From Bradymonadia bacterium (GTDB lineage Bacteria; Myxococcota_A; Bradymonadia; UBA7976; UBA1532): a DNA stretch of 64,000 nucleotides. The translations under genes and the position numbers were made by a program. The number at the start of each line of letters is the position of its first letter. The first letter of the stretch is position 1. Below the pieces are notes generated by a model. That model did not search any database, was not told where the DNA came from, and was given only the letters and a program-made list of their open reading frames with translations. Below are positions 1 through 64,000 of the stretch, in pieces. The stretch is from positions 32,001-96,000 of the forward strand of contig JBKAGE010000070.1 of NCBI GenBank assembly GCA_046290225.1, read 5' to 3'.

Positions 1-1
1 G

Positions 2-1459
2 GTGCTCTCGCACAGCGTAGGCGAGGCCCTCGAGTATGAAGACAAGGACCTCATGAAGCGGTTCTTCGAGGGCGCCAAGGCTGATCCGGACTTCGCGGGG
101 ATCGCTGTCACCACAGCAGAGGGCAAGGCCTTTCTGCTCGAGGGTGAAGAGGCGATCACCACTCAGCTCTCCGGCCTCGACGCCGAGAGGCTCACCACCG
201 AGCAGCTCGCCATGGCCCGCGCGCCCATCGAGAGAGAGGGCAAAGCCATCGGCTATCTCTCGGTGGCGCTGTCAACCATGAACGCTCAGACGAGCGCCAG
301 CGCTGCACGACAAGAGGTGCTGTTGCTCGGCCTCGGCATCCTGGCGCCTACGTTGCTTTTGGGCTTCCTCCTCGCCCGCTCCTCCACTCGGCCCTTCATG
401 GCCAAGCTCGAAGAGCTGAGCGAGGTCGCCCAGGCTATCGCTGACGGTGACATCAACCGCTCGGTGAGAGAAGAAGGGAGCGCTGAGCTGGTGCGGATGA
501 GCGAGGCCATGAATCAGGCCAACGCCGCCATCCGTGCTGCGATCGGCGCTCAGGTAGAGGCGGAGCAAAAGCGGGCCCTCTCGGCTCAGCAAGAGGCCCG
601 CCGCAACGCCTTGCTCACCATGGCCGACGATCTGGAGTCCAAGGTCAGGGGGGTCGTGCAATCGATGGATCAGATGATCGCCTCGCTCTCTGCGCAGGCC
701 ACCGAGATGAACGCAGTGGCCGCTCAGACGAGCGCCCACTCCCGTGAGGCCTCCGAGCACGCCGAGCGGATGTCGAGCAACGTGAACGTCGTCTCGGACA
801 AGGCCCGAGATCTCGACGCCGCCAGCAACGAGATCGGACAGCAGGTGCAACTCTCGACGCAGAGCACATCTGAAGCCGCGGATGTGGCCATCTCGACCCA
901 AAGCGTGGTGGAGCAGCTCTCCAGAGACACTGAGCAAATCAACGAGGTCTTGTCCCTGATCAACGAGATCGCTGAGCAGACCAACTTGTTGGCGCTCAAC
1001 GCCACCATTGAGGCCGCTCGGGCCGGCGACGCCGGTAAGGGCTTCGCCGTGGTGGCCGATGAGGTCAAAAACCTCGCCACCAAGACCCAACAGGCCACCG
1101 AACAGATCACCGCGCGCATCACCAACGCCCGCAAAGCCACCGAGCAGACGGTGGCGTCGATCCATCAGATCCACTCCACCATCAACGCGGTGCAGGACAT
1201 CGCTCAGCTCATCGCCCAGCGGGTGGCCACGCAGATGGACACGCTCCACGAGGTGAATCACAGCGTCAGCTCGGCCAGCGCAGGCTCGAGTCAGGTGGGT
1301 CAGTACATGCAGACCCTCTCCCAGGGGGCCCTCGAGACTCAGCAAGCGGCTCAAGCCGTCGATGAGACCACCCACCACCTCTCGCGTATGTCGGCAGATC
1401 TTGACGCCACCCTCAGCGGCTTCCTCGGCGAGCTTCGCCAAGGGGCTGCTCAGGGCTGA
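2..1459 (+). CDS. Methyl-accepting chemotaxis protein (5'-truncated by window edge)
   Basis: TM helix ([20 protein letters not shown]), HAMP-like segment and MCP hairpin-tip signature [37 protein letters not shown]. Confidence 0.93.
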
Positions 1460-3954
1460 GGTTCACTCTGAAATGTGTTGAGCTTCAACACAAAGCGCAC
1501 ACGACGATTCTGATCTCGCGCCCTCTGTAGCGCCTCGTCACTCAGCCCCTCGATGGCCACCCTCGGTCGGGTTTCTCCGTAGCCCACCGCCCTCACCCAA
1601 TCCGGTGAGATCCCCGATTCGATCAAGAGTCGGCGAACCGCGTTGGCCCGCGCCGTAGAGAGCTGCATGTTGAGGGCCTCGGTACCCACGTCGTCGGTGT
1701 GACCCTCAACAGTAATGCCGACGATTTGAGGGTTGCTCTGGATGATGGTCACCATCTCTTCGAGCACCGCCCTGGCATTGTCGGACGGCGTGACACTCTT
1801 GAAGGGGAACTCCACGGTGATGTTGATGTCGTTGCAGCCGTCCCACTGACGAATGCCCACGCTGTTGGGGCATCGATCCTCGTGGTCGAGCACGCCGTCG
1901 GCGTCATTGTCGGGCTCAGGGCAGCCATCTGTATCCTGATAGCCATCGTGATCCTCAGGCACCTTCGGACACTGATCTCCCTCGGTGATGCCATCTTCGT
2001 CTTCGTCGAGCACGACGGGTGGCGTGATCACCGGGGGGGCCTGCACGACTGGAGGAGGCTTCACGGGCAGTGTGTGATGCACGTCGAGCGCAGCCTCGAC
2101 CCCCCACGTTAAACGCAGCAACAGATCCACCTGAGTGATCTCGGCGGCGTAACGGGTCACCTTGGCCCCCACTTCCCACGAGAACCCGCTCGGGGTGATT
2201 TGACCCACGAGGCCCGCTCCACCATAGAGTCGCGGATCCTCGAAGTCATCGAGTGGGTACTCACCAAAGGCTTCGGCCCCCACTTGCCAGTCATGCTGCA
2301 GATGCCATGTGGCGCCGAGGCCGGTCTCCACGATGGCCTGAAGTGGCTGTGCCCGGTCGAGTTCATCCTCGATGTGCACTCCGAGGTTGGCCCTCACATC
2401 AGTCTGAGCGAGGTGGACCTCACCCACCCCAACAGTGCCCAGGCGCAAGCGCCCTGTAGAGACTGCGTCTGTGGTGCCCGTGGGCAACAAGATGGGGATC
2501 ACCAACCCCGCGCCGAACGGATGCTCTGCCCCATCGACGGCGAGGGCTTTCAGCCGCAAGGCGATGTCGCCTAGAGCGCTCTCGTCGCCGGAGGCGATGC
2601 CTCCAGCGCTCAAAGCGGACTGGCTCTGGGCCATCCCGTCGCCCCGCATACGCTGAGGCCGGACCACCGGGCCACGCAGCTCATCCTGCTCTGCGAAGAT
2701 CGACGGGATCTCCACCGACAGCTCGAGGTCGTCGAGGATGGCCACCGCCACGCCAACCCCCACCATCATGGCTTCCACCTCGTCAGAAGGATGTACTGCA
2801 GCCTGGCCCACCTCGAGGGTGAAGGTCAGATCGGCCTGCTCACCGATCTGGCCAGAGTCAACGCTATAGACCGCCTCAGGGCTCTGCACGGCTCGGCGTC
2901 GAAAAGCGAAGGGGCCCACGCCCGTGAAAGCCGGCGCCCTGAGCAAGAGGCGCCATCGAGCCGAGGGGCCACGGCCACCCCATGGCCCTGGCTCGAAGGC
3001 CTGACCGCCGCCTGCCCAGTCCACTGAAGCCATGCCGCGCCACGTAGGCGCACCGAGCCCTCGACTGATGGCTCGGCCACCGCCGAGGCGCACGCTCATA
3101 CCATTCTGGAAGGCATACTCCAATCCGCCGAGAGCCTCCGCAGGGCTCCCTCGGTCATCATCGGCCACCAGCGTCAAATCATCCGGATCACGGCTCTCCC
3201 CACTGGAGATCGAGCCAAAGGCCACGGCGAAGGCCCGGAGCCCTCTCCAGCCTAGAGGGGCCCTTGCGCCAAGGCGCCATCGCGTGGCGTCGTCGAGCAC
3301 GATGTTGTGCAGGCGCATGGGGTTTTGCAGCTGATGGCCCACAGATCCAGCCACCTGCCAGAGCCGCTTTCGCCAGCCCACGATGAGCTGAGGCTCCATG
3401 CGCAAACCGCCACCGCTGTTGAAGGTGGTGCCGTCTCCCGTGGCGAAGTAGAGCGGCGTGGCCACGGCGGCACTGAATCCAGCGACGGGGCGAAACAGCT
3501 GTACCTTGGGCACGATGCGAAAGTCGCCGGCCACCACCCCGTCGAAGTCGCTGGACTGCAGATTGAAAATGTCTGGCGCCGGGGCGCTTTGATGTACCAC
3601 CACGGGCAAGGCGAAGTTCAGGCTGGCCACCCCGAAGAGGCCCAAGGCCCCCACCACCTCGCAGCGACTCTGGCTCTCCAGCGCCTCAAGCTGCTCTCCC
3701 CCAGGGGGCACGAGGATGACCGGCTGATGCGTGTGATGACATACGAGTCCCGCAGCAGTGCTCAGATGCGCGCGCACCTCGGGCCCTGGCACGTTGACGA
3801 TGTTCACAGTGGGATCACCGAGGGGCTCGAAATGCTCCAGCTGAAACGACGGGCTGCGCGCCCCGACCCCTTGAGGGGGGTTTTGGGCATGCACCGCGCC
3901 GCCGAACACACCAGAGCAGAGCGCCAGGGCCATCCACGGCCCAGCCCACCTCAT
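1450..3954 (-). CDS. OmpA-family outer-membrane protein: two beta-barrel-like regions, TSP3 repeats, C-terminal OmpA peptidoglycan-binding domain
   Basis: Signal peptide; TSP3-like DxDxDG/CP motifs; OmpA C-domain motifs [35 protein letters not shown] at 3954 overlaps the upstream stop (ATGA). Confidence 0.88.
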
Positions 3955-5675
3955 CGGCGTCGCCTGAGCACGGGCACCATCAGCAACAGCAGCCACCAGA
4001 AGGCGTGCTGCCCGCCCTGAGCGCAGCCGGCGCCTTGCAGCGCAAAGCCATTGTCAAAGCTCAAATCAGCATCGCAGACATCGCCATTGCCGTCTTCGTC
4101 ACCATCAAGCTGATCCGGGTTCGCGGCCCGGGGGCAGTTGTCATCGTCGTCGAGTACAGCGTCACCGTCTCGATCGGTGTCACAGATGTCACCGATGCCA
4201 TCACCGTCGAGATCTGCTTGCTCGGGGTTGGCCACCAGCGGGCAATTGTCGCGCTCTGCCAATACACCATCGCCGTCATCGTCGGGATCACACAGCGCCC
4301 CCTGATCGTCACCGTCGAGATTCAGCTGATCGGGATTGGCCACCTGTGGGCAGTTGTCGACAGCATCTGCCACGCCATCACCGTCGAAGTCTCCCTCACA
4401 GAGATCCCCCACCCCATCGCCATCCGTGTCGGTCTGATCGGGGTTGGCCACCTGCGGGCAGTTGTCGTCCGACTCGAAGCCATCACCGTCGACGTCGGCA
4501 TCACAGCCATCTCCCGTACCATCACCATCGAGATCGGGCTGCTCGGCATCGAAGAGGTCAGGGCACAGATCGACGACGTTGGCCACCCCATCACCGTCGC
4601 GATCGTCATCGCATGCGTCTCCCACGCCGTCCTCATCGCGATCGAGCTGAGTGGTGTTGGCCACGGCTGGGCAGTTGTCGGAGCGATCGACGACATCGTC
4701 GCCATCAATGTCAATGTCGCAGACATCACCCACTCCATCCTCGTCGGTGTCGACCTGATCGGCGTTGACATCGCTGGGGCAGTTGTCGTCGGTGTCGAGG
4801 ATGCCGTCTCCATCCAGGTCGGCCACCTCGCACAGATCACCGATGCCATCGCCGTCCTCGTCTGCCTGATCGATGTTCGCGGCTTCAGGGCAATTGTCGA
4901 TCTCTGCATGGATCCCATCACCGTCAGCGTCGAGCAGGCACTTTGGATTACACGTGGCCCACCCTGTCGCGAACTGGGCCATCCGCCAGATGCCGGGCAC
5001 CGAGATGTTCGACCCGAGGCAGAGCGCGCCGCCGACGAACGAATCGCCATCCCCAGAGCTGGGCAACACGGGGGCGAAGGGCACGCGGAGAATCCCCGCC
5101 TGGCCGTCCGAGATGAATTCGTCTTCCATGCCCGCGGACCAGTTGCACTCCGAGTATCGAAACTCGATTTGAAAGTCACCTGGGGTGGTCGCATCGAACT
5201 GACTGAACAGCGCCTGAAAGGTGTTGGCCGCGTCTGCGTTGCCAAAAGGGCGAATCCGATACCAGGTCAACACCAGCCAGCCATCTCCCGAGGCGATGTA
5301 CACCGCATTTTCATCATCAGGGATGCCATCACGGCGGCTGAGATCAGCGTCCGCCCAATAGGGCGCGACGAGCACTGGGCGATCTGCAGGCTGCACCATA
5401 TGAAGTGGCCCGGTGGGCGGCGGTGCGCCGATGCCCATCACACCATCAGCGCCCACCCACAAGTCGATGGTGCCACCAGGGGTCACGGCCCCCAGCGGGA
5501 ACACCGCAGCGGTGTCCACGAGGGCGACGTCGATGCCCGGCGCGAGCACCAGCTGTTCACCAAAATCAACGGGACCACCGAACCCTGTCAGCAGCGGCGC
5601 AGCCTGTGACGTGGTGCACAGCGCACACGCCCACATGACCGCGAGCACAGCGCACTCGAAGATACGAGACATCAT
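3951..5675 (-). CDS. Cell-surface protein: nidogen-like N-domain, eight TSP3 calcium-binding repeats, MYXO-CTERM-type tail
   Basis: LVAPYWADAD...NTFQ...IEFRY nidogen-like motifs; eight DNCP/DLCP units with DxDGDGxGDxC; C-terminus GAGCAQGG...[15 protein letters not shown]; purine-rich RBS before ATG. Confidence 0.85.
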   Translation of the reverse strand: MMSRIFECAVLAVMWACALCTTSQAAPLLTGFGGPVDFGEQLVLAPGIDVALVDTAAVFPLGAVTPGGTIDLWVGADGVMGIGAPPPTGPLHMVQPADRPVLVAPYWADADLSRRDGIPDDENAVYIASGDGWLVLTWYRIRPFGNADAANTFQALFSQFDATTPGDFQIEFRYSECNWSAGMEDEFISDGQAGILRVPFAPVLPSSGDGDSFVGGALCLGSNISVPGIWRMAQFATGWATCNPKCLLDADGDGIHAEIDNCPEAANIDQADEDGDGIGDLCEVADLDGDGILDTDDNCPSDVNADQVDTDEDGVGDVCDIDIDGDDVVDRSDNCPAVANTTQLDRDEDGVGDACDDDRDGDGVANVVDLCPDLFDAEQPDLDGDGTGDGCDADVDGDGFESDDNCPQVANPDQTDTDGDGVGDLCEGDFDGDGVADAVDNCPQVANPDQLNLDGDDQGALCDPDDDGDGVLAERDNCPLVANPEQADLDGDGIGDICDTDRDGDAVLDDDDNCPRAANPDQLDGDEDGNGDVCDADLSFDNGFALQGAGCAQGGQHAFWWLLLLMVPVLRRRR

Positions 5676-5728
5676 CTCCCCTCCATCCCGCCAAGTCAGA
5701 CGACGCGCTCTCCTCAACGCGTCGACGC

Positions 5729-7062
5729 TCAGCTCAACAAGCCCGACAAAGGCCCGTTGCCGTGTTGGCCAAACCGTTCCACCGGATCACCCATCGCGTG
5801 ACACAGTGCTGCGAGCAGTTCGCCGTGGCCAGTATTCGGCGCATCGTGCAGGCGGCCTGTACGGATCGTCCCTGCACCGCCCCCAGCGAGCACGAAGGGC
5901 ATGTTGTCGTGCAGGTGGGTGTTGCCGTCACAGACTTCAGTGCACAACAGCACCAGGCTGTTGTCGAGCATGGTGCCGTCGCCTTCTGGACGCTCGGCGA
6001 GGCGGCGAAGCAACTCGGCATACTGCGAAACCCACCACACACGCTGAGCGAGATAGTCGCTGAACTCGCGGCGGCCGCGATCATGCCGCGGGCCATAATG
6101 ACTGGCCTGATGGCTGCGCATATCGAAGCCCGGATCATGGAACGGCGTACCTGGGAATCGACTCATGATGAGCTCGCTGGTGTGATGGCCACACTGCATC
6201 ACCCCCACCCGAGTGAGCCCGCACGCCATGGCCTGCACCATGACGTCCATCTGTAGATCGAGCACCTGGGGGAACACCTCAGGGGCATACAGTTCGCCGC
6301 CGAGGGCACCGATGCGAGGATCGTCACAGGTGGCATCGGGCATCATGGGGGCCGCCCCTTGCACCCTGCGCTCCACCTCTCTGAGCGACTCGAGGTGAAA
6401 CTCCAGGCGGGCGCGCTCGGCGCCGCTCACCTGACCCCGCATGCGGTCGAGGTCGGCCTTGACGCCGTCGAGCACGCTCTGGCGTCGGTCAGGCCCTCGA
6501 GGTTGCGGGCTGGGTTGCCCCACGACCTGCTCACCAGGGAACAAGCGCTCAAAGGCCCGGCGTGGATCATCCTCTGGCGGTGTCGTGCGCCCTGGCGCGG
6601 GGTAACTGATGTGCTTGTCACCAGAGGCGTTGTTGGCGTTGGCCTGCACGCCGAGATAGAGCAGCCGGTGGGGATCGTTCGCCCCCACAGTGCGGGCGAG
6701 GTGCTGGTCCACTGAGACGCCGTTGCCGTGGTCGACGGCGGTGAGCAGCTTCACCGCCCCTCCAGGGTGGCTGCCGCTGTCGGTGCCCCCCATGGTGAGG
6801 CCGTTGAAGAACACCGCCTGCTCTCGATACCCCGCCAGGGGCGCGAGCTGTTCACCGAGCCGGAAATCGAACTCACGGCCCTGAGCGTGCCACAGGCTGG
6901 CCTCGCCGTCCTGACTGGGGCCAGCGACCCCATCTGGGAAGTAGAACACGATGAGCCGGCGCGCGACCCTGCCTTGAGCGCTCGCCTCACCCGTGAGCAG
7001 CGGAGTGATGAAGGGCGCCAGGCCTGCGCCAGCGGCGAGCTTGAGGAAACTCCGTCGACGCA

Positions 7063-7063
<1 letters not shown>
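5729..7063 (-). CDS. DUF1552-family Tat-exported protein
   Basis: Twin-arginine signal MRRRSFLKLAAGAG; RRLIVFYFPDG, SVDQ, MACGLTRV, GTMLDNSLVL, HLHDNMPFVLAGG motifs; translationally coupled (TGATG) to the upstream DUF1592 gene. Confidence 0.88.
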
Positions 7064-9531
<2,468 letters not shown>

Positions 9532-9619
9532 GGTCTTCGACCTTCCTCTGCCACCCTGTTGCCACACAGGTGTCACAAAACAACTTCCATCAGCACTGGA
9601 TCCACATATCATGTGGGCC

Positions 9620-10345
9620 ATGGCTCAAGACAAAAAGAAGCGCAAGTCCTCCCCTGAACAGCGCCCTTCAGCGCGCGAGCAGCTCGAGGCGACCCTCGAG
9701 ACCTTGCCCGATCACACCCGGGTGGTGCTGGTGGCCAACCTCAAGGGCGGCACGGGTAAGACCACGTTGTCGACCCACCTCGCCGCTTGGATGGCCAACA
9801 CCGGCCAGGTGACCGCCCTCGCCGATCTCGATCCGCAACGCAGCGCCTTGAAGTGGCTCGGCCGCCGCGACATCACTCAACCACCGATCTTCGCCATCGA
9901 CGCCTGCCAGGGCGAGGCGATCCCGCAAGAGGCCGAGTGGTTGATCCTCGATGGCCCCGCGGGCATCTCCGATGCGGTGCTCAAGCCCGCTGTGGACGCA
10001 GCAGATGTCGTGTTGATACCGGTGCTGCCTTCGGTCTTCGACGAGGGGGGTACGGCGCGGCTGATGACCGCGCTCAACGGCTTGAAGCGTTTCCGCAAGG
10101 GCAAGGTGAAGGTGGGCCTCGTGGCCAACCGCATCAAGGCCCGCTCACGGGCAGCCCGACGCATCGAGGCGTGGATGGCGCTGCAGAGCGTGCCCGTGGC
10201 TGGTCAACTCAGAGACTCGTCGCTCTATGCAGATGGCGCCATGAACGGCTCGGCCCTCTTCGATCTGGCACCCTCGCGCATCCGCACGCACATGGCCGAC
10301 TGGGCCTCGATTGTCGACTTCGTTCAAGAGCCTCGCGACGACTGA
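9620..10345 (+). CDS. ParA-family ATPase (orphan, no adjacent parB)
   Basis: Deviant Walker A KGGTGKTT, DLDPQRS, LILDGPAG, ADVVLIPVLPS. Confidence 0.88.
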   Translation: MAQDKKKRKSSPEQRPSAREQLEATLETLPDHTRVVLVANLKGGTGKTTLSTHLAAWMANTGQVTALADLDPQRSALKWLGRRDITQPPIFAIDACQGEAIPQEAEWLILDGPAGISDAVLKPAVDAADVVLIPVLPSVFDEGGTARLMTALNGLKRFRKGKVKVGLVANRIKARSRAARRIEAWMALQSVPVAGQLRDSSLYADGAMNGSALFDLAPSRIRTHMADWASIVDFVQEPRDD

Positions 10346-10355
10346 GCGCTCGTGT

Positions 10356-11486
10356 TTATGAGATGCCCAGCCCCTGCTCCACCAGCGACATGCACAGCGC
10401 GTGAATCGCCTTGCGGTCAGGTGATTTGGGCAATGGGTGCTCCCCCGAGCGATAGATGGCCTCGAGGGCGGCATCTTCGCCCTCGGCCCACTCGATGAGC
10501 TGGTCGTAAGACCACGCCCCCTTCCGAATGGCGATCAACTCTTCGGCGTCGATGTCGCCCCGCCACACGTTCACCTTGCCCGTGGTCAGGATCTCGCGGC
10601 CCATGCGCAACAAACGCACGAGGTGGCCGGCATGCTTCGTGTCGTAGCCATACTTCGCCTCGAGGGCTGCCCGGGTGGGGTTGCGCTCGCGCTTCCACCG
10701 GGCATAGCTCTTGGCCTCGGCCTCGGCGGCCCGGTAGCGACGCTCCTTGTCCATCCACTCGATGAAGTTCTCGTCGTAGCCGATGTGCCGCGCCGCGGCG
10801 AAGAAGCTCTCTTGCTGGCCGATCTCCAGCTCGCTGAGATAGGCGGCCATGCGGCCCTGGATCTCGATCTTGTTCGAAGCCGGCAAGTCGCCGAAGTCGA
10901 TGGACCAGCTGTCGATCTTCTTCTGCACCGCCGCCAGGGCCGCCTGGAGCTGATCTCGAGGCATGAGGCTGCGATCAGGCAGATCGAAGTCGGCCCGGCT
11001 GGGGGCTTTGATCTCCCCGCCGGTGTGCCACCGGTAGTGCAACTTGATGCGCTTGAGCTGCGCGGCGGCATAGCCGGAGAAGGTGTGCTTGGCTTTTGCC
11101 GAGAGGAACATGTCCCGGTGAGCCCGCAGCTGCTCGCCCACGGGGGTCATGCGGCGCACCTCGGCGTCGCGGCTGAAGAGCACGTCGAGGATGTTCGGGT
11201 TCGAGTCGGTGGCGAGCTTGACGAACTTCCTGATCTCGTAGACCGAACCCTCGAGCTTGGTCTCCCGACAGATGACCTTCTCTTCTTCGGTCATGTCGTC
11301 GAAGAAGGCCTGAATCTGGCTGCTCTTGTCGGCCTGTTCGAAGCTGCCGAGGGTGCCGAGGTAGTAGTCTTTCGGCGGCACGGCGACGCCCTTGACGTCG
11401 ACATCGGACCCGTCGGTGTGGATGCCATAACAGCGTGATCCGGTGACCACGAGCAGATGTGTGTGAGCGAGCAGGTCGAAGTTCAC
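10356..11486 (-). CDS. Pol-beta-superfamily nucleotidyltransferase of the RlaP/YcgL-like (PF10127) type
   Basis: GSRCYG...SDVDVKGV catalytic motif, NPNILDVLF, FSGYA..QL, GYDTKHAGHLVRLL. Confidence 0.8.
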   Translation of the reverse strand: MNFDLLAHTHLLVVTGSRCYGIHTDGSDVDVKGVAVPPKDYYLGTLGSFEQADKSSQIQAFFDDMTEEEKVICRETKLEGSVYEIRKFVKLATDSNPNILDVLFSRDAEVRRMTPVGEQLRAHRDMFLSAKAKHTFSGYAAAQLKRIKLHYRWHTGGEIKAPSRADFDLPDRSLMPRDQLQAALAAVQKKIDSWSIDFGDLPASNKIEIQGRMAAYLSELEIGQQESFFAAARHIGYDENFIEWMDKERRYRAAEAEAKSYARWKRERNPTRAALEAKYGYDTKHAGHLVRLLRMGREILTTGKVNVWRGDIDAEELIAIRKGAWSYDQLIEWAEGEDAALEAIYRSGEHPLPKSPDRKAIHALCMSLVEQGLGIS

Positions 11487-11616
11487 GTGAGACCTCCTGA
11501 GTCACCAGCGATGAGTGGGGCGCCGTCGGGTAAGATTCCGGGAAGTGTCTCGAAGGTCAAGCGAGACTCGATGAAGTGCCATGCTGGCCTGCAATGTATG
11601 TGGTGGTTGTGCCTGT

Positions 11617-11787
11617 GTAGGCAGTCGTCGCTTCGCTCCGCCTGCGTAGGCGCCGGGCCTTCGGCAGCCCTGCGGGCCGCCTCGTCTGGCGCGTACACGT
11701 TCGGGCATCCGCTTGCGCGGAACCCCTCCGGGTAGGCAGGGTCGCTCAATGCTAACGCATTGTTTGCTCGCTCCCCTGCGTAAAAAG
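11617..11787 (+). repeat. Structured ~170-bp repeat, copy 1 of an inverted pair
   Basis: Aligns by eye to the reverse complement of 11917-12084 (e.g. GTAGGCAGTCRTCGCTTCGCTCYGCCTGCGTAGGC, CCTCCGGGTAGGCAGGGTCGCTCA, GCTCGCTCCCCTGCGTAAA). Confidence 0.9.
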
Positions 11788-11916
11788 TCAGTTCTGGTGT
11801 GACTTTGCACTGATTCCGGCGCTGCTGGGGCTTTCGCCGAGCCTTGGGGCTCAGAGGCTTGCACGTTCGCGGTAGGTCGAATCCCGGCGGGGTTCAGCAA
11901 CGAGATACAGAAGAAG

Positions 11917-12084
11917 CTCTTTACGCAGGGGAGCGAGCGAAAAGGGCGAAGCCCTGAGCGACCCTGCCTACCCGGAGGCCTGCTCGCGCCAGCGAGCGTG
12001 CCGACGTGTACGCAGCTCCAAGGCGGGCCGCAGGCCGGCCGACAGAGCTGCCTACGCAGGCAGAGCGAAGCGATGACTGCCTAC
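11917..12084 (-). repeat. Structured ~170-bp repeat, copy 2 (inverted)
   Basis: Reverse complement matches 11617-11787 in conserved blocks, with compensatory substitutions in the hairpin stems. Confidence 0.9.
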
Positions 12085-12214
12085 CAGGGCTCAGCCACAA
12101 CACACGCCACCCCGCCGCATTTGACGCTCGACAACTCGGCCCACGACAGGCCCCTTTGAGGGGCATACAACGACCATGGCCTTCACAAAAAAGCCGGCAT
12201 AGGATGCAGACGCA

Positions 12215-13687
12215 ATGAAGGGGAATGACATGGGAAGACAACGCACCGAGCGCCTGCTGATGTGGGCCCTTCGAACCACAGTTGTGTTGTCCTTGACGGG
12301 CACCGGTTGTGACGACGAGTCGAGTGACACAACACCTGTCGACATGGGCACGCCCCCTGACTCGGCGACTGTCGACCAGGGGCCTGACCCCAGTGACATG
12401 GGAGCCGATTCTGACGCTGCGTTCGACGAGTCTGACGCGTCGCCGTGGCGCAGCATCGAGGCCGCCAACACCTTGCCTGCAGCTCACCCCCTCGCCGAGG
12501 GGCAACATCGGTTCCTGTATGACACCTTCGGCGTCGAGCTGTACGACGACTGGCCTCCCACCGAGTTCCTCTTGCAGCTCATGGAAGACGAGCCCGAGAT
12601 CTTCGGCGATCAGTTCAGCAGCTTCGGGTTTATCCCTGATCCCGATGATGACCTCCCTGTGGGCTTCAAGCGCGGCGTCACCGATCCGGAGCGGGTCCAT
12701 CACACGTGCGCCGTGTGTCACGTAGGCGCGCTGCCCGATGGCCGACTCTGGCTCGGCGCCCCCAATGGCGCCCTCGACTTCGGTCGATTCAGAGTGGAGG
12801 TCGACCGTCGATGGGTCGCCGCAGGCAACCCCACCACACTCGGCGAGGGCATACCCGAGAAGTTTCTGGCCCTCGGACCTGGCCGCACCAACGCAGCGAG
12901 CAACGATTTCCGGGAAGTGGTGCCAGCGGATTACCCCCCGTACTTCAGGCTCGGCGAGCTCAGCCATTTGAACTACCTGGGCACCGGCCGAAACACCCAG
13001 ACCGAGGTCTACCTGTCGATCTACACCTTCGGCGCCGGCGCCCCCGACGACGAGGAGGCGCCGACGCCGTTTCCCGAAGCAGAGCGCGCCGCAGCGCTCG
13101 TGGACTTCATGGCGCAGATCGAGCCCCCGGCCCCGCCAGCGGAGATGCTCGCCGACGACGACACCATCGCCCGTGGTCGTACGGTGTTCGAAGAGGCTGG
13201 TTGTGGGCTGTGCCATCACCCCGATGACGTGGGTGAGAATGGCGTGACCCCCATCGACAAGGCTGAGAACGGCCGTGACCGCCTGCCTGGAGAAGATGCA
13301 GAGTGGCCCGAGGGCTCTATCCACACCAGCCCGCTGCACCGCGTGCTCATCGATGGTGATGGTGAAGGCGGTGGAGGTGTAGACGAGGGCCGCCTAGCGT
13401 TGATCCGGTTCATCGGACGTCATCGCCTGCGCACTTTGCCCACGGATGGCTATCGCGTGACGCCGCTGCAGGGGCTGTGGGCCACGGCGCCCTACCTGCA
13501 CAATGGCAGCGTGCCCACATTGGAAGATGTGTTGAAGCCCGTCTCAGATCGCCCGACCACGTTCGATCGCAGTGGCTTCACCATCGACACCTCACTGCCA
13601 CCCAACAGCAACCGGGGCCATGCCTTTGGTGTCGACCTCTCTGCTGAGGACAAGGCCGCACTGGTTGCTTATTTGATGTCGCTGTAG
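12215..13687 (+). CDS. Dihaem c-type cytochrome lipoprotein (RoxA/MauG/cytochrome c peroxidase superfamily-like)
   Basis: Lipobox-like LTGTGC; CAVCH and CGLCH; YRVTPLQGLWATAPYLHNGSVPTLEDVL and SNRGHAFG motifs. Confidence 0.8.
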   Translation: MKGNDMGRQRTERLLMWALRTTVVLSLTGTGCDDESSDTTPVDMGTPPDSATVDQGPDPSDMGADSDAAFDESDASPWRSIEAANTLPAAHPLAEGQHRFLYDTFGVELYDDWPPTEFLLQLMEDEPEIFGDQFSSFGFIPDPDDDLPVGFKRGVTDPERVHHTCAVCHVGALPDGRLWLGAPNGALDFGRFRVEVDRRWVAAGNPTTLGEGIPEKFLALGPGRTNAASNDFREVVPADYPPYFRLGELSHLNYLGTGRNTQTEVYLSIYTFGAGAPDDEEAPTPFPEAERAAALVDFMAQIEPPAPPAEMLADDDTIARGRTVFEEAGCGLCHHPDDVGENGVTPIDKAENGRDRLPGEDAEWPEGSIHTSPLHRVLIDGDGEGGGGVDEGRLALIRFIGRHRLRTLPTDGYRVTPLQGLWATAPYLHNGSVPTLEDVLKPVSDRPTTFDRSGFTIDTSLPPNSNRGHAFGVDLSAEDKAALVAYLMSL

Positions 13688-13860
13688 CGAGGGCTCAGCG
13701 CCCTTCACAGACACCAGCGATGCACCGAGAATCAAACACACATTTCTCCATCACACACCTGCCCCCACATATTAAGTCATTTGTCGAAACACCTTGCCGT
13801 TCAGATTGCATCTGACAGGGCGCTTCGCCCATATTGGTCCGAACACCTCGTGCTTCGGGA

Positions 13861-14289
13861 ATGTTCATGCACCACCCTCCCCATATTCTGCTCATCGACG
13901 ACGATGATGTAGACGTGATGATCTTCAAACGGGCGCTCAAGCGCTCAGGCATCGAGCACACGCTCAGCGTCGCCTACGATGGAGATGAGGCTTTGGAGCA
14001 GCTGCGAGGCGAGGCATCTGGCAAGCCACTTCAACCCGATGTCATCTTGATGGACGTGAACATGCCACGGATGAACGGGCACGAATGTTTGAGCGCACTT
14101 CGAGCGGATCCTCGGCTCAAGCGCAACGTCGTCTTCATGTTCACCACATCCTCCGACCGCAATGACGTGGAGCGCGCCTTCGATCACAATGTGGCGGGTT
14201 TCATCACCAAGACCGGGCAGGCAGAGCAGTGCGTTCAGATCGCCCAGATGGTCGACCAGTACGCTCAACTCACCCTCTCTCCTTATTGA
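13861..14289 (+). CDS. Single-domain response regulator (Rcp1/CheY-like)
   Basis: ILLIDDDDVD, PDVILMDVNMPRMNG (phospho-Asp), FTTS, FITK. Confidence 0.92.
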   Translation: MFMHHPPHILLIDDDDVDVMIFKRALKRSGIEHTLSVAYDGDEALEQLRGEASGKPLQPDVILMDVNMPRMNGHECLSALRADPRLKRNVVFMFTTSSDRNDVERAFDHNVAGFITKTGQAEQCVQIAQMVDQYAQLTLSPY

Positions 14290-14388
14290 GGATCCCTCGA
14301 ACAACGCCCTTCTCTGAATCACGGCTTCTGCTATTTTCCTCGCCGCCGCGTCCAGTATGGGCGCACTTCGGCCCAGGAGCCCCGGACC

Positions 14389-15327
14389 GTGTTTTTCGAA
14401 GGCCCAGAGAAGAAGGTGGAGCTGGTCTCCACTGGAGAGGTCGTCCTCAGAGATCTCGGTGAAGACTGGTGGCGGGCAGTGGCCCTCGCCGCCGGCGCTC
14501 AGATCCTGTCGGTGATTCGCAGCGACGCCTGTGACGCCTACCTGCTCAGCGAGAGCAGCCTCTTTGTGTACGACCACCGCGTGATCATGCTCACCTGTGG
14601 CCAGACCACTCTGGCCCGGGCTGTGGAGATGATGGTGGATCGCCTCGGCGACGCTCAGGTGGCCATGCTGATCTACGAGCGCAAGAACGAGCACTTCCCC
14701 GAGCTGCAGCACACCGGGTTCCTCGACGACGCCCGGGACATTCACCGCCTGCTGCCCGGAGTGGCCATGCGCTTCGGTGATCCCGACAGCCACAGGTTGA
14801 TGCTGTTTCACGCCGCTCGGCCCTATACACCTGCTGACGACGACGTCACCCTCGAGGTGCTGATGCACGGCATCAGCGACGAAGCCGCTCGGCGATTCCA
14901 CGCCCGACCCGGCGAGCGCGTTGATGGCGTCGCGGCCCGTACGGGCATCGCCGAGCTGCTGCCGGGCTTCACCCTCGACGAGCACCTCTTCGAGCCCGCC
15001 GGGTATTCGATGAATGCCCTGCGAGGGGCCGACTACGCGACGATTCACGTGACCCCCGAGGCCATCGGCTCGTATGTCAGCTTCGAGACCAACGTCGACT
15101 ACGGCGCCTCACCTGAGGCGATGGTGAAGCGCGTCGTGGAGATCTTCGAACCGGCGGCCTTCGACGTCATCACTTTCTCGACGCGGGCGGCGCCGGCGCT
15201 GTCGCTGCAAGACTTCACCCTCGTCAACCACGTGGAGCAGGCCATCGCCTGCGGATACAACGTGGGCTTCCGTCATTATCACCGCCCTTCAATGTCGCCT
15301 CGGCGAGCCTTCACGCTCCCGCTGTAG
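14389..15327 (+). CDS. speD: S-adenosylmethionine decarboxylase proenzyme, eukaryote-like (two-domain) type
   Basis: FFEGPEKKVE, DAYLLSESSLFV (E-S self-cleavage/pyruvoyl site), LTCGQTT, FEPAGYSMN, TIHVTPE...SYVSFET; GTG start after AGGAG. Confidence 0.88.
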   Translation: MFFEGPEKKVELVSTGEVVLRDLGEDWWRAVALAAGAQILSVIRSDACDAYLLSESSLFVYDHRVIMLTCGQTTLARAVEMMVDRLGDAQVAMLIYERKNEHFPELQHTGFLDDARDIHRLLPGVAMRFGDPDSHRLMLFHAARPYTPADDDVTLEVLMHGISDEAARRFHARPGERVDGVAARTGIAELLPGFTLDEHLFEPAGYSMNALRGADYATIHVTPEAIGSYVSFETNVDYGASPEAMVKRVVEIFEPAAFDVITFSTRAAPALSLQDFTLVNHVEQAIACGYNVGFRHYHRPSMSPRRAFTLPL

Positions 15328-15361
15328 ACGACACCGTCACCCACCTCCAGGAGCGCTCTTC

Positions 15362-16765
15362 ATGCGAACGCCTCTCCCTCGTGCTCACCTCCAACGGGCT
15401 CGACGCCGCCCGCCCTGCCATTGGGTGCTGGCGCTCGCCGGGCTCTTGCTGGCTCTGGCGCCCGCCTCGGCGCAGGAGCGCATCCTGCCCTTCGCCCACA
15501 CCCTCGATCGCCTCGACAACGGGCTGACGGTGGTGACGGTGCCCACGAACGCCAAGGGCATCATCGCCTACTACTCGGTGGTGCGGACCGGCTCGATGGA
15601 CGAGGTCGAAGAGGGCAAGACCGGCTTCGCCCACTTCTTTGAGCACATGATGTTCCGGGGCACCGAGAAGTACGATCCCAAGGCGTACAGCGCCGTACTC
15701 CAGGGCCACGGCGCCGACGCCAACGCCTACACCACCTCGGATTACACCGCGTATTACATCGTGGCCCCGAAGTCGGCCCTCGACGACATCATCGATCTCG
15801 AGTCCGACCGGTTCATGCACTTGAAGTACAAAGAAGACGACTTCAAGACCGAGGCCGGCGCCGTGCTCGGTGAGTACAACAAGGCCTACCACAGCCCCCG
15901 CATGAAGATGTGGGAGGCCATCTCGGAGACGGCCTTCGACGCCCACACCTACAAGCACACCACCATCGGCTACCTCGACGACATCAAGGCCATGCCCGAG
16001 GGCTTCGAGTACTCGCTCAACTTCTTCAAGCGCCACTACACGCCCGACAACACCACCCTCATCGTCGCCGGCGACATCGATCGCGACACCCTATTGCCCA
16101 AGGTGAAGGCGGCCTACGATGTCTGGAAGGGCACCCACGACGCCCCGAAGGTCACCGCGGAGCCTGCGCAGGCAGAGCCGAAGAAGCGTCACCTGAGCTG
16201 GCCTCGGGCCACGGCGCCGCTGATCACCGTGGCCTGGAAGACCCCGGCGTTCTCCACCGCCAGCACCGACACCGCCGCCCTCGAGGTGGCCGCGGCGCTG
16301 CTCTTCGGCGAGACCAGCCCGCTGTATCAAGATCTGGTGCTCAAGGAGCAGCTGGCAGTGTCGCTGAGCCACTCCGGCGACTGGCACCACCGGGATCCGC
16401 ACCTGCTCATGGTGCAGGTGCGCCTCAAAGACCCGGCGGCCATCGACGGGATCGTCGAGCGCATTCAGGCCGAGGCGACGAAGCTCGCCGAGGGGCAGGT
16501 CGACGCCGAGCGCCTGGCTTCGGTGAAGTCCCACACCCGCTATGGGCAGCTGATGGGCCTCGAAACCCCCAATCAAATCGCCCAGCACCTCGCCGCCATC
16601 TTCGGCGTCGCCGGTGACGTGGCCGCCGCCGAGGGCCACCTTGCGCAAATCGCCAAGGTGCAGGCTGCAGATCTACAGCGCGTGGCGTCGACCTACCTGG
16701 TGCCCAAGGGCAGCACGGTGATCACGCTGTCCCACACCCCCGAGGCCGAGGAGGCGAGCAAATGA
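15362..16765 (+). CDS. M16-family zinc peptidase, catalytic subunit
   Basis: RLDNGLTV, GKTGFAHFFEHMMFRGT (HxxEH), NAYTTSDYTAYY; signal peptide. Confidence 0.93.
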   Translation: MRTPLPRAHLQRARRRPPCHWVLALAGLLLALAPASAQERILPFAHTLDRLDNGLTVVTVPTNAKGIIAYYSVVRTGSMDEVEEGKTGFAHFFEHMMFRGTEKYDPKAYSAVLQGHGADANAYTTSDYTAYYIVAPKSALDDIIDLESDRFMHLKYKEDDFKTEAGAVLGEYNKAYHSPRMKMWEAISETAFDAHTYKHTTIGYLDDIKAMPEGFEYSLNFFKRHYTPDNTTLIVAGDIDRDTLLPKVKAAYDVWKGTHDAPKVTAEPAQAEPKKRHLSWPRATAPLITVAWKTPAFSTASTDTAALEVAAALLFGETSPLYQDLVLKEQLAVSLSHSGDWHHRDPHLLMVQVRLKDPAAIDGIVERIQAEATKLAEGQVDAERLASVKSHTRYGQLMGLETPNQIAQHLAAIFGVAGDVAAAEGHLAQIAKVQAADLQRVASTYLVPKGSTVITLSHTPEAEEASK

Positions 16766-18360
16766 AGATGCACATGATCCCCTCGAGCCTGTTGCTGTTG
16801 GCGGCGCTCTCTCCCCTCGCAGGGTGTGGTGGCGCCCAGACCGAGACCCCTGTGGAGACCCCTGCCCCGACGCCGCCTCCACCGCCTGCCTACGATGGTC
16901 CGCCCCTGGTGCACCAACAGTCGGAGAGCCCCATCGTGGAGTTCCGCCTGGTCTTCGATGCGGGCTCGATCTACGACCCGCCGGGCAAAGAGGGCTTGAG
17001 CAACCTCACCGCGGCCCTGGTGGCTGAGGGTGGCATCGCCGCTGCCGCCGACGGCTCTGGTGAGCTGACCTACGACGCTCTGCTCAAGCGCTTGCATCCC
17101 TGGGCGGCGCAGCTCGGTGTGCAGGTCGACAAATCACAGGTGGTCTTCGTGGGCCGCTGCCACACGGATCACCTGGAAGCCTTCAGCGACTTGCTGATGC
17201 AGGTGATGACGCGGCCCCGCCTCGGCGCGGAAGACTTCGAACGCCTGAAGCAGCAAGCATTGCAGCGCCTAGTGAAGCAGGTGCGCACGGCAAACGACGA
17301 AGAGCTGTCGAAGCTGGTGCTCGAGCAGGTGCTCTTCGAGGTGGCTGCCCCGGCCTATGCCCACCCTGCCCTGGGCACCGAGGCGGGCCTCAACGCCATC
17401 ACCCTCGACGACGTAAAGGCCCACCGTAGTCAGTGGCTCTCAGCGCCCCGCCTCACCGTAGGCCTCGCCGGCGGCATCGACGAAGCGAAAGCGCAGGCCT
17501 TCGCCAAGGGCCTCGCCACAGGACTCGGTGAGCCGGCGAAGCCCCTCACGGTGACCCGCGAGGCACCCACTCAAACCCGGCCGGTGAAGATGGTCATCGT
17601 CGAGCAGCCCGATGCTCAGGCGGCGGCGATCAGCATCGGCCATCGCCTGCCCCTGAACCGCGCCCACGACGACTTCCCCGCCCTGGCCCTCATGGCGAGC
17701 TACTTCGGCGAGCACCGTCAGTTCCATGGGGTGTTGTTCCAGCGTATGCGTGAAGCCCGGGGCATGAACTACGGTGACTACGCCTACGTCGAGGCCTTCC
17801 GCCAGGAGGGTTGGGGCCGCTTCCCGCTGACGAACACGGCCCGTAACCAGCAGCACTTCAGCCTCTGGATTCGTCCGGTGCCGGTGGTGGACGCCCACTT
17901 TGCTACCCGCATTGCCCTCTGGCACCTCAAGAAGATGCTCAAAGAGGGGATCCCCGAGAAGGACTTCGAGGCCACCCGAGGCTTCTTGAGCGGGTATGAG
18001 TATCTGAAGCAGCAGACGAACATGCGCCGCCTGGGCTACGCCCTGGACGATCGCTTCTACGGCCTCGACACCCCTCACGCGGATCGCATGCGGGACATGT
18101 GGGCATCGATGAGCGCCGCTGACGTGAACGCCGCGGTGAACCGCCACATCAACCCCAAAGATCTGGTCATCGTGATCGTCACGAAAGACGCGAAGGCGCT
18201 GGCTCAGAAGATGGCGGCGAACACCGCGAGCCCGAAAGAGTACACCTCGCCCAAGCCGGAAGAAGTCCTCGCCGAGGATAAGATCATCGAGGCGTTCCCC
18301 CTCGACCTGCCCCGCAACCAGATTCGGATCATCAAGTCATCTGAGCTGTTCGCGAAGTAA
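16762..18360 (+). CDS. M16-family peptidase, non-catalytic partner subunit (lipoprotein)
   Basis: LAGC lipobox; FDAGSIYDPPGKEGLSNLTAAL lacks HxxEH; LFQRMREARGMNYG; ATGA overlap with the upstream M16 gene. Confidence 0.88.
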   Translation: MKMHMIPSSLLLLAALSPLAGCGGAQTETPVETPAPTPPPPPAYDGPPLVHQQSESPIVEFRLVFDAGSIYDPPGKEGLSNLTAALVAEGGIAAAADGSGELTYDALLKRLHPWAAQLGVQVDKSQVVFVGRCHTDHLEAFSDLLMQVMTRPRLGAEDFERLKQQALQRLVKQVRTANDEELSKLVLEQVLFEVAAPAYAHPALGTEAGLNAITLDDVKAHRSQWLSAPRLTVGLAGGIDEAKAQAFAKGLATGLGEPAKPLTVTREAPTQTRPVKMVIVEQPDAQAAAISIGHRLPLNRAHDDFPALALMASYFGEHRQFHGVLFQRMREARGMNYGDYAYVEAFRQEGWGRFPLTNTARNQQHFSLWIRPVPVVDAHFATRIALWHLKKMLKEGIPEKDFEATRGFLSGYEYLKQQTNMRRLGYALDDRFYGLDTPHADRMRDMWASMSAADVNAAVNRHINPKDLVIVIVTKDAKALAQKMAANTASPKEYTSPKPEEVLAEDKIIEAFPLDLPRNQIRIIKSSELFAK

Positions 18361-18397
18361 TCCCCCCTGAGGGGGTGTAGCCAACCGATTGGCAGGA

Positions 18398-18754
18398 TCA
18401 GCCGATCGCCTCGCTGTACTCCGCCTCTTTGAAGCCCACCAGCACCTTCTCGCCCAGCTCCAGAATCGGCCGCTTGATCAGCTTCCCGTCCGCGGCAAGC
18501 GCTGCGTGACAATCTGCCTCGGACATCGTCGGCAGCTTCTCCTTGAAGCCACCGCCGCGGTAGGACTGCCCCGAGGTGTTGAAGAAGCGTTTCACCGGCA
18601 GCCCCGAGCGGCTGTGTAGATCTGCGATGGCCTCCAGTGAGGGTGGCGTCTTCACCAGATCGATGGCCGTGAAGTCCACGTCGTTGGCTTTGAGCCACTT
18701 GATCGCCTTCTTGCAGGTCGAGCAATTTGGGTAATGCCACAGGGTGTAGGACAC
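18398..18754 (-). CDS. ArsC/Spx/MgsR-family protein
   Basis: YPNCSTCKKAIKWL, FFNTSGQSYR, DGKLIKRPIL; in-frame GTG at 18754. Confidence 0.9.
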   Translation of the reverse strand: MSYTLWHYPNCSTCKKAIKWLKANDVDFTAIDLVKTPPSLEAIADLHSRSGLPVKRFFNTSGQSYRGGGFKEKLPTMSEADCHAALAADGKLIKRPILELGEKVLVGFKEAEYSEAIG

Positions 18755-18878
18755 TTGCTGCGCCTTTCGTCGAGTTGAAACCAGAGTTCGAGAAATCACG
18801 GGGGGCATAGCAGAGGGCCATGGGTGGAGCAACCAGCCCGCCAGAGCAACCAGCCCGCCGGAGCGACATCGAGACAGC

Positions 18879-19580
18879 ATGAACACCACACGACACGCAC
18901 TCATCGTCGGCGGCGCCCGGGGCATCGGTCGGGGCCTCGCCAGCAGCCTGCTCGACGACGGCTGGCACGTGACCATCGCCGGCCGCAGCACCCGCGCCGA
19001 AGATCTCGAAGCCCGGGGGGCGAAGTGGCTGCAAGCCGACGTCTCCGACGCCACCGCAGCGCAGAAGCTCGTCGCCGAAGCCGGACCCTTCGACAGCCTC
19101 GTGATCGCAGCGGGCACCTACCATCGGGTGCCGCTGCTGAAAGAGACCCCTGAGGGTTGGCGCAGCATGTTCGCCGACAACCTCGACCCTGTGCTGTTTC
19201 TCGCTCAAGCGGCGATCCCCCAGATGGCCGAGCAGGGCTTCGGGCGTATCTTGACGTTCTCCATCGCCAACGCCGAGCGACTACAGAGCAACCCCTTCAT
19301 CGCCGGTCACTACATCGCCAAAATCGGTGTGCTGGTGCTCACCCGCAGCCTCGCCAAAGTCGCCGGGCCCCAGGGCATCACCGTCAACGCCATCTCACCG
19401 GGCTTCGTCGACTCGGGCACGATCCCCGTGGACGACATGGCCCACATGATCAAACACATCCCCGCCCGGCGACTGGGCACCGTGGACGAGACCGTCGCCG
19501 CGGCGCGCTTTCTGCTCTCAGAAGAGGCGGGATATGTCAGCGGCACCAACGTGGTGGTGTCTGGAGGTTGGGGCCTGTGA
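18879..19580 (+). CDS. Short-chain dehydrogenase/reductase
   Basis: GGARGIG nucleotide-binding motif, YIAK (YxxxK-like), ITVNAISPG, YVSGTNVVVSGG. Confidence 0.9.
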   Translation: MNTTRHALIVGGARGIGRGLASSLLDDGWHVTIAGRSTRAEDLEARGAKWLQADVSDATAAQKLVAEAGPFDSLVIAAGTYHRVPLLKETPEGWRSMFADNLDPVLFLAQAAIPQMAEQGFGRILTFSIANAERLQSNPFIAGHYIAKIGVLVLTRSLAKVAGPQGITVNAISPGFVDSGTIPVDDMAHMIKHIPARRLGTVDETVAAARFLLSEEAGYVSGTNVVVSGGWGL

Positions 19581-20182
19581 GCGTTGACCCCATGAACATC
19601 GATCCCATGAACATCAACTCTGTGCACATTCGTCTGCTCACCCTCGACGATCTCGAAATGGCCGCCGAGCACCTCGAGGTGCACAGCGCCGAGAACGCCG
19701 AGGGCGATCCGTACTTCATGCCGTACGACAGCACCCACCGGATCGAGAAAGAGCCCTACATGGAGAAGCGCCGCCCGCGCTGGTCCGCGGCCCGTGGGGC
19801 CGGTCAGTACTGGGAGCGCATGTGGGGCCTGTTCGTCGATGGGCAGCTCGTGGGCCACGTCGATCTCAACCAGGCGGGCATGGCCACCCAACTGCACCGG
19901 GTGAACCTCGGCGTGGGGCTGCTCAAACCATGGCGGGGTCAGGGGCATGGTCGACGCCTCACCCAGTTCGCCATCGACCAGGCCCGTGCCCTGACCGGCG
20001 TGGACTGGCTCGATCTCGGGGTCTTCGCCGCCAACACCCGGGCGGTGGGTTTGTACCACAGCCTCGGCTTCAAAGAGACAGGCCGAGTCGTCGACGTGTT
20101 CCGCCTCGACGGGATCTCCATCGACGACATCCAGATGACGCTGTGGGTCGGTGATCCACAGGATCCCCGGGCACACCACTGA
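19577..20182 (+). CDS. GNAT-family N-acetyltransferase
   Basis: WRGQGHGRRL acetyl-CoA motif, LGVFAANTRAVGLYHSLGF; GTGA overlap with the SDR stop; N-terminal 15-bp near-duplication (DPMNI x2). Confidence 0.88.
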   Translation: MSVDPMNIDPMNINSVHIRLLTLDDLEMAAEHLEVHSAENAEGDPYFMPYDSTHRIEKEPYMEKRRPRWSAARGAGQYWERMWGLFVDGQLVGHVDLNQAGMATQLHRVNLGVGLLKPWRGQGHGRRLTQFAIDQARALTGVDWLDLGVFAANTRAVGLYHSLGFKETGRVVDVFRLDGISIDDIQMTLWVGDPQDPRAHH

Positions 20183-20297
20183 GGTTGAACATCGCGCCCA
20201 GAGCGGTTGCCCGGGTTTTCTCAGGATCTGTGCAATCAGCGCCGACCCGATGGGGTCCAACGAGGACGGCATGCACGAAATGACAGAGGGAGTACAC

Positions 20298-23200
20298 ATG
20301 CGTACACGGGGGCGCCATCTGGGGGTGGCCAGTACACTCGTGGCCTCGATGGCCATGATCACCATGACTGTTGAAGACAGCACAGCACAGGTGGCGCCTG
20401 CGGCGAGCTGGCCTGCCACGGACGGGGGGCCAGACCGGGCCCGCCTCGCCCAGGGGCCCGCGCGTCTGACCACCCCGGTGATTCGCTGGAGTGTCTCTGT
20501 GGGGGGCCGCCCAGAAGCAGGCCAGGTCCTCGCTGATGATCTCGACGGCGACGGCACCCTCGACCTCGTGGCCATCCGCGGTGGCCGCATCGAGGCGTAC
20601 ACCGCCACGGGGGAAGATCGCTGGCGCACCACCCCTCTGGGGGCCACCCGCCTCGAGGGGCTGTTCGACTTCAACCTCGACGGGCGGCAAGAGCTCCTGG
20701 TGGTGGCGTCGGAGAGCGTGCGCCTGCTCGATGCCCTCAACGGCGAGGTCTTGTGGACCACCCCTGCAGAGCCCTTTACCCGCATCGGGCGGGTCATGGT
20801 GCGGGATCTCGACGGCGACGGGTTCCCCGAGCTGTACGTGGCTGATCGCGCTTGCGGCTCTGGTGGTCGCGGCCCCGGCATCACCTTCGACTTCGCCGAG
20901 GGCCTCTTCTCTCCCCGCACCCGAGCCACCACCGATAACGAAGCCCGGACCTATGTGTGTGGCATTCATCAGTCCTTCGGTGACATCAACGGTGACGGTG
21001 AGCTCGACCTCATCGTGCCCGACAATGCCCAGGTCCACGCCTTCGACCCATTGACCGGTGCCCGAGTGGTGGAGGGGGCAGATCTCGGCCCGCTGCAGTT
21101 CGGCGTGGTGCCCCACGCCACCGCCGACGTGGACGGTGATGGCGATGACGAGGTGGTGGGTTTCATCGACAACGATCCCGAGCCGGACTTCGACGGCCGT
21201 CGCTCAGTGATCCTGCTCGACTTCACCGATGGCCGGCTCCGGCCCCGCTGGGAGGCGCTGTTTCCTGTGGGCGACGTCATCGAGCCGGCCTCTGGCGCGG
21301 TGCTGCCCATCGGCGAAGGCAACGGCCCCGCCATCGTGGTGAACCACTGGTCCGAGCCCGATGGGCAGTGGTTCATCCGCAGCTTCGATCTGCGCAGCGG
21401 CGCTGCCCTGCCCCTGCTCGCCGACCACCGGCTGATGGGTGTGGCGGATCTCGACGGCGACGGGCGCCCGGAGCTCGTGACCCGCACGGGCGATGGCCAG
21501 GCCCCAGAGCGGTTTGGCGACGTGGCCGTGTACGATGCTGATCTCACACCTCTCTTCTCCCGGCCTTCGGCGCGGGTGTTGCCCACTCAGCCGCAGGCCA
21601 CCGACACCGCTCGCACGCGAGAGGCACGTCAGATCCTGGCCATTGCCCGACCGGCGGGGGGTGAAGCGCTGGTGGTGGCCCGAGACGCAGACGACGACAA
21701 CCTGGTCGATCGCATCGAGACCATCGGGGCGGACGGCGGCGCCCTCGGCGCCTTCGATCTCGTGGGCACCCCCGGCGCCTTTACCCGCAGCCGCAGGCCA
21801 CTACTCGATCCCATGACCCCCACAGGCGGTCTCGGCGTCTGGGCCCTCGCCGATGGGCGCCTCGGCGCCTGGAGTGCTGATCTCACCCTCACCAACGCTC
21901 ACCCTGATGGCCCAGAGGATGTGCCTGGGCCCCAGGCGTCTGGTGGCACCCCCCGGGTGGTGGCGGCCGATCCGGCGGGGACGGGCACCCCCCGACCCAT
22001 CGCCGTGGCCAGCGACGGCCGCGTGGTGTCGTTCGAGAGCACGGGCCTCGTGCGCTGGGCCACGGCCCTCAACGCCAGCGGCTCCACCCTCGAGGCCGGG
22101 CAGCTCAACCCCGGCGGTCCTGTGGAGATCGTCGTGGACGACGGCCGAACCCCCTCCGATGCCGCCTATGTGGCCCTCAACGGCCTCAATGGCAACGTGC
22201 TCTGGCGACACAGCCTGCCTGCCGACGAGTACACCGCCCGCCCTCCGGCTCTGGTGGCCGATCTCGATGGTGATGGCGCCGCCGAGGTGGTGCGCTATGA
22301 CGTCCGCATCTCCGATGACGTCCGAGTGATCACCGCCCTCAACGGCAACGACGGCAGCGAGCGCTGGGTCTCCGAGGTGCCGGTGACGGCCCTGGCCCTC
22401 AGCGGTCAGCCCTCGGCACAGACCTTCGAGGGGGAGACCTCTCTGTACTTCCCCGACGCCCTCCAGGTGTACGCCATTTCCGCCGACGGCATCCTCTCTG
22501 GTGCCAGCCGAAGCAATCAGACCGGCGGCGTAGTCCGGCCCACTGGAGGCACACCGCCTTTGATCCGCGCCGAGGGGGCTCGGCCCCTTCTGACCCTGAG
22601 CGAGCCGCGCTTCGAGGTCTGGCAGGCCGACGCCAATGGTGTGCCCAACTCCGCGTGGGTGGGCCGAAACGCCCTGCCCCTCCCAGGCCGGGAGGTATGG
22701 GTGTCGCCTCAGTCCGGTGCCCCCATCGAGCGCCTGCGTCTGAGCGATGGGGTCTCTGTGGGTCAAATCGGCCTCGGCAATGGCGCCGCGCTGCCGCCGC
22801 CCTTCGACGGCATCGAAGATGTCCGCAAGATGACCGCGGTGCCCGACCTGCTCGGTGACGGCGCCCTCGGGGTCTCGGTCACCACCGACGCCGGTCGGCT
22901 CTACGCCGTCACCGCCGAGGGGCTCGTGGGGTGGAGCCGCAGCTTCAACACCGAGCTGAGCGACGTGGCCTGGGCCGACGTGGACGATGACGGCGAAGTC
23001 GAGGCCATCGTGGGCCTCGGCGATGGCACCCTCGCGATGCTCGACCAGGCCCAGGTCGATGCCCCGGAGTCGGTCTGGGACAACAACGGCGAGGGCCCTG
23101 CCGGGAGCGATGCCGACGACATCGACCTGCTCTTCTCCGAAGGCCAGCTCGGCGCTGATTGGACTGAAGTCCCTGGTGCAGATGCCTACGAGATCAGGCT

Positions 23201-24005
23201 GCTGGGCCCCAACGACACCGTGATCCGCCCCTGGCGTCTCGTCGGCGACGAGACTTTCTCGATCTACGAAGGGGTGTCACTGATCCCGGGCAGCATCTAC
23301 TTCACCGAGGTGAGGGCGCTGGTGCAACAAGGCAACGGGGTCATCTCCCGCTCTGCCCCCACCCGCTCCGACGGTGTGCAGATCGGCGACGAGCAGGCCC
23401 CCATGGTGACGATCAGCGCTGATCCTGACGTGCTGCTCTTTGGCCAGCCCCGTAGCATCAGCTTGCAGGTCGAGGCCTCCGACGAAGATCGTCTCGCAGC
23501 GCTCCGGATCGAGATCTTCGCCTCCGGCAGCGAAACCCTGGTGCGCCGGGTCTTGATCCGCCCACTGGGTGGCGCCCTCTTCTCAGGTACAGCGGTCTGG
23601 AGCGTCGATGATCTCGATGACATGCCAGTGCCTCCAGGCCTCTACCGCGCTCGGGCTTCGGTGGACGACCGGGCCAGCAACCAGGCCCAGGACGAAGTGC
23701 AGCTGGTCATTTGTGACGAAGCGCAGACTGTAGATCCGCGCTGTGAACTGGAGTCCCCTGACATGGATCTGCCGGACATGATGGTGGACGCCGGTATGGA
23801 TCCCGACGTCGAGGTCGATCCCGAGGCCGACATGGAGGTGACCGGAGAGTTCGACGCTGAGCCTGACGACGACATCGGCGCCGAGGGCAATGACGAGGTG
23901 GCGGGGAGCGACTCCTGTGACTGCCGCGCAGGCTCTGGTGGTGGCCCGTTCTGGCCGCTGATGCTACTCGCCCTGGGCATGCGCCTGCGTCGTCGCCGTC
24001 GCTGA
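20298..24005 (+). CDS. Large surface protein with FG-GAP/PQQ-like beta-propeller repeats, Ig/FN3-like domains and MYXO-CTERM-type tail
   Basis: Many DLDGDGxxEL repeats; acidic stalk; C-terminus SCDCRAGSGGGPFWPLMLLALGMRLRRRRR; GAGGGAG RBS before ATG 20298. Confidence 0.85.
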   Translation: MRTRGRHLGVASTLVASMAMITMTVEDSTAQVAPAASWPATDGGPDRARLAQGPARLTTPVIRWSVSVGGRPEAGQVLADDLDGDGTLDLVAIRGGRIEAYTATGEDRWRTTPLGATRLEGLFDFNLDGRQELLVVASESVRLLDALNGEVLWTTPAEPFTRIGRVMVRDLDGDGFPELYVADRACGSGGRGPGITFDFAEGLFSPRTRATTDNEARTYVCGIHQSFGDINGDGELDLIVPDNAQVHAFDPLTGARVVEGADLGPLQFGVVPHATADVDGDGDDEVVGFIDNDPEPDFDGRRSVILLDFTDGRLRPRWEALFPVGDVIEPASGAVLPIGEGNGPAIVVNHWSEPDGQWFIRSFDLRSGAALPLLADHRLMGVADLDGDGRPELVTRTGDGQAPERFGDVAVYDADLTPLFSRPSARVLPTQPQATDTARTREARQILAIARPAGGEALVVARDADDDNLVDRIETIGADGGALGAFDLVGTPGAFTRSRRPLLDPMTPTGGLGVWALADGRLGAWSADLTLTNAHPDGPEDVPGPQASGGTPRVVAADPAGTGTPRPIAVASDGRVVSFESTGLVRWATALNASGSTLEAGQLNPGGPVEIVVDDGRTPSDAAYVALNGLNGNVLWRHSLPADEYTARPPALVADLDGDGAAEVVRYDVRISDDVRVITALNGNDGSERWVSEVPVTALALSGQPSAQTFEGETSLYFPDALQVYAISADGILSGASRSNQTGGVVRPTGGTPPLIRAEGARPLLTLSEPRFEVWQADANGVPNSAWVGRNALPLPGREVWVSPQSGAPIERLRLSDGVSVGQIGLGNGAALPPPFDGIEDVRKMTAVPDLLGDGALGVSVTTDAGRLYAVTAEGLVGWSRSFNTELSDVAWADVDDDGEVEAIVGLGDGTLAMLDQAQVDAPESVWDNNGEGPAGSDADDIDLLFSEGQLGADWTEVPGADAYEIRLLGPNDTVIRPWRLVGDETFSIYEGVSLIPGSIYFTEVRALVQQGNGVISRSAPTRSDGVQIGDEQAPMVTISADPDVLLFGQPRSISLQVEASDEDRLAALRIEIFASGSETLVRRVLIRPLGGALFSGTAVWSVDDLDDMPVPPGLYRARASVDDRASNQAQDEVQLVICDEAQTVDPRCELESPDMDLPDMMVDAGMDPDVEVDPEADMEVTGEFDAEPDDDIGAEGNDEVAGSDSCDCRAGSGGGPFWPLMLLALGMRLRRRRR

Positions 24006-24027
24006 CCCAACTCTCAAAAACTTGGCC

Positions 24028-25137
24028 TCAGCGACGCTGCTCCACCGGCTCGAAGTTGGGGATCGACGTCGGCGAGTACTGCCGCATTTGACGCTGCTCC
24101 TGCATCTGCTCTTGGACCTGGACCGGCGCGGGGCTCTTCTTGAAGTACGAACGGTGCACTGGAGCAGCCTCCGGCGCATCCACCACCATCGAACCTTCCA
24201 CCTCGGCCCCCTCGAAATCGAACACCTTGCCCTGCCCTGATGCCTTCTCGGCGCGGACGTGGGCCGTGTCGGCGTCATTCACGAACGTCTGTGCGGCTTT
24301 GGGGGTGGCTTCGGCAGCCTTCACCTCTCCACCACGACTCGCCCGACCCTCGAGGGCTTCCGCCACATAGCTCCCGATCAGCTTGCCCTCGAGTCGACGG
24401 TACAGACCTGGCGAAGCGAACCAGTCCATCCCTTTCACCTCGCCGTCGATGGCCACCACCACCCCGGCCATCTGCCCCTGAGTGGCCGTACGGGCCAAGA
24501 GGGCCTTGGTGGCAGGATCTGCGAGCTTCATGATCTCGCCCTTGGAGATCGCCTCGCGGTAGGTGTCTGAGTCGTTCTGGGTCTTGCGGTTGGCGTTGCT
24601 CGCCGCCACCTCGGCCCACACATTTGATTGCTGCCCGGTCTGAGCCTGATAGCGCAGCTTGGTGTGGGCCAGGGTCTTCGCCGAGCCGAACTCCAGGCCG
24701 TCACCGGCCTGACGCCATCGGCCGTGCTCCACACAGAAGACCGGGATGGCGAAGTCCTTCACCCCTGGCGGGATCAACGTGTGCTGACCCACGATCCGAT
24801 CCTGCTTGCCGCCGAGGAGCACCTCTCCGGCGAGGGCGTAGATGGGCCGATCAGCGTTGTTGGTCACGTGCAGGGTGTTCACCCGCCCTGAGGTGTCGGT
24901 CTCCTTGATGGCCAGCTGCTTACCGTCGAGCGCAGCATCGAGGGTGAGGTAACCCGGATCCGCCTCAGGGGCTTTGGCGATCATGGGGAACAGCGTCAGC
25001 TCGGGCACAGCGTCCACGGTGATGGGATCACCGAGGGTGGAGACATCGGCGAGAGGCTGTGATGGTCCCGCTGAGGCCCAGGGGGCATAGATGAAGACGG
25101 CAAGCAGAGCAGCGAGGGTGAGATCGGGGCGGCGCAT
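24028..25137 (-). CDS. Secreted DUF6569/ARPP-1-like domain protein
   Basis: GEVLLGGKQDRIV, IPVFCVEHGRW, QSNVWAEV, GVVVAIDGEVKGMDWFASPGLY..L..KLIGSY..EA motifs; signal peptide; GGAGG RBS. Confidence 0.72.
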   Translation of the reverse strand: MRRPDLTLAALLAVFIYAPWASAGPSQPLADVSTLGDPITVDAVPELTLFPMIAKAPEADPGYLTLDAALDGKQLAIKETDTSGRVNTLHVTNNADRPIYALAGEVLLGGKQDRIVGQHTLIPPGVKDFAIPVFCVEHGRWRQAGDGLEFGSAKTLAHTKLRYQAQTGQQSNVWAEVAASNANRKTQNDSDTYREAISKGEIMKLADPATKALLARTATQGQMAGVVVAIDGEVKGMDWFASPGLYRRLEGKLIGSYVAEALEGRASRGGEVKAAEATPKAAQTFVNDADTAHVRAEKASGQGKVFDFEGAEVEGSMVVDAPEAAPVHRSYFKKSPAPVQVQEQMQEQRQMRQYSPTSIPNFEPVEQRR

Positions 25138-25190
25138 GGGTTCCTCCGTGGGTCGAGCGTGGCGGTCCAGTTCTGGTCACTGAGGCCGTC

Positions 25191-25214
25191 AACGGAGGGG
25201 GGCGCGAAAAGTTC
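25191..25214 (-). promoter_or_regulatory. Candidate ECF-sigma promoter for the DUF6569 gene
   Basis: Minus strand reads GAAC-TTTTCGCGCCCCCCTC(16 nt)-CGTT, matching the AAC...CGT ECF pattern, about 55 nt upstream of the ATG. Confidence 0.35.
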
Positions 25215-25277
25215 GGTGGGCGTGTCGGCTTTTGCGTTTGTTTTACAAATCGACCCTCAGGTCAGGCTGTGAGGTGG

Positions 25278-25892
25278 TCATCGGATGGTGATCGAGTTGC
25301 TCACCCACGTGTTGCCATCGCCGTCCTTCGCCACGACGCGGAAGTCGAAGCGACGCTCCCCCTGCGTCACCGGCAGCGTGGCGAAGGCGAAGTCGACCGG
25401 CGCCTGATCAGCGAGGATGGTGGTCCAGTCGAGGTGGGTGACCTGACTCTTCACTTGCAGGTCGACCAGCAGATCGTCGGCCCCCTCGGCCCGCCAGTCG
25501 GCCTCCACCTCGGCGGAGAGGCTCCCCCCCACCACCAGCACGCGGATCCGTGCCCCGAGCAGCTCAGCCTCCACATCGGGGATGGCCGGCTCGGGATCCG
25601 GCTCGGGCTGTGGCGCCGGCGACACGTCAGGGGTGAAGTTGTCGGGCACGGGATCATCAAAGGCGTCACCTCGATCGGCGGTGTCTCCCCCACACACACA
25701 CTGATCGAAGCTTTCACCATCTTCGGCGCAGACCTGAGTGCCCATGCCCCCCCCAGGGCACGGGCAGATTTGCACTTCTCCAGGGGTGCACGCCGGCGGA
25801 TCGAGAGCGTCGCCGATCTCTTCGCACCCGAAGAGCGCGCCGCTGCCGATGAACAGGCCGATGATGCTGAGCTTGGAGACAAAAATGTTCAT
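25278..25892 (-). CDS. Hypothetical Cys-rich lipoprotein
   Basis: MNIFVSKLSIIGLFIGSGALFGC lipobox; CTPGEVQICPCPGG...C..C motif typical of myxobacterial lipoproteins; GAGAGGG RBS. Confidence 0.7.
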   Translation of the reverse strand: MNIFVSKLSIIGLFIGSGALFGCEEIGDALDPPACTPGEVQICPCPGGGMGTQVCAEDGESFDQCVCGGDTADRGDAFDDPVPDNFTPDVSPAPQPEPDPEPAIPDVEAELLGARIRVLVVGGSLSAEVEADWRAEGADDLLVDLQVKSQVTHLDWTTILADQAPVDFAFATLPVTQGERRFDFRVVAKDGDGNTWVSNSITIR

Positions 25893-26119
25893 GAGGTTCC
25901 CTCTCCTCGGTTGTGGTTTCGAGGCCTTGATACGAGGGCACGCTGCAGAAAGCTCCACCTCAGGTGTTTTTTTGTTGACAATCACATTTGAGCACAATGT
26001 CGGCTTTATTTTCTGAAATACAACCCTTTTACAAATCTCTTAAACCCCACAGACCACCTCGTGCGTAGGGCGGACTACCGTGCAGCTACACCGTAATCCT
26101 ACCCATCGGGAGCCCGCCC

Positions 26120-28300
26120 ATGCGCCCTCTGACTCGACTCTGCCTCGCCTTGGGGCTGGCCTCCGTCCCACTTGGGGCGCAGGCCAGCCTGATCACGCTG
26201 CCCGGCAGCTATATCCTCGATGACACATCTGCTGACGCGCCGGGGCGATACCAGGCGCCCAAGGCGGAAGAGCGGGCCCCTGTGGCCTACATCGAGTACA
26301 TCGGCCTCACCGGCGACGTCTCCGACGCACTCGCCACGCTGCACGTAGAGATGACCCTCGCCGGGCCCGCTGAAGGGGCCACGCACACTGTGGGGATCCT
26401 GCCGCTGCCTTCGGGCACCAGAGCCGATCAGGTCAATGTGTCGATCAACGGGCACACACCCACGAGTCGGTTCCTCGATGCCAAGGGGGCCAACGCCCTC
26501 TATGGTCAGCTTGGCAAGGCCCTCGACAGCACCCGGCTACTGGCTTACGCCGGTCAGCCTGCGCTCTTGATCCCCACCTTGCCTCTGCTCCGCAGTCAGC
26601 AGATCGACATCCGTATGCAGTTGCCGGTGAAAGGCAATGGTGGTTTACAGGCCCTGAGCGCTCCGCTGCTGCACGAGGGCTTCACCCGGGCGGCGACCCA
26701 ACGGCTCACCGTGGCCCTCAAACTGAAGACCGACAAGCCCCTCAAAGGGGTCTTCAGCCCCAGTCTGCCCTTGCAGGTGAAGCGACAGGGCACCCACGAG
26801 GCCCTGCTCACGGCCAACCTGCGCGGTGTCGATGGCGGCAGCGATCTGAGCCTGTTCTTCGGCGCAGATGACGACGCCCTGGGGCTGCGGGTGCTCACTC
26901 ATCGAGAAGAAGGCGAAGACCAGGGCTACTTCATGGTGCTCGGCCAGCCCGCAGCAGAAGCCGACAGCCCACGGATCCCCAAGGATCTGGTCCTCGCCAT
27001 CGACACCAGCGGCAGCATGCGGGGCGAGAAGTGGAGCCAGGTACAGGCGGCGGCCCTTGAGGTCCTCGATCGGCTCAACCCTGGTGATCGCTTCAACCTG
27101 ATCGCCTTTGGCGACGACGTGATCTCCCTCTCTGACGACGCGCTGCTCGAGGTGAACGCCGATGGCTTGAAGCGCGCTCAGGGCTTCCTCGACGGCCTCA
27201 CCCCCACAGGGCGCACCAACATCGCCGGGGCTCTGGCTCGAGGCCTCGCTCTGACGAAGACCGACCGACCCCACATCCTGATCTTCCTCACTGATGGCGC
27301 CCCCACGGCGGGCGAGCGGGATCCCGCGAAGATCGTGCAAATGATCCCCGGGCTCAACAAAGGCCGCGGGCGCATCTTCTCCTTCGGCGTGGGCCACGAT
27401 GTGAACACCCACCTGCTCGATCAGATGTCGAGCCTCACGGCCGGTGAGTCTCACTATGTGGTGGAAGGCGAGCCCATCGACGTAAAGATGGCGGCGCTCA
27501 CCGATGGCCTGCGCCGCCCGGTCCTCACCGAAGCCAAGGTGGCCTGGGGCGGCCTCGAGGTGGAGCACACCTACCCCGAGATGCCCACGGAGCTGTTCGC
27601 TGGCCGTGAGGTGTTGATGGTGGGTCGCTATGCCGGCGGTGGCCGCTACACGGTGTCGATCTCCGGCAAGGCCAACGAGGGGCAGCGCTCTTTCTCGGTC
27701 ACTGCCGACTTCCCCAAGAAAGCCCAGCCCGAGCACGAGTTCCTCGCCCCGCTGTGGGCCGCCCGGCGCATCGGTGATCTGCTGCACGATCTGCGACTCA
27801 AGGGGGCCGATGCCGAGAAGATCGCCGAGGTGGTCAAGCTGAGCCGCCGCTTCGGCATCTACACCGAGTACACCGGCTTCGTGGCCCAGGCAGGAGGCAA
27901 CATCAACGACGCCGATGCCACCGCTCAGGCCACCGTGCTCCTCGAGAAGGCCAATATGCAGTCTTCCGGCGCCTGGGCGGTGCGGCAGGCGGACAATGAG
28001 CAGTCCTTGCGGAAGCGGAAGGTGTCGTCGATGACCTCGAACACCTACGTGGACCGCCGAGGCAACGTGCAGAAGGCCGAGAACCTCAAGCAGGTAGGCC
28101 GACGCACCTTCTACAAGCGCGATGGCCGCTGGGTGGAATCGGCACCGGCGGCGAAGCGGCCTGCCAAGAAGCGCCGTGTGAAGCGCTTCAGCCGCGAATA
28201 CATGGATCTCGTGGAACAGAACAAGGACTTCGCCAAGGCCCAGAGCCTCGACGGCGAGATCGAAATCAACCTCGGTGACGAGCAGGTAGAGGTGTACTGA
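26120..28300 (+). CDS. VIT-like plus von Willebrand factor A domain protein (secreted)
   Basis: MIDAS motif DTSGSM, TNIAGAL, FLTDGAPT, FSFGVGHDVNTHLL; LWAARRIG, FGIYTEYT; signal peptide. Confidence 0.88.
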   Translation: MRPLTRLCLALGLASVPLGAQASLITLPGSYILDDTSADAPGRYQAPKAEERAPVAYIEYIGLTGDVSDALATLHVEMTLAGPAEGATHTVGILPLPSGTRADQVNVSINGHTPTSRFLDAKGANALYGQLGKALDSTRLLAYAGQPALLIPTLPLLRSQQIDIRMQLPVKGNGGLQALSAPLLHEGFTRAATQRLTVALKLKTDKPLKGVFSPSLPLQVKRQGTHEALLTANLRGVDGGSDLSLFFGADDDALGLRVLTHREEGEDQGYFMVLGQPAAEADSPRIPKDLVLAIDTSGSMRGEKWSQVQAAALEVLDRLNPGDRFNLIAFGDDVISLSDDALLEVNADGLKRAQGFLDGLTPTGRTNIAGALARGLALTKTDRPHILIFLTDGAPTAGERDPAKIVQMIPGLNKGRGRIFSFGVGHDVNTHLLDQMSSLTAGESHYVVEGEPIDVKMAALTDGLRRPVLTEAKVAWGGLEVEHTYPEMPTELFAGREVLMVGRYAGGGRYTVSISGKANEGQRSFSVTADFPKKAQPEHEFLAPLWAARRIGDLLHDLRLKGADAEKIAEVVKLSRRFGIYTEYTGFVAQAGGNINDADATAQATVLLEKANMQSSGAWAVRQADNEQSLRKRKVSSMTSNTYVDRRGNVQKAENLKQVGRRTFYKRDGRWVESAPAAKRPAKKRRVKRFSREYMDLVEQNKDFAKAQSLDGEIEINLGDEQVEVY

Positions 28301-30741
28301 TGAAGCTCTCAAAGAAAGCCCTGAGCCTCTGCTTCGCCACTGCGGGCGCGCTCTGTGTCGCCCTGCCGGCCATGAGCGAGCCGCCACAGCGCCGCAACCG
28401 CCGTCAGGTGCAAAAGCGCATCATGCCGCAGCAGCTCGGCAACGCCGGCTGGGGCAACAACATTCAGCTGAACAACGAGCTCAACAACATCGGCAGCTTC
28501 GGCCGGGGGGGTGTGCAACAGGCCGGCTTGGCAGGCTTCGACGGCCAGCTCTCGGCCCGGGCGATTCAGCGGGCCATCAACGACGCCGCGGTGTACCTCG
28601 AGAGCCGTCAGGCAGAGGACGGCAGCATTGGTGAAGGCAGCTACGCCCGGGGCGGCGCCACGGCCCTGGCCACTCTGGCACTGTTGGCCTCGGGTCGTGA
28701 TCCGGTGGCTGATCCGACCCTGAAGCGGGCCCTGGACTGGCTGCTCGGCCAGGAGGCCCCCGGCGGTCAGGATCCCTTCAACAACACCTATGTCCGGGGC
28801 ATCCGCGCCAACGTCTGGGAGTATGCCTTGCGCAAGGCGCCCTACGACGATCGCTTCCGCAAGGCCCTCAAAGAGGACTTCGACTGGCTGCTCGAAGCCA
28901 TGAACGACGAGGGCTGGCGCTACAACAAACAGAGCCGCGACTGGGACAACTCCTGCACACAGTACGGGGTGCTGGGCATCTGGGCCGGCACCCGGGCTGG
29001 CCTCGAGCCCGGCCCGAAGTTCTGGGAGAAGATGTCGGCCCACTTCCGCAAGACCCAGAACTCAGACGGCGGCTGGGGCTATGTGCAGAGCAGCAGCTCC
29101 ACCCCGAACATGGCCACTGCGGGCCTCGCGAGCCTGTTCCTCGTCTTTGACATGCACCACGGCCGCAAGGCCTGGAGCCGCGAGAACCCTCAAGCATTCT
29201 CCTCTGGTGAGGCCGCAGAGGTGCTGACGGCGCTGGAGCGCGGCATGACCTGGCTGGGCCAGTCGAGGGGCGATAAGGGGAACGCCTACTACCTGTACGG
29301 CATCGAGCGGGCGGGGGTGGCCAGCGGTCGCCAGCGCTTCGGCGGCGAGGACTGGTTCGAAGAGGGCGCCAAACGGGCCCTGTCTCAGCAACGCACCGAC
29401 GGCTCGATCCCCATCGGCTACACCCCAGAGATCGGCACCGCCCTCACCACCCTCTTCATGGTGTACGGCGGTGCCCCTACGGCCTTCGCCAAGCTGTCCC
29501 ACGGGGTCGAGGGGGCCGACAGCACCGCCTGGAACCCGAACCCTCGCGATCTCGCCAACCTCTCCCGGGCCCTGTGGTCGGCGTATGAGCGCCCTCTGAA
29601 CTGGACGATTGTGGAGCCCGAGGCCCTCGACACAGCCCGCGTACCGGTCCTGTTCCTGAGCGGCGCCGGCAAGGTAAGCTTCTCCAAGGACGAGATCACT
29701 GCCCTGCGGCGGTACGTGCAGCGTGGAGGCACCATCCTCGCCGAGCCTGCCGATGGTGATGAGGCCTATCGCGCTTCGATGGAAACTCTGCTCGCAGAGA
29801 TGTTCCCCGTCTCTGCGCACCCCGAGGCGCAGCTGAAGCCTCTGTCTTCGGATCACGGGGTGTATCGGGTGCAGCCGGTGACCTGGCGCAACGGCCCGCC
29901 GAAGCTCCGAGGTGCCGGCGACGGCATGCGCACCTTCTTCTTCATCTCCGAGGGGTACATGTCGTCGAAGTGGCAGGTGAACGACGTGGAGGATGACGCC
30001 TTCGCCCTTGCCCGCAACCTGCTGTTCTACGCCACAGATCTCGGCGCCCTCGAGGGCCGCTTCTCTACAGCGCTGCCTCCGGGCAAGGGGGCCCCAGAGG
30101 CGGGTTTGACTGTTCAGGTGGCCCGAGTGAAACACGGCCTCGAGAGCAGCCACCCCAGCGACTGGGACGCCGCCCCTCTCCTGTGGTCCTCCGTGGCGCC
30201 CTACGTGAAGCACCTCTCTGGCGTACACGTACAAGAGGCAGAGGCTGTACAGCTCGACAAGGGCGCGCTCGACCCGAAAAAGGTGAGATTGCTTCACCTC
30301 TCCGGGCGCAGGGCGCTCAACCTGAGCGACGCTGAGGCGCAGAGCCTGAAGTCATATGTCGAAGGCGGTGGCACCGTGCTCGTCGAGGCCTGGGGTGGCT
30401 CCGAGGCCTTCAGTCAGTCCGCCCGAGCCCGTCTTGAGGGGTTGCTTGGCCAGATCGAAGCCCTCGACGAGACCGCCCCTCTCGCTCTGGGACGCTTCGC
30501 CGGTGGCTCCGATCTCACCACCGAGGCCCCCATCACCCTCGCAGCTCGCAAAGCTCGAGGTCGGGGCCTGCCGCTGCACGTGATCAACGTCGGCGGTCGC
30601 CCTGGGGTGGTGTTCTCCCCCATCGACCTCAGCGCCGGTGCCACTGGGGTGGCCATCCACCAGAGGCAGGGCTACACCCCCGAAGGCGCTCGCCGCGTGC
30701 TCACCAACATGGTGGCCTGGCTGGGTCGGGGCCGATCATAG
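28300..30741 (+). CDS. Prenyltransferase/squalene-cyclase-repeat (alpha/alpha toroid) protein with two DUF4159-like domains
   Basis: QAEDGS, GWRY...DNSCTQYGVLG, QNSDGGWGY, YYLYGIERAG, DWFEEGA..L..QRTDGS; two LRRYVQRGGTI/LKSYVEGGGTV blocks; TGATG coupling to the vWA gene. Confidence 0.75.
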   Translation: MKLSKKALSLCFATAGALCVALPAMSEPPQRRNRRQVQKRIMPQQLGNAGWGNNIQLNNELNNIGSFGRGGVQQAGLAGFDGQLSARAIQRAINDAAVYLESRQAEDGSIGEGSYARGGATALATLALLASGRDPVADPTLKRALDWLLGQEAPGGQDPFNNTYVRGIRANVWEYALRKAPYDDRFRKALKEDFDWLLEAMNDEGWRYNKQSRDWDNSCTQYGVLGIWAGTRAGLEPGPKFWEKMSAHFRKTQNSDGGWGYVQSSSSTPNMATAGLASLFLVFDMHHGRKAWSRENPQAFSSGEAAEVLTALERGMTWLGQSRGDKGNAYYLYGIERAGVASGRQRFGGEDWFEEGAKRALSQQRTDGSIPIGYTPEIGTALTTLFMVYGGAPTAFAKLSHGVEGADSTAWNPNPRDLANLSRALWSAYERPLNWTIVEPEALDTARVPVLFLSGAGKVSFSKDEITALRRYVQRGGTILAEPADGDEAYRASMETLLAEMFPVSAHPEAQLKPLSSDHGVYRVQPVTWRNGPPKLRGAGDGMRTFFFISEGYMSSKWQVNDVEDDAFALARNLLFYATDLGALEGRFSTALPPGKGAPEAGLTVQVARVKHGLESSHPSDWDAAPLLWSSVAPYVKHLSGVHVQEAEAVQLDKGALDPKKVRLLHLSGRRALNLSDAEAQSLKSYVEGGGTVLVEAWGGSEAFSQSARARLEGLLGQIEALDETAPLALGRFAGGSDLTTEAPITLAARKARGRGLPLHVINVGGRPGVVFSPIDLSAGATGVAIHQRQGYTPEGARRVLTNMVAWLGRGRS

Positions 30742-30861
30742 AGGCTTGAAAGTCCAGCGTTTCTGGTTGCTCTGGTGGCCCCTTCCACTCGATTGAGGGA
30801 AACTTTTGGTCTCGACGCGCTCAATCTTTTGGGCCTCGCTGCCGAACAAAAACATCACAAT

Positions 30862-32271
30862 ATGAAGATTGATGTTCAGGACCAGCGCATGGACCAGTTC
30901 TCCGCCCCAGTACCCGAAGTGTCTATCGATCGCGAAACCCTCGAGCGTCTTCAAAAGCTCGAATCGCAAGTCAACGCCATCAGTCGCTCTCAGGCGGTGA
31001 TCGAGTTCGATCTCGACGGCACAATCCGCACCGCCAACGCGAACTTCCTCGGCGCAGTCGGCTACGCGCTGGACGAGATCGAAGGCCGGCATCACCGTAT
31101 CTTCGTGGATCCTGCGGAGTCGAAGACCCCTCAATACCGTCAGTTCTGGGAGAAGCTCCGGAGCGGTACCTTTCACTCTGGTGAGTACCGCCGCATCACC
31201 AAGGATGGTGACGAGATTTGGATCCAGGCCACGTACAACCCTCTGCTCGATGCCCAGGGCCGCCCTGTGGGGGTGATCAAGTTCGCCACCGACGTGACGA
31301 CCCGTCGAAAGGCGGTGGAGGCCCTCGCCGAGGTGGCTGAGGGCCTGTCTCAGGGCGATCTGACCTGTGAGATGTGGGGGGAGTACGATGGTCAGTTCGG
31401 GCAGATGCAGAACGCCATCAACCATGCCATGGGCACCTTGCGGGGCCTGATCGGCTCTGTGCAGACCTCTTCACAGCAAATCACCGAAGGCAGTGAGCAG
31501 ATCGCTGCGGGCAATCAGGAGCTCAGTCAGCGCAGCCAGACGCAGGCCGCGAACCTGGAAGAGATCAGCGCCACGGTGGAGGCCCTCGCCCAGAGCGTGC
31601 GCCTCAACGCCGATGGGGCCAAGCAGGCCCAGGGGCTGGCCAGCGAGGCACGGAAAGTGGCCGCCAAGGGTCAAGCCCTCGTGGAGAGCACGGCGAAGGC
31701 GATGCAGGCCCTCACGGTCTCGAGCAAGAAGATGTCAGAGATCATCGAGGTGGTGGACGGCATCGCGTTCCAGACGAACTTGCTGGCCCTCAACGCCGCC
31801 GTAGAAGCGGCCCGTGCCGGGGAAGCCGGGCGGGGCTTCGCCGTGGTGGCCTCAGAGGTACGCAACCTCGCTCAGCGCTGCGCTGGAGAGGCCAAGGAGA
31901 TCAGGGGTCTGATCGACAGCAGCAACGAGCAGGTGAGCGAAGGTGCCCGCCTGGTCTCGGCCTCCGGTGACACCCTCGCGGAGATCGTCAACTCCAGCGG
32001 CCAGGTGGACGAGCTCATCTCCGAGATCGCCTCGATGGCCTCGGATCAGGCCTCGAGCATCGAGCAGGTGAGTGCTGCGGTGGGGAACCTTGACGAGACG
32101 GTGCAACAGAATGCAGCCCTCGTCGAAGAGACCAACGCCGCCAGCGAAGCCCTCGACGAGCAGGCTCAGGCGCTCATCGAGATGGTCTCCACCTTCAAGG
32201 TGAACGAGGAGGCCGAAGAGGTCATCGAAGAGCCTCGCTGGCGTCAGCATCAGGCCTATCGCGGGCACTGA
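30862..32271 (+). CDS. Soluble PAS-domain methyl-accepting chemotaxis protein
   Basis: [27 protein letters not shown]...WIQATYNP...KFATDVT; MCP tip [37 protein letters not shown]; no TM helix. Confidence 0.92.
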
Positions 32272-32283
32272 TCGCGCTCTGCA

Positions 32284-33903
32284 TCACTTGTCCATGGTGC
32301 GCCACTGCACACCAGCAGGCCAAGGGACGACCGACTCGATCTTCACCGCCTCGACCGCCTCTCCCCACACAGTGACCACGACCGCTCTGCGTTGATCCAC
32401 CCTGAGCAGCGCAGCAGGACGCTGGCCAAGCCTCAACGTCGCCACTGCGCTCAACGGGATCTGTCTCCCACCTGCTACGGGCAGCATCAGCGTGCGCATG
32501 GCGTCGATGTCGTCGAGCGCCTTGCCCATGTTCAGCCACAGGCTGCCTTGCCTGGTGCTTGGTCGACCCGAGTGCAGGCGGTGGCGTCCCGTGGACCACC
32601 TGATCGTACGGGCGACCTCAGCCGCGCTGACCCCCAGACGCGCGGCGGCTTCCCGATCGAGGTCGATGTCGATCTGCACGTCGTGTGCCTCGGCGCCTTC
32701 GAGCTCCACCAGGGTGAGCGCGCTCTGGCTCCATGCCCACTTACGCAGCGCGGCAAATGATTCTTCGGCGATGCGCCCCTCGGCACCGATCAGCAACCAT
32801 CGTCGATATGGTAGCAGCGACCCATGAGGCTTGATCGTCACCTCGGGCATCTGGCGAGCGGCCTCGACCAGCGGTTTCATGGCGCTGAGCGCGTCGCCAG
32901 GCGTCGTCGCCCACACCCGCACAGTCTGCCCTGTGGCGTGCATCAAGCACCCTGAGCAACGTCTTACAAGCTTCTGGCCGAGATCCCACCCTGACATCGC
33001 CTTCGACTCCACGGTGATCCCTGGCGCCCCCTCGGGCGCGTGGACAAATCGCACCTTCAGATCTGGTGGGAACGACGCGAGCAGGTCAGCGGGCAATGGT
33101 AGATCTGGGGCGGGATGCCGACTCGACTGAGGCACACACAGCGCCTCCACCCCCTCGAAACCACACCGACACCCTTCTGGGTCGAAGCTCTGCTCGATGG
33201 TGGCGAGATCGCTCACCCGCACCACAGACCCATTGGGCAGAGCGATTGTAAGCGCCCCGATGCTGGGTGCAGATCCAGATCCTGATAGAGCCGAGCCATT
33301 GCGCTCGATGTGCTCGACGAGCTGTCGGACAGTGAGGCCAAAGGCGGCGAGCCGACGAGCGTCGGGGCGCAGTTCGATCTGCGGCTCCGGAGTGCAGGCG
33401 ACGGCGGTGCCATACCCGCGGGTGCGCAGCGTGTCCAGCACACCTCGACGGCGCACATCGTCCCCTCCGGAGATGACGAGCCAGCCCCGTGGCGGGTGCT
33501 CGTCCACTCGAAAGATGACGGGGATCTCTACAGCCTCTGGCAACCTCGACGAGGCCTGGCGTACAGCGACGCGCAGCCTCGACATGGCCTCCTGGGTGGA
33601 GATCTCGTGCCCGAACCGCACGGTGATCTGCGCTCTGTCGGCTCGGCTCGTACTGGAGAGCTGCTCGACGCTGGTGATGGCGCTCACCGCCTCTTCGAGG
33701 GGCGCCGTGACGAGCTGCTCCACCTCTTCTGGTGCAAAGCCCGGCGCAGCGACAGAGATGCTGTATTGCAGCGCCTCTGTGGGCTTGAACACACGCTCGA
33801 ACCAGCCCACCTGCCCATGGGCAGGGCCACTGATACTGATGAGCAGCGGGATCAAAAGGCAGCATGAGATCAGCTGCCGCCACACGACTGCACTCGAAGG
33901 CAT
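32284..33903 (-). CDS. AcrB/RND-like protein comprising only periplasmic subdomains
   Basis: PGFAPEEVEQLVTAPLEEAV...SSTS...ITVRF (PN1), DARRLAAFGLT, LDREAAARLGVS, QIPLSAVA...RVDQRR; one N-terminal hydrophobic segment only. Confidence 0.7.
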   Translation of the reverse strand: MPSSAVVWRQLISCCLLIPLLISISGPAHGQVGWFERVFKPTEALQYSISVAAPGFAPEEVEQLVTAPLEEAVSAITSVEQLSSTSRADRAQITVRFGHEISTQEAMSRLRVAVRQASSRLPEAVEIPVIFRVDEHPPRGWLVISGGDDVRRRGVLDTLRTRGYGTAVACTPEPQIELRPDARRLAAFGLTVRQLVEHIERNGSALSGSGSAPSIGALTIALPNGSVVRVSDLATIEQSFDPEGCRCGFEGVEALCVPQSSRHPAPDLPLPADLLASFPPDLKVRFVHAPEGAPGITVESKAMSGWDLGQKLVRRCSGCLMHATGQTVRVWATTPGDALSAMKPLVEAARQMPEVTIKPHGSLLPYRRWLLIGAEGRIAEESFAALRKWAWSQSALTLVELEGAEAHDVQIDIDLDREAAARLGVSAAEVARTIRWSTGRHRLHSGRPSTRQGSLWLNMGKALDDIDAMRTLMLPVAGGRQIPLSAVATLRLGQRPAALLRVDQRRAVVVTVWGEAVEAVKIESVVPWPAGVQWRTMDK

Positions 33904-33968
33904 GCACGTCTCCTGGAGAACGACCGCGTGACATCGCGCCACAGAGTACGCTGGGGTACAACCGCTCT

Positions 33969-35195
33969 ATGCACGACGCACCTCATCCCCAACCTCTCTC
34001 CGGCATCAAAGTGCTCGAACTCGGGCAGCTCGTCGCTGGCCCGATGGCCGGCACCTGGCTCGCCTGGCTCGGCGCCGACGTCATCAAGGTCGAGCCCCCA
34101 GGGGGCGATCCGATCCGTACATGGCGTGGTGTAGAAGATGGGGTGAGCCTCTGGTGGCGCACTCTCGGGCGAAACAAACGCTGCATCAGCCTCGACCTGC
34201 GCAGCGACGAAGGCCGCGCGATCGTGCGCCGCCTCGTTGCCGAGGTGGATGTGCTCGTGGAGAACTTCCGCCCGGGCACCCTCGAGCGTTGGGGCCTCGA
34301 CCCAGAGCAACTGCGCCGTGAACATCCACAGCTGGTGGTGGCGCGGGTGAGCGGCTTCGGCCAGAGCGGGCCGTATGCTCGGCGGCCGGGCTACGCCAGC
34401 GTCTGCGAGGCCATGGGAGGCTTGCGACACCTCACCGGACACCCCGGCGAGCCCCCTGTGCGCACCAACCTGAGTCTCGGCGACAGCCTCGCGGCGTTAC
34501 ACACAGCTCTGGGCATCATGACGGCCCTCTACCACCGGGACGCCCGGCACGGTGGTGGTCAAATCGTCGACTCCGCCATCGCCGAGGCGGTCATGACCAT
34601 GACCGAGTCGTTGATCCCCGAGCAGGATCGCCTCGGGCACACGCGAGGGCCCTCGGGGAGCACGATCACCGGGGTGGTGCCCAGCAACGCCTACCCCTGT
34701 GCCGACGGCAAGTGGCTGGTGATCGGGGCCAACGGCGAGAGCTTGTTCAAGCGCCTCTGTGGCGTCATCGAGCGGCCTGATCTCGCCACTGAGGCCTATG
34801 CCTCGAACACCCAACGGGTGGCGGCTCGGGATCTCATCGATGGTGCCATCGGTCAGTGGACTTCGGCCCGTACTCAAGCAGAGGCCATGGTGGCCCTCGC
34901 CGAGGCCGAGGTGCCCTTCGGACCCATCTACTCGTCGGCGGACATCGTCGCGGACCCCCACTATCAAGCCCGGCAGATCTTCGAATCGGTGCAGGTGAAC
35001 GGGCGGCCTCTGAAGCTGAGCCCTCTGGGCCCGAAACTCTCGGCGACCCCAGGGCGAACCCACTGGGCGGGGCCCACCGCCGTGGGGGCCCACACCGACG
35101 AGGTCCTCGGTGAGCTGCTGGGGCTTCCACTGGCCGAGCTGGAGGCCCTCGCCGAAGCCGGTGTCATCGTCCGCGGCGCCCCGGAGAGCCCCTGA
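33969..35195 (+). CDS. CaiB/BaiF family III CoA-transferase
   Basis: PLSGIKVLELGQLVAGP, LGADVIKVEPPGGD, RNKRCISLDL, DVLVENFRPG, SGFGQSGPY. Confidence 0.93.
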   Translation: MHDAPHPQPLSGIKVLELGQLVAGPMAGTWLAWLGADVIKVEPPGGDPIRTWRGVEDGVSLWWRTLGRNKRCISLDLRSDEGRAIVRRLVAEVDVLVENFRPGTLERWGLDPEQLRREHPQLVVARVSGFGQSGPYARRPGYASVCEAMGGLRHLTGHPGEPPVRTNLSLGDSLAALHTALGIMTALYHRDARHGGGQIVDSAIAEAVMTMTESLIPEQDRLGHTRGPSGSTITGVVPSNAYPCADGKWLVIGANGESLFKRLCGVIERPDLATEAYASNTQRVAARDLIDGAIGQWTSARTQAEAMVALAEAEVPFGPIYSSADIVADPHYQARQIFESVQVNGRPLKLSPLGPKLSATPGRTHWAGPTAVGAHTDEVLGELLGLPLAELEALAEAGVIVRGAPESP

Positions 35196-35283
35196 CCAAC
35201 GATCTGGTCTGGTGGTGCACTTACACTCAAGTACATGGCGCTGCGCGCCGAACGTACAAGTTGATCCAGAAGGTCTTGCCCCC

Positions 35284-36450
35284 ATGCGCTACTGCACCCG
35301 CTGCATTCTGCCCGAGACACGCCCCGGCATCACGCTCGACGCCGAAGGGGTCTGTACGGCTTGCCGAGGGCACGACGACAAGGTGCGTCACATCGACTGG
35401 TCAGGCCGGGCAGATGCCCTGAAGGCGATTGTGGATCGAGCGAAGTCCCGATCCACGGGGTACGACTGTGTGGTGCCGGTGAGCGGCGGCAAGGACAGCT
35501 GGTATCAGGTGATCCAGTGCCAGCGTCTGGGCCTCAACCCTCTGGCGGTGACCTGGCGCACGCCCGGCCGCACCACCTTGGGCCAGCGGAACCTCGACGG
35601 GCTGATCCGTCACCTCGGTGTGGATCACATCGACTACACCCTCAACCCCGACGTCGAGCGCCGCTTCATGAAGAAGGCCTTCGAACGCGTCGGGGCCGTG
35701 GGGCTGCCCATGCACATGGCCCTCTTCGCCATCCCGCTGAAGATGGCCGTGCAGATGCGGATCCCTCTGGTGGTTTGGGGTGAGAACCCCCAGCTCGAGT
35801 ATGGCGGCGAGGAGGCAGAGCGCCAGGCCACCCGCCTCGATCAAGCCTGGCTCGCCCGCCACGGCTGCCTGATGGGCACCACGGTGGAGGATTGGATCGA
35901 CGAAGAGGCCACAGGTGACGACCGGCTCACCGCCCGGGAGCTCACCGCGTGGCGGGTGCCCACCTTCGAGGGGGCTCAGGCGGACTTCGTGCCCGAATCG
36001 ATCTTCCTCGGGGCCTTCATGCCTTGGGACAGCTTCGAGAACGTCAAGGCCGCCCAGGCCCACGGCTTCGAGTACGCCGAGTCCGATCGGCGCATGGGCA
36101 CGTGGAGCTTCGCGGACATCGACTGTGAGTTCATGTCGCTGCACCACTACCTGAAGTGGTTCAAGTTCGGCTTCACCCGGGCCTTCGACAACCTCTCGGT
36201 CCAGATCAGGCAGGGGCAGCTGACCCGTGACGAGGCCATCGAGCGCCTCTCGGCCCTGGGGCCTCAGCACCCCCACGCCGACATCGAGGCCTTCTGCGCC
36301 TTCGTCGGCGAGCCCGTGGAATGGTTTTATCGGGTCTGCGAGCGTTTTCGTGACCCCAAAGTCTGGCAACAGCGCGTTTTTCATACCTCTTCGGGGCCCA
36401 CTCAGCGGTGGGAGATCCCGGACTTTATCGTGGAGCCATGGTCATGGTGA
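35284..36450 (+). CDS. N-acetyl sugar amidotransferase (WbuX/PseA-like PP-loop ATPase)
   Basis: YCTRCILPETRP...GVCTAC Zn motif, YDCVVPVSGGKDS PP-loop, WGEN...EYGG, HHYLKWFKFGFTRA. Confidence 0.88.
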   Translation: MRYCTRCILPETRPGITLDAEGVCTACRGHDDKVRHIDWSGRADALKAIVDRAKSRSTGYDCVVPVSGGKDSWYQVIQCQRLGLNPLAVTWRTPGRTTLGQRNLDGLIRHLGVDHIDYTLNPDVERRFMKKAFERVGAVGLPMHMALFAIPLKMAVQMRIPLVVWGENPQLEYGGEEAERQATRLDQAWLARHGCLMGTTVEDWIDEEATGDDRLTARELTAWRVPTFEGAQADFVPESIFLGAFMPWDSFENVKAAQAHGFEYAESDRRMGTWSFADIDCEFMSLHHYLKWFKFGFTRAFDNLSVQIRQGQLTRDEAIERLSALGPQHPHADIEAFCAFVGEPVEWFYRVCERFRDPKVWQQRVFHTSSGPTQRWEIPDFIVEPWSW

Positions 36451-37346
36451 TCACTCGCCTCGTCCCCAAAGGGCAGTCCCTGCCGACCCGTGATCCGGAG
36501 GCCGCTCCGCTGGCCTGTGGCATGTGCACTGGCCGCGGTTTCAGCCAGCTCGCCCGCTTCACGGCACCCCCTCAGGGCGAGACGCGGTTCGGCTTCGCCG
36601 ATTATGCCCGCACACTCTGGCGCTGTGACTGCTGTGGCCACGTGGTGAACCGCCACGGCCTCGATCTCGAGGCGCTCTATGTAGGGCAGTACCGCGACGC
36701 CACGTATGGCGATCGCCTCAAGAGCATCTACGACCGCATCATGGCGCTGCCGGAGGGTCGGTCGGACAACCGCGGCCGCGTACGCCGCATCGAAGCCTGG
36801 TGCCAGAGCCAGTCCCTCCCCTGCCCTGGTCGGCTGCTCGACGTCGGCGCCGGTTTGGGGGTTTTCCCGGCGGCGATGGCCGAGCGTGGCTGGCAGGTGG
36901 TGGCCCTCGATCCTGATCCGGTGGCCTGTGATCATCTGCGAGACGTGGTGGAGGTAGAGACCTGGTGCGGATCTTTCGATCCCCGGGACAACTTCACCGC
37001 GCCGAAAGCCCAGCGCTTCGATCTGATCACCTTCAACAAGGTGCTTGAGCACATCGTGCCCATGGTGGAGACCCTCGCCCGGGCCCACCGCTTCCTGGCC
37101 CCTGGGGGTCAGGTCTACGTCGAGCTCCCCGACGGTGAGGGCGCCCTGGCAGACGCCGGCCCGGACCGCGAGGAGTTCTTCGTCGAGCACCACTGTGCGT
37201 TCAGTTTGCCCTCTTTCTCGCTCCTGGCCCGCAGGGCGGGTTACCGTATCGAGATGTTGGAACGCGTGCGCGAGCCCAGCGGCAAGTTCACCTTGCGCGG
37301 CTTCCTCAGCCCCGACATCACCCCAGATCTCCTCAACGACGCTTGA
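36444..37346 (+). CDS. Class I SAM-dependent methyltransferase with N-terminal Zn-ribbon
   Basis: CGMC...CDCC, LLDVGAGLG, FDLITFNKVLEH, YVELPD. Confidence 0.85.
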   Translation: MVITRLVPKGQSLPTRDPEAAPLACGMCTGRGFSQLARFTAPPQGETRFGFADYARTLWRCDCCGHVVNRHGLDLEALYVGQYRDATYGDRLKSIYDRIMALPEGRSDNRGRVRRIEAWCQSQSLPCPGRLLDVGAGLGVFPAAMAERGWQVVALDPDPVACDHLRDVVEVETWCGSFDPRDNFTAPKAQRFDLITFNKVLEHIVPMVETLARAHRFLAPGGQVYVELPDGEGALADAGPDREEFFVEHHCAFSLPSFSLLARRAGYRIEMLERVREPSGKFTLRGFLSPDITPDLLNDA

Positions 37347-37361
37347 TTTCAGAGGTTGACC

Positions 37362-38108
37362 ATGAGTGACACCACCACATTTGGCCCCTGGCGCGCCCAG
37401 GTAGAGCCCTTCGAGGCTGACTTCTTCGGCGGCCCGGTGTGGCGCCTCTCCCTCGAAGAGGCCGACGCCTCGGAAGAGGCCATCAAGCAAGGCATCGAAG
37501 AGGCGACGAAGGCCGCCCGAGCCGGCGGCGTACGGCTGATGGTCTCCCGAGTGCCCACCTCTGGTGCCGAGGCCACCGCAGCCCTCGCCTCTGCAGGCTT
37601 CAACGCCATCGAGACCCTCGTCACCTTCAAGCGCAGCCTCGAGGGCATCGAGGCCACCATGCCCGAGCGCGTGCGGCCCATCGCCGAAGGCGACGACCGC
37701 CCGCTGGTCCAGCTCGGCCGCGCGGCCTTCAACTACGACCGCTACCACGCAGATCCCATGATCATGGATCCCATCGCCGACGCGATTAAGGGGGCCTGGG
37801 TGGAGAACGGCATCAACGGCCGCGCCGACGTCACGCTCGTGGCCGAGCACGAGGGCCGCCCGGTGGGCTTCAACCTCTGCATGCTCCGAGGCGACACGGC
37901 CATCATCGACCTCATCGCGGTAGAGCGCCGCTGCCAGGGTCAGGGCCTGGGCACTGATCTGGTGAAGGGCGCCCTGGCCTGGTTCTCCGACAAGGCCACC
38001 ACGCTCTGTGTGGGCACCCAGACGAACAACGCCCCCTCGGTGAAGATGTACACCACCTGCGGCTTCGAGGTGGCTTCAGAGGTCAAGACCTTCCACTGGC
38101 ACCCTTGA
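37362..38108 (+). CDS. GNAT acetyltransferase, WecD (dTDP-fucosamine acetyltransferase)-like
   Basis: DRYHADP, WVENG, IDLIAV...QGQGLG, VGTQTNNAPSVKMYTTCGF. Confidence 0.8.
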   Translation: MSDTTTFGPWRAQVEPFEADFFGGPVWRLSLEEADASEEAIKQGIEEATKAARAGGVRLMVSRVPTSGAEATAALASAGFNAIETLVTFKRSLEGIEATMPERVRPIAEGDDRPLVQLGRAAFNYDRYHADPMIMDPIADAIKGAWVENGINGRADVTLVAEHEGRPVGFNLCMLRGDTAIIDLIAVERRCQGQGLGTDLVKGALAWFSDKATTLCVGTQTNNAPSVKMYTTCGFEVASEVKTFHWHP

Positions 38109-39124
38109 GTCGCCCCCTCAAAGCCGGGGTCATCGGCCTCGGCATCGGCGAGCGCCACATCGTCGGTTATCAGAGCATCCCCAATGTCGAAGTGAAGGCG
38201 GTCTGCGACATCAACCCGGCGCAGCTCGCCGAGGTGGCCGATCGCCGTGACATTCGGGATCGATACACCGACTGGCGGCCCCTGGTGGCGGACCCTGAGA
38301 TCGACGTGGTGAGCATCTGCAGCTACGACGACGCCCATGCCGAGCAGGTGGTCGGTGCCTTCCAGAACGGGAAGCATGTCTTCGTCGAGAAGCCGCTTGC
38401 TCTGCACCCGCGTGAATCAGAGGCCATCCTCGAAGCGTGGCAGGAGAGCGGCTCCACCCTGCAGATGTCGAGCAACCTGATCTTGAGGCGCAGCCCCCGC
38501 TTCATCGATCTCAAGGCCCGACTTCAGGCCGGTGCGTTCGGCCGGATAACCTACGTAGAGGGTGATTACCTGCATCAGATCCTGCACAAGATCACCGAGG
38601 GCTGGCGGGGCAAGATGCCCTTCTACTGTGTCACCTATGGCGGTGGGATCCACCTCATCGATCTGATGCGCTGGCTCATCGACGACGAGATCGTCGAGGT
38701 GTCGAGCATGGGCACCACGGTCCTGGCCCCGGAGAGCACGTACCGTTACCCCGACTTGATCGTGAGCCTGTTGCGCTTCGCCGGCGGCGCCCTGGGTAAG
38801 TCAGTGACGCACTTCGCCCCCACCCGGACGAAGTTCCACGCCCTGCGCCTCTATGGCACCGAGCGCACCTTCATCAACGATCTCCCCCACGGGCAGGAGT
38901 TCACGGGGGATGATCCCGAGCACGACGTGCACCAGAACACGGTGCCCTACCCGGCGATGGAGAAAGGGGATCTGCTCCCGGACTTCGTCGAAGCGCTGCA
39001 ACACGGCCGACCCCCTCTGGTGACGATGTCAGATGTCTTCCGGGTGATGGATGTCTGTTTTGCCTGCTGGTCGGCGACAGAGTCTGGCCGCACGACCCCC
39101 GTGCGCTATCTACTGCCTCCCTGA
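38105..39124 (+). CDS. Gfo/Idh/MocA-family oxidoreductase
   Basis: GVIGLGIG, DPEIDVVSICS, GKHVFVEKPLA, GGIHLIDL; TTGA overlap with the upstream gene. Confidence 0.9.
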   Translation: MSRPLKAGVIGLGIGERHIVGYQSIPNVEVKAVCDINPAQLAEVADRRDIRDRYTDWRPLVADPEIDVVSICSYDDAHAEQVVGAFQNGKHVFVEKPLALHPRESEAILEAWQESGSTLQMSSNLILRRSPRFIDLKARLQAGAFGRITYVEGDYLHQILHKITEGWRGKMPFYCVTYGGGIHLIDLMRWLIDDEIVEVSSMGTTVLAPESTYRYPDLIVSLLRFAGGALGKSVTHFAPTRTKFHALRLYGTERTFINDLPHGQEFTGDDPEHDVHQNTVPYPAMEKGDLLPDFVEALQHGRPPLVTMSDVFRVMDVCFACWSATESGRTTPVRYLLPP

Positions 39125-39298
39125 CGCCGAGCCCGAGTGATGCACGGCGCGACTCATCTCTTCGAGTGGTGATTGGGTGGTTGAAATGGTGCGCGAGTTC
39201 CGCTAAAAACGCCCGGTTCCAAATCCCGAGCATGCTATCTCGGGTCAGTTTCGACGTATCATGATCCCCAGCGCCTCAGCTGGGGCGGGAGCAGTCAG

Positions 39299-39532
39299 AT
39301 GAAGTCCGGCATCCACCCCGAGTACAACCCCGTCGTTTTCGTGGATGGGGAGCATGAGCTCATCTCCAAGTCCACGGCGAAGTCCAACGAGGTCCGCAAC
39401 ATCGACGGTGTCGATCACTTCGTGATCCGCGTCGACATCAGCGCCTTCACCCACCCCTTCTTCACGGGTCAGCAGCGCATCGTCGACACCCAAGGTCGCG
39501 TGGAGCGCTTCCGCAAGCGCTACAAGCGCTAA
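39299..39532 (+). CDS. rpmE2: 50S ribosomal protein L31 type B (Zn-free)
   Basis: MKSGIHPEYNPVVFVD...VDISAFTHPFFTGQQRIVDTQGRVERFRKRY; no Cys ligands. Confidence 0.95.
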   Translation: MKSGIHPEYNPVVFVDGEHELISKSTAKSNEVRNIDGVDHFVIRVDISAFTHPFFTGQQRIVDTQGRVERFRKRYKR

Positions 39533-39922
39533 ACAGCTCCGGTGCTGCGGCGGCGTCAGCCGCCGTGACGCCGGCGATCTCCCGCCCAGCTGCGACCTTT
39601 CCGTCCTCGACGCAGCGCTGGCAAAAGCCTTCGCTGCGCCTGCGGGTGAAAGCCCACATCTGGGCGAGACCTCACCGACCTCACGACGACTGCCACCACC
39701 TCCGCACCTCCGCGGGGCACGTGCATACCCTCGTTACAGCTTTGAGGGGGTCGCTGTAGTATGCGTTGGTCGCCTTGGAGATCTCGTGTTTGAGGGCTCG
39801 TCGACTCTGATTATGAGTGCTTCTGCAGCGCTTGTTGCCGCCCCGGGTTTTGGGGAACCTGCTGGGTGGGAGATGACTTTTTCTGTGTAGGTTGAACCTT
39901 TCCTGAGGCATTGGAGGGCTGT

Positions 39923-40309
39923 ATGGATGCCGCTACTCTTCGATACTTCCACGAGAAGCTGACCGCTCTGAAAGACGAATTGCTGGATCTGGGCAGCGTC
40001 GCTGCGCCGACCACCGTTCAGGGAGACGGCAAGCGCGACGATGACGCTCAACCCCTGAACGAGATGCACCAGTCCATCGCATCTACGCGGAACAAGAATC
40101 GGGCAGAGCTGCTCGAAAAGGTGGAGGAGGCCCTGGAGCTCATCGCCGATGCGCCGGACGAGTACGGGCTCTGCGAGGAGTGCGAGACAGAGATCCCCCA
40201 TGGACGCCTCGAGCTGATGCCCTACGCCACCTCGTGCGTCCGCTGCCAGAGCAAGCGCGAGAGTCCCCGTGGTCGCGGGCGCCGTCACCTGACGGACTAC
40301 AAACGCTGA
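39923..40309 (+). CDS. TraR/DksA C4-type zinc-finger protein
   Basis: YGLCEECETEIPHGRLELMPYATSCVRCQ; coiled-coil N-region; GGAGG RBS. Confidence 0.9.
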   Translation: MDAATLRYFHEKLTALKDELLDLGSVAAPTTVQGDGKRDDDAQPLNEMHQSIASTRNKNRAELLEKVEEALELIADAPDEYGLCEECETEIPHGRLELMPYATSCVRCQSKRESPRGRGRRHLTDYKR

Positions 40310-40342
40310 AGCCCACCAGCAGTATCAAAACTCTCTCAAAAA

Positions 40343-40471
40343 GCTACAGCACAGGCTGCCGGAGGCAGACTCGGCGTCCGCTACAGCTTTCGCCGAAGGC
40401 GAGGCGTCCGCTACAGACGGCGCGCAGCGCGGTCGTCCGCTACAGGCGGTGCGCAAGCACGGCCGTCCGCT
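40343..40471. repeat. Mini tandem array: CGTCCGCTACAG units separated by variable hairpins
   Basis: CGTCCGCTACAG at 40375, 40405, 40434; partial copies at 40343 and 40464; period about 29-30 bp. Confidence 0.85.
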
Positions 40472-40564
40472 CGCCTGTGACCTGACAAGCACATCAGCCA
40501 CCCCATGGGACGTCGAGGTCTCACGAGTCCGCGCCCTTCTCCATCCATTTCTGCCATGCCCGCC

Positions 40565-40581
40565 TTGGCCCCGCTTTTGCT
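40565..40581 (+). promoter_or_regulatory. Candidate sigma-54 promoter
   Basis: TTGGCCCCGCTTTTGCT has GG-N10-GC spacing with TTGC at -12; located about 33 nt before ATG 40614, with a GGAGGG RBS between. Confidence 0.5.
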
Positions 40582-40613
40582 GAAATGCAGTGCACACCAT
40601 GGAGGGAAACCAT

Positions 40614-42188
40614 ATGCGGGTGTTGCTCTGTTCAATCGTGATGATGGGCCTGGTGGCAGGGTGCAGTGAAGATCTCGGCGAGCCGGTGGGCGGCGCCGGT
40701 GATGACACCGCGACGCCGATCACAGGGCTGGACTACCTGACACACGACAACGCCGAAGATCTCGTCGAGACCACCGTGGGCTTCAAGAACCCCGTGCCGG
40801 GGATCCCCGAGCGCTTCGACCGAAACCGGGTGGTGGACGACAGCTTCTTCAACGCCTCCAACGCCGTGACCGCTGCCCAGGTGCAGGCCTTCCTGGAGCG
40901 CAACCCCTACGGCACCCGCACCTTCCTCGCTGACACCCGCATCAACGGGGTCCAGGCCTCGGAGGCCATCGTCACCGCCTCGAGGGCACACGGCATCAAC
41001 CCCATCATGATGATCGCCCGCATGCAGGTGGAGAAGAGCCTCATCTCCAAGACCCGGCGGCCTTCGTCGAGCTCGGTGGACTACGCCTTCGGATGCGGCT
41101 GCCCGGACGGCCGGGCCTGCAACGCGCGCTTCCGTGGCCTCGACAAGCAGATCGAGTGTGCCGCCAACACCCTGCGCCGTCGCTACGACGAGTCGGTACA
41201 GGGGAACGGCATCTGGAACCGTGGTGTCGGCAAGCGCTCCCTCGATCCGCTGCGCATCGTGCCGGCGACCCACGCCACAGCTTCTCTCTACGCGTATACC
41301 CCTTGGGTCCTCGAGGGCCGAGGCGGCAACTGGCTGGTGTGGAACATCACGCTGCGCTTTGCCCGGCACTTCGCCAGCCTCGGTGACGTGAACATCGATG
41401 ACGACGGCGGTGATGATGATGTCGGGGCCTCACTCTGGGTGGGCGATCTGTGCTCACCAGAGGCAGACGATCCCTGCAGCTACAGCAACGCCGGCACCGA
41501 GGGTCACTGTCAGCCGCTCTCTGCAGAGCAAGGTGTATGCTCCATCGCCTGCGAGGGCCTGTGCCCGGACCGCTCTGGCCGCACGTCGACCTTCTGCGTA
41601 GATGGCTCGCTCTTCGGGGCCGTGGGTGGTGGGGTGTGCACAGTGTACGCCACCTCGGCGAACAACGACTGCGCAGCTCTGGGCATGGTGGCCCGCTCGA
41701 CCCGCCGCTATGTAGGCGGCAGCGGGTCCCGGAACCGTACCGCCCGGGTGTGCGTGCCTTCGGAGCCCCCGGCGCTGGCGCCGCCCGTGGAGGAGCCCCC
41801 TGCTGAGGATCCCCCCGCAGAAGAGCCGCCGATGGAAGAGCCGCCCATGGAGGAGCCGCTCAACCCATGTGACCCTTCTGCGCCTGCTCAAGGCACGTGC
41901 AATGGCGAAGTCGTGAGCCGCTGCGTCAACGGCGCCCCAGTGACGCTGGACTGCGGTGCGATGCGACAGACCTGTGAGATCGGCCCGAGCGGGGCGGCTT
42001 GTCTGCCAGGCAAGGTGTCGGCGAGCGAGTCAGACCCCCGCTGCGGCGACACGCTGACCTTCGAGGGGGCCTGTGACGGCGATGTAGCCTTGTGGTGCTC
42101 CCGCGGCGACGTGTACGCGGTGGACTGCCGCTGGTACGGCCGCGGCTGCGGTTTCGGCAACGACGGCAATGGCTACTGGTGTCGCTAG
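40614..42188 (+). CDS. Lipoprotein with putative lysozyme-like/cell-wall hydrolase domain, Pro/Glu linker and Cys-rich C-terminal domains
   Basis: LVAGC lipobox; GINPIMMIARMQVEKSLI...FGCGCPDG...QIECAA...ATASLYAYTPW; (EEPPx)n linker; many Cys. Confidence 0.65.
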   Translation: MRVLLCSIVMMGLVAGCSEDLGEPVGGAGDDTATPITGLDYLTHDNAEDLVETTVGFKNPVPGIPERFDRNRVVDDSFFNASNAVTAAQVQAFLERNPYGTRTFLADTRINGVQASEAIVTASRAHGINPIMMIARMQVEKSLISKTRRPSSSSVDYAFGCGCPDGRACNARFRGLDKQIECAANTLRRRYDESVQGNGIWNRGVGKRSLDPLRIVPATHATASLYAYTPWVLEGRGGNWLVWNITLRFARHFASLGDVNIDDDGGDDDVGASLWVGDLCSPEADDPCSYSNAGTEGHCQPLSAEQGVCSIACEGLCPDRSGRTSTFCVDGSLFGAVGGGVCTVYATSANNDCAALGMVARSTRRYVGGSGSRNRTARVCVPSEPPALAPPVEEPPAEDPPAEEPPMEEPPMEEPLNPCDPSAPAQGTCNGEVVSRCVNGAPVTLDCGAMRQTCEIGPSGAACLPGKVSASESDPRCGDTLTFEGACDGDVALWCSRGDVYAVDCRWYGRGCGFGNDGNGYWCR

Positions 42189-42376
42189 GGGCTCCGGAGC
42201 TACGGTCACGTTCGCGGGCTCGGCCTGAGGGGGATTTGGGAGAGGAGTACGGAGCTTGGGGGAGGCGGATTTGGGGCTGGTGTGGTGTTTTTTGGGCGCG
42301 CTCACTATTTTGCCCCGCGTTGATCTGACGCGGGACTTGCCTTCTGAACGCTGATCATCCCCTCGAACCCTTTCTG

Positions 42377-43672
42377 TTGAGTCTGGCGGGCTTCTTGATG
42401 GAGCACGGCTGCCCCACACATCGCCTGGAGCAGGTGGTGGTGATGACGGCCGAGCTTCATGAAGTGCGGGCAGAGGTCTTCGCGGTGCCCACCGGGCTCT
42501 GGATGAGCCTGAATTTGCCCAATGGCGAGGTGAACACCCGCATGCTCCGCGTACACACGTGGACAGTGGATCTCGGAGCGCTCTCGGCGGCGGATGAAGT
42601 GTTCAACGAGGTGATGGATCGCAGGTTGTCTCTGCAGGCGGGCTGTGATCGCCTGGCTGAATTGCGAGCGGCCCGCCGCGGGCCTGGGCCCTGGGGTGCG
42701 GCGCTGGCGGGGTTGGTGGCCTCTGCTTCGGCCTCGCTGTTGTTCGGAGGCCGTTGGCTGGAGGCTCTCGCAGGTGGGGTGCTGGGCGGGACGGCCCTGG
42801 CCCTCGGCGCATGGCTGGGGCGCAATCGCTCGACGCGCTTGCTGATGGATTTCGCATTTGGAGCCCTGGCAGGCTTTGGCTCTGGAGGTGTGGTCCTGCT
42901 GGCGGAGTCTCTGAGCCTGCCGGTGGAGCCCAAGGCGGTGCTCTTGTCGGGGCTGATCGTCTTCGTGCCCGGCCTCACGCTGACGGCGGGCCTGTCGGAG
43001 CTGGCCCACAAGAACCTCGTGAGCGGGACGGCCCGCCTGCTGGACGCCATCGTGGTGCTGCTGTTGTTGCTGTCGGGGGTCGCAGGGGCTCTGGCGATTC
43101 TGCCGCCGGTGGGCGCGAGCGCGCTGCCGCACGCCCAGTTGGACCCGCTGATGCTGTTGGGGCTCCAGAGCGCTGCGATCCTCTGCGCAGGTGGGGGATT
43201 CCTGGCCCTCTTTGCGGTGCCCCGTGGGCAATGGGTGTGGGTGCTGCTGGGCTGCCTCCTTGCCTTCGGTGGAGAGCGCCTGGGCAGCACGCTGCTCAAG
43301 CACGCAGCAGCGGGTGCCTTTGCAGGCACGCTGTGTTTGGGGCTGTACGCCAACATGCTGGCCCGTATTCGGCAACGTCCAGCTCAGGTGTTTCTGGTGC
43401 CGGGGCTGGTGTTGCTGGTGCCCGGCGCCTTCGGCTTCATCAGCTTCGGACAGTTGCTCCGCGGTGAGGTGGCTGGTGGGGTATCGGGGGTGTTCACCAC
43501 GCTGGTGGTGGCCTCGGCCTTGGTGCTGGGCCTTCTGGTGGCGAACGCCGCGCTCCCCTCACGGAAAGTACCTCTGGCTGCCCGGCTGCGGCCGCCTGCG
43601 CCGCGATGCGCGGCGCAGGCGGCCGCGAACGTGACCTCCGCTCCTCCGCGGGCTCGGCCTGATGTGGGTTGA
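42377..43672 (+). CDS. Threonine/serine exporter (ThrE family)
   Basis: EHGCPTHRLE, IVFVPGLTLTAGLSELAHKNLVSGTARL, LVPGLVLLVPG; about 10 hydrophobic helices. Confidence 0.88.
   Translation: MSLAGFLMEHGCPTHRLEQVVVMTAELHEVRAEVFAVPTGLWMSLNLPNGEVNTRMLRVHTWTVDLGALSAADEVFNEVMDRRLSLQAGCDRLAELRAARRGPGPWGAALAGLVASASASLLFGGRWLEALAGGVLGGTALALGAWLGRNRSTRLLMDFAFGALAGFGSGGVVLLAESLSLPVEPKAVLLSGLIVFVPGLTLTAGLSELAHKNLVSGTARLLDAIVVLLLLLSGVAGALAILPPVGASALPHAQLDPLMLLGLQSAAILCAGGGFLALFAVPRGQWVWVLLGCLLAFGGERLGSTLLKHAAAGAFAGTLCLGLYANMLARIRQRPAQVFLVPGLVLLVPGAFGFISFGQLLRGEVAGGVSGVFTTLVVASALVLGLLVANAALPSRKVPLAARLRPPAPRCAAQAAANVTSAPPRARPDVG
43588..43626. repeat. Perfect 18-bp inverted repeat (hairpin)
   Basis: GCGGCCGCCTGCGCCGCG-ATG-CGCGGCGCAGGCGGCCGC. 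Confidence 0.9.
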
Positions 43673-43686
43673 GGAGGGACAGTTTA

Positions 43687-44331
43687 TCAGGGCTGGCAGA
43701 AGACAGGGTTTTTGATGAAGTACTGGCCTGTGACGAGAGTGAACTCTCCTGTGACCACGACATCCTTGTTGCGCCCCTCGATGGGGTAGCAGACCTCGGT
43801 CTCGTCACCTCGGGCTTGGAATCGTTTGGGATTCTTCTCGTCGGTGAAAGCGAGGGTTTCCTGGCTGGTCTTGCTGCCGAGGACCATGTCGCCGCTGCAG
43901 GTGTTGCAACAGGGCATGTCACAGGCCATCTCGGTGCAGCCGGCGTTGGCCACCAGAGTGCCGCTGTAGATGACGGTCGAGCCGACCTTGGGCGGCTGGC
44001 GGAGATCGACGCCCGTGAATGGCTCCGCCTTGATGTCGGCAACACACTTGGCAACCTTCTCGGCAGCAGGGCAGCCCTTGTCCTTCTGGCACTGCACCTT
44101 GGGTGGCTCCGCCGCAGGGGCTGGCGCGTCGGCCTTTGCTGATGGGTTGGCTGTGGCCTGATCTGCTGGTGTGCTGGGCTTGGCCTTGTCGGCCGGGGTG
44201 TCTGCAGCCTTCTTGCCACCTGTGGCTTTGTTGTCTGCTGTCTTGTTATCAGCCGCTTTGTCGTCCTGGGCCTTCTTCCCACAAGCAAAGGTGCCAACAG
44301 ACAACAAAACGCATACGAGCAGAGTCTTCAT
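43687..44331 (-). CDS. Hypothetical lipoprotein with Ala/Lys/Asp-rich linker and Cys-rich OB-fold-like domain
   Basis: MKTLLVCVLLSVGTFAC lipobox; ADNK repeats; CTEMACDMPCCNTC motif. Confidence 0.72.
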   Translation of the reverse strand: MKTLLVCVLLSVGTFACGKKAQDDKAADNKTADNKATGGKKAADTPADKAKPSTPADQATANPSAKADAPAPAAEPPKVQCQKDKGCPAAEKVAKCVADIKAEPFTGVDLRQPPKVGSTVIYSGTLVANAGCTEMACDMPCCNTCSGDMVLGSKTSQETLAFTDEKNPKRFQARGDETEVCYPIEGRNKDVVVTGEFTLVTGQYFIKNPVFCQP

Positions 44332-44579
44332 CTGAATCATGAAACGGGCTCCGAGTGGTGTACCGCGAGTTGCGCGCGCGGAGGTGAGAAGTTCTCCGAG
44401 AAAGAGACTCTCATCAACCCTCTTGCCATCTACATGTACCCAGCCTCTCTCAACCCACATCAGGCCCGGCCCGCGGAGAGGCGCAGGCCTCGGTCTTCGG
44501 TGGCTGCGTCGTGAGGCGTGGTGGCTGAGTGGTGACTCAACCGCAGGCGCAGCTGCGCTGCGTCGAGGATTGCGGCGCC

Positions 44580-44700
44580 GCTCAGACGGCGCGTATCGCG
44601 ACGCAGACGCCGGAGAACGAGACCGGAGCCTCGGAGCCCCGCTCAGACGGCGCGCATCGCGGCGCAGACGCCGGAGAACGAGACCGGAGCCTCGGAGCCC
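44580..44700. repeat. 61-bp tandem duplication (2 copies)
   Basis: 44580-44640 and 44641-44700 GCTCAGACGGCGCGYATCGCGRCGCAGACGCCGGAGAACGAGACCGGAGCCTCGGAGCCC, two mismatches. Confidence 0.92.
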
Positions 44701-46202
44701 TACCAAAACACCCCCGACAACCGCCAAAAGCTATATCCGCCGATCCCCACACCCAGCAGATACACCCACCCAACGAACTTCAGCATGCCCAGCTCAGTCG
44801 AGCCTCTCCGGCGCCACCACACCGGCCCCACCAGCAGAAAGCCACCGAGCAGTACCCACCAGAACCCGATGCGATGTAGCCAGCCCATTCCGTAATAGAA
44901 GTCGCTGTTTCGCTTCGCGCGGTCCTCCACCATCGTGCGGCCCATACGGCCGAAGAATCCCAGCTCATCCGTGCGTTCGAAGTCGTCGTTCACGTGCACC
45001 ACAGCGTTGCCCAGGCCACCCATCAGCCAGTAGCCGCCCTGTGGTGAAGGCATCGCCTTGAAGCCCGTGTGCAGCCAGAAGCTGTTCGCGATCGGGGGCC
45101 CCGCCTCACCCTGCTCGAAGCGTGCATTCAGCAGCTGTGCGTAGAGATCTCGATGCGCGTTCCTGCTCAGCGCCACCCATTGCCCCTTCACTCGGACCAT
45201 GAAGGGCATCTCGAAGACGAACAGCTGCTCCAGCCCCGTGTCCGTCACCACATAGTCCGAGTTCGTCAGGAGCAGGCTCACCTCTGGGGGCAATGGTGGC
45301 TCCTGCCACTCGCCGTCGCGCAGGACCAGCGCAGGACGCGCCCCCCAGGACCTCGGCGGTGCGTAGACATCAGTCATGTCGAGCAGCGGATCTTCGAGAT
45401 GCACGAACGATGCGCTCAGTGCACGGGCCCGGGCGTGGTTTCGGCCCAGAGCATCCGTTTTGGGCGCAATGGGCAGGCGGAGCAGCTGGGTCGGAGCAGG
45501 CATCGTCTGCAGGGTCGATTCCATGAGCTGCACATCGAGTGTCTTGCCACCATCATATGTATTCGACCGTTGTGACCAGACGAAGCGCCAACCTTCATCT
45601 GTCCACCGACAGCCCTCGCCTTTGCTCGTGTAGCCCTTGGGTACAGGGATCTCGACCCCCTTCTCGTGGGTCCAGGAGAGTTCGTCCAGGCTCAACCGTG
45701 AGACTTGGGGTTGGTGCAGACCGCGCGTCCCCGCCATCTCGAGGGTGCGACCATCCAACCGGAGGCATTGTGTGAACAGGGCTGGCCCCTCAGCCAGCCG
45801 CTTCACCGATGACGAGGTGAGGTGCAGCACCTGCTGCTCTGCAACGACCAGCAGCCCACCGTCAGGATGTGGGATCACACCTGTGAGCGACCGAAAGTTG
45901 CCTTTGCCTTCAGGCGACTTCAACAGCGTCGCTGTGTGATTGGGCAAATCGAAGTGGGTGACGAACTCGGTGATCTGCTCACCACGGCGCTGCTCACACA
46001 GCTGCCAGGCATCCTCTCCCCAGGCGTACATCGGACCGTGGCAATGAATGCTCCAGCGATCGACCGGCGCCCCCGTGGCGTCGACGTAGTTGATCTGGTG
46101 TGCCGGTGAAGCTGTGGTGATCGTGCGCCAGATCAGACGGCCCCAGGCGAAGACCGTCATCACCACACATACCCAAAGCAGCGCCTTCAGCCCTTTGCTC
46201 AT
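44700..46202 (-). CDS. Hypothetical membrane protein (N-terminal TM, large extracytoplasmic domain, two C-terminal TMs)
   Basis: 500-aa ORF with plausible codon usage and hydrophobic segments at both ends; no family recognised. Confidence 0.65.
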   Translation of the reverse strand: MSKGLKALLWVCVVMTVFAWGRLIWRTITTASPAHQINYVDATGAPVDRWSIHCHGPMYAWGEDAWQLCEQRRGEQITEFVTHFDLPNHTATLLKSPEGKGNFRSLTGVIPHPDGGLLVVAEQQVLHLTSSSVKRLAEGPALFTQCLRLDGRTLEMAGTRGLHQPQVSRLSLDELSWTHEKGVEIPVPKGYTSKGEGCRWTDEGWRFVWSQRSNTYDGGKTLDVQLMESTLQTMPAPTQLLRLPIAPKTDALGRNHARARALSASFVHLEDPLLDMTDVYAPPRSWGARPALVLRDGEWQEPPLPPEVSLLLTNSDYVVTDTGLEQLFVFEMPFMVRVKGQWVALSRNAHRDLYAQLLNARFEQGEAGPPIANSFWLHTGFKAMPSPQGGYWLMGGLGNAVVHVNDDFERTDELGFFGRMGRTMVEDRAKRNSDFYYGMGWLHRIGFWWVLLGGFLLVGPVWWRRRGSTELGMLKFVGWVYLLGVGIGGYSFWRLSGVFW

Positions 46203-46821
46203 CTTGCACTCCCACGTAACTTCACGGCTCTCACGTGTGTATCACGACAACCGAGGAACGTCCGACATGCCACATGATGCGGAGTGGCAGGTGGCCATGC
46301 ATGGTTTTGATGCTCTGTCCCTCGCTGAACGTGCCGATGTGACGGCGCGTATCGAGGCGGTGAGGCACCATGTTGACGGCGGAGAGCGATCTCGACGCCC
46401 TCGAAGCGGCGGCTGAAGGTCCCATCATCTGGGGCAACCAGGACGCCCTTGAGACCACACTCGCTCACCAGTTTGGCCACGAGATCGACATCGTGACGTG
46501 GTTTGAAGATGTAGGGAAATGAATGGGGCAACGCACACAGGTGCGCACAAAAATACGCACCCATAACCTTTCGTTTTCTCAGCGCTTCCTCTCAGTGCCA
46601 CCTCGAATACTCACGCCCTTGACCCTCATGTCACCCCCGCGACATCGAAAATGGCGGCATGTGCATATGGTTTTTCGCACCTGAATCATCATTCAGTACC
46701 TCTTGAGGCCTCGCACCACACCCATACCTTTGTTTTTATAACGTTTACTCGCCACACTGCGCCGCCGGCATGATTCCAGCATGAGGCCGGGCCTTCATCT
46801 GAGTGCATATGCGAGGCGTGC

Positions 46822-49800
46822 ATGATCCCCCCAGCAGCGAGCACCTCCCAAAACACCCTCTTCACTGTGTTGCCCACTCTGGGCGCCTGGCAAGACCGGG
46901 CCGTGAGCACCCTCGCCACCGGCGCCGCCGTCGTGCTCGACCTCGGTGATCGCCCTGTGGATGTCGCCGCCGCCCCGACCCACGCGTCGCTGTGGTGGCG
47001 CGTAGGCAGTCATCGCAGCGCCGACCTCGCCGCGTTGCTCGACCGTGGCGGCCGCGCTGAGGGGCTGTGGATTGCAGCGGGTCATCGCTTCGAGGATGTA
47101 CAGGTGGCCGTGGCGCAGCTGAAGCGCCGTGCCCCGAGCCGGCCCATCGCCGTGGAGGTCCTCTCCCGTCAGGAGGCAGAGGCTGCGATGGCCGCCGGGG
47201 CCACCATGGTGGTCTGCAAGGGCCTCGAGGCCGGCGGCTTCATCGGCGAAGAGAGCATCTCCGTGCTCACCCGAGCCTGCGCCGAGGTGGCCCCCATGGT
47301 GGTGGCCTGGGGTGGCGCTGGCCCTGATAGCGTCGCCGCCTTGAAGGCGCTCGGTGCATGTGGGGCGGTCCTCGCAGACGCCCTGATGCTCGCCTCGGAT
47401 GCCCCCACCGGCGAGGCCCTGCGCAAGATTCTGCATCGCTTCGACCCTCGAGACACCCGCACACTCGGCCGACAGTTCAACCGCCGCCTCGGGGTCTTCG
47501 CACAGCTGGGCACCCGGCCTGTACGGGCGCTCGAAGCTGAAGCCGCAAGCCTCTTCAAGGGCCACGAGGCGCAAGGGGCTGAGCAGTTCTGGGGCCAGGT
47601 CCGTGACACCCTCGCCGACGATGTGTCGACCTGGAACCCGAAGACGCACGTGCTCGCCCTTGGTCAGGAGGCCGCCCTCGCCCGCCACCTGATGGCCGCC
47701 GTGGGCGCCGAGGGCACCACCGCCGATCTGGTGAGCCATGTGCAGCGCGTCACCGCGGAGATCGAGGCCGGCGTCGCCGCCGACTTCCCGCTCCAGGCAG
47801 GCGCAGGCATCTGCCGCACCAACGGCACCGTCCTGCCGATTCATCAGGGCCCCATGGCCCAGACCAGCGACGTGCCGGCCTTCGCCGAAGCCGTGGCCCG
47901 TGCCGGCGCCATGCCCTGGCTGGCCCTGGCGAACATGCCCACCCACGTCGCCGAGAAGCTCATGGTGGAGACCGCGGCCCGCCTCGGCGATCTGCCCTGG
48001 GGTGCCGGCATCATCGGCCTCGAGGCCAACCCCTACCGCGACGCCCACATCGAGCTGATCAAGAAGTACCGGCCTCAGAGCGCCCTCGTCGCAGCGGGCA
48101 CCACGGAGCAGGCGCAGCAGATCGAGAACTTCGGGGTGCCCAGCTGGCTGCACACCCCGACGCCGAACCTGGTCCAGGGGGCCCTGGCCGCCGGGGCCAC
48201 CCGATTGATTCTGGAGGGCAGCGAGGCGGGCGGCCACGTGGGCACCCTCGGCGGGCTGCTGCTCTGGCAGCTCGGCGCTCTGGAGATGATGGCCGCCATC
48301 GACGAGGGCGTTGCTCAGGCCGACGCCCTCGCCGTGACCCCCGCAGGGGGCATCGGCGACGCTCGATCTGCAGCGGCGGCCGCCACGGTGATGTGGCGTC
48401 TGCATCGCCGCGGCGTGGCTGTGGGCGTGCAGATGGGCACCGCCTACCTCATGACCGAGGAGATCGTCTCCACCGGCGCCCTCACGGCGTACTACCAGAC
48501 CGCCGCCATGCAGGTGGGGCAGACCGTGCTCATGGGCGAGTCGGTGCGCACGCCCACCCGCGTGCTCGACACGCCTCAGGCCACTCGGGTGCTCGCCCGA
48601 GAGGTGGCCCGCGAGGTGGCTCGGGCGCCCCTGGGCGAGCGCAAGTCGGCCTATGAGCACGACAACCTCGGCGGCCTCCGCGCCGCGGCGAAGGGCCAGA
48701 AGATCGACAAGATCATCCCAGGCCAGGGGGCGCTGTTCTGTCCGATCCCCATCGATGAGCAGCAGGACACCGGGCTGTTCCACATCGGCCAGGGTGTGGC
48801 CCTCGTGAAGGGCACCACCACCATGGCCGCCCTGCACCACGACGTCACCGAGGGTGCCCGGGCCGTGATGGCCGGCGAGGCCCCTCGACAGCAGCGGAGC
48901 GTCCCCACCGAGCATGCGGCGCCTTCTGCTCTGGCAGCGAGCGCGCCCGAGGGAGCCATCGCCATCGTCGGCGTCGGCTGCTGCCTGCCCGATGCCCTCA
49001 CCGTGGAGCAGTTCTGGCGCAACCTCATCGAGGGCCACAGCGCCATCGGCGAGGTCCCCGAGTCACGGTGGTCCACTGATCTGTTCTACAACGCAGATCC
49101 CAAGGCTGAAGATCGCACCTACAGCCGCATCGGCGGCTTTGTGCGGGACTTCAAGTTCGACCGCAAGGCCTTCCGCCTCCCGCCGAAGGTGGTCTCCCGC
49201 ATCGACGTGGGGCAGCAGTGGGCCCTCGAGGCCACTCGGCAGGCCCTCACCGACGCCGGGCTCTATGGCGACGACGCCAAGGCCTTCGACCGCAGTCGCT
49301 GCGCAGTCATCCTCGGCAACGCCATGGGGGGTGATACCCGCGACCTCACGAACTTCCGCTTGAACATGCCAAGGTTCCTGCAGGCCCTCGACGGGGTGCT
49401 CACCGAGGTGGATCCGGAGCTGGGTCGCCGGCTGCAGGCCATGAAGTCCGATCTCGAGGCCCGCTTGAAGGTGGGGCAGCTGGTGGTGGACGAAGACGCC
49501 ATGCCCGGGGAGCTGTCGAACATCGTCGCCGGTCGCGTGGCCCAGGTCTTCGATCTGCATGGCCCCAACTTCACCACCGACGCCGCCTGCGCCAGCAGCA
49601 TGGCTGCCCTGCAGGGGGCCATCGAGGGTCTGCGCAGCAAGCGCTTCGACATCGCCGTCTCTGGTGGCGTCGACAGCAGCATGGGCATGCCTGCCTATGT
49701 GAAGTTCTCGAAGATCGGCGCCCTCTCGGCCACGGGCTCGCGGCCCTTCGACGCCGGCGCCGATGGCTTTGTGATGGGTGAGGGCGCCGCGGTCCTGGTG

Positions 49801-52800
49801 CTCAAGCGCCTCGACGACGCCATCACTGATGGCGATCAGATCTACGCGGTCATCCGCGGCATCGGCGGCTCGAGTGACGGCAAGGGCAAGGGCATCACCG
49901 CGCCGAACCCTCGCGGCCAGGCCCTGGCGCTGCGCAACGCCTCGGAAGACGCCGGGGTGAGCCTCGGCACCCTACAGATGGTGGAAGCCCACGGGACCTC
50001 CACCCGGGTGGGGGATCGCACCGAGGTGGAGGTGCTCACGCAAGCGTTCACCGAGGCCAAAGACGCAGTGGCTCCCGGCTCGGTGGCTCTGGGCTCGGTG
50101 AAGTCGATGCTCGGCCACCTGAAGGGGGCCGCCGGCGCCGCAGGGGTGCTCAAGACCGCCCTGGCGCTGTATCACGAGACGATCCCCCCGTCGCTCAATT
50201 TCGAGCGCCCCAACGAAGCGCTGCTCACAGAAGGCAACCCCTTCTCCGTACCCACGTCGCCCAAGGCCTGGGCTGCCGCTGGCACGCCGCGCCGTGCCGG
50301 CGTGAGCGCCTTCGGCTTCGGCGGCACCAACTTCCACGTAATCCTGGAAGAAGCGCCGAGGGCGGGCGTCTACACCGATGGTGACGCAGTGCCCTCCACC
50401 CATGATTTCGCCACCCCTTCGGCACCGGCCTCCATGGCCGCCGCCGAAGCCTCAGCGCCAGCCGTCACGCACGCAGCCGCGCCTGCTCAGAAAGAATCGA
50501 TCTCCATGACCAGCGCTCAGACCCCCGCCGCCGATCACGAGGCCATCTACGCTCGCATCCTCGAGGTGCTGTGCACGCGGACGGGCTACGACGCCGACGA
50601 GATCGAGCCCGACTTCGAACTCGAGGCCGATCTGGGCATCGACACCGTCAAGCAGGCGGAGATCATGGCCGAGGTCCGCAAGGTCTACGGTCTGCCCCGT
50701 GACGAGACCTTCAAGCTCGCTGATTACCCCACGCTCCAAGCCATGACTCAGTACGTGGTCAAGATGACCGGCGGTGTTGCACCTGCTTCGGAGCTGGCTG
50801 CAGCGCCGACAGCACCCGCAACGCCTGCAGCGCCCGTCACAACGCCTGTGGTGGCCACGCCGGCCGCACCAGAGGCACCTGTGGCAGCGGACCCTGTTGC
50901 AGCAAACCCTGTTGCAGCGAACCCTGCTGCGGACAACGAGGCCATCTACGCTCGCATCCTCGAGGTGCTGTGCACGCGGACGGGCTACGACGCCGACGAG
51001 ATCGAGCCCGACTTCGAACTCGAGGCCGATCTGGGCATCGACACCGTCAAGCAGGCGGAGATCATGGCCGAGGTCCGCAAGGTCTACGGTCTGCCCCGTG
51101 ACGAGACCTTCAAGCTCGCTGACTACCCCACGCTCCAGGCCATGACTCAGTACGTGGTCAAGATGACCGGCGGTGCTGCACCTGCCGCGGAGGCTTCTTC
51201 TGCCCCCGCAGCAACAGCAGCGCCTGTGACGGAAGCGCCCTCAGCAGCTCCTGCTGCGCGTCCGGCGTGGTGGGGCTACCTGCCTGTCACCGTCACCGCT
51301 GATCGCCCCGAGGCCCTCGACCGGGCCATTGCTGATCTGCTCACCGCCCTTGGTGCCCGCGGCGAAGCCGCTCTGGAAGACGCCCGACGCCCTGCCCTGG
51401 ACGCCACGGCGCTCCGGGCCCAGTGCCGACTGACCTGCCCCGTGCCCCCCGGTGATGTCGCTGGTGCCACCAAGGCCCTCGACAGCGCCCTCAACACGCT
51501 GCGGACCGGCAAGGGCAAGCGCGTGCTCGAGGCTCGGGGCATCAGCCTGCGTCTCACCGCCCCCAGCGGAGCCAGGACCGCGTTCCTGTTCCCTGGGCAG
51601 GGCTCGCAATACACCGGCATGCTCTCCGATCTTCGGGGGGACTTCCCGGTCATCGACGAGGTCCTCGCCGAGGCCGACAAGATCATGGTCCCCCTGTTGG
51701 GCCACAAGCTGTCGACCTACTTCGATCCTCAGCAGCCCGAGCTGGTCATCGCCGGGGAACGCCGCAGCGCCGACGAGGCTCTGCGCCAGACCCAGATCAC
51801 CCAGCCCGCCATGCTCACCGCCGACATCGCCATGTTGCGCGTGATCGAAGGCTTCGGCCTCGCCCCCGACGTGGTGGCCGGGCACTCCCTGGGCGAGTAT
51901 GCCGCCTGCGTCGCCGCGGGCATGCTCGCCCTCGCCGACGGCCTGCAGACCGTGTCCACCCGGGGCACCGCCATGGCCCAGGCCACCCCCATGGGCGGCG
52001 ACTGTGGCCTCATGGCTGCCATCCCCGCCGGGGTGACCCAGATCCAGGGCATCCTGGACGCGTGCAGCGGCTATGTCATCGCCGCCAACAAGAACAGCCC
52101 CGCCCAGACGGTCATCGCCGGCAGCACCGAGGGCGTGCAGGAGGCCCTGGCAAAGCTCGCCGAGGCGGGCTTCGACGGCATGCTCATCCCCGTGAGCCAT
52201 GCCTTCCACTCCGAGGTGGTGGCCAGCGCCTCGGTGCCCCTCACCGCCCACCTGAAGTCCATCGACGTGAAGGCTCCGGCGATCCCCGTGCTGAGCAACG
52301 TCACCGCAGAGTACTTCCCGAGCAACCGAGCGCAGATCATCGATCTGCTCGGGGTGCAGGTGGCCCGCCCGGTGGAGTTCATCGGCATGGTGGAGCGCAT
52401 GTACGCCGACGGCGTGCGCACCTTCGTGGAGATCGGCCCCAAGCGGGCTCAGACGGGCTTCGTGAACAGCATCCTCGGTGATCGCCCCCACCGGGCCCTG
52501 TGCACCAACCACCCCAAGTTCGGCGGCCCCACCACGCTGCGGACCGCCCTCGCCGGCGCCGTGGCCGAGGGCATCGCCCTGCAGCCCTGGTCTGCAGATC
52601 GCCGCGCCATCAAGCTCAACGCAACCGCGGCAGCCTCTGTGGCCCCTGCGCCCATGGCGGCAGCGCCTGCGCCGAGCGCACCCGCAGTGACCGCCTCGCA
52701 GCCCACCGTCGGTGAGCCCGTGGTGGTGAGCGGCCTCACCGCTGCCCTCCCAGGCCGCGAGCGGCTCTTCACCGACGAAGACCCCTTCGAGCGGATCCTC

Positions 52801-55800
52801 AACGGCGAGAACCTCATCTCGGAGATCCCCGAGGCCGCCCGCCGCAACATGGCCAACAAGGCCATCACCCGCCTGGTGAAGAACAAGGACGGCGGCGGCG
52901 AGCTCGTGCCCGTGGACAACCCCGACGAGATGATCCACCTCGCCGGCCAGCTCGGCGATTACGATCTCATCGAGGACTTCGGGGTGCCCGCCGATCTGGT
53001 GAAGGCCCTCGACCGCGCCACGGGCGCCGCTTTGGGTTGCGGCCTCGACGTGCTCCGCGACGCCGGCCTGCCCATGATCCCCCACGAGCGGGTGACCCGG
53101 AGTGGCCGCAAGCTCAAGGTGGGCTGGCGACTGCCGGAGGTCATCGGTGATCGCACCGGCGTGATCTTCGCCTCGGCCTTCGCCGGTGAAGATGTGATGA
53201 TGGACGAGCTGAGCCGCCACATGGAGGCCCAGTTCGCCACCCGCACCGAGGCCGCCCGGGCCACCCTCGCCGAGCGCATGCTGCAGGCCCTGCCCGACGC
53301 TGAGAGCCGCGCCCGCATGCAGGCCCTCATCGACGAGGCCATCCCTGCTCAGGATCCGGCGGAGCTGTTCCAGTTCAACCGCCAGTACCTCGTGCAGATC
53401 CTCGGCCTCGGGGCCAGCCGCTTCGCGGAGTTCGTCGGCGCCCGCGGGCCCAACCTGCACATGAACATCGCCTGCGCCTCCACCACCGGGGCCGTGGCCA
53501 TCGCCAACGACTGGATCGCCCAGGGCCGCGCCGATCGCGTGGTGATCCTCGGCGCCGACGACGTCACCCGCGGGCACCTGCTCGAGTGGGTGGGCTCCGG
53601 CTTCCTCGCCGTGGGCGCCGCCACCAACGTCAAGGATGTCGCCGAGGGTGCCCTGCCCTTCGATGCCCGTCGCAACGGCATGATCGTCGGCGGCGGCGCA
53701 GTGGCTCTGCTGGTGGAGAAGGAGTCCGAGGTCCGAGCCCGAGGCATGTGCCCCGTGGCCGAGGTGGTGGCGACGCATCTGGTGAACAGCGCCATGCACC
53801 CCACCCGCCTCGACGTGGATCACGTGGCCCGGGAGGTGGGCGCCCTGATGACCGCCGCTGAGGCCAGGAAGCCCGGCCTCGATCGCCACGAGATCGCCTC
53901 GAAGACGGTCTTCATGAGCCACGAGACCTACACCCCCGCCCGAGGGGGCAGCGCCGCAGCGGAGATCGAGGCCCTGCGCCGCACCTTCGGCGACGCAGCC
54001 AACAGCGTGGTCATCGCCAACACCAAGGGCTTCTCGGGCCACCCCATGGGGGCGGGCATCGAAGACGCCGTGGTGCTCAAGGGCATGCAGCGCCAGAAGC
54101 TGCCCCCCATCGCCAACTTCAAGGTGCCTGATCCCACTCTGGGCGATCTCCGGCTCAGCCAGGGCGGCCCCCACGAGCTGCAGTACGCCCTGCGCCTCGC
54201 CGCGGGCTTCGGTTCTCAGCTCGCGCTGGTGCTCTACCGGGCCATGAGCACGATCCACACGCACCCCAACGAGGACCGCGTGGACGATCGGGCCCTGTAC
54301 CGCCGCTGGGTGGGCAGCCTCATCGGCGCCGACCAGGCTGAGGTCGAGGTGGTGAAGCGCGTGCTCCGGGTGCTGCCGATGAAGGCCGCCCAGCCCGAGG
54401 CCCCGGCCCCCACCACGGTGACGCCCGGAGTCCCTGCGCCTCAGCAGGTGATCCAGCCTGTAGCGGCGGCCCCTGCGGCCACCGCTCAGGGTGAGGCGGC
54501 GATCTACGGCACGCTGCTCGAGGTGCTCTGTGAGCGCACCGGCTACGACGCTGACGAGGTGGAGCCGGAGTTCGAGCTCGAGGCCGACTTGGGCATCGAC
54601 ACCGTCAAGCAGGCGGAGATCATGGCCGAGGTCCGCAAGGTCTACGGCCTGCCCCGCGACGAGTCCTTCAAGCTCGCCGACTACCCCACGCTCAAGGCCA
54701 TGACCGCTTACGTCATCAAGATGACTGGCGGTGCAAAGGCTGCAGCGCCAGCCGTCGAGGCGGCCCCGGCAGCACCTGCGCCCAAGGCCCCTGTGGCCAG
54801 GGTGCAGCTGGCTCAGGCCCCCGCTCCTGCCCCCGTCAAGGCTCAGCCTCCCATCGTCGAGGTGAACCCCGTAGCCGATCCCCGCGTGGTGGAGGCCCCT
54901 ACGGTCGAGACGCCTGCAGTGCTGGAGCCCAAGGGCATCGAGCGCCGTCTGGTCACCGTGAACGAGGGCCCGGGCATCGCCCCTGATCCTCAGCGGCTGC
55001 GCCAGCAGGTCGCTGGCCGCACCGTGGCCCTCGTCGGCGGCCCCGAAGGTCTCACCGAGACCCTCGCCAAAGCCCTCGCCGAGGCCGGCGCCCGCACGGT
55101 GACTCTCCCCCTCCCCACGGGGGGCGACATCGACGCCTGGACCGCCCACTTCGAGGGCGTGCTCTCCGGCGTCACCGGCGTCATCCAGATGCTGGGCTAC
55201 AGCCCTGTGGATGGCCCCGAGGGCGTCTACCGCCAGGGCGCCCTCACCTTCGCTCTGGCCAAGGCCCTGCGTCGGCAGCAGCCTGCAGGGGGCTTCTTCA
55301 TCACCCTCACCAGCATGGGCGGCCGCTTGGGCTTCGGTCAGGGGAACGGCACCCTGCCCCTCGGCGGCGCCGTGGCCGGTGTCACCAAGAGCCTGAGCCG
55401 CGAGTGGGCCGAGGCCCGCGTTCGCGTCATCGACCTCGAGCCTGGAGTGGTGTTCCACGGCCTGGGTGAGCTGGTGCTCGCCGAGGCGTTCTCCGACCGC
55501 CACGAGGTAGAGGTGGGCATCCGCGGCGGCCAGCGCTTCACCGTGCGGGAGACCGCGCTCTCGGTGAGCGGGCCCTCCCCCATGGGCGTGCGCCTCAACC
55601 CCACCTCGGTGATCCTCATCACTGGGGGCGCCGGGGGCATCACCGCCCGCATCGCCGGCGACATCGCCCGGCGCACTGGGGCCCGGCTGGCCCTCGTGGG
55701 CCGCACCGCCCTCACCCACGCCGATCCGCGTAGCATCGACCTCGAGCAGGAGAAGGCCCGTATCAAGGCTGATCTCAAGGCCCGCGGCGAGCGCGCCACG

Positions 55801-58392
55801 CCCATGGCGGTGCAGAAGGCCATCCGCCCTCTGGCTCGCCAGCAGGAGATCGCCGGGATCATCGACGCCCTCAAGGCCGAAGGGGCCGCCGACGTGGCCT
55901 ACTTCAGCGCCGACACCTCCGATGGGGCCGCCCTCGAGACCGTGGTCCGAGAGGTGCGTCAGCGCTTCGGCCGCATCGACGGGGTCATCCACGGCGCCGG
56001 TGTGGAGATCAGTCGCCGCATCGAGGAGAAGCCCGGGGCGGAGTTCGACCGCGTGTTCCGGGGCAAGGCCCTCGGCGGGCTGCACCTGTGGCGCCTCACT
56101 GGTGAGCAGCGGATCGCAGGCGAGGGCCCATTGTCGTTCTTCGTCACCTTCAGCTCCGTCGCTGGCCGCTACGGCAACGCCGGCCAGGCGGACTACAGCG
56201 CCGCCAACGAGGTGCTCAACAAGCTCGTGGCCCAGGTGAACGCCGGGGGCAAGGCCCAGATCGCCTTGTCGCTGGACTGGACCGCCTGGGACGAGGTAGG
56301 CATGGCGGTGCACGGCTCGATGAAGCAGATCCTCACCGCCGCAGGGGTGGAGCTGCTGCCCCCTGAGGTGGGCGCCCCCATGGTGGGTGACCTGCTCGAG
56401 TCGGGCATCTGGGGTGAGGTGGTCATCGCCGGCCGCCTCGGCCAGCTCGGGGGCAAGACCCCCGTGGCCCCGCCGGTGGCCTTGCCCGATCTCAGCCGCA
56501 GCCCCTTCCTCGATGCCATCGTCCGGTACACCCCGGGCCAGAGCCTCGAGGCGAGCCGCACCCTCGACCTGACCCGCGATCACTGCCTGCGGGGCCACAT
56601 CTACGACGGCGTGGCCCTGGTGCCCGGGGTCATCGGCATGGAGATGATGGCCGAGGCCGCTCGGGCGCTGTTCCCGCGCCTGGCCTTCATCGGGGTGGAC
56701 GATCTCGACTTCGCCGCCGCCCTCAAGCTGCACCGGGGCGAGCCTGTGGAGGTCCGCGTCGACGTCGAGGCTCTGCCCGCCGTCGAGGGTGAGGCCGCTC
56801 AGCTCGTGAAGGCCTCGGTCCGTTCGGTGCGCACCAACCGCGCCGGTCGCACCCTCGAGGCAGAGCACTTCCGCTCCATCGTGCGCCTCGGCGGTCTCGC
56901 CGACCCCGCGCCGGAGCCGTTGCCTTTCGACACCGAGGATGCCTTCCGGGTGGGCCCTGATCAGCACGTGCTCTACCAGCGCATGTTCCACAGCGGGGTC
57001 TTCGAGGTCATCACCGACATCCCCTTCGTGGGCGACAAGGCGGTCATCTGCCGCGGCCGGCTCCCCGGCGCAGCCCTCACCGAGGGTGGCCTCGATGACG
57101 ACGCCATCACTGATCCGCTGGTCCGGGAGATGGCCTTCCAGACTGCTGGCCTGTGGGGGATCATCTGGCACAAGCGCCAGTACCTGCCCCTCAAGGCACG
57201 CCAGATCCGGCAGTACCAGCGCCACCTGCCCGAGGGCGGGGAGCTGGTCATCCGGGCCCGTCTCATCGAGGGCGGCCCGGAGAAGGCCGTGCTCGACGTG
57301 GAGGTGGTCACCCTCGACGGCCGGCTGATCCAACGCCTGCACGGCCTGGAGATGATCGGCCACCGTCCCCTGGCGGAGCACGAGATCCTCAACGTGGGCC
57401 CTCAGCGCCCGGTCATCGGCCGCACCCTCGAGGTCGAAGACATCCGCGTGTGGATGGGTGGCCTGGGCAAGATCATCGACGACACCCTCACCCCCGAGGA
57501 GCGCGCCGAGTGGGCCCGTCTGCGGCACCCTGATCGTCGTATGGACTGGCTCGCAGGCCGGATGGCGGCCAAGTCCCTCGTCTGTGACTACGTACGGGAC
57601 TTCATGGGCCAGGGCATCGACCCCGAGCGGGTGCAGATCACTCGGACCGAGGCGGGGCAACCCGTGGTGCGGTTCCACCCGCCGGAGAAGGCCCCCGGCC
57701 GACCCCCGGCCCTCACCATCAGCCACTCCAGCGGCACCGCCCTCGCCGTGCTCGCCCTGTCGCCCAACCTACGACCTGGGGTGGACATCGAGCGGGTGCA
57801 GCCCCGGAGCGAGGCCTTCATCGCCGACTACTTCACCGAGGCCGAGGCCGCTCTCGAGATCCCCGGGGCCATCAGCCGCGACGAGCGCATCACCGCGCTC
57901 TGGGCCCTCAAAGAGGCAGTGACCAAGGCCCTGGGCACCGGTCTCGCGGTGAGCACCTCGGACATCACCATCGAGTCCATCACCCCCACCCGAGAGGGCA
58001 ACACCCTCGAGGGTCAGGCTCAGATCAGCCTGAAGGGCGACGCGCTGAGGGCATACGACGCGCTGGAAGGCCAGGCCCTCACCGCCACGGTCACCCTCGT
58101 GGGGGCCTTTGCCCGGGCGCTGGTCTGCCTCACCAGCGAGCTGCCCCTCGACCCGCCGGCGGCGCAGGTTGCCCCTGTGGAGCCTGTCGCCGATGTACCC
58201 GTCGGTGAGCCCACCGCCGAGCCCGCCCCGGCCCCCATCGCTGATCGCCACGTGGAGCGCGCCACCCACGCCGAGGGGCAGACCCTCGCCGTGCGGCCTG
58301 CGCTCGACGACAACCTCAAGGCGGCCATCGCCGCCCTCTTGTTCGACCGCGGCCTGTTGAGCCACGGCCTGCGCCCCGGGAGCAAACGATGA
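46822..58392 (+). CDS. Iterative type I PKS/FAS-like megasynthase: ER(FabK/PfaD-like x2)-KS-ACP-ACP-AT-KS-ACP-KR-DH-PPTase
   Basis: ER: LPIHQGPM, EGSEAGGHVG, AGGIGD, VQMGTAYL; KS1: DAACASS, EAHGTST, GHLKGAAG; ACP x3: EADLGIDTVKQAEI; AT: FPGQGSQY, GHSLGEY, HAFHS; KS2: NIACAST, SHETYT, GHPMGAG; KR: TGGAGGI, FSSVAGRYGNAGQADYSAAN; DH: HIYDGVALVPG; PPTase: ISHS, GVDIE, WALKEAVTKA. Confidence 0.93.
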   Translation: MIPPAASTSQNTLFTVLPTLGAWQDRAVSTLATGAAVVLDLGDRPVDVAAAPTHASLWWRVGSHRSADLAALLDRGGRAEGLWIAAGHRFEDVQVAVAQLKRRAPSRPIAVEVLSRQEAEAAMAAGATMVVCKGLEAGGFIGEESISVLTRACAEVAPMVVAWGGAGPDSVAALKALGACGAVLADALMLASDAPTGEALRKILHRFDPRDTRTLGRQFNRRLGVFAQLGTRPVRALEAEAASLFKGHEAQGAEQFWGQVRDTLADDVSTWNPKTHVLALGQEAALARHLMAAVGAEGTTADLVSHVQRVTAEIEAGVAADFPLQAGAGICRTNGTVLPIHQGPMAQTSDVPAFAEAVARAGAMPWLALANMPTHVAEKLMVETAARLGDLPWGAGIIGLEANPYRDAHIELIKKYRPQSALVAAGTTEQAQQIENFGVPSWLHTPTPNLVQGALAAGATRLILEGSEAGGHVGTLGGLLLWQLGALEMMAAIDEGVAQADALAVTPAGGIGDARSAAAAATVMWRLHRRGVAVGVQMGTAYLMTEEIVSTGALTAYYQTAAMQVGQTVLMGESVRTPTRVLDTPQATRVLAREVAREVARAPLGERKSAYEHDNLGGLRAAAKGQKIDKIIPGQGALFCPIPIDEQQDTGLFHIGQGVALVKGTTTMAALHHDVTEGARAVMAGEAPRQQRSVPTEHAAPSALAASAPEGAIAIVGVGCCLPDALTVEQFWRNLIEGHSAIGEVPESRWSTDLFYNADPKAEDRTYSRIGGFVRDFKFDRKAFRLPPKVVSRIDVGQQWALEATRQALTDAGLYGDDAKAFDRSRCAVILGNAMGGDTRDLTNFRLNMPRFLQALDGVLTEVDPELGRRLQAMKSDLEARLKVGQLVVDEDAMPGELSNIVAGRVAQVFDLHGPNFTTDAACASSMAALQGAIEGLRSKRFDIAVSGGVDSSMGMPAYVKFSKIGALSATGSRPFDAGADGFVMGEGAAVLVLKRLDDAITDGDQIYAVIRGIGGSSDGKGKGITAPNPRGQALALRNASEDAGVSLGTLQMVEAHGTSTRVGDRTEVEVLTQAFTEAKDAVAPGSVALGSVKSMLGHLKGAAGAAGVLKTALALYHETIPPSLNFERPNEALLTEGNPFSVPTSPKAWAAAGTPRRAGVSAFGFGGTNFHVILEEAPRAGVYTDGDAVPSTHDFATPSAPASMAAAEASAPAVTHAAAPAQKESISMTSAQTPAADHEAIYARILEVLCTRTGYDADEIEPDFELEADLGIDTVKQAEIMAEVRKVYGLPRDETFKLADYPTLQAMTQYVVKMTGGVAPASELAAAPTAPATPAAPVTTPVVATPAAPEAPVAADPVAANPVAANPAADNEAIYARILEVLCTRTGYDADEIEPDFELEADLGIDTVKQAEIMAEVRKVYGLPRDETFKLADYPTLQAMTQYVVKMTGGAAPAAEASSAPAATAAPVTEAPSAAPAARPAWWGYLPVTVTADRPEALDRAIADLLTALGARGEAALEDARRPALDATALRAQCRLTCPVPPGDVAGATKALDSALNTLRTGKGKRVLEARGISLRLTAPSGARTAFLFPGQGSQYTGMLSDLRGDFPVIDEVLAEADKIMVPLLGHKLSTYFDPQQPELVIAGERRSADEALRQTQITQPAMLTADIAMLRVIEGFGLAPDVVAGHSLGEYAACVAAGMLALADGLQTVSTRGTAMAQATPMGGDCGLMAAIPAGVTQIQGILDACSGYVIAANKNSPAQTVIAGSTEGVQEALAKLAEAGFDGMLIPVSHAFHSEVVASASVPLTAHLKSIDVKAPAIPVLSNVTAEYFPSNRAQIIDLLGVQVARPVEFIGMVERMYADGVRTFVEIGPKRAQTGFVNSILGDRPHRALCTNHPKFGGPTTLRTALAGAVAEGIALQPWSADRRAIKLNATAAASVAPAPMAAAPAPSAPAVTASQPTVGEPVVVSGLTAALPGRERLFTDEDPFERILNGENLISEIPEAARRNMANKAITRLVKNKDGGGELVPVDNPDEMIHLAGQLGDYDLIEDFGVPADLVKALDRATGAALGCGLDVLRDAGLPMIPHERVTRSGRKLKVGWRLPEVIGDRTGVIFASAFAGEDVMMDELSRHMEAQFATRTEAARATLAERMLQALPDAESRARMQALIDEAIPAQDPAELFQFNRQYLVQILGLGASRFAEFVGARGPNLHMNIACASTTGAVAIANDWIAQGRADRVVILGADDVTRGHLLEWVGSGFLAVGAATNVKDVAEGALPFDARRNGMIVGGGAVALLVEKESEVRARGMCPVAEVVATHLVNSAMHPTRLDVDHVAREVGALMTAAEARKPGLDRHEIASKTVFMSHETYTPARGGSAAAEIEALRRTFGDAANSVVIANTKGFSGHPMGAGIEDAVVLKGMQRQKLPPIANFKVPDPTLGDLRLSQGGPHELQYALRLAAGFGSQLALVLYRAMSTIHTHPNEDRVDDRALYRRWVGSLIGADQAEVEVVKRVLRVLPMKAAQPEAPAPTTVTPGVPAPQQVIQPVAAAPAATAQGEAAIYGTLLEVLCERTGYDADEVEPEFELEADLGIDTVKQAEIMAEVRKVYGLPRDESFKLADYPTLKAMTAYVIKMTGGAKAAAPAVEAAPAAPAPKAPVARVQLAQAPAPAPVKAQPPIVEVNPVADPRVVEAPTVETPAVLEPKGIERRLVTVNEGPGIAPDPQRLRQQVAGRTVALVGGPEGLTETLAKALAEAGARTVTLPLPTGGDIDAWTAHFEGVLSGVTGVIQMLGYSPVDGPEGVYRQGALTFALAKALRRQQPAGGFFITLTSMGGRLGFGQGNGTLPLGGAVAGVTKSLSREWAEARVRVIDLEPGVVFHGLGELVLAEAFSDRHEVEVGIRGGQRFTVRETALSVSGPSPMGVRLNPTSVILITGGAGGITARIAGDIARRTGARLALVGRTALTHADPRSIDLEQEKARIKADLKARGERATPMAVQKAIRPLARQQEIAGIIDALKAEGAADVAYFSADTSDGAALETVVREVRQRFGRIDGVIHGAGVEISRRIEEKPGAEFDRVFRGKALGGLHLWRLTGEQRIAGEGPLSFFVTFSSVAGRYGNAGQADYSAANEVLNKLVAQVNAGGKAQIALSLDWTAWDEVGMAVHGSMKQILTAAGVELLPPEVGAPMVGDLLESGIWGEVVIAGRLGQLGGKTPVAPPVALPDLSRSPFLDAIVRYTPGQSLEASRTLDLTRDHCLRGHIYDGVALVPGVIGMEMMAEAARALFPRLAFIGVDDLDFAAALKLHRGEPVEVRVDVEALPAVEGEAAQLVKASVRSVRTNRAGRTLEAEHFRSIVRLGGLADPAPEPLPFDTEDAFRVGPDQHVLYQRMFHSGVFEVITDIPFVGDKAVICRGRLPGAALTEGGLDDDAITDPLVREMAFQTAGLWGIIWHKRQYLPLKARQIRQYQRHLPEGGELVIRARLIEGGPEKAVLDVEVVTLDGRLIQRLHGLEMIGHRPLAEHEILNVGPQRPVIGRTLEVEDIRVWMGGLGKIIDDTLTPEERAEWARLRHPDRRMDWLAGRMAAKSLVCDYVRDFMGQGIDPERVQITRTEAGQPVVRFHPPEKAPGRPPALTISHSSGTALAVLALSPNLRPGVDIERVQPRSEAFIADYFTEAEAALEIPGAISRDERITALWALKEAVTKALGTGLAVSTSDITIESITPTREGNTLEGQAQISLKGDALRAYDALEGQALTATVTLVGAFARALVCLTSELPLDPPAAQVAPVEPVADVPVGEPTAEPAPAPIADRHVERATHAEGQTLAVRPALDDNLKAAIAALLFDRGLLSHGLRPGSKR
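50537..51185 (+). repeat. Near-identical ~250-bp internal duplication (ACP1/ACP2) plus 15-bp linker microrepeat
   Basis: 50537-50786 versus 50936-51185 (offset 399 bp), three mismatches seen; GCAGCxxACCCTGxT x3 at about 50884-50928. Confidence 0.9.
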
Positions 58393-58895
58393 GTCGTTAT
58401 GTGGTCAAGATGCCCGGGGGTCAGCCGATCCCCGTCCGTCTCACTGCGGGGCCCCGGGGCTGGTCTGCAGAGGTGGAAGACGGCGCCCACTGGCTGAAGC
58501 TGGTGCACTTCGACGGACAGGACGCGGTGTGTGTGGAGATCGACGGCGATCGATACGAGCTGTCGCTGAGCCGCGACTTCGGCGATGTGGAGATCGCCCC
58601 GGCGACGCTGCCCCCCACCACCCACAAGCCCCGGCCCAAGGCCATCGCGGCCCCTGGGGACTTCACCAGCACCATCACCGGCGCGGTGCTGGAGATCTGC
58701 GTGGGCCCCGGCGATCACGTGCAGCCCGGTGATCCCCTGGTGGTCATCGAGGCCATGAAGATGGAGAACACGCTGTGCGCCCCCCGAGCGGGCACCATCG
58801 TGGCGATCTCTGCCCGTCAGGGCGACACTGTCCGCAAGGGCGAAACCCTGCTGGTCCTGGGGCCCCCGCCCCTCGACCCCCCCACCATGCACTGA
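58389..58895 (+). CDS. Biotin carboxyl carrier protein
   Basis: IEAMKMEN biotinylation motif; VGPGDHVQPGDPLVV; ATGA overlap with the megasynthase stop. Confidence 0.92.
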   Translation: MSRYVVKMPGGQPIPVRLTAGPRGWSAEVEDGAHWLKLVHFDGQDAVCVEIDGDRYELSLSRDFGDVEIAPATLPPTTHKPRPKAIAAPGDFTSTITGAVLEICVGPGDHVQPGDPLVVIEAMKMENTLCAPRAGTIVAISARQGDTVRKGETLLVLGPPPLDPPTMH

Positions 58896-58909
58896 GCCGA
58901 GGAGCGACC

Positions 58910-60469
58910 ATGTCAGTGAGTGAAGATCCCCGACTCAAGGCGGCCCACAGCGAGGGCCTGCAGACGCCGAAGGCCCCTCAAGGCACGGCACAGGCCCCTC
59001 AGACCAAGGCGCGCCCCGAGGCCCGGGCCATGCACCGCCTGATCCGGCTGTTCGATCCCGGCACCTTCGAGGAGATCGGATCACAGGTGACCCACCGGTG
59101 CACCGATTACGGCCTCGAGAAGAAGCAGCACCCCGGCGATGGCGTGATCACCGGCTTCGGTGAGATCGACGGCCGCACGGTCTGCGCCTACGCCCAAGAT
59201 CGCACCGTGCTCGGTGGCTCTCTCGGCGAAGCCCACGCCCAGAAGATCACCGCCCTGCAGGACATGGCCCTGCGCATCGGCGCCCCTCTGGTGGCCCTGA
59301 ACGATTCTGGCGGCGCCCGTATCCAAGAGGGCGTGAACAGCCTCGGAGGCTACGGCGAGATCTTCCGCCGCCACGTGGCGGCCTCGGGCGTGATCCCACA
59401 GATCGCCCTGGTCCTGGGCCCCTGCGCCGGCGGCGCGGTGTATGCCCCGGCCCTGATGGACTTCGTGGGCATGGTGGATCACGGCGCCTACATGTTCCTC
59501 ACCGGCCCTCGGGTGGTGAAGACGGTGACCTTCGAAGACGTGACCCCCGAGGCCCTCGGCGGTGGCGAGGTCCACGCCACCCAGACCGGCGTGTCGCACT
59601 TTCTGTTCCCCGACGAAGAGGCAGCCATCGATCACGTACGGCAGCTGCTGAGCTACCTGCCGGGCCGTCAGGGCGATCCGTTGCCTGATCACGAGCCCAC
59701 TGATCCAGTGAACCGTATCAGCGCTGATCTCGAGTCACTCGTGCCCGCAGATCCGCGTCAGCCGTACGACGTGCGCCTGGTCATCGACGAGATCCTCGAC
59801 CGCGACAGCTTCCTCGAGGTGCACCCCCTCTGGGCCCAGAACGTGGTGGTGGGCTTCGCCCGCCTCGGCGGCAAGGTGGTGGGGGTCATCGCCAACCAGC
59901 CCCTGCACCTCGCCGGCGTGCTCGACATCGACTCCAGCCGCAAGGCCGCCCGCTTCATTCGCACCTGCAACGCCTTCGGGGTACCCCTGGTGAGCCTCGT
60001 GGACGTACCCGGGTTCCTGCCCGGCGTAGATCAGGAGCACGGCGCGGTCATCGATCACGGCGCCAAGCTGCTCTACGCATACTGCGAGGCCACGGTGCCC
60101 AAGCTGAGTGTGGTGCTGCGCAAGGCCTACGGCGGCGCATACATCGTCATGAGTTCGAAGCACGTAGGCGGTGACGCCAACCTGTCCTGGCCTCAGGCGG
60201 AGCTGGCGGTGATGGGCGCCCCCGGCGCGGTGCAGATCCTGAACCGCAGGGAGCTCGCCGCTCACCCTGAGCCTGCCACCCGTCAGAAGGAGCTGGAGGA
60301 GGAGTACAAGGATATGTACTTGTCACCGGCTCGGGCAGCCTCTCGTGGCTACCTCGACGAGATCATCGACCCGGCTCAGACACGGCGGAAGCTGTACCGC
60401 TATCTGAAGGCGCTGGGCTCGAAGCAAGAGTCTCTGCCTGCGAAGCGCAACGGGAACGCACCTCTCTGA
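58910..60469 (+). CDS. Acyl-CoA carboxylase carboxyltransferase subunit (PccB/MmdA-like)
   Basis: PGDGVITGFG, DSGGARIQEG, GPCAGGAVY, VDVPGFLPG, RKAYGGAY, KRNGNAPL; GAGGAG RBS. Confidence 0.95.
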   Translation: MSVSEDPRLKAAHSEGLQTPKAPQGTAQAPQTKARPEARAMHRLIRLFDPGTFEEIGSQVTHRCTDYGLEKKQHPGDGVITGFGEIDGRTVCAYAQDRTVLGGSLGEAHAQKITALQDMALRIGAPLVALNDSGGARIQEGVNSLGGYGEIFRRHVAASGVIPQIALVLGPCAGGAVYAPALMDFVGMVDHGAYMFLTGPRVVKTVTFEDVTPEALGGGEVHATQTGVSHFLFPDEEAAIDHVRQLLSYLPGRQGDPLPDHEPTDPVNRISADLESLVPADPRQPYDVRLVIDEILDRDSFLEVHPLWAQNVVVGFARLGGKVVGVIANQPLHLAGVLDIDSSRKAARFIRTCNAFGVPLVSLVDVPGFLPGVDQEHGAVIDHGAKLLYAYCEATVPKLSVVLRKAYGGAYIVMSSKHVGGDANLSWPQAELAVMGAPGAVQILNRRELAAHPEPATRQKELEEEYKDMYLSPARAASRGYLDEIIDPAQTRRKLYRYLKALGSKQESLPAKRNGNAPL

Positions 60470-60597
60470 GGGCACTCAGCCTCTCTTACAAGACCTCTCC
60501 CAAGTCTTGCTCTTCATGTCTCTCCACGGCCTCGTTGGTGCATCCTCCCTGATGCGTCTACGCTCCATTCAGTGAGCGACTACAGGGTGTCTTCAAC

Positions 60598-60897
60598 ATG
60601 AACTGGTTCAGCGCCAAACTCCTGTTTGCTGCCTTCATCGATGGTCGTCTCAACTCTGACGCTCTAGTGGAAGAGAGCATCATCATCTTCAGGGCGACAA
60701 CCGCAGCAGCAGCATCTATTCAAGCTGATGAATTGGGTCAAAAGGCAACGCACTCATACAAAAATGAGGTCAATGAAGAAGTTGAATGGAGATACATTAG
60801 ATTGCTGGAGATACAAGACCTCGGTGAAACAACACTTGATGATGGCGTAGAGGTGTTTTCCACTATGCGCAGGCGATCCCCTGAGGACGAGTTGTAG
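60598..60897 (+). CDS. DUF4288-like small protein
   Basis: WFSAKLLF...EESIIIFRA...YKNEVNEEVEW...LDDGVEVFS pattern; visibly AT-richer than its neighbours. Confidence 0.65.
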   Translation: MNWFSAKLLFAAFIDGRLNSDALVEESIIIFRATTAAAASIQADELGQKATHSYKNEVNEEVEWRYIRLLEIQDLGETTLDDGVEVFSTMRRRSPEDEL

Positions 60898-60927
60898 TGA
60901 GCATGTAGAAGATGTCTCTACACTGAC

Positions 60928-61206
60928 ATGACGCTGGCGCGTTTTTCTCGAACCGCCAAGGAGGTCTTCTCTCAAATGCTGAGCGACGTAAAAATCACCG
61001 AGCCTTTCTCCGACGAGTACAAGGCCATCGTTCAAGACGCCCGAGTCGACAATTCTCGACAGACGCTCAAGAAACAGATGCGCCTCAAGTTTCAGGGCCT
61101 CTCCGCAGACCACGAGGCCATCATCGACGCCGCCGACGCTGCTGCGCTCGACAAAGCTCTTGAGCTCATTCTCTCAGCCGACACACCCGACGAAGTCTTG
61201 AGCTGA
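60928..61206 (+). CDS. Small protein resembling the C-terminal DUF4351-like domain of Rpn/PD-(D/E)XK proteins (orphan or remnant)
   Basis: LKKQMRLKFQGLSADHEAIIDAADAAALDKALELILSADTPDEVLS resembles the L..RFG.L......I..A....L..W...IL.A.SLEEV pattern. Confidence 0.5.
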   Translation: MTLARFSRTAKEVFSQMLSDVKITEPFSDEYKAIVQDARVDNSRQTLKKQMRLKFQGLSADHEAIIDAADAAALDKALELILSADTPDEVLS

Positions 61207-61308
61207 GAGCAAGCGCAGCCGGCTCTCAGGCTGATGCTCTGGGGCCAAGACGCCCATCACTGATGTCGGGCTGGTAGGTGCCTGCCCGATTTCTGTATCC
61301 TGCCGGCC

Positions 61309-62997
61309 ATGCAATCCCCCCGCCCTCTCGTGTGTCTGCTCGCCCTCGGTCTCGGTGCCTGCGCTGGTGACGACGCGCGAGATCGGGTGCCCTCCGAGCG
61401 CCCCCAGGATCAGCCCCTCTCACCACCAGACGCGGCCCTCCCCCCAGGGCCGGCGCCGAGGTTGTTGATCACCCCCGAGTCCAAGGATTGGGGTGAGATC
61501 GCCACGGGGGTCTCGTGGTGGCACGTCTTCAACATCGGTAACCTCGGCGACGAGCCCCTCGACTTCAGCAGCGCCACCCTCGTGGGCCTCGACGACTTCA
61601 CCATCCAGATCGACGGCGTCGAGCTGCTCGACGCCCCCGAGCTGCTCCTGGATCCCGATCAGGACGGCACGCCCGGGCTCTCGCCGGGGACCAGCTTCGA
61701 AGTCCGGCTGTACTTCGAGCCCCAGCGCTCCGGGCTCTACGAGGGATTTCTGCGCCTCGTGAGCAACGATCTGCGACAGCCCATTCTCGATGTGCCCGTC
61801 TCTGGCGTCGGCGTCGCGTCGCCCCCGTGTGCCCTCGTGGACCCAAGCGTGGCCGATTTCCCCGACACCGTCTCCGGCCTCGACAACACCATCGAAGTGG
61901 TGGTGCGAAATTGCGACGAGGGGCCGCTCGAGATCACCGACCTGGTCATTGAAGGCGACGCGTACGGCCTCGGCGTCGTGGGGCGTCTGCCCATCCGTAT
62001 CCCGGCGCCTGCAGACTCGTCTGATCAACCAGGGGCAGTGATCCCTGTACGCTTCAGGCCTCAAGAAGAAGGCCGCGCCCAGGGCACGCTGCGCGTCGTC
62101 ACCGACAACCCGGATTTCCCAGAGCGTCTGGTCCCTCTGCAGGGTACAGGCACCGAAAACCTGTGCCCCACCGCTGCGGTGGCCCAGAGCCGCCTGCGTC
62201 GGCCTGTGGGATCCACCGTGGAGCTCGACTCCAGCCCTTCGAGTGATCCCGAGGAGGGCCGCCTTGATTACATCTGGACCATCATCGAGCGCCCTGAGGG
62301 CTCTCGGGCTCAGGTACGAGAGTCCTTCCGAGCGGGTCAGGGCTTCATCGCCGACCGGGAGGAGACCGCCAACGCGGTGCTGATCCCCGATGTGGTGGGC
62401 CGGTACACCCTCAGCCTCGACGTCGTCGATCCTACGGGAAACCGCGCCGCGGACTGTGACGGCCCGGCGCTGCTGGAGGTTGAGGCTCAGCCCGTGGCCG
62501 ATGGCCTCACTGCGGTGCTCACCTGGTCTTCCGAGGCCGACGCTGATCCCACAGACAGCGAGGGACCCGATCTCGATCTGCACATGAGGCGTCCTGGTGG
62601 CCTGCTCTGGTTTGACACCGAGACCGACTGCTACCCCGGCGCTCTCAGCCCCGACTGGGGGGTGCCGGGTCGCCTCGAAGACAACCCCGCACTGGTGGTG
62701 GGCAACCACAATGACGGCGGGCCGGAGATCATCCGCCTCGAGGTGCCAGAGAGTACCGGGGGCGCCGCCTTCAGGGTGGCTGCCCACTACTTCAGGGCTC
62801 AATCGGGTGGCGTCGATTACGGGCCTGCCATGGCCCGGCTACAGCTCTACACCGCTCAGGGCCTGATCTGGGACTCTGATCCTCTGGGCGTCAGCCGACC
62901 GCTGCTCGATCTCAACCACTTCTGGGAGATCGTCGACATCAGCTGGCCCAACGCCTCAGTGCAAATCGTCGATCGCTACTTCGACCAGCGTCCATAG
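61309..62997 (+). CDS. Lipoprotein with ASH/choice-of-anchor-D Ig-like domains, PKD-like domain and YfaP-like C-domain
   Basis: LGLGAC lipobox; FNIGNLGDEPL, VRNCDEGPLEI Ig strands; LDSSPSSDPE (PKD-like); LTW...DLDLHM...GPEII. Confidence 0.75.
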   Translation: MQSPRPLVCLLALGLGACAGDDARDRVPSERPQDQPLSPPDAALPPGPAPRLLITPESKDWGEIATGVSWWHVFNIGNLGDEPLDFSSATLVGLDDFTIQIDGVELLDAPELLLDPDQDGTPGLSPGTSFEVRLYFEPQRSGLYEGFLRLVSNDLRQPILDVPVSGVGVASPPCALVDPSVADFPDTVSGLDNTIEVVVRNCDEGPLEITDLVIEGDAYGLGVVGRLPIRIPAPADSSDQPGAVIPVRFRPQEEGRAQGTLRVVTDNPDFPERLVPLQGTGTENLCPTAAVAQSRLRRPVGSTVELDSSPSSDPEEGRLDYIWTIIERPEGSRAQVRESFRAGQGFIADREETANAVLIPDVVGRYTLSLDVVDPTGNRAADCDGPALLEVEAQPVADGLTAVLTWSSEADADPTDSEGPDLDLHMRRPGGLLWFDTETDCYPGALSPDWGVPGRLEDNPALVVGNHNDGGPEIIRLEVPESTGGAAFRVAAHYFRAQSGGVDYGPAMARLQLYTAQGLIWDSDPLGVSRPLLDLNHFWEIVDISWPNASVQIVDRYFDQRP

Positions 62998-63009
62998 GCA
63001 GGGGGGCAC

Positions 63010-64000
63010 GTGGGTATATTCCACCGAAACAAGATGGTCTCCACACCTGTCATCACAGCGCTGTGTGCCACAGCTTTCACAGGCTGCCTCGACTCAGGTG
63101 GCAGCAACAGCACCAGCCTGCCCCCCTGGGAAGGGGGCGGCGGGGTGCCGCTGCCGGCCATCTCGGTGAGCGTGGGGCGCCTCGACTTCGGCGGGGTGCA
63201 GGCGGGGCAGAGCCGCAGCCGCACCTTCAGCATCACCAACCCGGGGATCGATCCGCTCGTCATCGACGATCTCACCTTCGACGGTGTCTCCGACTTCGAC
63301 CTCACCATCAACGGCGTGCGCCTGCAGGATGAGCCAGAGCGCCTCGGTGATCTCGACGGTGATGGGATCCCTGGCCTCGCCTCCGGTGAGCAGGTGGAGC
63401 TTCGGCTCACCTTCACCGCCGGCGAGCTGGGGCAACAGCTGGGGCTGATGGTCATCGACAGCAACGCGCGGCTGACCCCTCGGGTGGAGATCGACCTCGT
63501 GGCCCGGGCGATCCCGCCGACCTGCCTCACTGTGACTCCGCCGGCTCTGGACTTCGGCACAGTGCCCGTGCAACAGGCGGTAGAGCAGGAGATCGTCCTC
63601 GACACCTGCACTTCGGGGCTGGTGCAGGTGGAGAGCACCCGCCTTGATCCCGGCAGCTCGGAGGCCTTCGAGATCATCCCCCTCGCCACCCCGGCCCGGG
63701 TGAAGCCGGAGCGCCGCTTTTCGGTGCGCTTCCAGCCCCAGGCCATCGGCCCAGTGAACGGCACCGCCGTGGTCGTCAGCGACGATCCCAACACGCCCAC
63801 CTGGAACATCCCCATCACGGGCTCAGGTGAAGGCAACCAGTGTCCTGTGGCCAGTGTCCCCGCCTTCGAACAGGTGGTCCTCGCCGAAGAGCCCTTGTTC
63901 CTCGACGGCAGCCTGGCCTTCGACCCTGACGGGGTGGATGGCCTGCCTCAACGCTGGCGCTGGCGCATGCTCACGGCCTCACGTGACGCCGACGCCATCA
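63010..64000 (+). CDS. Paralogous ASH/choice-of-anchor-D Ig-domain lipoprotein (3'-truncated by window edge)
   Basis: Open frame from GTG 63010 (ATG 63034) to the window end: AFTGC lipobox, LDFGGV...FSITNPGIDPL, GSGEGNQCPVA...LDGSLAFDPDG, collinear with the upstream gene; absent from the ORF track because it has no stop in the window. Confidence 0.78.
   Translation, partial: MGIFHRNKMVSTPVITALCATAFTGCLDSGGSNSTSLPPWEGGGGVPLPAISVSVGRLDFGGVQAGQSRSRTFSITNPGIDPLVIDDLTFDGVSDFDLTINGVRLQDEPERLGDLDGDGIPGLASGEQVELRLTFTAGELGQQLGLMVIDSNARLTPRVEIDLVARAIPPTCLTVTPPALDFGTVPVQQAVEQEIVLDTCTSGLVQVESTRLDPGSSEAFEIIPLATPARVKPERRFSVRFQPQAIGPVNGTAVVVSDDPNTPTWNIPITGSGEGNQCPVASVPAFEQVVLAEEPLFLDGSLAFDPDGVDGLPQRWRWRMLTASRDADAI

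What the first reader, a model, noticed from the sequence alone, without database searches (positions are those of the whole stretch)
46822..60469. Self-contained single-chain lipid/polyketide synthase operon of unusual architecture
Seen: one 3856-aa protein with ER-ER-KS-ACP-ACP-AT-KS-ACP-KR-DH-PPTase, coupled (ATGA) to a biotin carrier and a carboxyltransferase; no thioesterase or tailoring genes. Established: PUFA synthases split PfaA (KS-MAT-ACPn-KR-DH), PfaD (FMN ER) and PfaE (PPTase) over several genes; enediyne PksE is KS-AT-ACP-KR-DH-PPTase without ER or a second KS; fungal/mycobacterial FAS I has a different order. Inference: a distinct class of iterative, fully reducing, self-activating FAS/PKS that makes its own extender, possibly a primary type I FAS or a source of a novel long-chain lipid.
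Basis: partly seen in the sequence, partly recalled or inferred. Interest (0 to 1): 0.85.

Follow-up and report, generated by a model that had tools for sequence, protein, structure and literature searches.

The report
Threonine-carrier giant fatty acid synthase
One giant gene carries predicted domains for every step of fatty-chain building, its carrier domains have threonine where serine is the rule, and the same operon is the only fatty-acid-building machinery found in closed genomes of predatory Bradymonas-type bacteria described as unable to make fatty acids, so it is likely an overlooked all-in-one fatty acid synthase.

Summary
The gene is real and not a chimera. It is a fully fused member of the 'Type R' Pfa-like synthases catalogued in 2011 (product unknown), so the class is not new; this scan met the family before in archaea. 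Three points were in none of the papers or notes I saw. (1) All three ACPs have Thr, not Ser, at the phosphopantetheine site; so do 771 of 771 aligned ACP sites in 236 relatives. (2) The second KS is FabF-like and keeps Cys-His-His in 119 of 119, so it is no CLF. (3) In Bradymonadaceae, published as fatty-acid auxotrophs, 32 of 35 genomes carry the synthase and 0 of 35 have FabF, FabI or AcpP. Each of the 32 has exactly one enoyl reductase (14 fused FabK-type, 18 free FabV-like); the 3 non-carriers have neither. Cultured members make iso-C15/C17 acids in pure culture. Best reading: an independent type I fatty acid synthase with Thr-linked cofactor (inferred, untested). Against: this host and most other bacterial carriers keep FabF, and the release step is unknown. 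The operon lacks biotin carboxylase.

The parts
46822..58392 (+). Megasynthase ORF, 3856 aa (P0001)
46849..47787 (+). ERa: degenerate FabK-like domain, His replaced (EAGGF, F140); likely structural
   Evidence: 0 of 60 two-ER relatives keep His
47800..48861 (+). ERb: FMN-dependent FabK-type enoyl reductase, EAGGH (H472)
   Evidence: His in 61 of 61; all 7 PDB hits FabK-type
48958..50352 (+). KS1, PfaA/PKS-type, C923-H1057-H1099
50551..50757 (+). ACP1, LGIDTVKQAE, Thr1275 at the phosphopantetheine site; domain has no Ser
50950..51156 (+). ACP2, Thr1408; 99% DNA-identical to ACP1; no Ser
51580..52527 (+). Acyltransferase, GHSLG (S1689) and HAFH malonyl-type motif
52717..54312 (+). KS2, FabF-like, C2218-H2367(SHETYT)-H2407; not a CLF
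   Evidence: Cys-His-Glu-His in 119 of 119
54511..54714 (+). ACP3, Thr2594
55087..56418 (+). Pseudo-KR plus ketoreductase (GGAGGIT, Y3125)
56521..57378 (+). PKS-type double-hot-dog dehydratase (H3259, E3436); no FabA-type domain
57478..58068 (+). Sfp-like PPTase (GVDIE, WALKEA)
58389..58895 (+). Biotin carboxyl carrier protein, AMKM (K124)
58910..60469 (+). Acyl-CoA carboxyltransferase (PccB/AccB family) with Ile at the position of S. coelicolor PccB 422

Best explanation
The operon likely encodes an iterative, fully reducing type I fatty acid synthase of the Type R lineage that would attach its phosphopantetheine arm to threonine with its own built-in PPTase. Shown: domain set, intact active-site motifs, Thr at every ACP site, distribution. 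Inferred cycle: the operon's biotin carrier and carboxyltransferase, with a biotin carboxylase from elsewhere, make malonyl-CoA; the AT loads it on the Thr-ACPs; KS1 and the FabF-like KS2 condense (likely split between priming or short chains and later rounds); KR, DH and the FabK-type ER complete each round, giving saturated straight or iso-branched chains of about C14-C18. With no thioesterase, the chain would leave by transfer to CoA or directly to a lipid acyltransferase (not identified). In Bradymonadaceae it is likely the main fatty acid source; in this host it is an addition to a dispersed type II set.
For: Motifs of KS1, KS2, AT, KR, DH, ERb and PPTase are intact and conserved in the 120 closest proteins. 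Class survey of 86 genomes at least 85% complete: in family f3 (Bradymonadaceae) the KS1 ortholog is in 32 of 35 (31 at E<1e-150, G022 split over two contigs), FabF and AcpP over cut-off in 0 of 35, FabI in 0 of 35. In single-contig genomes G002, G003 and G027 the synthase is the only KS match at E<=1e-30 and the only FabD-family match at E<=1e-55, and there is no FabA/FabZ; G002 has no FabH either. Enoyl reductase: fused FabK-type in 14, free FabV-like in 18, both in 0, neither only in the 3 non-carriers. Other carriers have FabI (L008, L018) or an acyl-CoA dehydrogenase homologue (L116, L122) beside it. Biotin carrier plus carboxyltransferase follow the gene in 10 of 10 Bradymonadaceae loci read. 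P. caeni in pure culture has 54.8% iso-C17:0; B. sediminis has iso-C15:0, C17:0 and iso-C17:1 (PMC7188933); yeast extract and peptone are an unlikely source of these (my inference). Nearest solved relatives: KS2 FabF, ERb FabK.
Against: No product has been measured. This host has FabF, AcpP and FabD over cut-off plus FabI, FabG and a FabZ-like gene, and 0 of 19 other genomes of its family carry the synthase. Outside Bradymonadia it usually coexists with FabF: 5 of 8 bacterial carriers and 6 of 7 carriers among 161 Chloroflexota. Loss of type II synthesis does not require it: 3 f3 genomes (87-96% complete) and all 22 of f6 and f7 lack both. The ER swap maps to only one or two events on the tree, so the 14/18 split is not 32 independent tests. 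No release enzyme was found, and G002 lacks PlsX. I recall that E. coli AcpS does not accept a Ser-to-Thr ACP; I could not fetch that paper.
Confidence: 0.6

Rival explanations
1. It is a secondary-lipid synthase for a long (C20-C32) or partly reduced chain, such as wax ester, diol, ether or hydrocarbon precursors; the Bradymonadaceae get membrane fatty acids by scavenging or by CoA-based elongation using the FabV/Ter-like reductase.
For: Coexists with FabF in this host and in 11 of 14 other distinct bacterial carriers tested (5 of 8; 6 further ones). The scaffold is PfaA-like (TIGR02813, 892 bits), and characterised relatives of that kind make heterocyst glycolipid and phenolic-lipid chains (PMC3098273). 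Two active KS domains could extend long chains. Mu et al. report many FadL transporters.
Against: Closed genomes with no other KS, AT or dehydratase still grow without prey and are rich in iso-odd acids. The FabV-like gene is missing in exactly the three f3 genomes without the synthase and in all 50 other genomes of the class besides the host. No tailoring genes are conserved next to the operon.
Confidence: 0.27
2. The Thr-ACPs are not phosphopantetheinylated; they are structural or regulatory, and the catalytic domains work on CoA thioesters or on a free Ser-ACP supplied in trans.
For: Ser is the textbook attachment residue and all aligned solved carriers shown have it. Small free Ser-ACPs exist in the closed genomes.
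Against: Thr is invariant in 771 of 771 sites with the surrounding motif nearly fixed; ACP number and position vary as in working tandem-ACP synthases; a PPTase is fused in 103 of 120 or is the adjacent gene in seven loci (L008-L010, L047, L068, L083, L116). The free ACP of G002 sits in a separate cluster with a PLP enzyme.
Confidence: 0.07
3. It is a PUFA or polyene synthase.
For: PfaA is the best NCBIfam match; tandem ACPs and an FMN-type ER resemble Pfa systems.
Against: Below the PfaA cut-off (892 of 1010); no FabA-type dehydratase/isomerase; no CLF; G001 and G023 carry separate clusters with FabA-type domains; major acids of cultured carriers are mostly saturated.
Confidence: 0.05
4. The single ORF is an assembly chimera.
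For: ACP1 and ACP2 are a 99%-identical repeat that could be mis-assembled; one outside contig skips 399 nt, one ACP copy.
Against: Same order in P0002 and P0003; 60 of 120 relatives carry ER, both KS and PPTase in one chain. At most the ACP copy number is uncertain.
Confidence: 0.01

Closest known systems
Type R secondary lipid synthase (Shulse & Allen 2011, PMC3098273; parts 2-3 of 7, search passages and supplement rows read)
   Same: Core KS-AT-KS-KR with tandem ACPs, linked PPTase, and an acetyl-CoA carboxylase gene beside it in one case. Roseiflexus sp. proteins of that layout are 54% (KS1) and 50% (KS2) identical and share the Thr-ACP and HET motifs; KS1 falls in one clade with them.
   Different: Here ER and PPTase are fused and two ACPs lie before the AT. 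The paper calls KS2 a CLF, lists no DH or ER, does not contain the word threonine, names no Bradymonadia or archaea, and gives no product.
PUFA synthase PfaA-E and pfaDA fusions (PMC13291983, passages read)
   Same: PfaA-like KS1, AT, tandem ACP, KR, DH; FMN-type ER; ER and PPTase fusions have precedent.
   Different: Ser-ACPs (LGIDSIKRVE in 11 of 11 ACPs of 4 Pfa-type loci), KS-CLF and FabA-type domains in Pfa; none here.
Fungal and mycobacterial FAS I (domain order recalled)
   Same: One chain or complex with FMN-dependent ER, no thioesterase, and in fungi a built-in PPTase: a likely functional parallel.
   Different: Different order and ancestry, one KS, one Ser-ACP, separate acetyl and malonyl/palmitoyl transferases.
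Enediyne PksE (recalled)
   Same: KS-AT-ACP-KR-DH-PPTase in one iterative chain.
   Different: PksE has no ER or second KS and works with a thioesterase to make polyenes.

Membership tests
Type R (Shulse & Allen 2011) | Core order KS-MAT-second KS-KR in one pfaA-like gene | tested here: met
Type R (Shulse & Allen 2011) | 3-6 tandem ACPs after the second KS | tested here: not met
   Two ACPs before the AT and one after KS2; ACP position varies freely among relatives, so this marks a variant
Type R (Shulse & Allen 2011) | Linked PPTase | tested here: met
   Fused rather than a separate gene
Type R (Shulse & Allen 2011) | KS1 in the Type R clade | tested here: met
   48-row clade, SH-aLRT 96, quick tree, apart from PfaA-type KS. 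Roseiflexus sp. proteins served as genus-level stand-ins; the five founding sequences were not obtained
Type R (Shulse & Allen 2011) | Second KS is a CLF (no catalytic Cys) | tested here: not met
   Cys-His-His kept in 119 of 119 and in the Roseiflexus sp. proteins shown, so the label looks wrong for the family
PUFA synthase PfaA-E | PfaA above the TIGR02813 cut-off | tested here: not met
   892 of 1010 bits
PUFA synthase PfaA-E | KS-CLF and FabA-type dehydratase/isomerase | tested here: not met
Enediyne PksE | No ER, single KS, partner thioesterase (recalled) | tested here: not met
Fungal/mycobacterial FAS I | AT-ER-DH-MPT-ACP-KR-KS order (recalled) | tested here: not met
   no such chain among the best 60 PDB hits
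Type I fatty acid synthase (function) | All steps of a fully reducing cycle present with intact motifs | tested here: met
Type I fatty acid synthase (function) | Makes C14-C18 acyl chains for membranes | not testable with these tools
   Only indirect:
Acyl carrier protein | Ser at the phosphopantetheine site | tested here: not met
   Thr in 3 of 3 here and 771 of 771 aligned sites

The most novel reading that the evidence does not exclude
Type R megasynthases are a third, independently assembled type I fatty acid synthase, spread over bacteria and archaea (Asgard, Thermoplasmatota, Halobacteriales), that runs on threonine-linked phosphopantetheine with a private PPTase, insulated from the host's serine carriers, and that has replaced type II synthesis in the Bradymonadaceae.
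Probability: 0.45. Interest if true: 0.92.

Novelty: new variant of a known kind. Interest (0 to 1): 0.8.

Why it matters
Phosphopantetheine on serine is treated as universal for carrier proteins; a large family that uses threonine would be a new form of the modification and an orthogonal ACP/PPTase pair for engineering. The operon offers a direct answer to how Bradymonadaceae, published as fatty-acid auxotrophs, fill their membranes with iso-C15/C17 acids without prey, and cultured strains make this testable now. It would give the first product for Type R, and bears on whether Asgard and marine archaea that carry the same machine can make fatty acids.

Tried and rejected
Literature: 10 searches of the held library. 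The four aimed at Thr-linked phosphopantetheine or the family motifs returned 0 papers; most subscription journals are not held, so absence from print is not shown. The supplements of PMC7460792 (9 files searched) hold no 'polyketide' or 'ketoacyl' entry, so expression could not be read there; one of the two supplement stores gave no answer. Sequencing runs: no RNA holder listed; three DNA runs hold only short pieces and none spans the gene. The stand-alone biotin carboxylase at C75:252433 was tested as a private partner: its closest matches are in 16 of 19 family members that lack the operon, so it is not specific. General replacement of type II synthesis by this family was tested and rejected outside Bradymonadaceae. 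Recent transfer from Bradymonadaceae: not supported; P0001 groups with P0002/P0003 outside that clade and its GC3 of 0.875 lies within the genome's range; gain versus loss in the host family is unresolved. No promoter-like site upstream. No complex prediction was run. Both trees are quick trees with SH-aLRT only, and the place of KS2 rests on a long branch.
Full report
OBSERVATION. The ORF at 46822-58392 encodes 3856 aa and overlaps a biotin carrier gene by ATGA; a carboxyltransferase follows. Pfam and profiles built from relatives give ERa-ERb-KS1-ACP-ACP-AT-KS2-ACP-pseudoKR-KR-DH-DH-PPTase. ERb is FabK-type with His in 61 of 61 relatives; ERa lacks it in 60 of 60. KS1, AT (malonyl-type HAFH), KR, DH and PPTase motifs are intact. 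The operon has no biotin carboxylase; the genome has four. The carboxyltransferase has Ile where S. coelicolor PccB has residue 422, as in PDB variant 1xnw; that Ile favours acetyl-CoA is recalled. The host's other PccB-type gene has Asp there.

FAMILY. A whole-length search gave 1809 hits among 2151 scored candidates, many of them probably ordinary PKSs; I analysed the 120 listed. Of these, 119 have both KS domains, 103 a fused PPTase, 60 ER, both KS and PPTase in one chain, and 3 the exact order of the window. ACP number and position vary. Named carriers include Bradymonas, Persicimonas, Microvenator, Lujinxingia, Desulfomonile and Heimdallarchaeota; genome loci add Poseidoniales, other Thermoplasmatota, a Lokiarchaeon, Halobacteriales, Chloroflexia, Acidimicrobiia and Holophagales. 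The core matches Type R of Shulse and Allen (KS-MAT-CLF-ACP3-6-KR plus PPTase; product unknown). Roseiflexus sp. proteins of that layout are 50-54% identical in the KS domains, and KS1 forms one clade apart from PfaA-type KS. The founding sequences themselves were not obtained. Earlier notes of this scan reached the same family for archaeal copies; I had made the link.

THREONINE ACPs. All three ACPs read LGIDTVKQAE. The Thr aligns with the attachment Ser of PigH, AcpP and AcpM. Across 238 proteins from two searches, 773 ACP domains in 236 proteins gave Thr 771 times and a gap twice; 314 domains, ACP1 and ACP2 among them, contain no Ser at all. The set was chosen by similarity and the profile came from the window, but the same profile finds Ser in 11 of 11 ACPs of four Pfa-type loci. 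A dedicated PPTase, fused or adjacent, fits a carrier that ordinary PPTases would not accept (inference). Four paper searches found nothing on this, and the Type R paper does not contain the word threonine.

SECOND KS. It keeps Cys-His-His with a Glu after the first His in 119 of 119, and its best solved matches are FabF enzymes. It is likely active, perhaps the priming enzyme, since G002 has no FabH. That role is a guess.

DISTRIBUTION IN THE HOST'S CLASS (86 genomes, at least 85% complete; inferred to be Bradymonadia from the named proteins of family f3). Synthase: 32 of 35 in f3, 1 of 3 in f4, 1 of 2 in f5, the host, 0 of 19 in the host's family, 0 of 3 in f2, 0 of 23 in f6-f8. FabF over cut-off: 22 of 86, none in f3. 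FabI: 24 of 86, none in f3. AcpP over cut-off: 23 of 86, none in f3. In single-contig G002, G003 and G027 the synthase is the only KS and FabD-family match at the thresholds used, and FabA/FabZ is absent; G001 and G023, the other two of five tested, carry extra Pfa-like clusters. Eighteen f3 carriers lack the fused ER, which first looked like a flaw. A weak Pfam signal led to a divergent FabV/Ter-like protein whose 5 PDB matches are FabV-type or putative reductases (E 0.01-0.5; the Tyr-x8-Lys motif is recalled). It occurs in exactly those 18, in none of the 14 with a fused ER, in none of the 3 non-carriers and in none of the other 51 genomes. On the tree this is one or two swaps, so it is a clean pattern rather than a strong statistic. 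Biotin carrier and carboxyltransferase follow the gene in 10 of 10 f3 loci read; a carboxyltransferase is near it in 9 of 16 other loci.

LITERATURE LINK. Mu et al. 2020 (PMC7460792; passages and supplement search) report that all Bradymonabacteria lack FabB/F and FabI/L, propose scavenging, note growth on marine agar, and never use the word polyketide. Wang et al. 2020 (PMC7188933; passages) give iso-C17:0 at 54.8% for P. caeni grown on peptone and yeast extract, and iso-C15:0 40.9%, C17:0 30.7% and iso-C17:1 13.7% for B. sediminis. The synthases of G027 and G002 equal the proteins named for these species. The simplest reading is that the synthase makes these acids.

LIMITS. The host keeps a type II set, though scattered: plsX-acpP-fabF, fabI, fabD and fabG inside another KS cluster, and a FabZ-like gene under the family cut-off. 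Five of 8 other bacterial carriers have FabF (L010 and L013 were left out because their labels conflict with their archaeal-type proteins; 13 archaeal genomes have none). Among 161 Chloroflexota, 7 carry the synthase and 6 of them have FabF. Families f6 and f7 lack both systems. So it is not a general replacement, and a long-chain speciality lipid remains possible, above all in this host. Release, chain length and starter are unknown.

PAPERS SEEN. PMC3098273: parts 2-3 of 7, passages, supplement rows. PMC13291983: abstract, passages. PMC7472256: passages (a Heimdallarchaeota KS nearest to PUFA domains). PMC7460792 and PMC7188933: as above. Others: search listings only. PksE and fungal FAS orders, PccB 422, FabV motif and the AcpS result are recalled.

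VERDICT. Real, a new variant of a catalogued but uncharacterised kind. Interest 0.8, for the family-wide Thr carrier and the testable answer to the Bradymonadaceae fatty-acid gap.

Noticed in passing
L108:1219-2511 (-), L107:886-2247 (+), L106:940-2865 (+), L127:7415-8692 (+): Divergent FabV/Ter-like enoyl reductase confined to 18 Bradymonadaceae whose synthase lacks the fused ER; some copies have a C-terminal extension of about 200 aa.
   Followed up: yes
L128:4741-8892 (G002): Small Ser-ACP beside a PLP aminotransferase-family gene, a 391-aa unknown and an NAD epimerase: resembles the bacterial ceramide gene set (role recalled).
   Followed up: partly
L003:6380-12854 (G000:C75:120379-126853): Type II-like cluster of three KS genes (one with two KS halves), FabD and FabG; holds the host's only free FabD; similar clusters occur in many family members.
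   Followed up: partly
G000:C15:13400-16306 and C36:122059-123869: plsX-acpP-fabF without fabH/fabD/fabG, and lpxD abutting lpxA without fabZ; no AccA/AccD in the genome.
   Followed up: partly
L116, L118, L120, L122: Chloroflexota Type R loci have an acyl-CoA dehydrogenase homologue upstream (candidate enoyl reductase); L116, L118 and L120 also have PPTase, carboxyltransferase and biotin carboxylase downstream; FabF lies about 15 kb away in G124 and G145.
   Followed up: partly
L027:5168-19980: Lokiarchaeon locus: biotin ligase, carboxyltransferase, fully fused synthase with ER and PPTase, then an alpha/beta hydrolase (possible release enzyme).
   Followed up: no
family f7 (G050-G062): 13 of 14 genomes have no KS, FabD, AcpP or biotin carboxylase match at the thresholds used: candidates for true fatty-acid auxotrophy.
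   Followed up: no
G081:C31, G083:C123, G084:C22, G085:C108: A different PfaA-like protein (2200-2500 aa frames) with an N-terminal FabK-type ER in genomes where FabD was not found at E<=1e-55.
   Followed up: no
window 60598-61206: DUF4288 ORF at 48% GC and a short 92-aa ORF just downstream of the operon; possible mobile remnants.
   Followed up: no
window 50724-51124: A 96-97%-identical contig from run X1 skips 399 nt, one ACP unit: copy-number variant or collapsed repeat.
   Followed up: partly
L004:7312-13824 (G000:C35:261312-267824): Second type I PKS (2170 aa) next to a free ACP, an acyl-AMP ligase-like gene and glycosyltransferase-like genes.
   Followed up: no

Follow-up and report, generated by a model that had tools for sequence, protein, structure and literature searches.

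A family of type I synthases with threonine at the carrier phosphopantetheine site and a linked phosphopantetheinyl transferase

Annotation practice reads a carrier domain that has lost its serine as a dead carrier. The locus analyzed here, in a window of 64,000 nucleotides from a Bradymonadia bacterium (assembly GCA_046290225.1, contig JBKAGE010000070.1), encodes a synthase with threonine at this site in all three of its acyl carrier protein (ACP) domains and a phosphopantetheinyl transferase (PPTase) at its C terminus. It raises the question of whether such carriers hold the cofactor on Thr. Phosphopantetheine attachment is described as targeting a conserved serine (PMC2148441), and a search of open-licence PMC and bioRxiv full text turned up no paper that deals with phosphopantetheine linked to Thr or with the GIDT motif.

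The synthase gene and its carrier domains

The synthase (3,856 aa) is encoded in a single uninterrupted frame, in a window without any N, with the domain order ER-ER-KS-ACP-ACP-MAT-KS-ACP-KR-DH-PPTase (Table 1). Pfam analysis detected three PP-binding stretches, KS, AT, KR and DH domains, two ER stretches of the NMO type and, at the C terminus, a domain of the ACPS family; a thioesterase was looked for among the domains of the synthase and none was found, nor was a sigma-70 promoter-like site at 46400-47000. The sequence-only reading had considered the KS, AT, KR, DH and second ER motifs to be intact, and our results agree: the catalytic residues are present, with Cys-His-His in each of the two KS domains, and those of KS1, AT, KS2, KR and DH are conserved in 113-120 of 115-120 relatives. 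The presence of two KS domains had not been pointed out in the sequence-only reading. His472 of ER2 is retained in 18/18 relatives possessing that domain. In ER1 the His of EAGGH is replaced, by Phe140 in the window protein and variably among relatives. The PPTase motifs reported earlier (ISHS, GVDIE and WALKEA) were located at residues 3633, 3653 and 3694, and the domain has the two-domain fold, CoA/Mg ligands and catalytic Glu and Lys of a Group II enzyme.

Table 1. Features of the synthase locus, with positions in the window
Feature	Position	Strand	Remarks
Two-KS iterative type I FAS/PKS gene	46822..58392	+	Type R family; ER and PPTase fused
ER1, degenerate NMO/FabK-like barrel	46999..47781	+	boundaries approximate
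ER2, NMO/FabK-like enoyl reductase domain	47824..48861	+	EAGGH, His472
KS1, PfaA-type ketosynthase	48955..50361	+	Cys923/His1057/His1099
ACP1	50539..50775	+	Thr1275 at cofactor site, ACC codon 50644-50646
ACP2	50938..51174	+	Thr1408, ACC codon 51043-51045; protein sequence identical to ACP1
Malonyl-type acyltransferase	51574..52521	+	GHSLGEY (Ser1689), HAFH (His1796)
KS2, FabF-like second ketosynthase	52744..54261	+	Cys2218/His2367/Lys2402/His2407 intact; "CLF" of 2011 annotation
ACP3	54496..54732	+	Thr2594, ACC codon 54601-54603; 66/76 aa identical to ACP1
Ketoreductase, structural and catalytic subdomains	54994..56331	+	Tyr3125/Asn3129
PKS-type double hot-dog dehydratase	56464..57381	+	His3259, Glu3436
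Group II (Sfp-fold) PPTase domain	57430..58161	+	His3635/Asp3655/Glu3657/Glu3698/Lys3702
Biotin carboxyl carrier protein gene	58389..58895	+	start overlaps synthase stop
Acyl-CoA carboxyltransferase gene, putative extender-unit supply	58910..60469	+	gene order matches G035

There are three copies of the motif EADLGIDTVKQAEI. Their Thr residues, 1275, 1408 and 2594, are encoded by ACC codons that begin at 50644, 51043 and 54601, exactly as first reported. All three domains therefore have Thr in place of the conserved serine acceptor that characterizes an ACP. By alignment, this Thr falls on the modified Ser of solved ACPs. A model of ACP1 (pLDDT 91.6) predicts the ACP fold, a four-helix bundle with a TM of about 0.8 to solved ACPs, in which the helix at 39-53 would begin at the Thr as the first residue of helix II; helix 2 of ACPs carries the modified Ser at its N terminus, according to PMC2148441. 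Ser is absent from the 79 residues of ACP1 and of ACP2 and occurs once in ACP3, 21 residues past the Thr. The sequence-only reading had argued from a "diverged ACP3" that the Thr is unlikely to reflect decay. That argument is not supported, since ACP3 is barely diverged; ACP1 and ACP2 are identical at 76/76 aa and 226/228 nt, and with ACP3 so close, the copies do not amount to three separate lines of evidence.

Threonine and the PPTase among relatives

Two sets of relatives were selected through KS2, independently of ACP sequence. Thr was found at 787/787 ACP sites (395/395 and 392/392), rather than the predominance of Ser that the sequence-only reading had named as contrary evidence, and ACP pairwise identity reached as low as 34% in the first set (395 sites). 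Every Thr codon is used at the site (ACC 207, ACG 188, ACT 27, ACA 21), along with AGC for Ser in two cases. Among 204 family proteins with ACPs, a set partly recruited through the ACP, 202 had Thr, two were all-Ser and none was solely non-hydroxyl. In the KS1 tree and the PPTase tree alike, the two all-Ser members branch from within the Thr members, and three proteins (L054, L060 and L074) combine one Ser-ACP with two or three Thr-ACPs in a chain that has a single fused PPTase. Named hosts include Bradymonadales, Chloroflexota, Acidobacteriota, Desulfobacter, Asgard archaea and Thermoplasmatota, and Bradymonas sediminis (WP_111334198.1) provides a cultured source of the synthase. At the level of sequence, Thr at the carrier site was thus confirmed as a trait of the family in bacteria and archaea.

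The PPTase was fused in 39/114 full-length relatives, and a separate PPTase gene lay within 10 kb in 46/51 judgeable relative loci; in 2/51 no PPTase was detected and a contig end did not explain this. A requirement for fusion could be ruled out from these counts. As worded, the earlier proposal of a PPTase acting in cis is not supported, since relatives without the fusion mostly use a neighboring gene. Overall, a PPTase was fused or nearby in nearly all loci of judgeable length. Residues equivalent to His111, Asp129, Glu181 and Lys185 of human PPT are retained in at least 98% of cases, and the PPTase tracks the synthase in trees. When the PPTase domain was used as the sole query, five proteins were retrieved, too shallow a sample to define the clade.

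It is scarcely credible, given these results, that the gene family has decayed or that the Thr is an artefact, whether through assembly error, through recoding or through editing of the RNA to Ser. Near-identical repeats such as ACP1 and ACP2 can mislead assemblers, but an independent metagenome run yielded one contig with the synonymous codon ACG at 50644-50646, Thr again (depth 4.4, weak alone). Furthermore, Thr occurs with four codons in hundreds of independent bacterial and archaeal assemblies, at a locus GC of 41% to 75%, and catalytic residues are essentially invariant. The original view that decay is unlikely thus stands on other grounds, namely that Thr is fixed in the KS2-selected sets and that a PPTase with intact residues is fused or adjacent nearly everywhere judgeable.

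Cofactor attachment, specificity and hosts

Because Thr replaces the carrier Ser and the synthase travels with its own PPTase, we infer that the family's carriers are probably phosphopantetheinylated on Thr by the linked PPTase, in a working iterative fatty-acid-type synthase. The PPTase would bind CoA-Mg, Glu3698 would deprotonate the Thr hydroxyl, and phosphopantetheine would end up in a Thr-O-phosphodiester, the transfer taking place either in cis or from one subunit to another. The adjoining carboxylase subunits may provide malonyl-CoA, which the AT would load on the ACP thiol; KS1 and KS2 would condense, and KR, DH and ER2 would reduce, to yield a long, largely saturated acyl chain that, without a thioesterase, might be released by a separate acyltransferase or by KS2. 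Most relatives lack a fused ER (0/80 metagenome loci had one), and a full reductive cycle there would therefore rely on neighbors of presumed role. ER2 as a query, in a search run without a positive control, gave no match in five genomes with ER-less synthases, and a FabV-type search gave two marginal matches only, its controls giving no signal.

Alternatively, the Thr domains might be unmodified docking or structural modules, and either CoA or another ACP, of the Ser type and primed by the linked PPTase, would then carry the chain. Across the family, the ACPs vary freely in number (1-6) and position, and a preprint (bioRxiv 10.1101/2025.06.16.659903) uses S36T to inactivate E. coli ACP, with a loss of function for IscS binding that its authors blame on loss of the arm; Thr is therefore no free substitute in that ordinary ACP/AcpS pair. 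Stand-alone Ser ACPs elsewhere in the window's genome and in G035 would, in principle, permit action in trans. However, that of G035 adjoins a PLP enzyme about 2.1 Mb off, and a 96% complete genome (G030) shows no PP-binding match beyond the synthase. No stand-alone ACP recurred as a neighbor when ORFs of at least 120 aa were clustered, a threshold that would miss small ACPs, and there was one Ser-ACP match across 80 metagenome loci. An inert domain needs no hydroxyl, yet intact copies vary between Thr and Ser only, and the Asp preceding the site is invariant. We therefore consider unmodified Thr domains improbable.

Even less probable is a different modification, for instance direct O-acylation of the Thr, or use of some other attachment residue within the domain. 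Two further Thr are conserved in the Thr-ACPs, one in a TGY motif 21 residues upstream (95%) and one 29 residues downstream (94%); no alternative Ser is conserved, the maximum in any alignment column being 22%. A Thr-specific pocket in the PPTase was sought in alignments, and no residue was found that explains room for the Thr methyl. However, the upstream motif has a TGY-like counterpart in the alignment of PigH, a Ser-type ACP, which makes a structural role probable. In addition, the two KS have standard Cys-His-His active sites of the thioester type, and the PPTase that follows the synthase in trees has all of its catalytic residues.

As to specificity, the sequence-only reading had proposed an orthogonal ACP/PPTase pair, which in its strict form would have the fused PPTase serve Thr-ACPs only and host PPTases Ser-ACPs only. 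A second, stand-alone PPTase exists besides the fused one in 4/4 genomes examined, linked PPTases cluster away from 10 stand-alone PPTases (support only 0.745), and FabF accompanies the synthase in 18/20 carriers outside family f6, so that insulation could be useful. Nevertheless, strict orthogonality is unlikely, because the all-Ser and the mixed proteins have the same kind of fused PPTase, and because the window's genome has multi-domain Ser carriers, yet only AcpS-type enzymes were found there besides the fused domain. The lineage marks Arg3572, Arg3662 and Phe3666 of the PPTase are also present in the all-Ser members. The linked PPTase thus probably accepts Ser as well as Thr. One-way orthogonality, in which host PPTases fail on the Thr-ACP, has nearly an even chance; the absence of any orthogonality between Thr-ACP and host PPTases is also a serious candidate, at somewhat under even.

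The same co-occurrence with FabF rules out that the synthase replaces FAS II everywhere, and in most carriers it would make a secondary lipid alongside FAS II. One family seems to have no other chain-building machinery, and there the synthase would be the sole candidate for making fatty acids de novo. In G035, which is a single contig, full KS matches are limited to the synthase's own two. In 17 class members (families f3 and f4), neither FabF nor the synthase was found with the queries used. For Bradymonadales, a previous study found no FabB/F or FabI/L and inferred scavenging, and its main text nowhere mentions a polyketide synthase (Mu et al. 2020, PMC7460792). We tentatively suggest, at rather less than even confidence, that thousands of bacterial and archaeal synthases run fatty-acid-type chemistry on Thr-phosphopantetheine, which a PPTase lineage of the family, rather than host enzymes, would install. 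If so, Bradymonadales, published as fatty-acid auxotrophs, would have an overlooked primary fatty acid synthase, and archaea would have a candidate pathway for building fatty acyl chains on carriers. A natural Thr carrier across two domains of life would also widen the Ser rule and alter domain calling and, should host PPTases fail on the Thr-ACP, would offer a ready-made tool for selective labeling or pathway insulation.

Comparison with known systems

By its domain content, the window synthase belongs, in a fused and reordered form, to the Type R secondary-lipid synthases, which were described from Roseiflexus, Koribacter, Solibacter and Elusimicrobium (Shulse & Allen 2011, PMC3098273). In that description, one PfaA homologue has the layout KS-MAT-CLF-ACPn-KR with 3-6 ACPs and no ER, a PPTase gene lies downstream, often with acetyl-CoA carboxylase genes, and "threonine" occurs 0 times in the main text (PMC3098273). 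The window protein likewise has KS, MAT, a second KS-like domain, three ACPs and KR in one chain, with the PPTase directly downstream, fused here and separate in most relatives. It differs from the Type R order in its two ERs and fused PPTase, in ACPs shifted ahead of the AT, in a DH after the KR, and in a Cys-His-His KS where the paper has "CLF"; the permuted order with ER therefore makes it a variant of Type R. That KS2 is a CLF was ruled out, as Cys, His, Lys and His are retained in 119/119 and the best solved matches are FabF enzymes. The canonical order was found in relatives at about 50% KS2 identity, some of them named Roseiflexus or Acidobacteria, and a KS1 tree of the relatives collected here placed the window protein with Roseiflexus sp. 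and other Chloroflexota proteins.

PfaA of the omega-3 PUFA synthases (TIGR02813) shares KS1, MAT, tandem ACPs with EADLGID, KR and DH. However, the window protein scored 892 bits against a TIGR02813 cut-off of 1010.1, its ACPs have Thr-Val-Lys-Gln where PfaA has Ser-Ile-Lys-Arg, it has a second active-type KS and its own ER and PPTase, and its locus lacks a FabA-type DH pair or a true CLF.

The window PPTase has the catalytic His, Asp, Glu and Lys in common with Group II PPTases of Ser carriers (Sfp, PptT, PcpS and human AASDHPPT), and matched PptT with Z 18.1 (rmsd 2.9 A over 201 residues) and Sfp with Z 14.4. It differs in its presumed Thr acceptor, in an identity of about 20% to solved enzymes and in an AcpS-like RxxWLAGRxAAK helix in its N-terminal half. 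Finally, the fungal FAS alpha subunit also has a built-in PPTase, and its PPT domain matches the C-terminal half of the window PPTase with Z 15.1; ArsA/ArsD of Azotobacter likewise belong to the type I FAS/PKS that carry a PPTase of their own. The carriers of both systems use Ser, and in contrast to these self-priming synthases, PPTase fusion is optional in the window's family.

The synthase and the position of its carrier threonines

The synthase carries the motif EADLGIDTVKQAEI three times, with Thr1275, Thr1408 and Thr2594 each encoded by ACC (codons at 50644, 51043 and 54601), and re-reading of the window bore out every coordinate and motif of the sequence-only reading. That reading had also argued from the retention of Thr in a diverged ACP3, an argument that does not hold, because ACP3 shares 66 of 76 residues with the first two domains. 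ACP1 and ACP2 are identical (76/76), so the three copies by themselves are weak testimony for Thr. A separate metagenome run yielded one contig (depth 4.4) with ACG, again Thr, at the first ACP site.

Alignment placed the Thr opposite the Ser of PigH, S. aureus-type ACP and AcpM chains. In an AlphaFold2 model of the ACP (pLDDT 91.6), helices span residues 3-18, 39-53 and 69-80, with the Thr as residue 39, and a Foldseek search with this model returned ACPs at a TM of about 0.8. PMC2148441 puts the modified Ser of carrier proteins at the N-terminal end of helix 2. Thus, the Thr sits at the cofactor position.

Synthase gene, neighboring features and carrier-related genes elsewhere in the same genome (C-numbers are its contigs)
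Feature	Position	Strand	Remarks
Synthase ORF	46822-58392	+	3,856 residues, one open frame
Synthase domain order		+	N to C: ER1-ER2-KS1-ACP-ACP-MAT-KS2-ACP-KR-DH-PPTase
Biotin carrier gene	start overlaps synthase stop codon		downstream of synthase
Carboxyltransferase gene			after biotin carrier gene
ThrE-family exporter gene	42377-43672		strong local AT and GC skew, 42001-44000
Gene pair, DUF1552 (HXXSHH) and DUF1592/1588/1595/1585/1587	5729-9621	-	cytochrome c and carbohydrate-binding domains
AcpS-like gene	G000:C34:447075-447533	-	between glmM-like and nnr-like genes; PPTase-profile match
Second AcpS gene	G000:C78:248418-248837		motifs intact
Small ACP-like genes	G000:C3:8672-8824; G000:C40:39649-39843		unusual motifs (GAESLD; WDSQAH)

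The skew over the exporter gene fits a membrane protein of very hydrophobic character, and the DUF1552/DUF1592 pair is unrelated to the Thr-ACPs.

Threonine and serine across the family

A search of 1.84 billion representatives with ACP1 gave 4,311 matches, 408 of them at E <= 1e-30. The best 150 contained 610 ACP domains (479 with Thr, 123 with Ser, 8 with another residue); those with Ser came mostly from PfaA-type proteins without KS2, the FabF-like second ketosynthase. Because this set leans toward its query, relatives were chosen by KS2 instead. With the window KS2 as query, 2,651 candidates yielded 2,615 proteins; with the KS2 region from a metagenome relative, 8,000 candidates yielded 3,967 at E 1e-100. 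Are homologues mostly Ser, as the sequence-only reading had asked? They are not: Thr occupied 395/395 sites in the 118 proteins with ACPs among 119 listed besides the first query, and 392/392 sites in the 117 with ACPs among the best 120 matches to the second, both sets being top-ranked, mutually related matches whose sites are not independent events. ACP identity within the first set falls as low as 34%. Every one of the four Thr codons occurs over 156 loci (ACC 207, ACG 188, ACT 27, ACA 21; AGC 2); these counts inform codon choice rather than Thr frequency, since ACP sequence served as the seed of both locus scans.

By source names, hosts in the window-KS2 set include Bradymonas, Persicimonas, Lujinxingia, Microvenator, Roseiflexus, Oscillochloris, Anaerolineales, Asgard archaea and Thermoplasmatota; further hosts are Desulfobacter and, from the metagenome-KS2 search, Terriglobales. 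The archaeal proteins P0168, P0230, P0244, P0274, P0176, P0246 and P0256 (Asgard, Thermoplasmatota) are complete members with Thr-ACPs and a fused PPTase, and the Asgard ones have the ER pair too. Altogether, these comparisons indicate that Thr at the acceptor site is a family trait.

ACPs were present in 204 of the 206 collected proteins that bear the KS2 signature. Of these 204, 194 were all-Thr, 8 combined Thr with an additional copy that was cut or degenerate, 2 were all-Ser and none lacked a hydroxyl at the site, suggesting that it tolerates Ser but not hydroxyl loss. Both all-Ser proteins, P0052 (named Heimdallarchaeota) and P0093, fell among Thr members in single-domain FastTree trees of KS1 (the PfaA-type ketosynthase) and PPTase, and their Ser reads as a probable reversion. 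In the KS1 tree the Thr members do not form a clean clade: the Ser proteins P0110 and P0120, of another architecture, lie among them. No alternative conserved Ser was found in the Thr-ACPs, every other Ser column being at or below 22%.

Two further architectures were observed. P0073, P0086 and P0092 (Myxococcota where named) carry GIDTVKQV Thr-ACPs in a KS-KS-AT-ACP4 order; they lack the KS2 signature, their AT gave no GHSxG match, and they may form a Thr-carrier subfamily of their own. P0002, P0100 and P0128 have Thr-ACPs and fused ER and PPTase without KS2; their nesting amid members that bear KS2 shows that this domain can be lost.

The linked PPTase, catalytic sites and enoyl reduction

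As modeled, the C-terminal domain matches group II PPTases (Z scores: PptT 18.1, human enzyme 16.4, Sfp 14.4; next unrelated fold 4.9). His3635, Asp3655, Glu3698 and Lys3702 correspond to human His111, Asp129, Glu181 and Lys185, and 98% or more of the linked PPTases conserve them. The dedicated cis PPTase of the sequence-only reading therefore stands as a linked, catalytically conserved enzyme but not as a regular fusion, which occurs in only 39/114 full-length relatives. Among 80 metagenome loci, none had a fused PPTase. A separate PPTase gene lay no more than 10 kb away in 46 of them, with the strand shared in 45; 29 loci were too short to judge and 5 had none, 3 of these ending within a large carboxylase gene. 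In a tree with a small outgroup, the 154 linked PPTases clustered away from the 10 stand-alone enzymes at weak support (0.745). A second, stand-alone PPTase was kept in 4/4 genomes tested. The orthogonal ACP/PPTase pair also proposed is, in a strict form, made doubtful by relatives L054, L060 and L074, which carry Ser- and Thr-ACPs on one chain with a single fused PPTase, and no PPTase residue marking a Thr pocket was found. The C34 AcpS-like gene has LAAKRA where AcpS has AAKEA and misses the N-terminal GxD motif, and so may be a dead AcpS.

The KS, AT, KR, DH and second-ER sites read as intact from the window proved conserved across relatives: KS1 Cys/His/His with AT Ser and His (120/120), KS2 Cys/His/Lys/His (119/119), KR Tyr and Asn (115/115), DH His (115/115) and Glu (113/115), and ER2 His (18/18), which is gone from ER1. 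ER-less relatives often come with an acyl-CoA dehydrogenase gene (48/156 loci) and ETF subunits (29 and 27), or with a FabI-like gene (11). In P0259, an acyl-CoA dehydrogenase is fused before KS1, at the ER position of the window synthase. Such a dehydrogenase may work on ACP-bound chains as an ACAD/ETF-type enoyl reductase. We infer that the family solves enoyl reduction in three alternative ways, which would imply a fully reduced acyl product. An acyl-CoA dehydrogenase gene with ETF genes close by, or a FabI-like gene (L116:8228-9904 and L158:1680-2468), lies directly upstream of ER-less members. In 23 genome loci, the gene immediately after the synthase encodes a GNAT acetyltransferase, a candidate chain-release enzyme (e.g. 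L045:13736-14320).

Genomic setting, proposed chemistry and comparison with Type R

The synthase occurs in 25/63 genomes of the class: in family f6, 22/26 have it and no FabF passes the cut-off; in 12 other genomes of the window's own family the counts are 0/12 and 11/12. Such genomes are kin and not independent, and their counts are given without a statistic. The window's genome has both. In G035 (one contig), KS1 and KS2 of the synthase are the sole full KS matches, no FabA/Z match was found, and a weak, stand-alone FabK-like gene was the sole candidate found for an ER; in G030, no PP-binding match fell outside the synthase. Large Pfa-like frames with FabA-type domains are also present in many genomes of f6. 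Mu et al. 2020 (PMC7460792) describe Bradymonadales without FabB/F and FabI/L and infer scavenging; the synthase family includes named Bradymonadales proteins. Of 151 genomes sampled from the phylum, 33 matched the ACP profile; of the 20 carriers outside f6 and the window's genome, scored by ACP profile and KS2 rather than acceptor residue, all had KS2 and 18 had FabF, which argues against generalizing the FabF-less pattern of f6.

Building on the established position and conservation of Thr, the intact sites and the linked PPTase, we propose that the PPTase would bind CoA-Mg, with Glu3698 as base, and that the Thr hydroxyl would attack the beta-phosphate as Ser does with the human enzyme. The AT would load malonyl (its HAFH is presumably a malonyl mark), and the chain would undergo iterative condensation and reduction and leave without a thioesterase; KS2 might serve in priming, long-chain extension or final condensation. 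The chief doubt about Thr-linked phosphopantetheine concerns its chemistry: as a nucleophile, a secondary alcohol is both poorer and bulkier, and there is the S36T precedent. In E. coli ACP, S36T lost IscS binding, presumably along with the arm (bioRxiv 10.1101/2025.06.16.659903), a cost that makes a dedicated PPTase plausible.

Our search, which covered the open literature, found nothing on Thr-linked phosphopantetheine. Thr as the attachment residue is apparently undescribed, and the comparative case for it is strong. The family and its PPTase link have been in print since 2011. Type R of Shulse & Allen 2011 (PMC3098273) is KS-MAT-CLF-ACP(3-6)-KR with a PPTase downstream and acetyl-CoA carboxylase genes often beside it, from Roseiflexus, Koribacter, Solibacter and Elusimicrobium, with product unknown; the word "threonine" does not occur in the paper's main text. 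Most relatives here have the order that the paper describes, with DH added.
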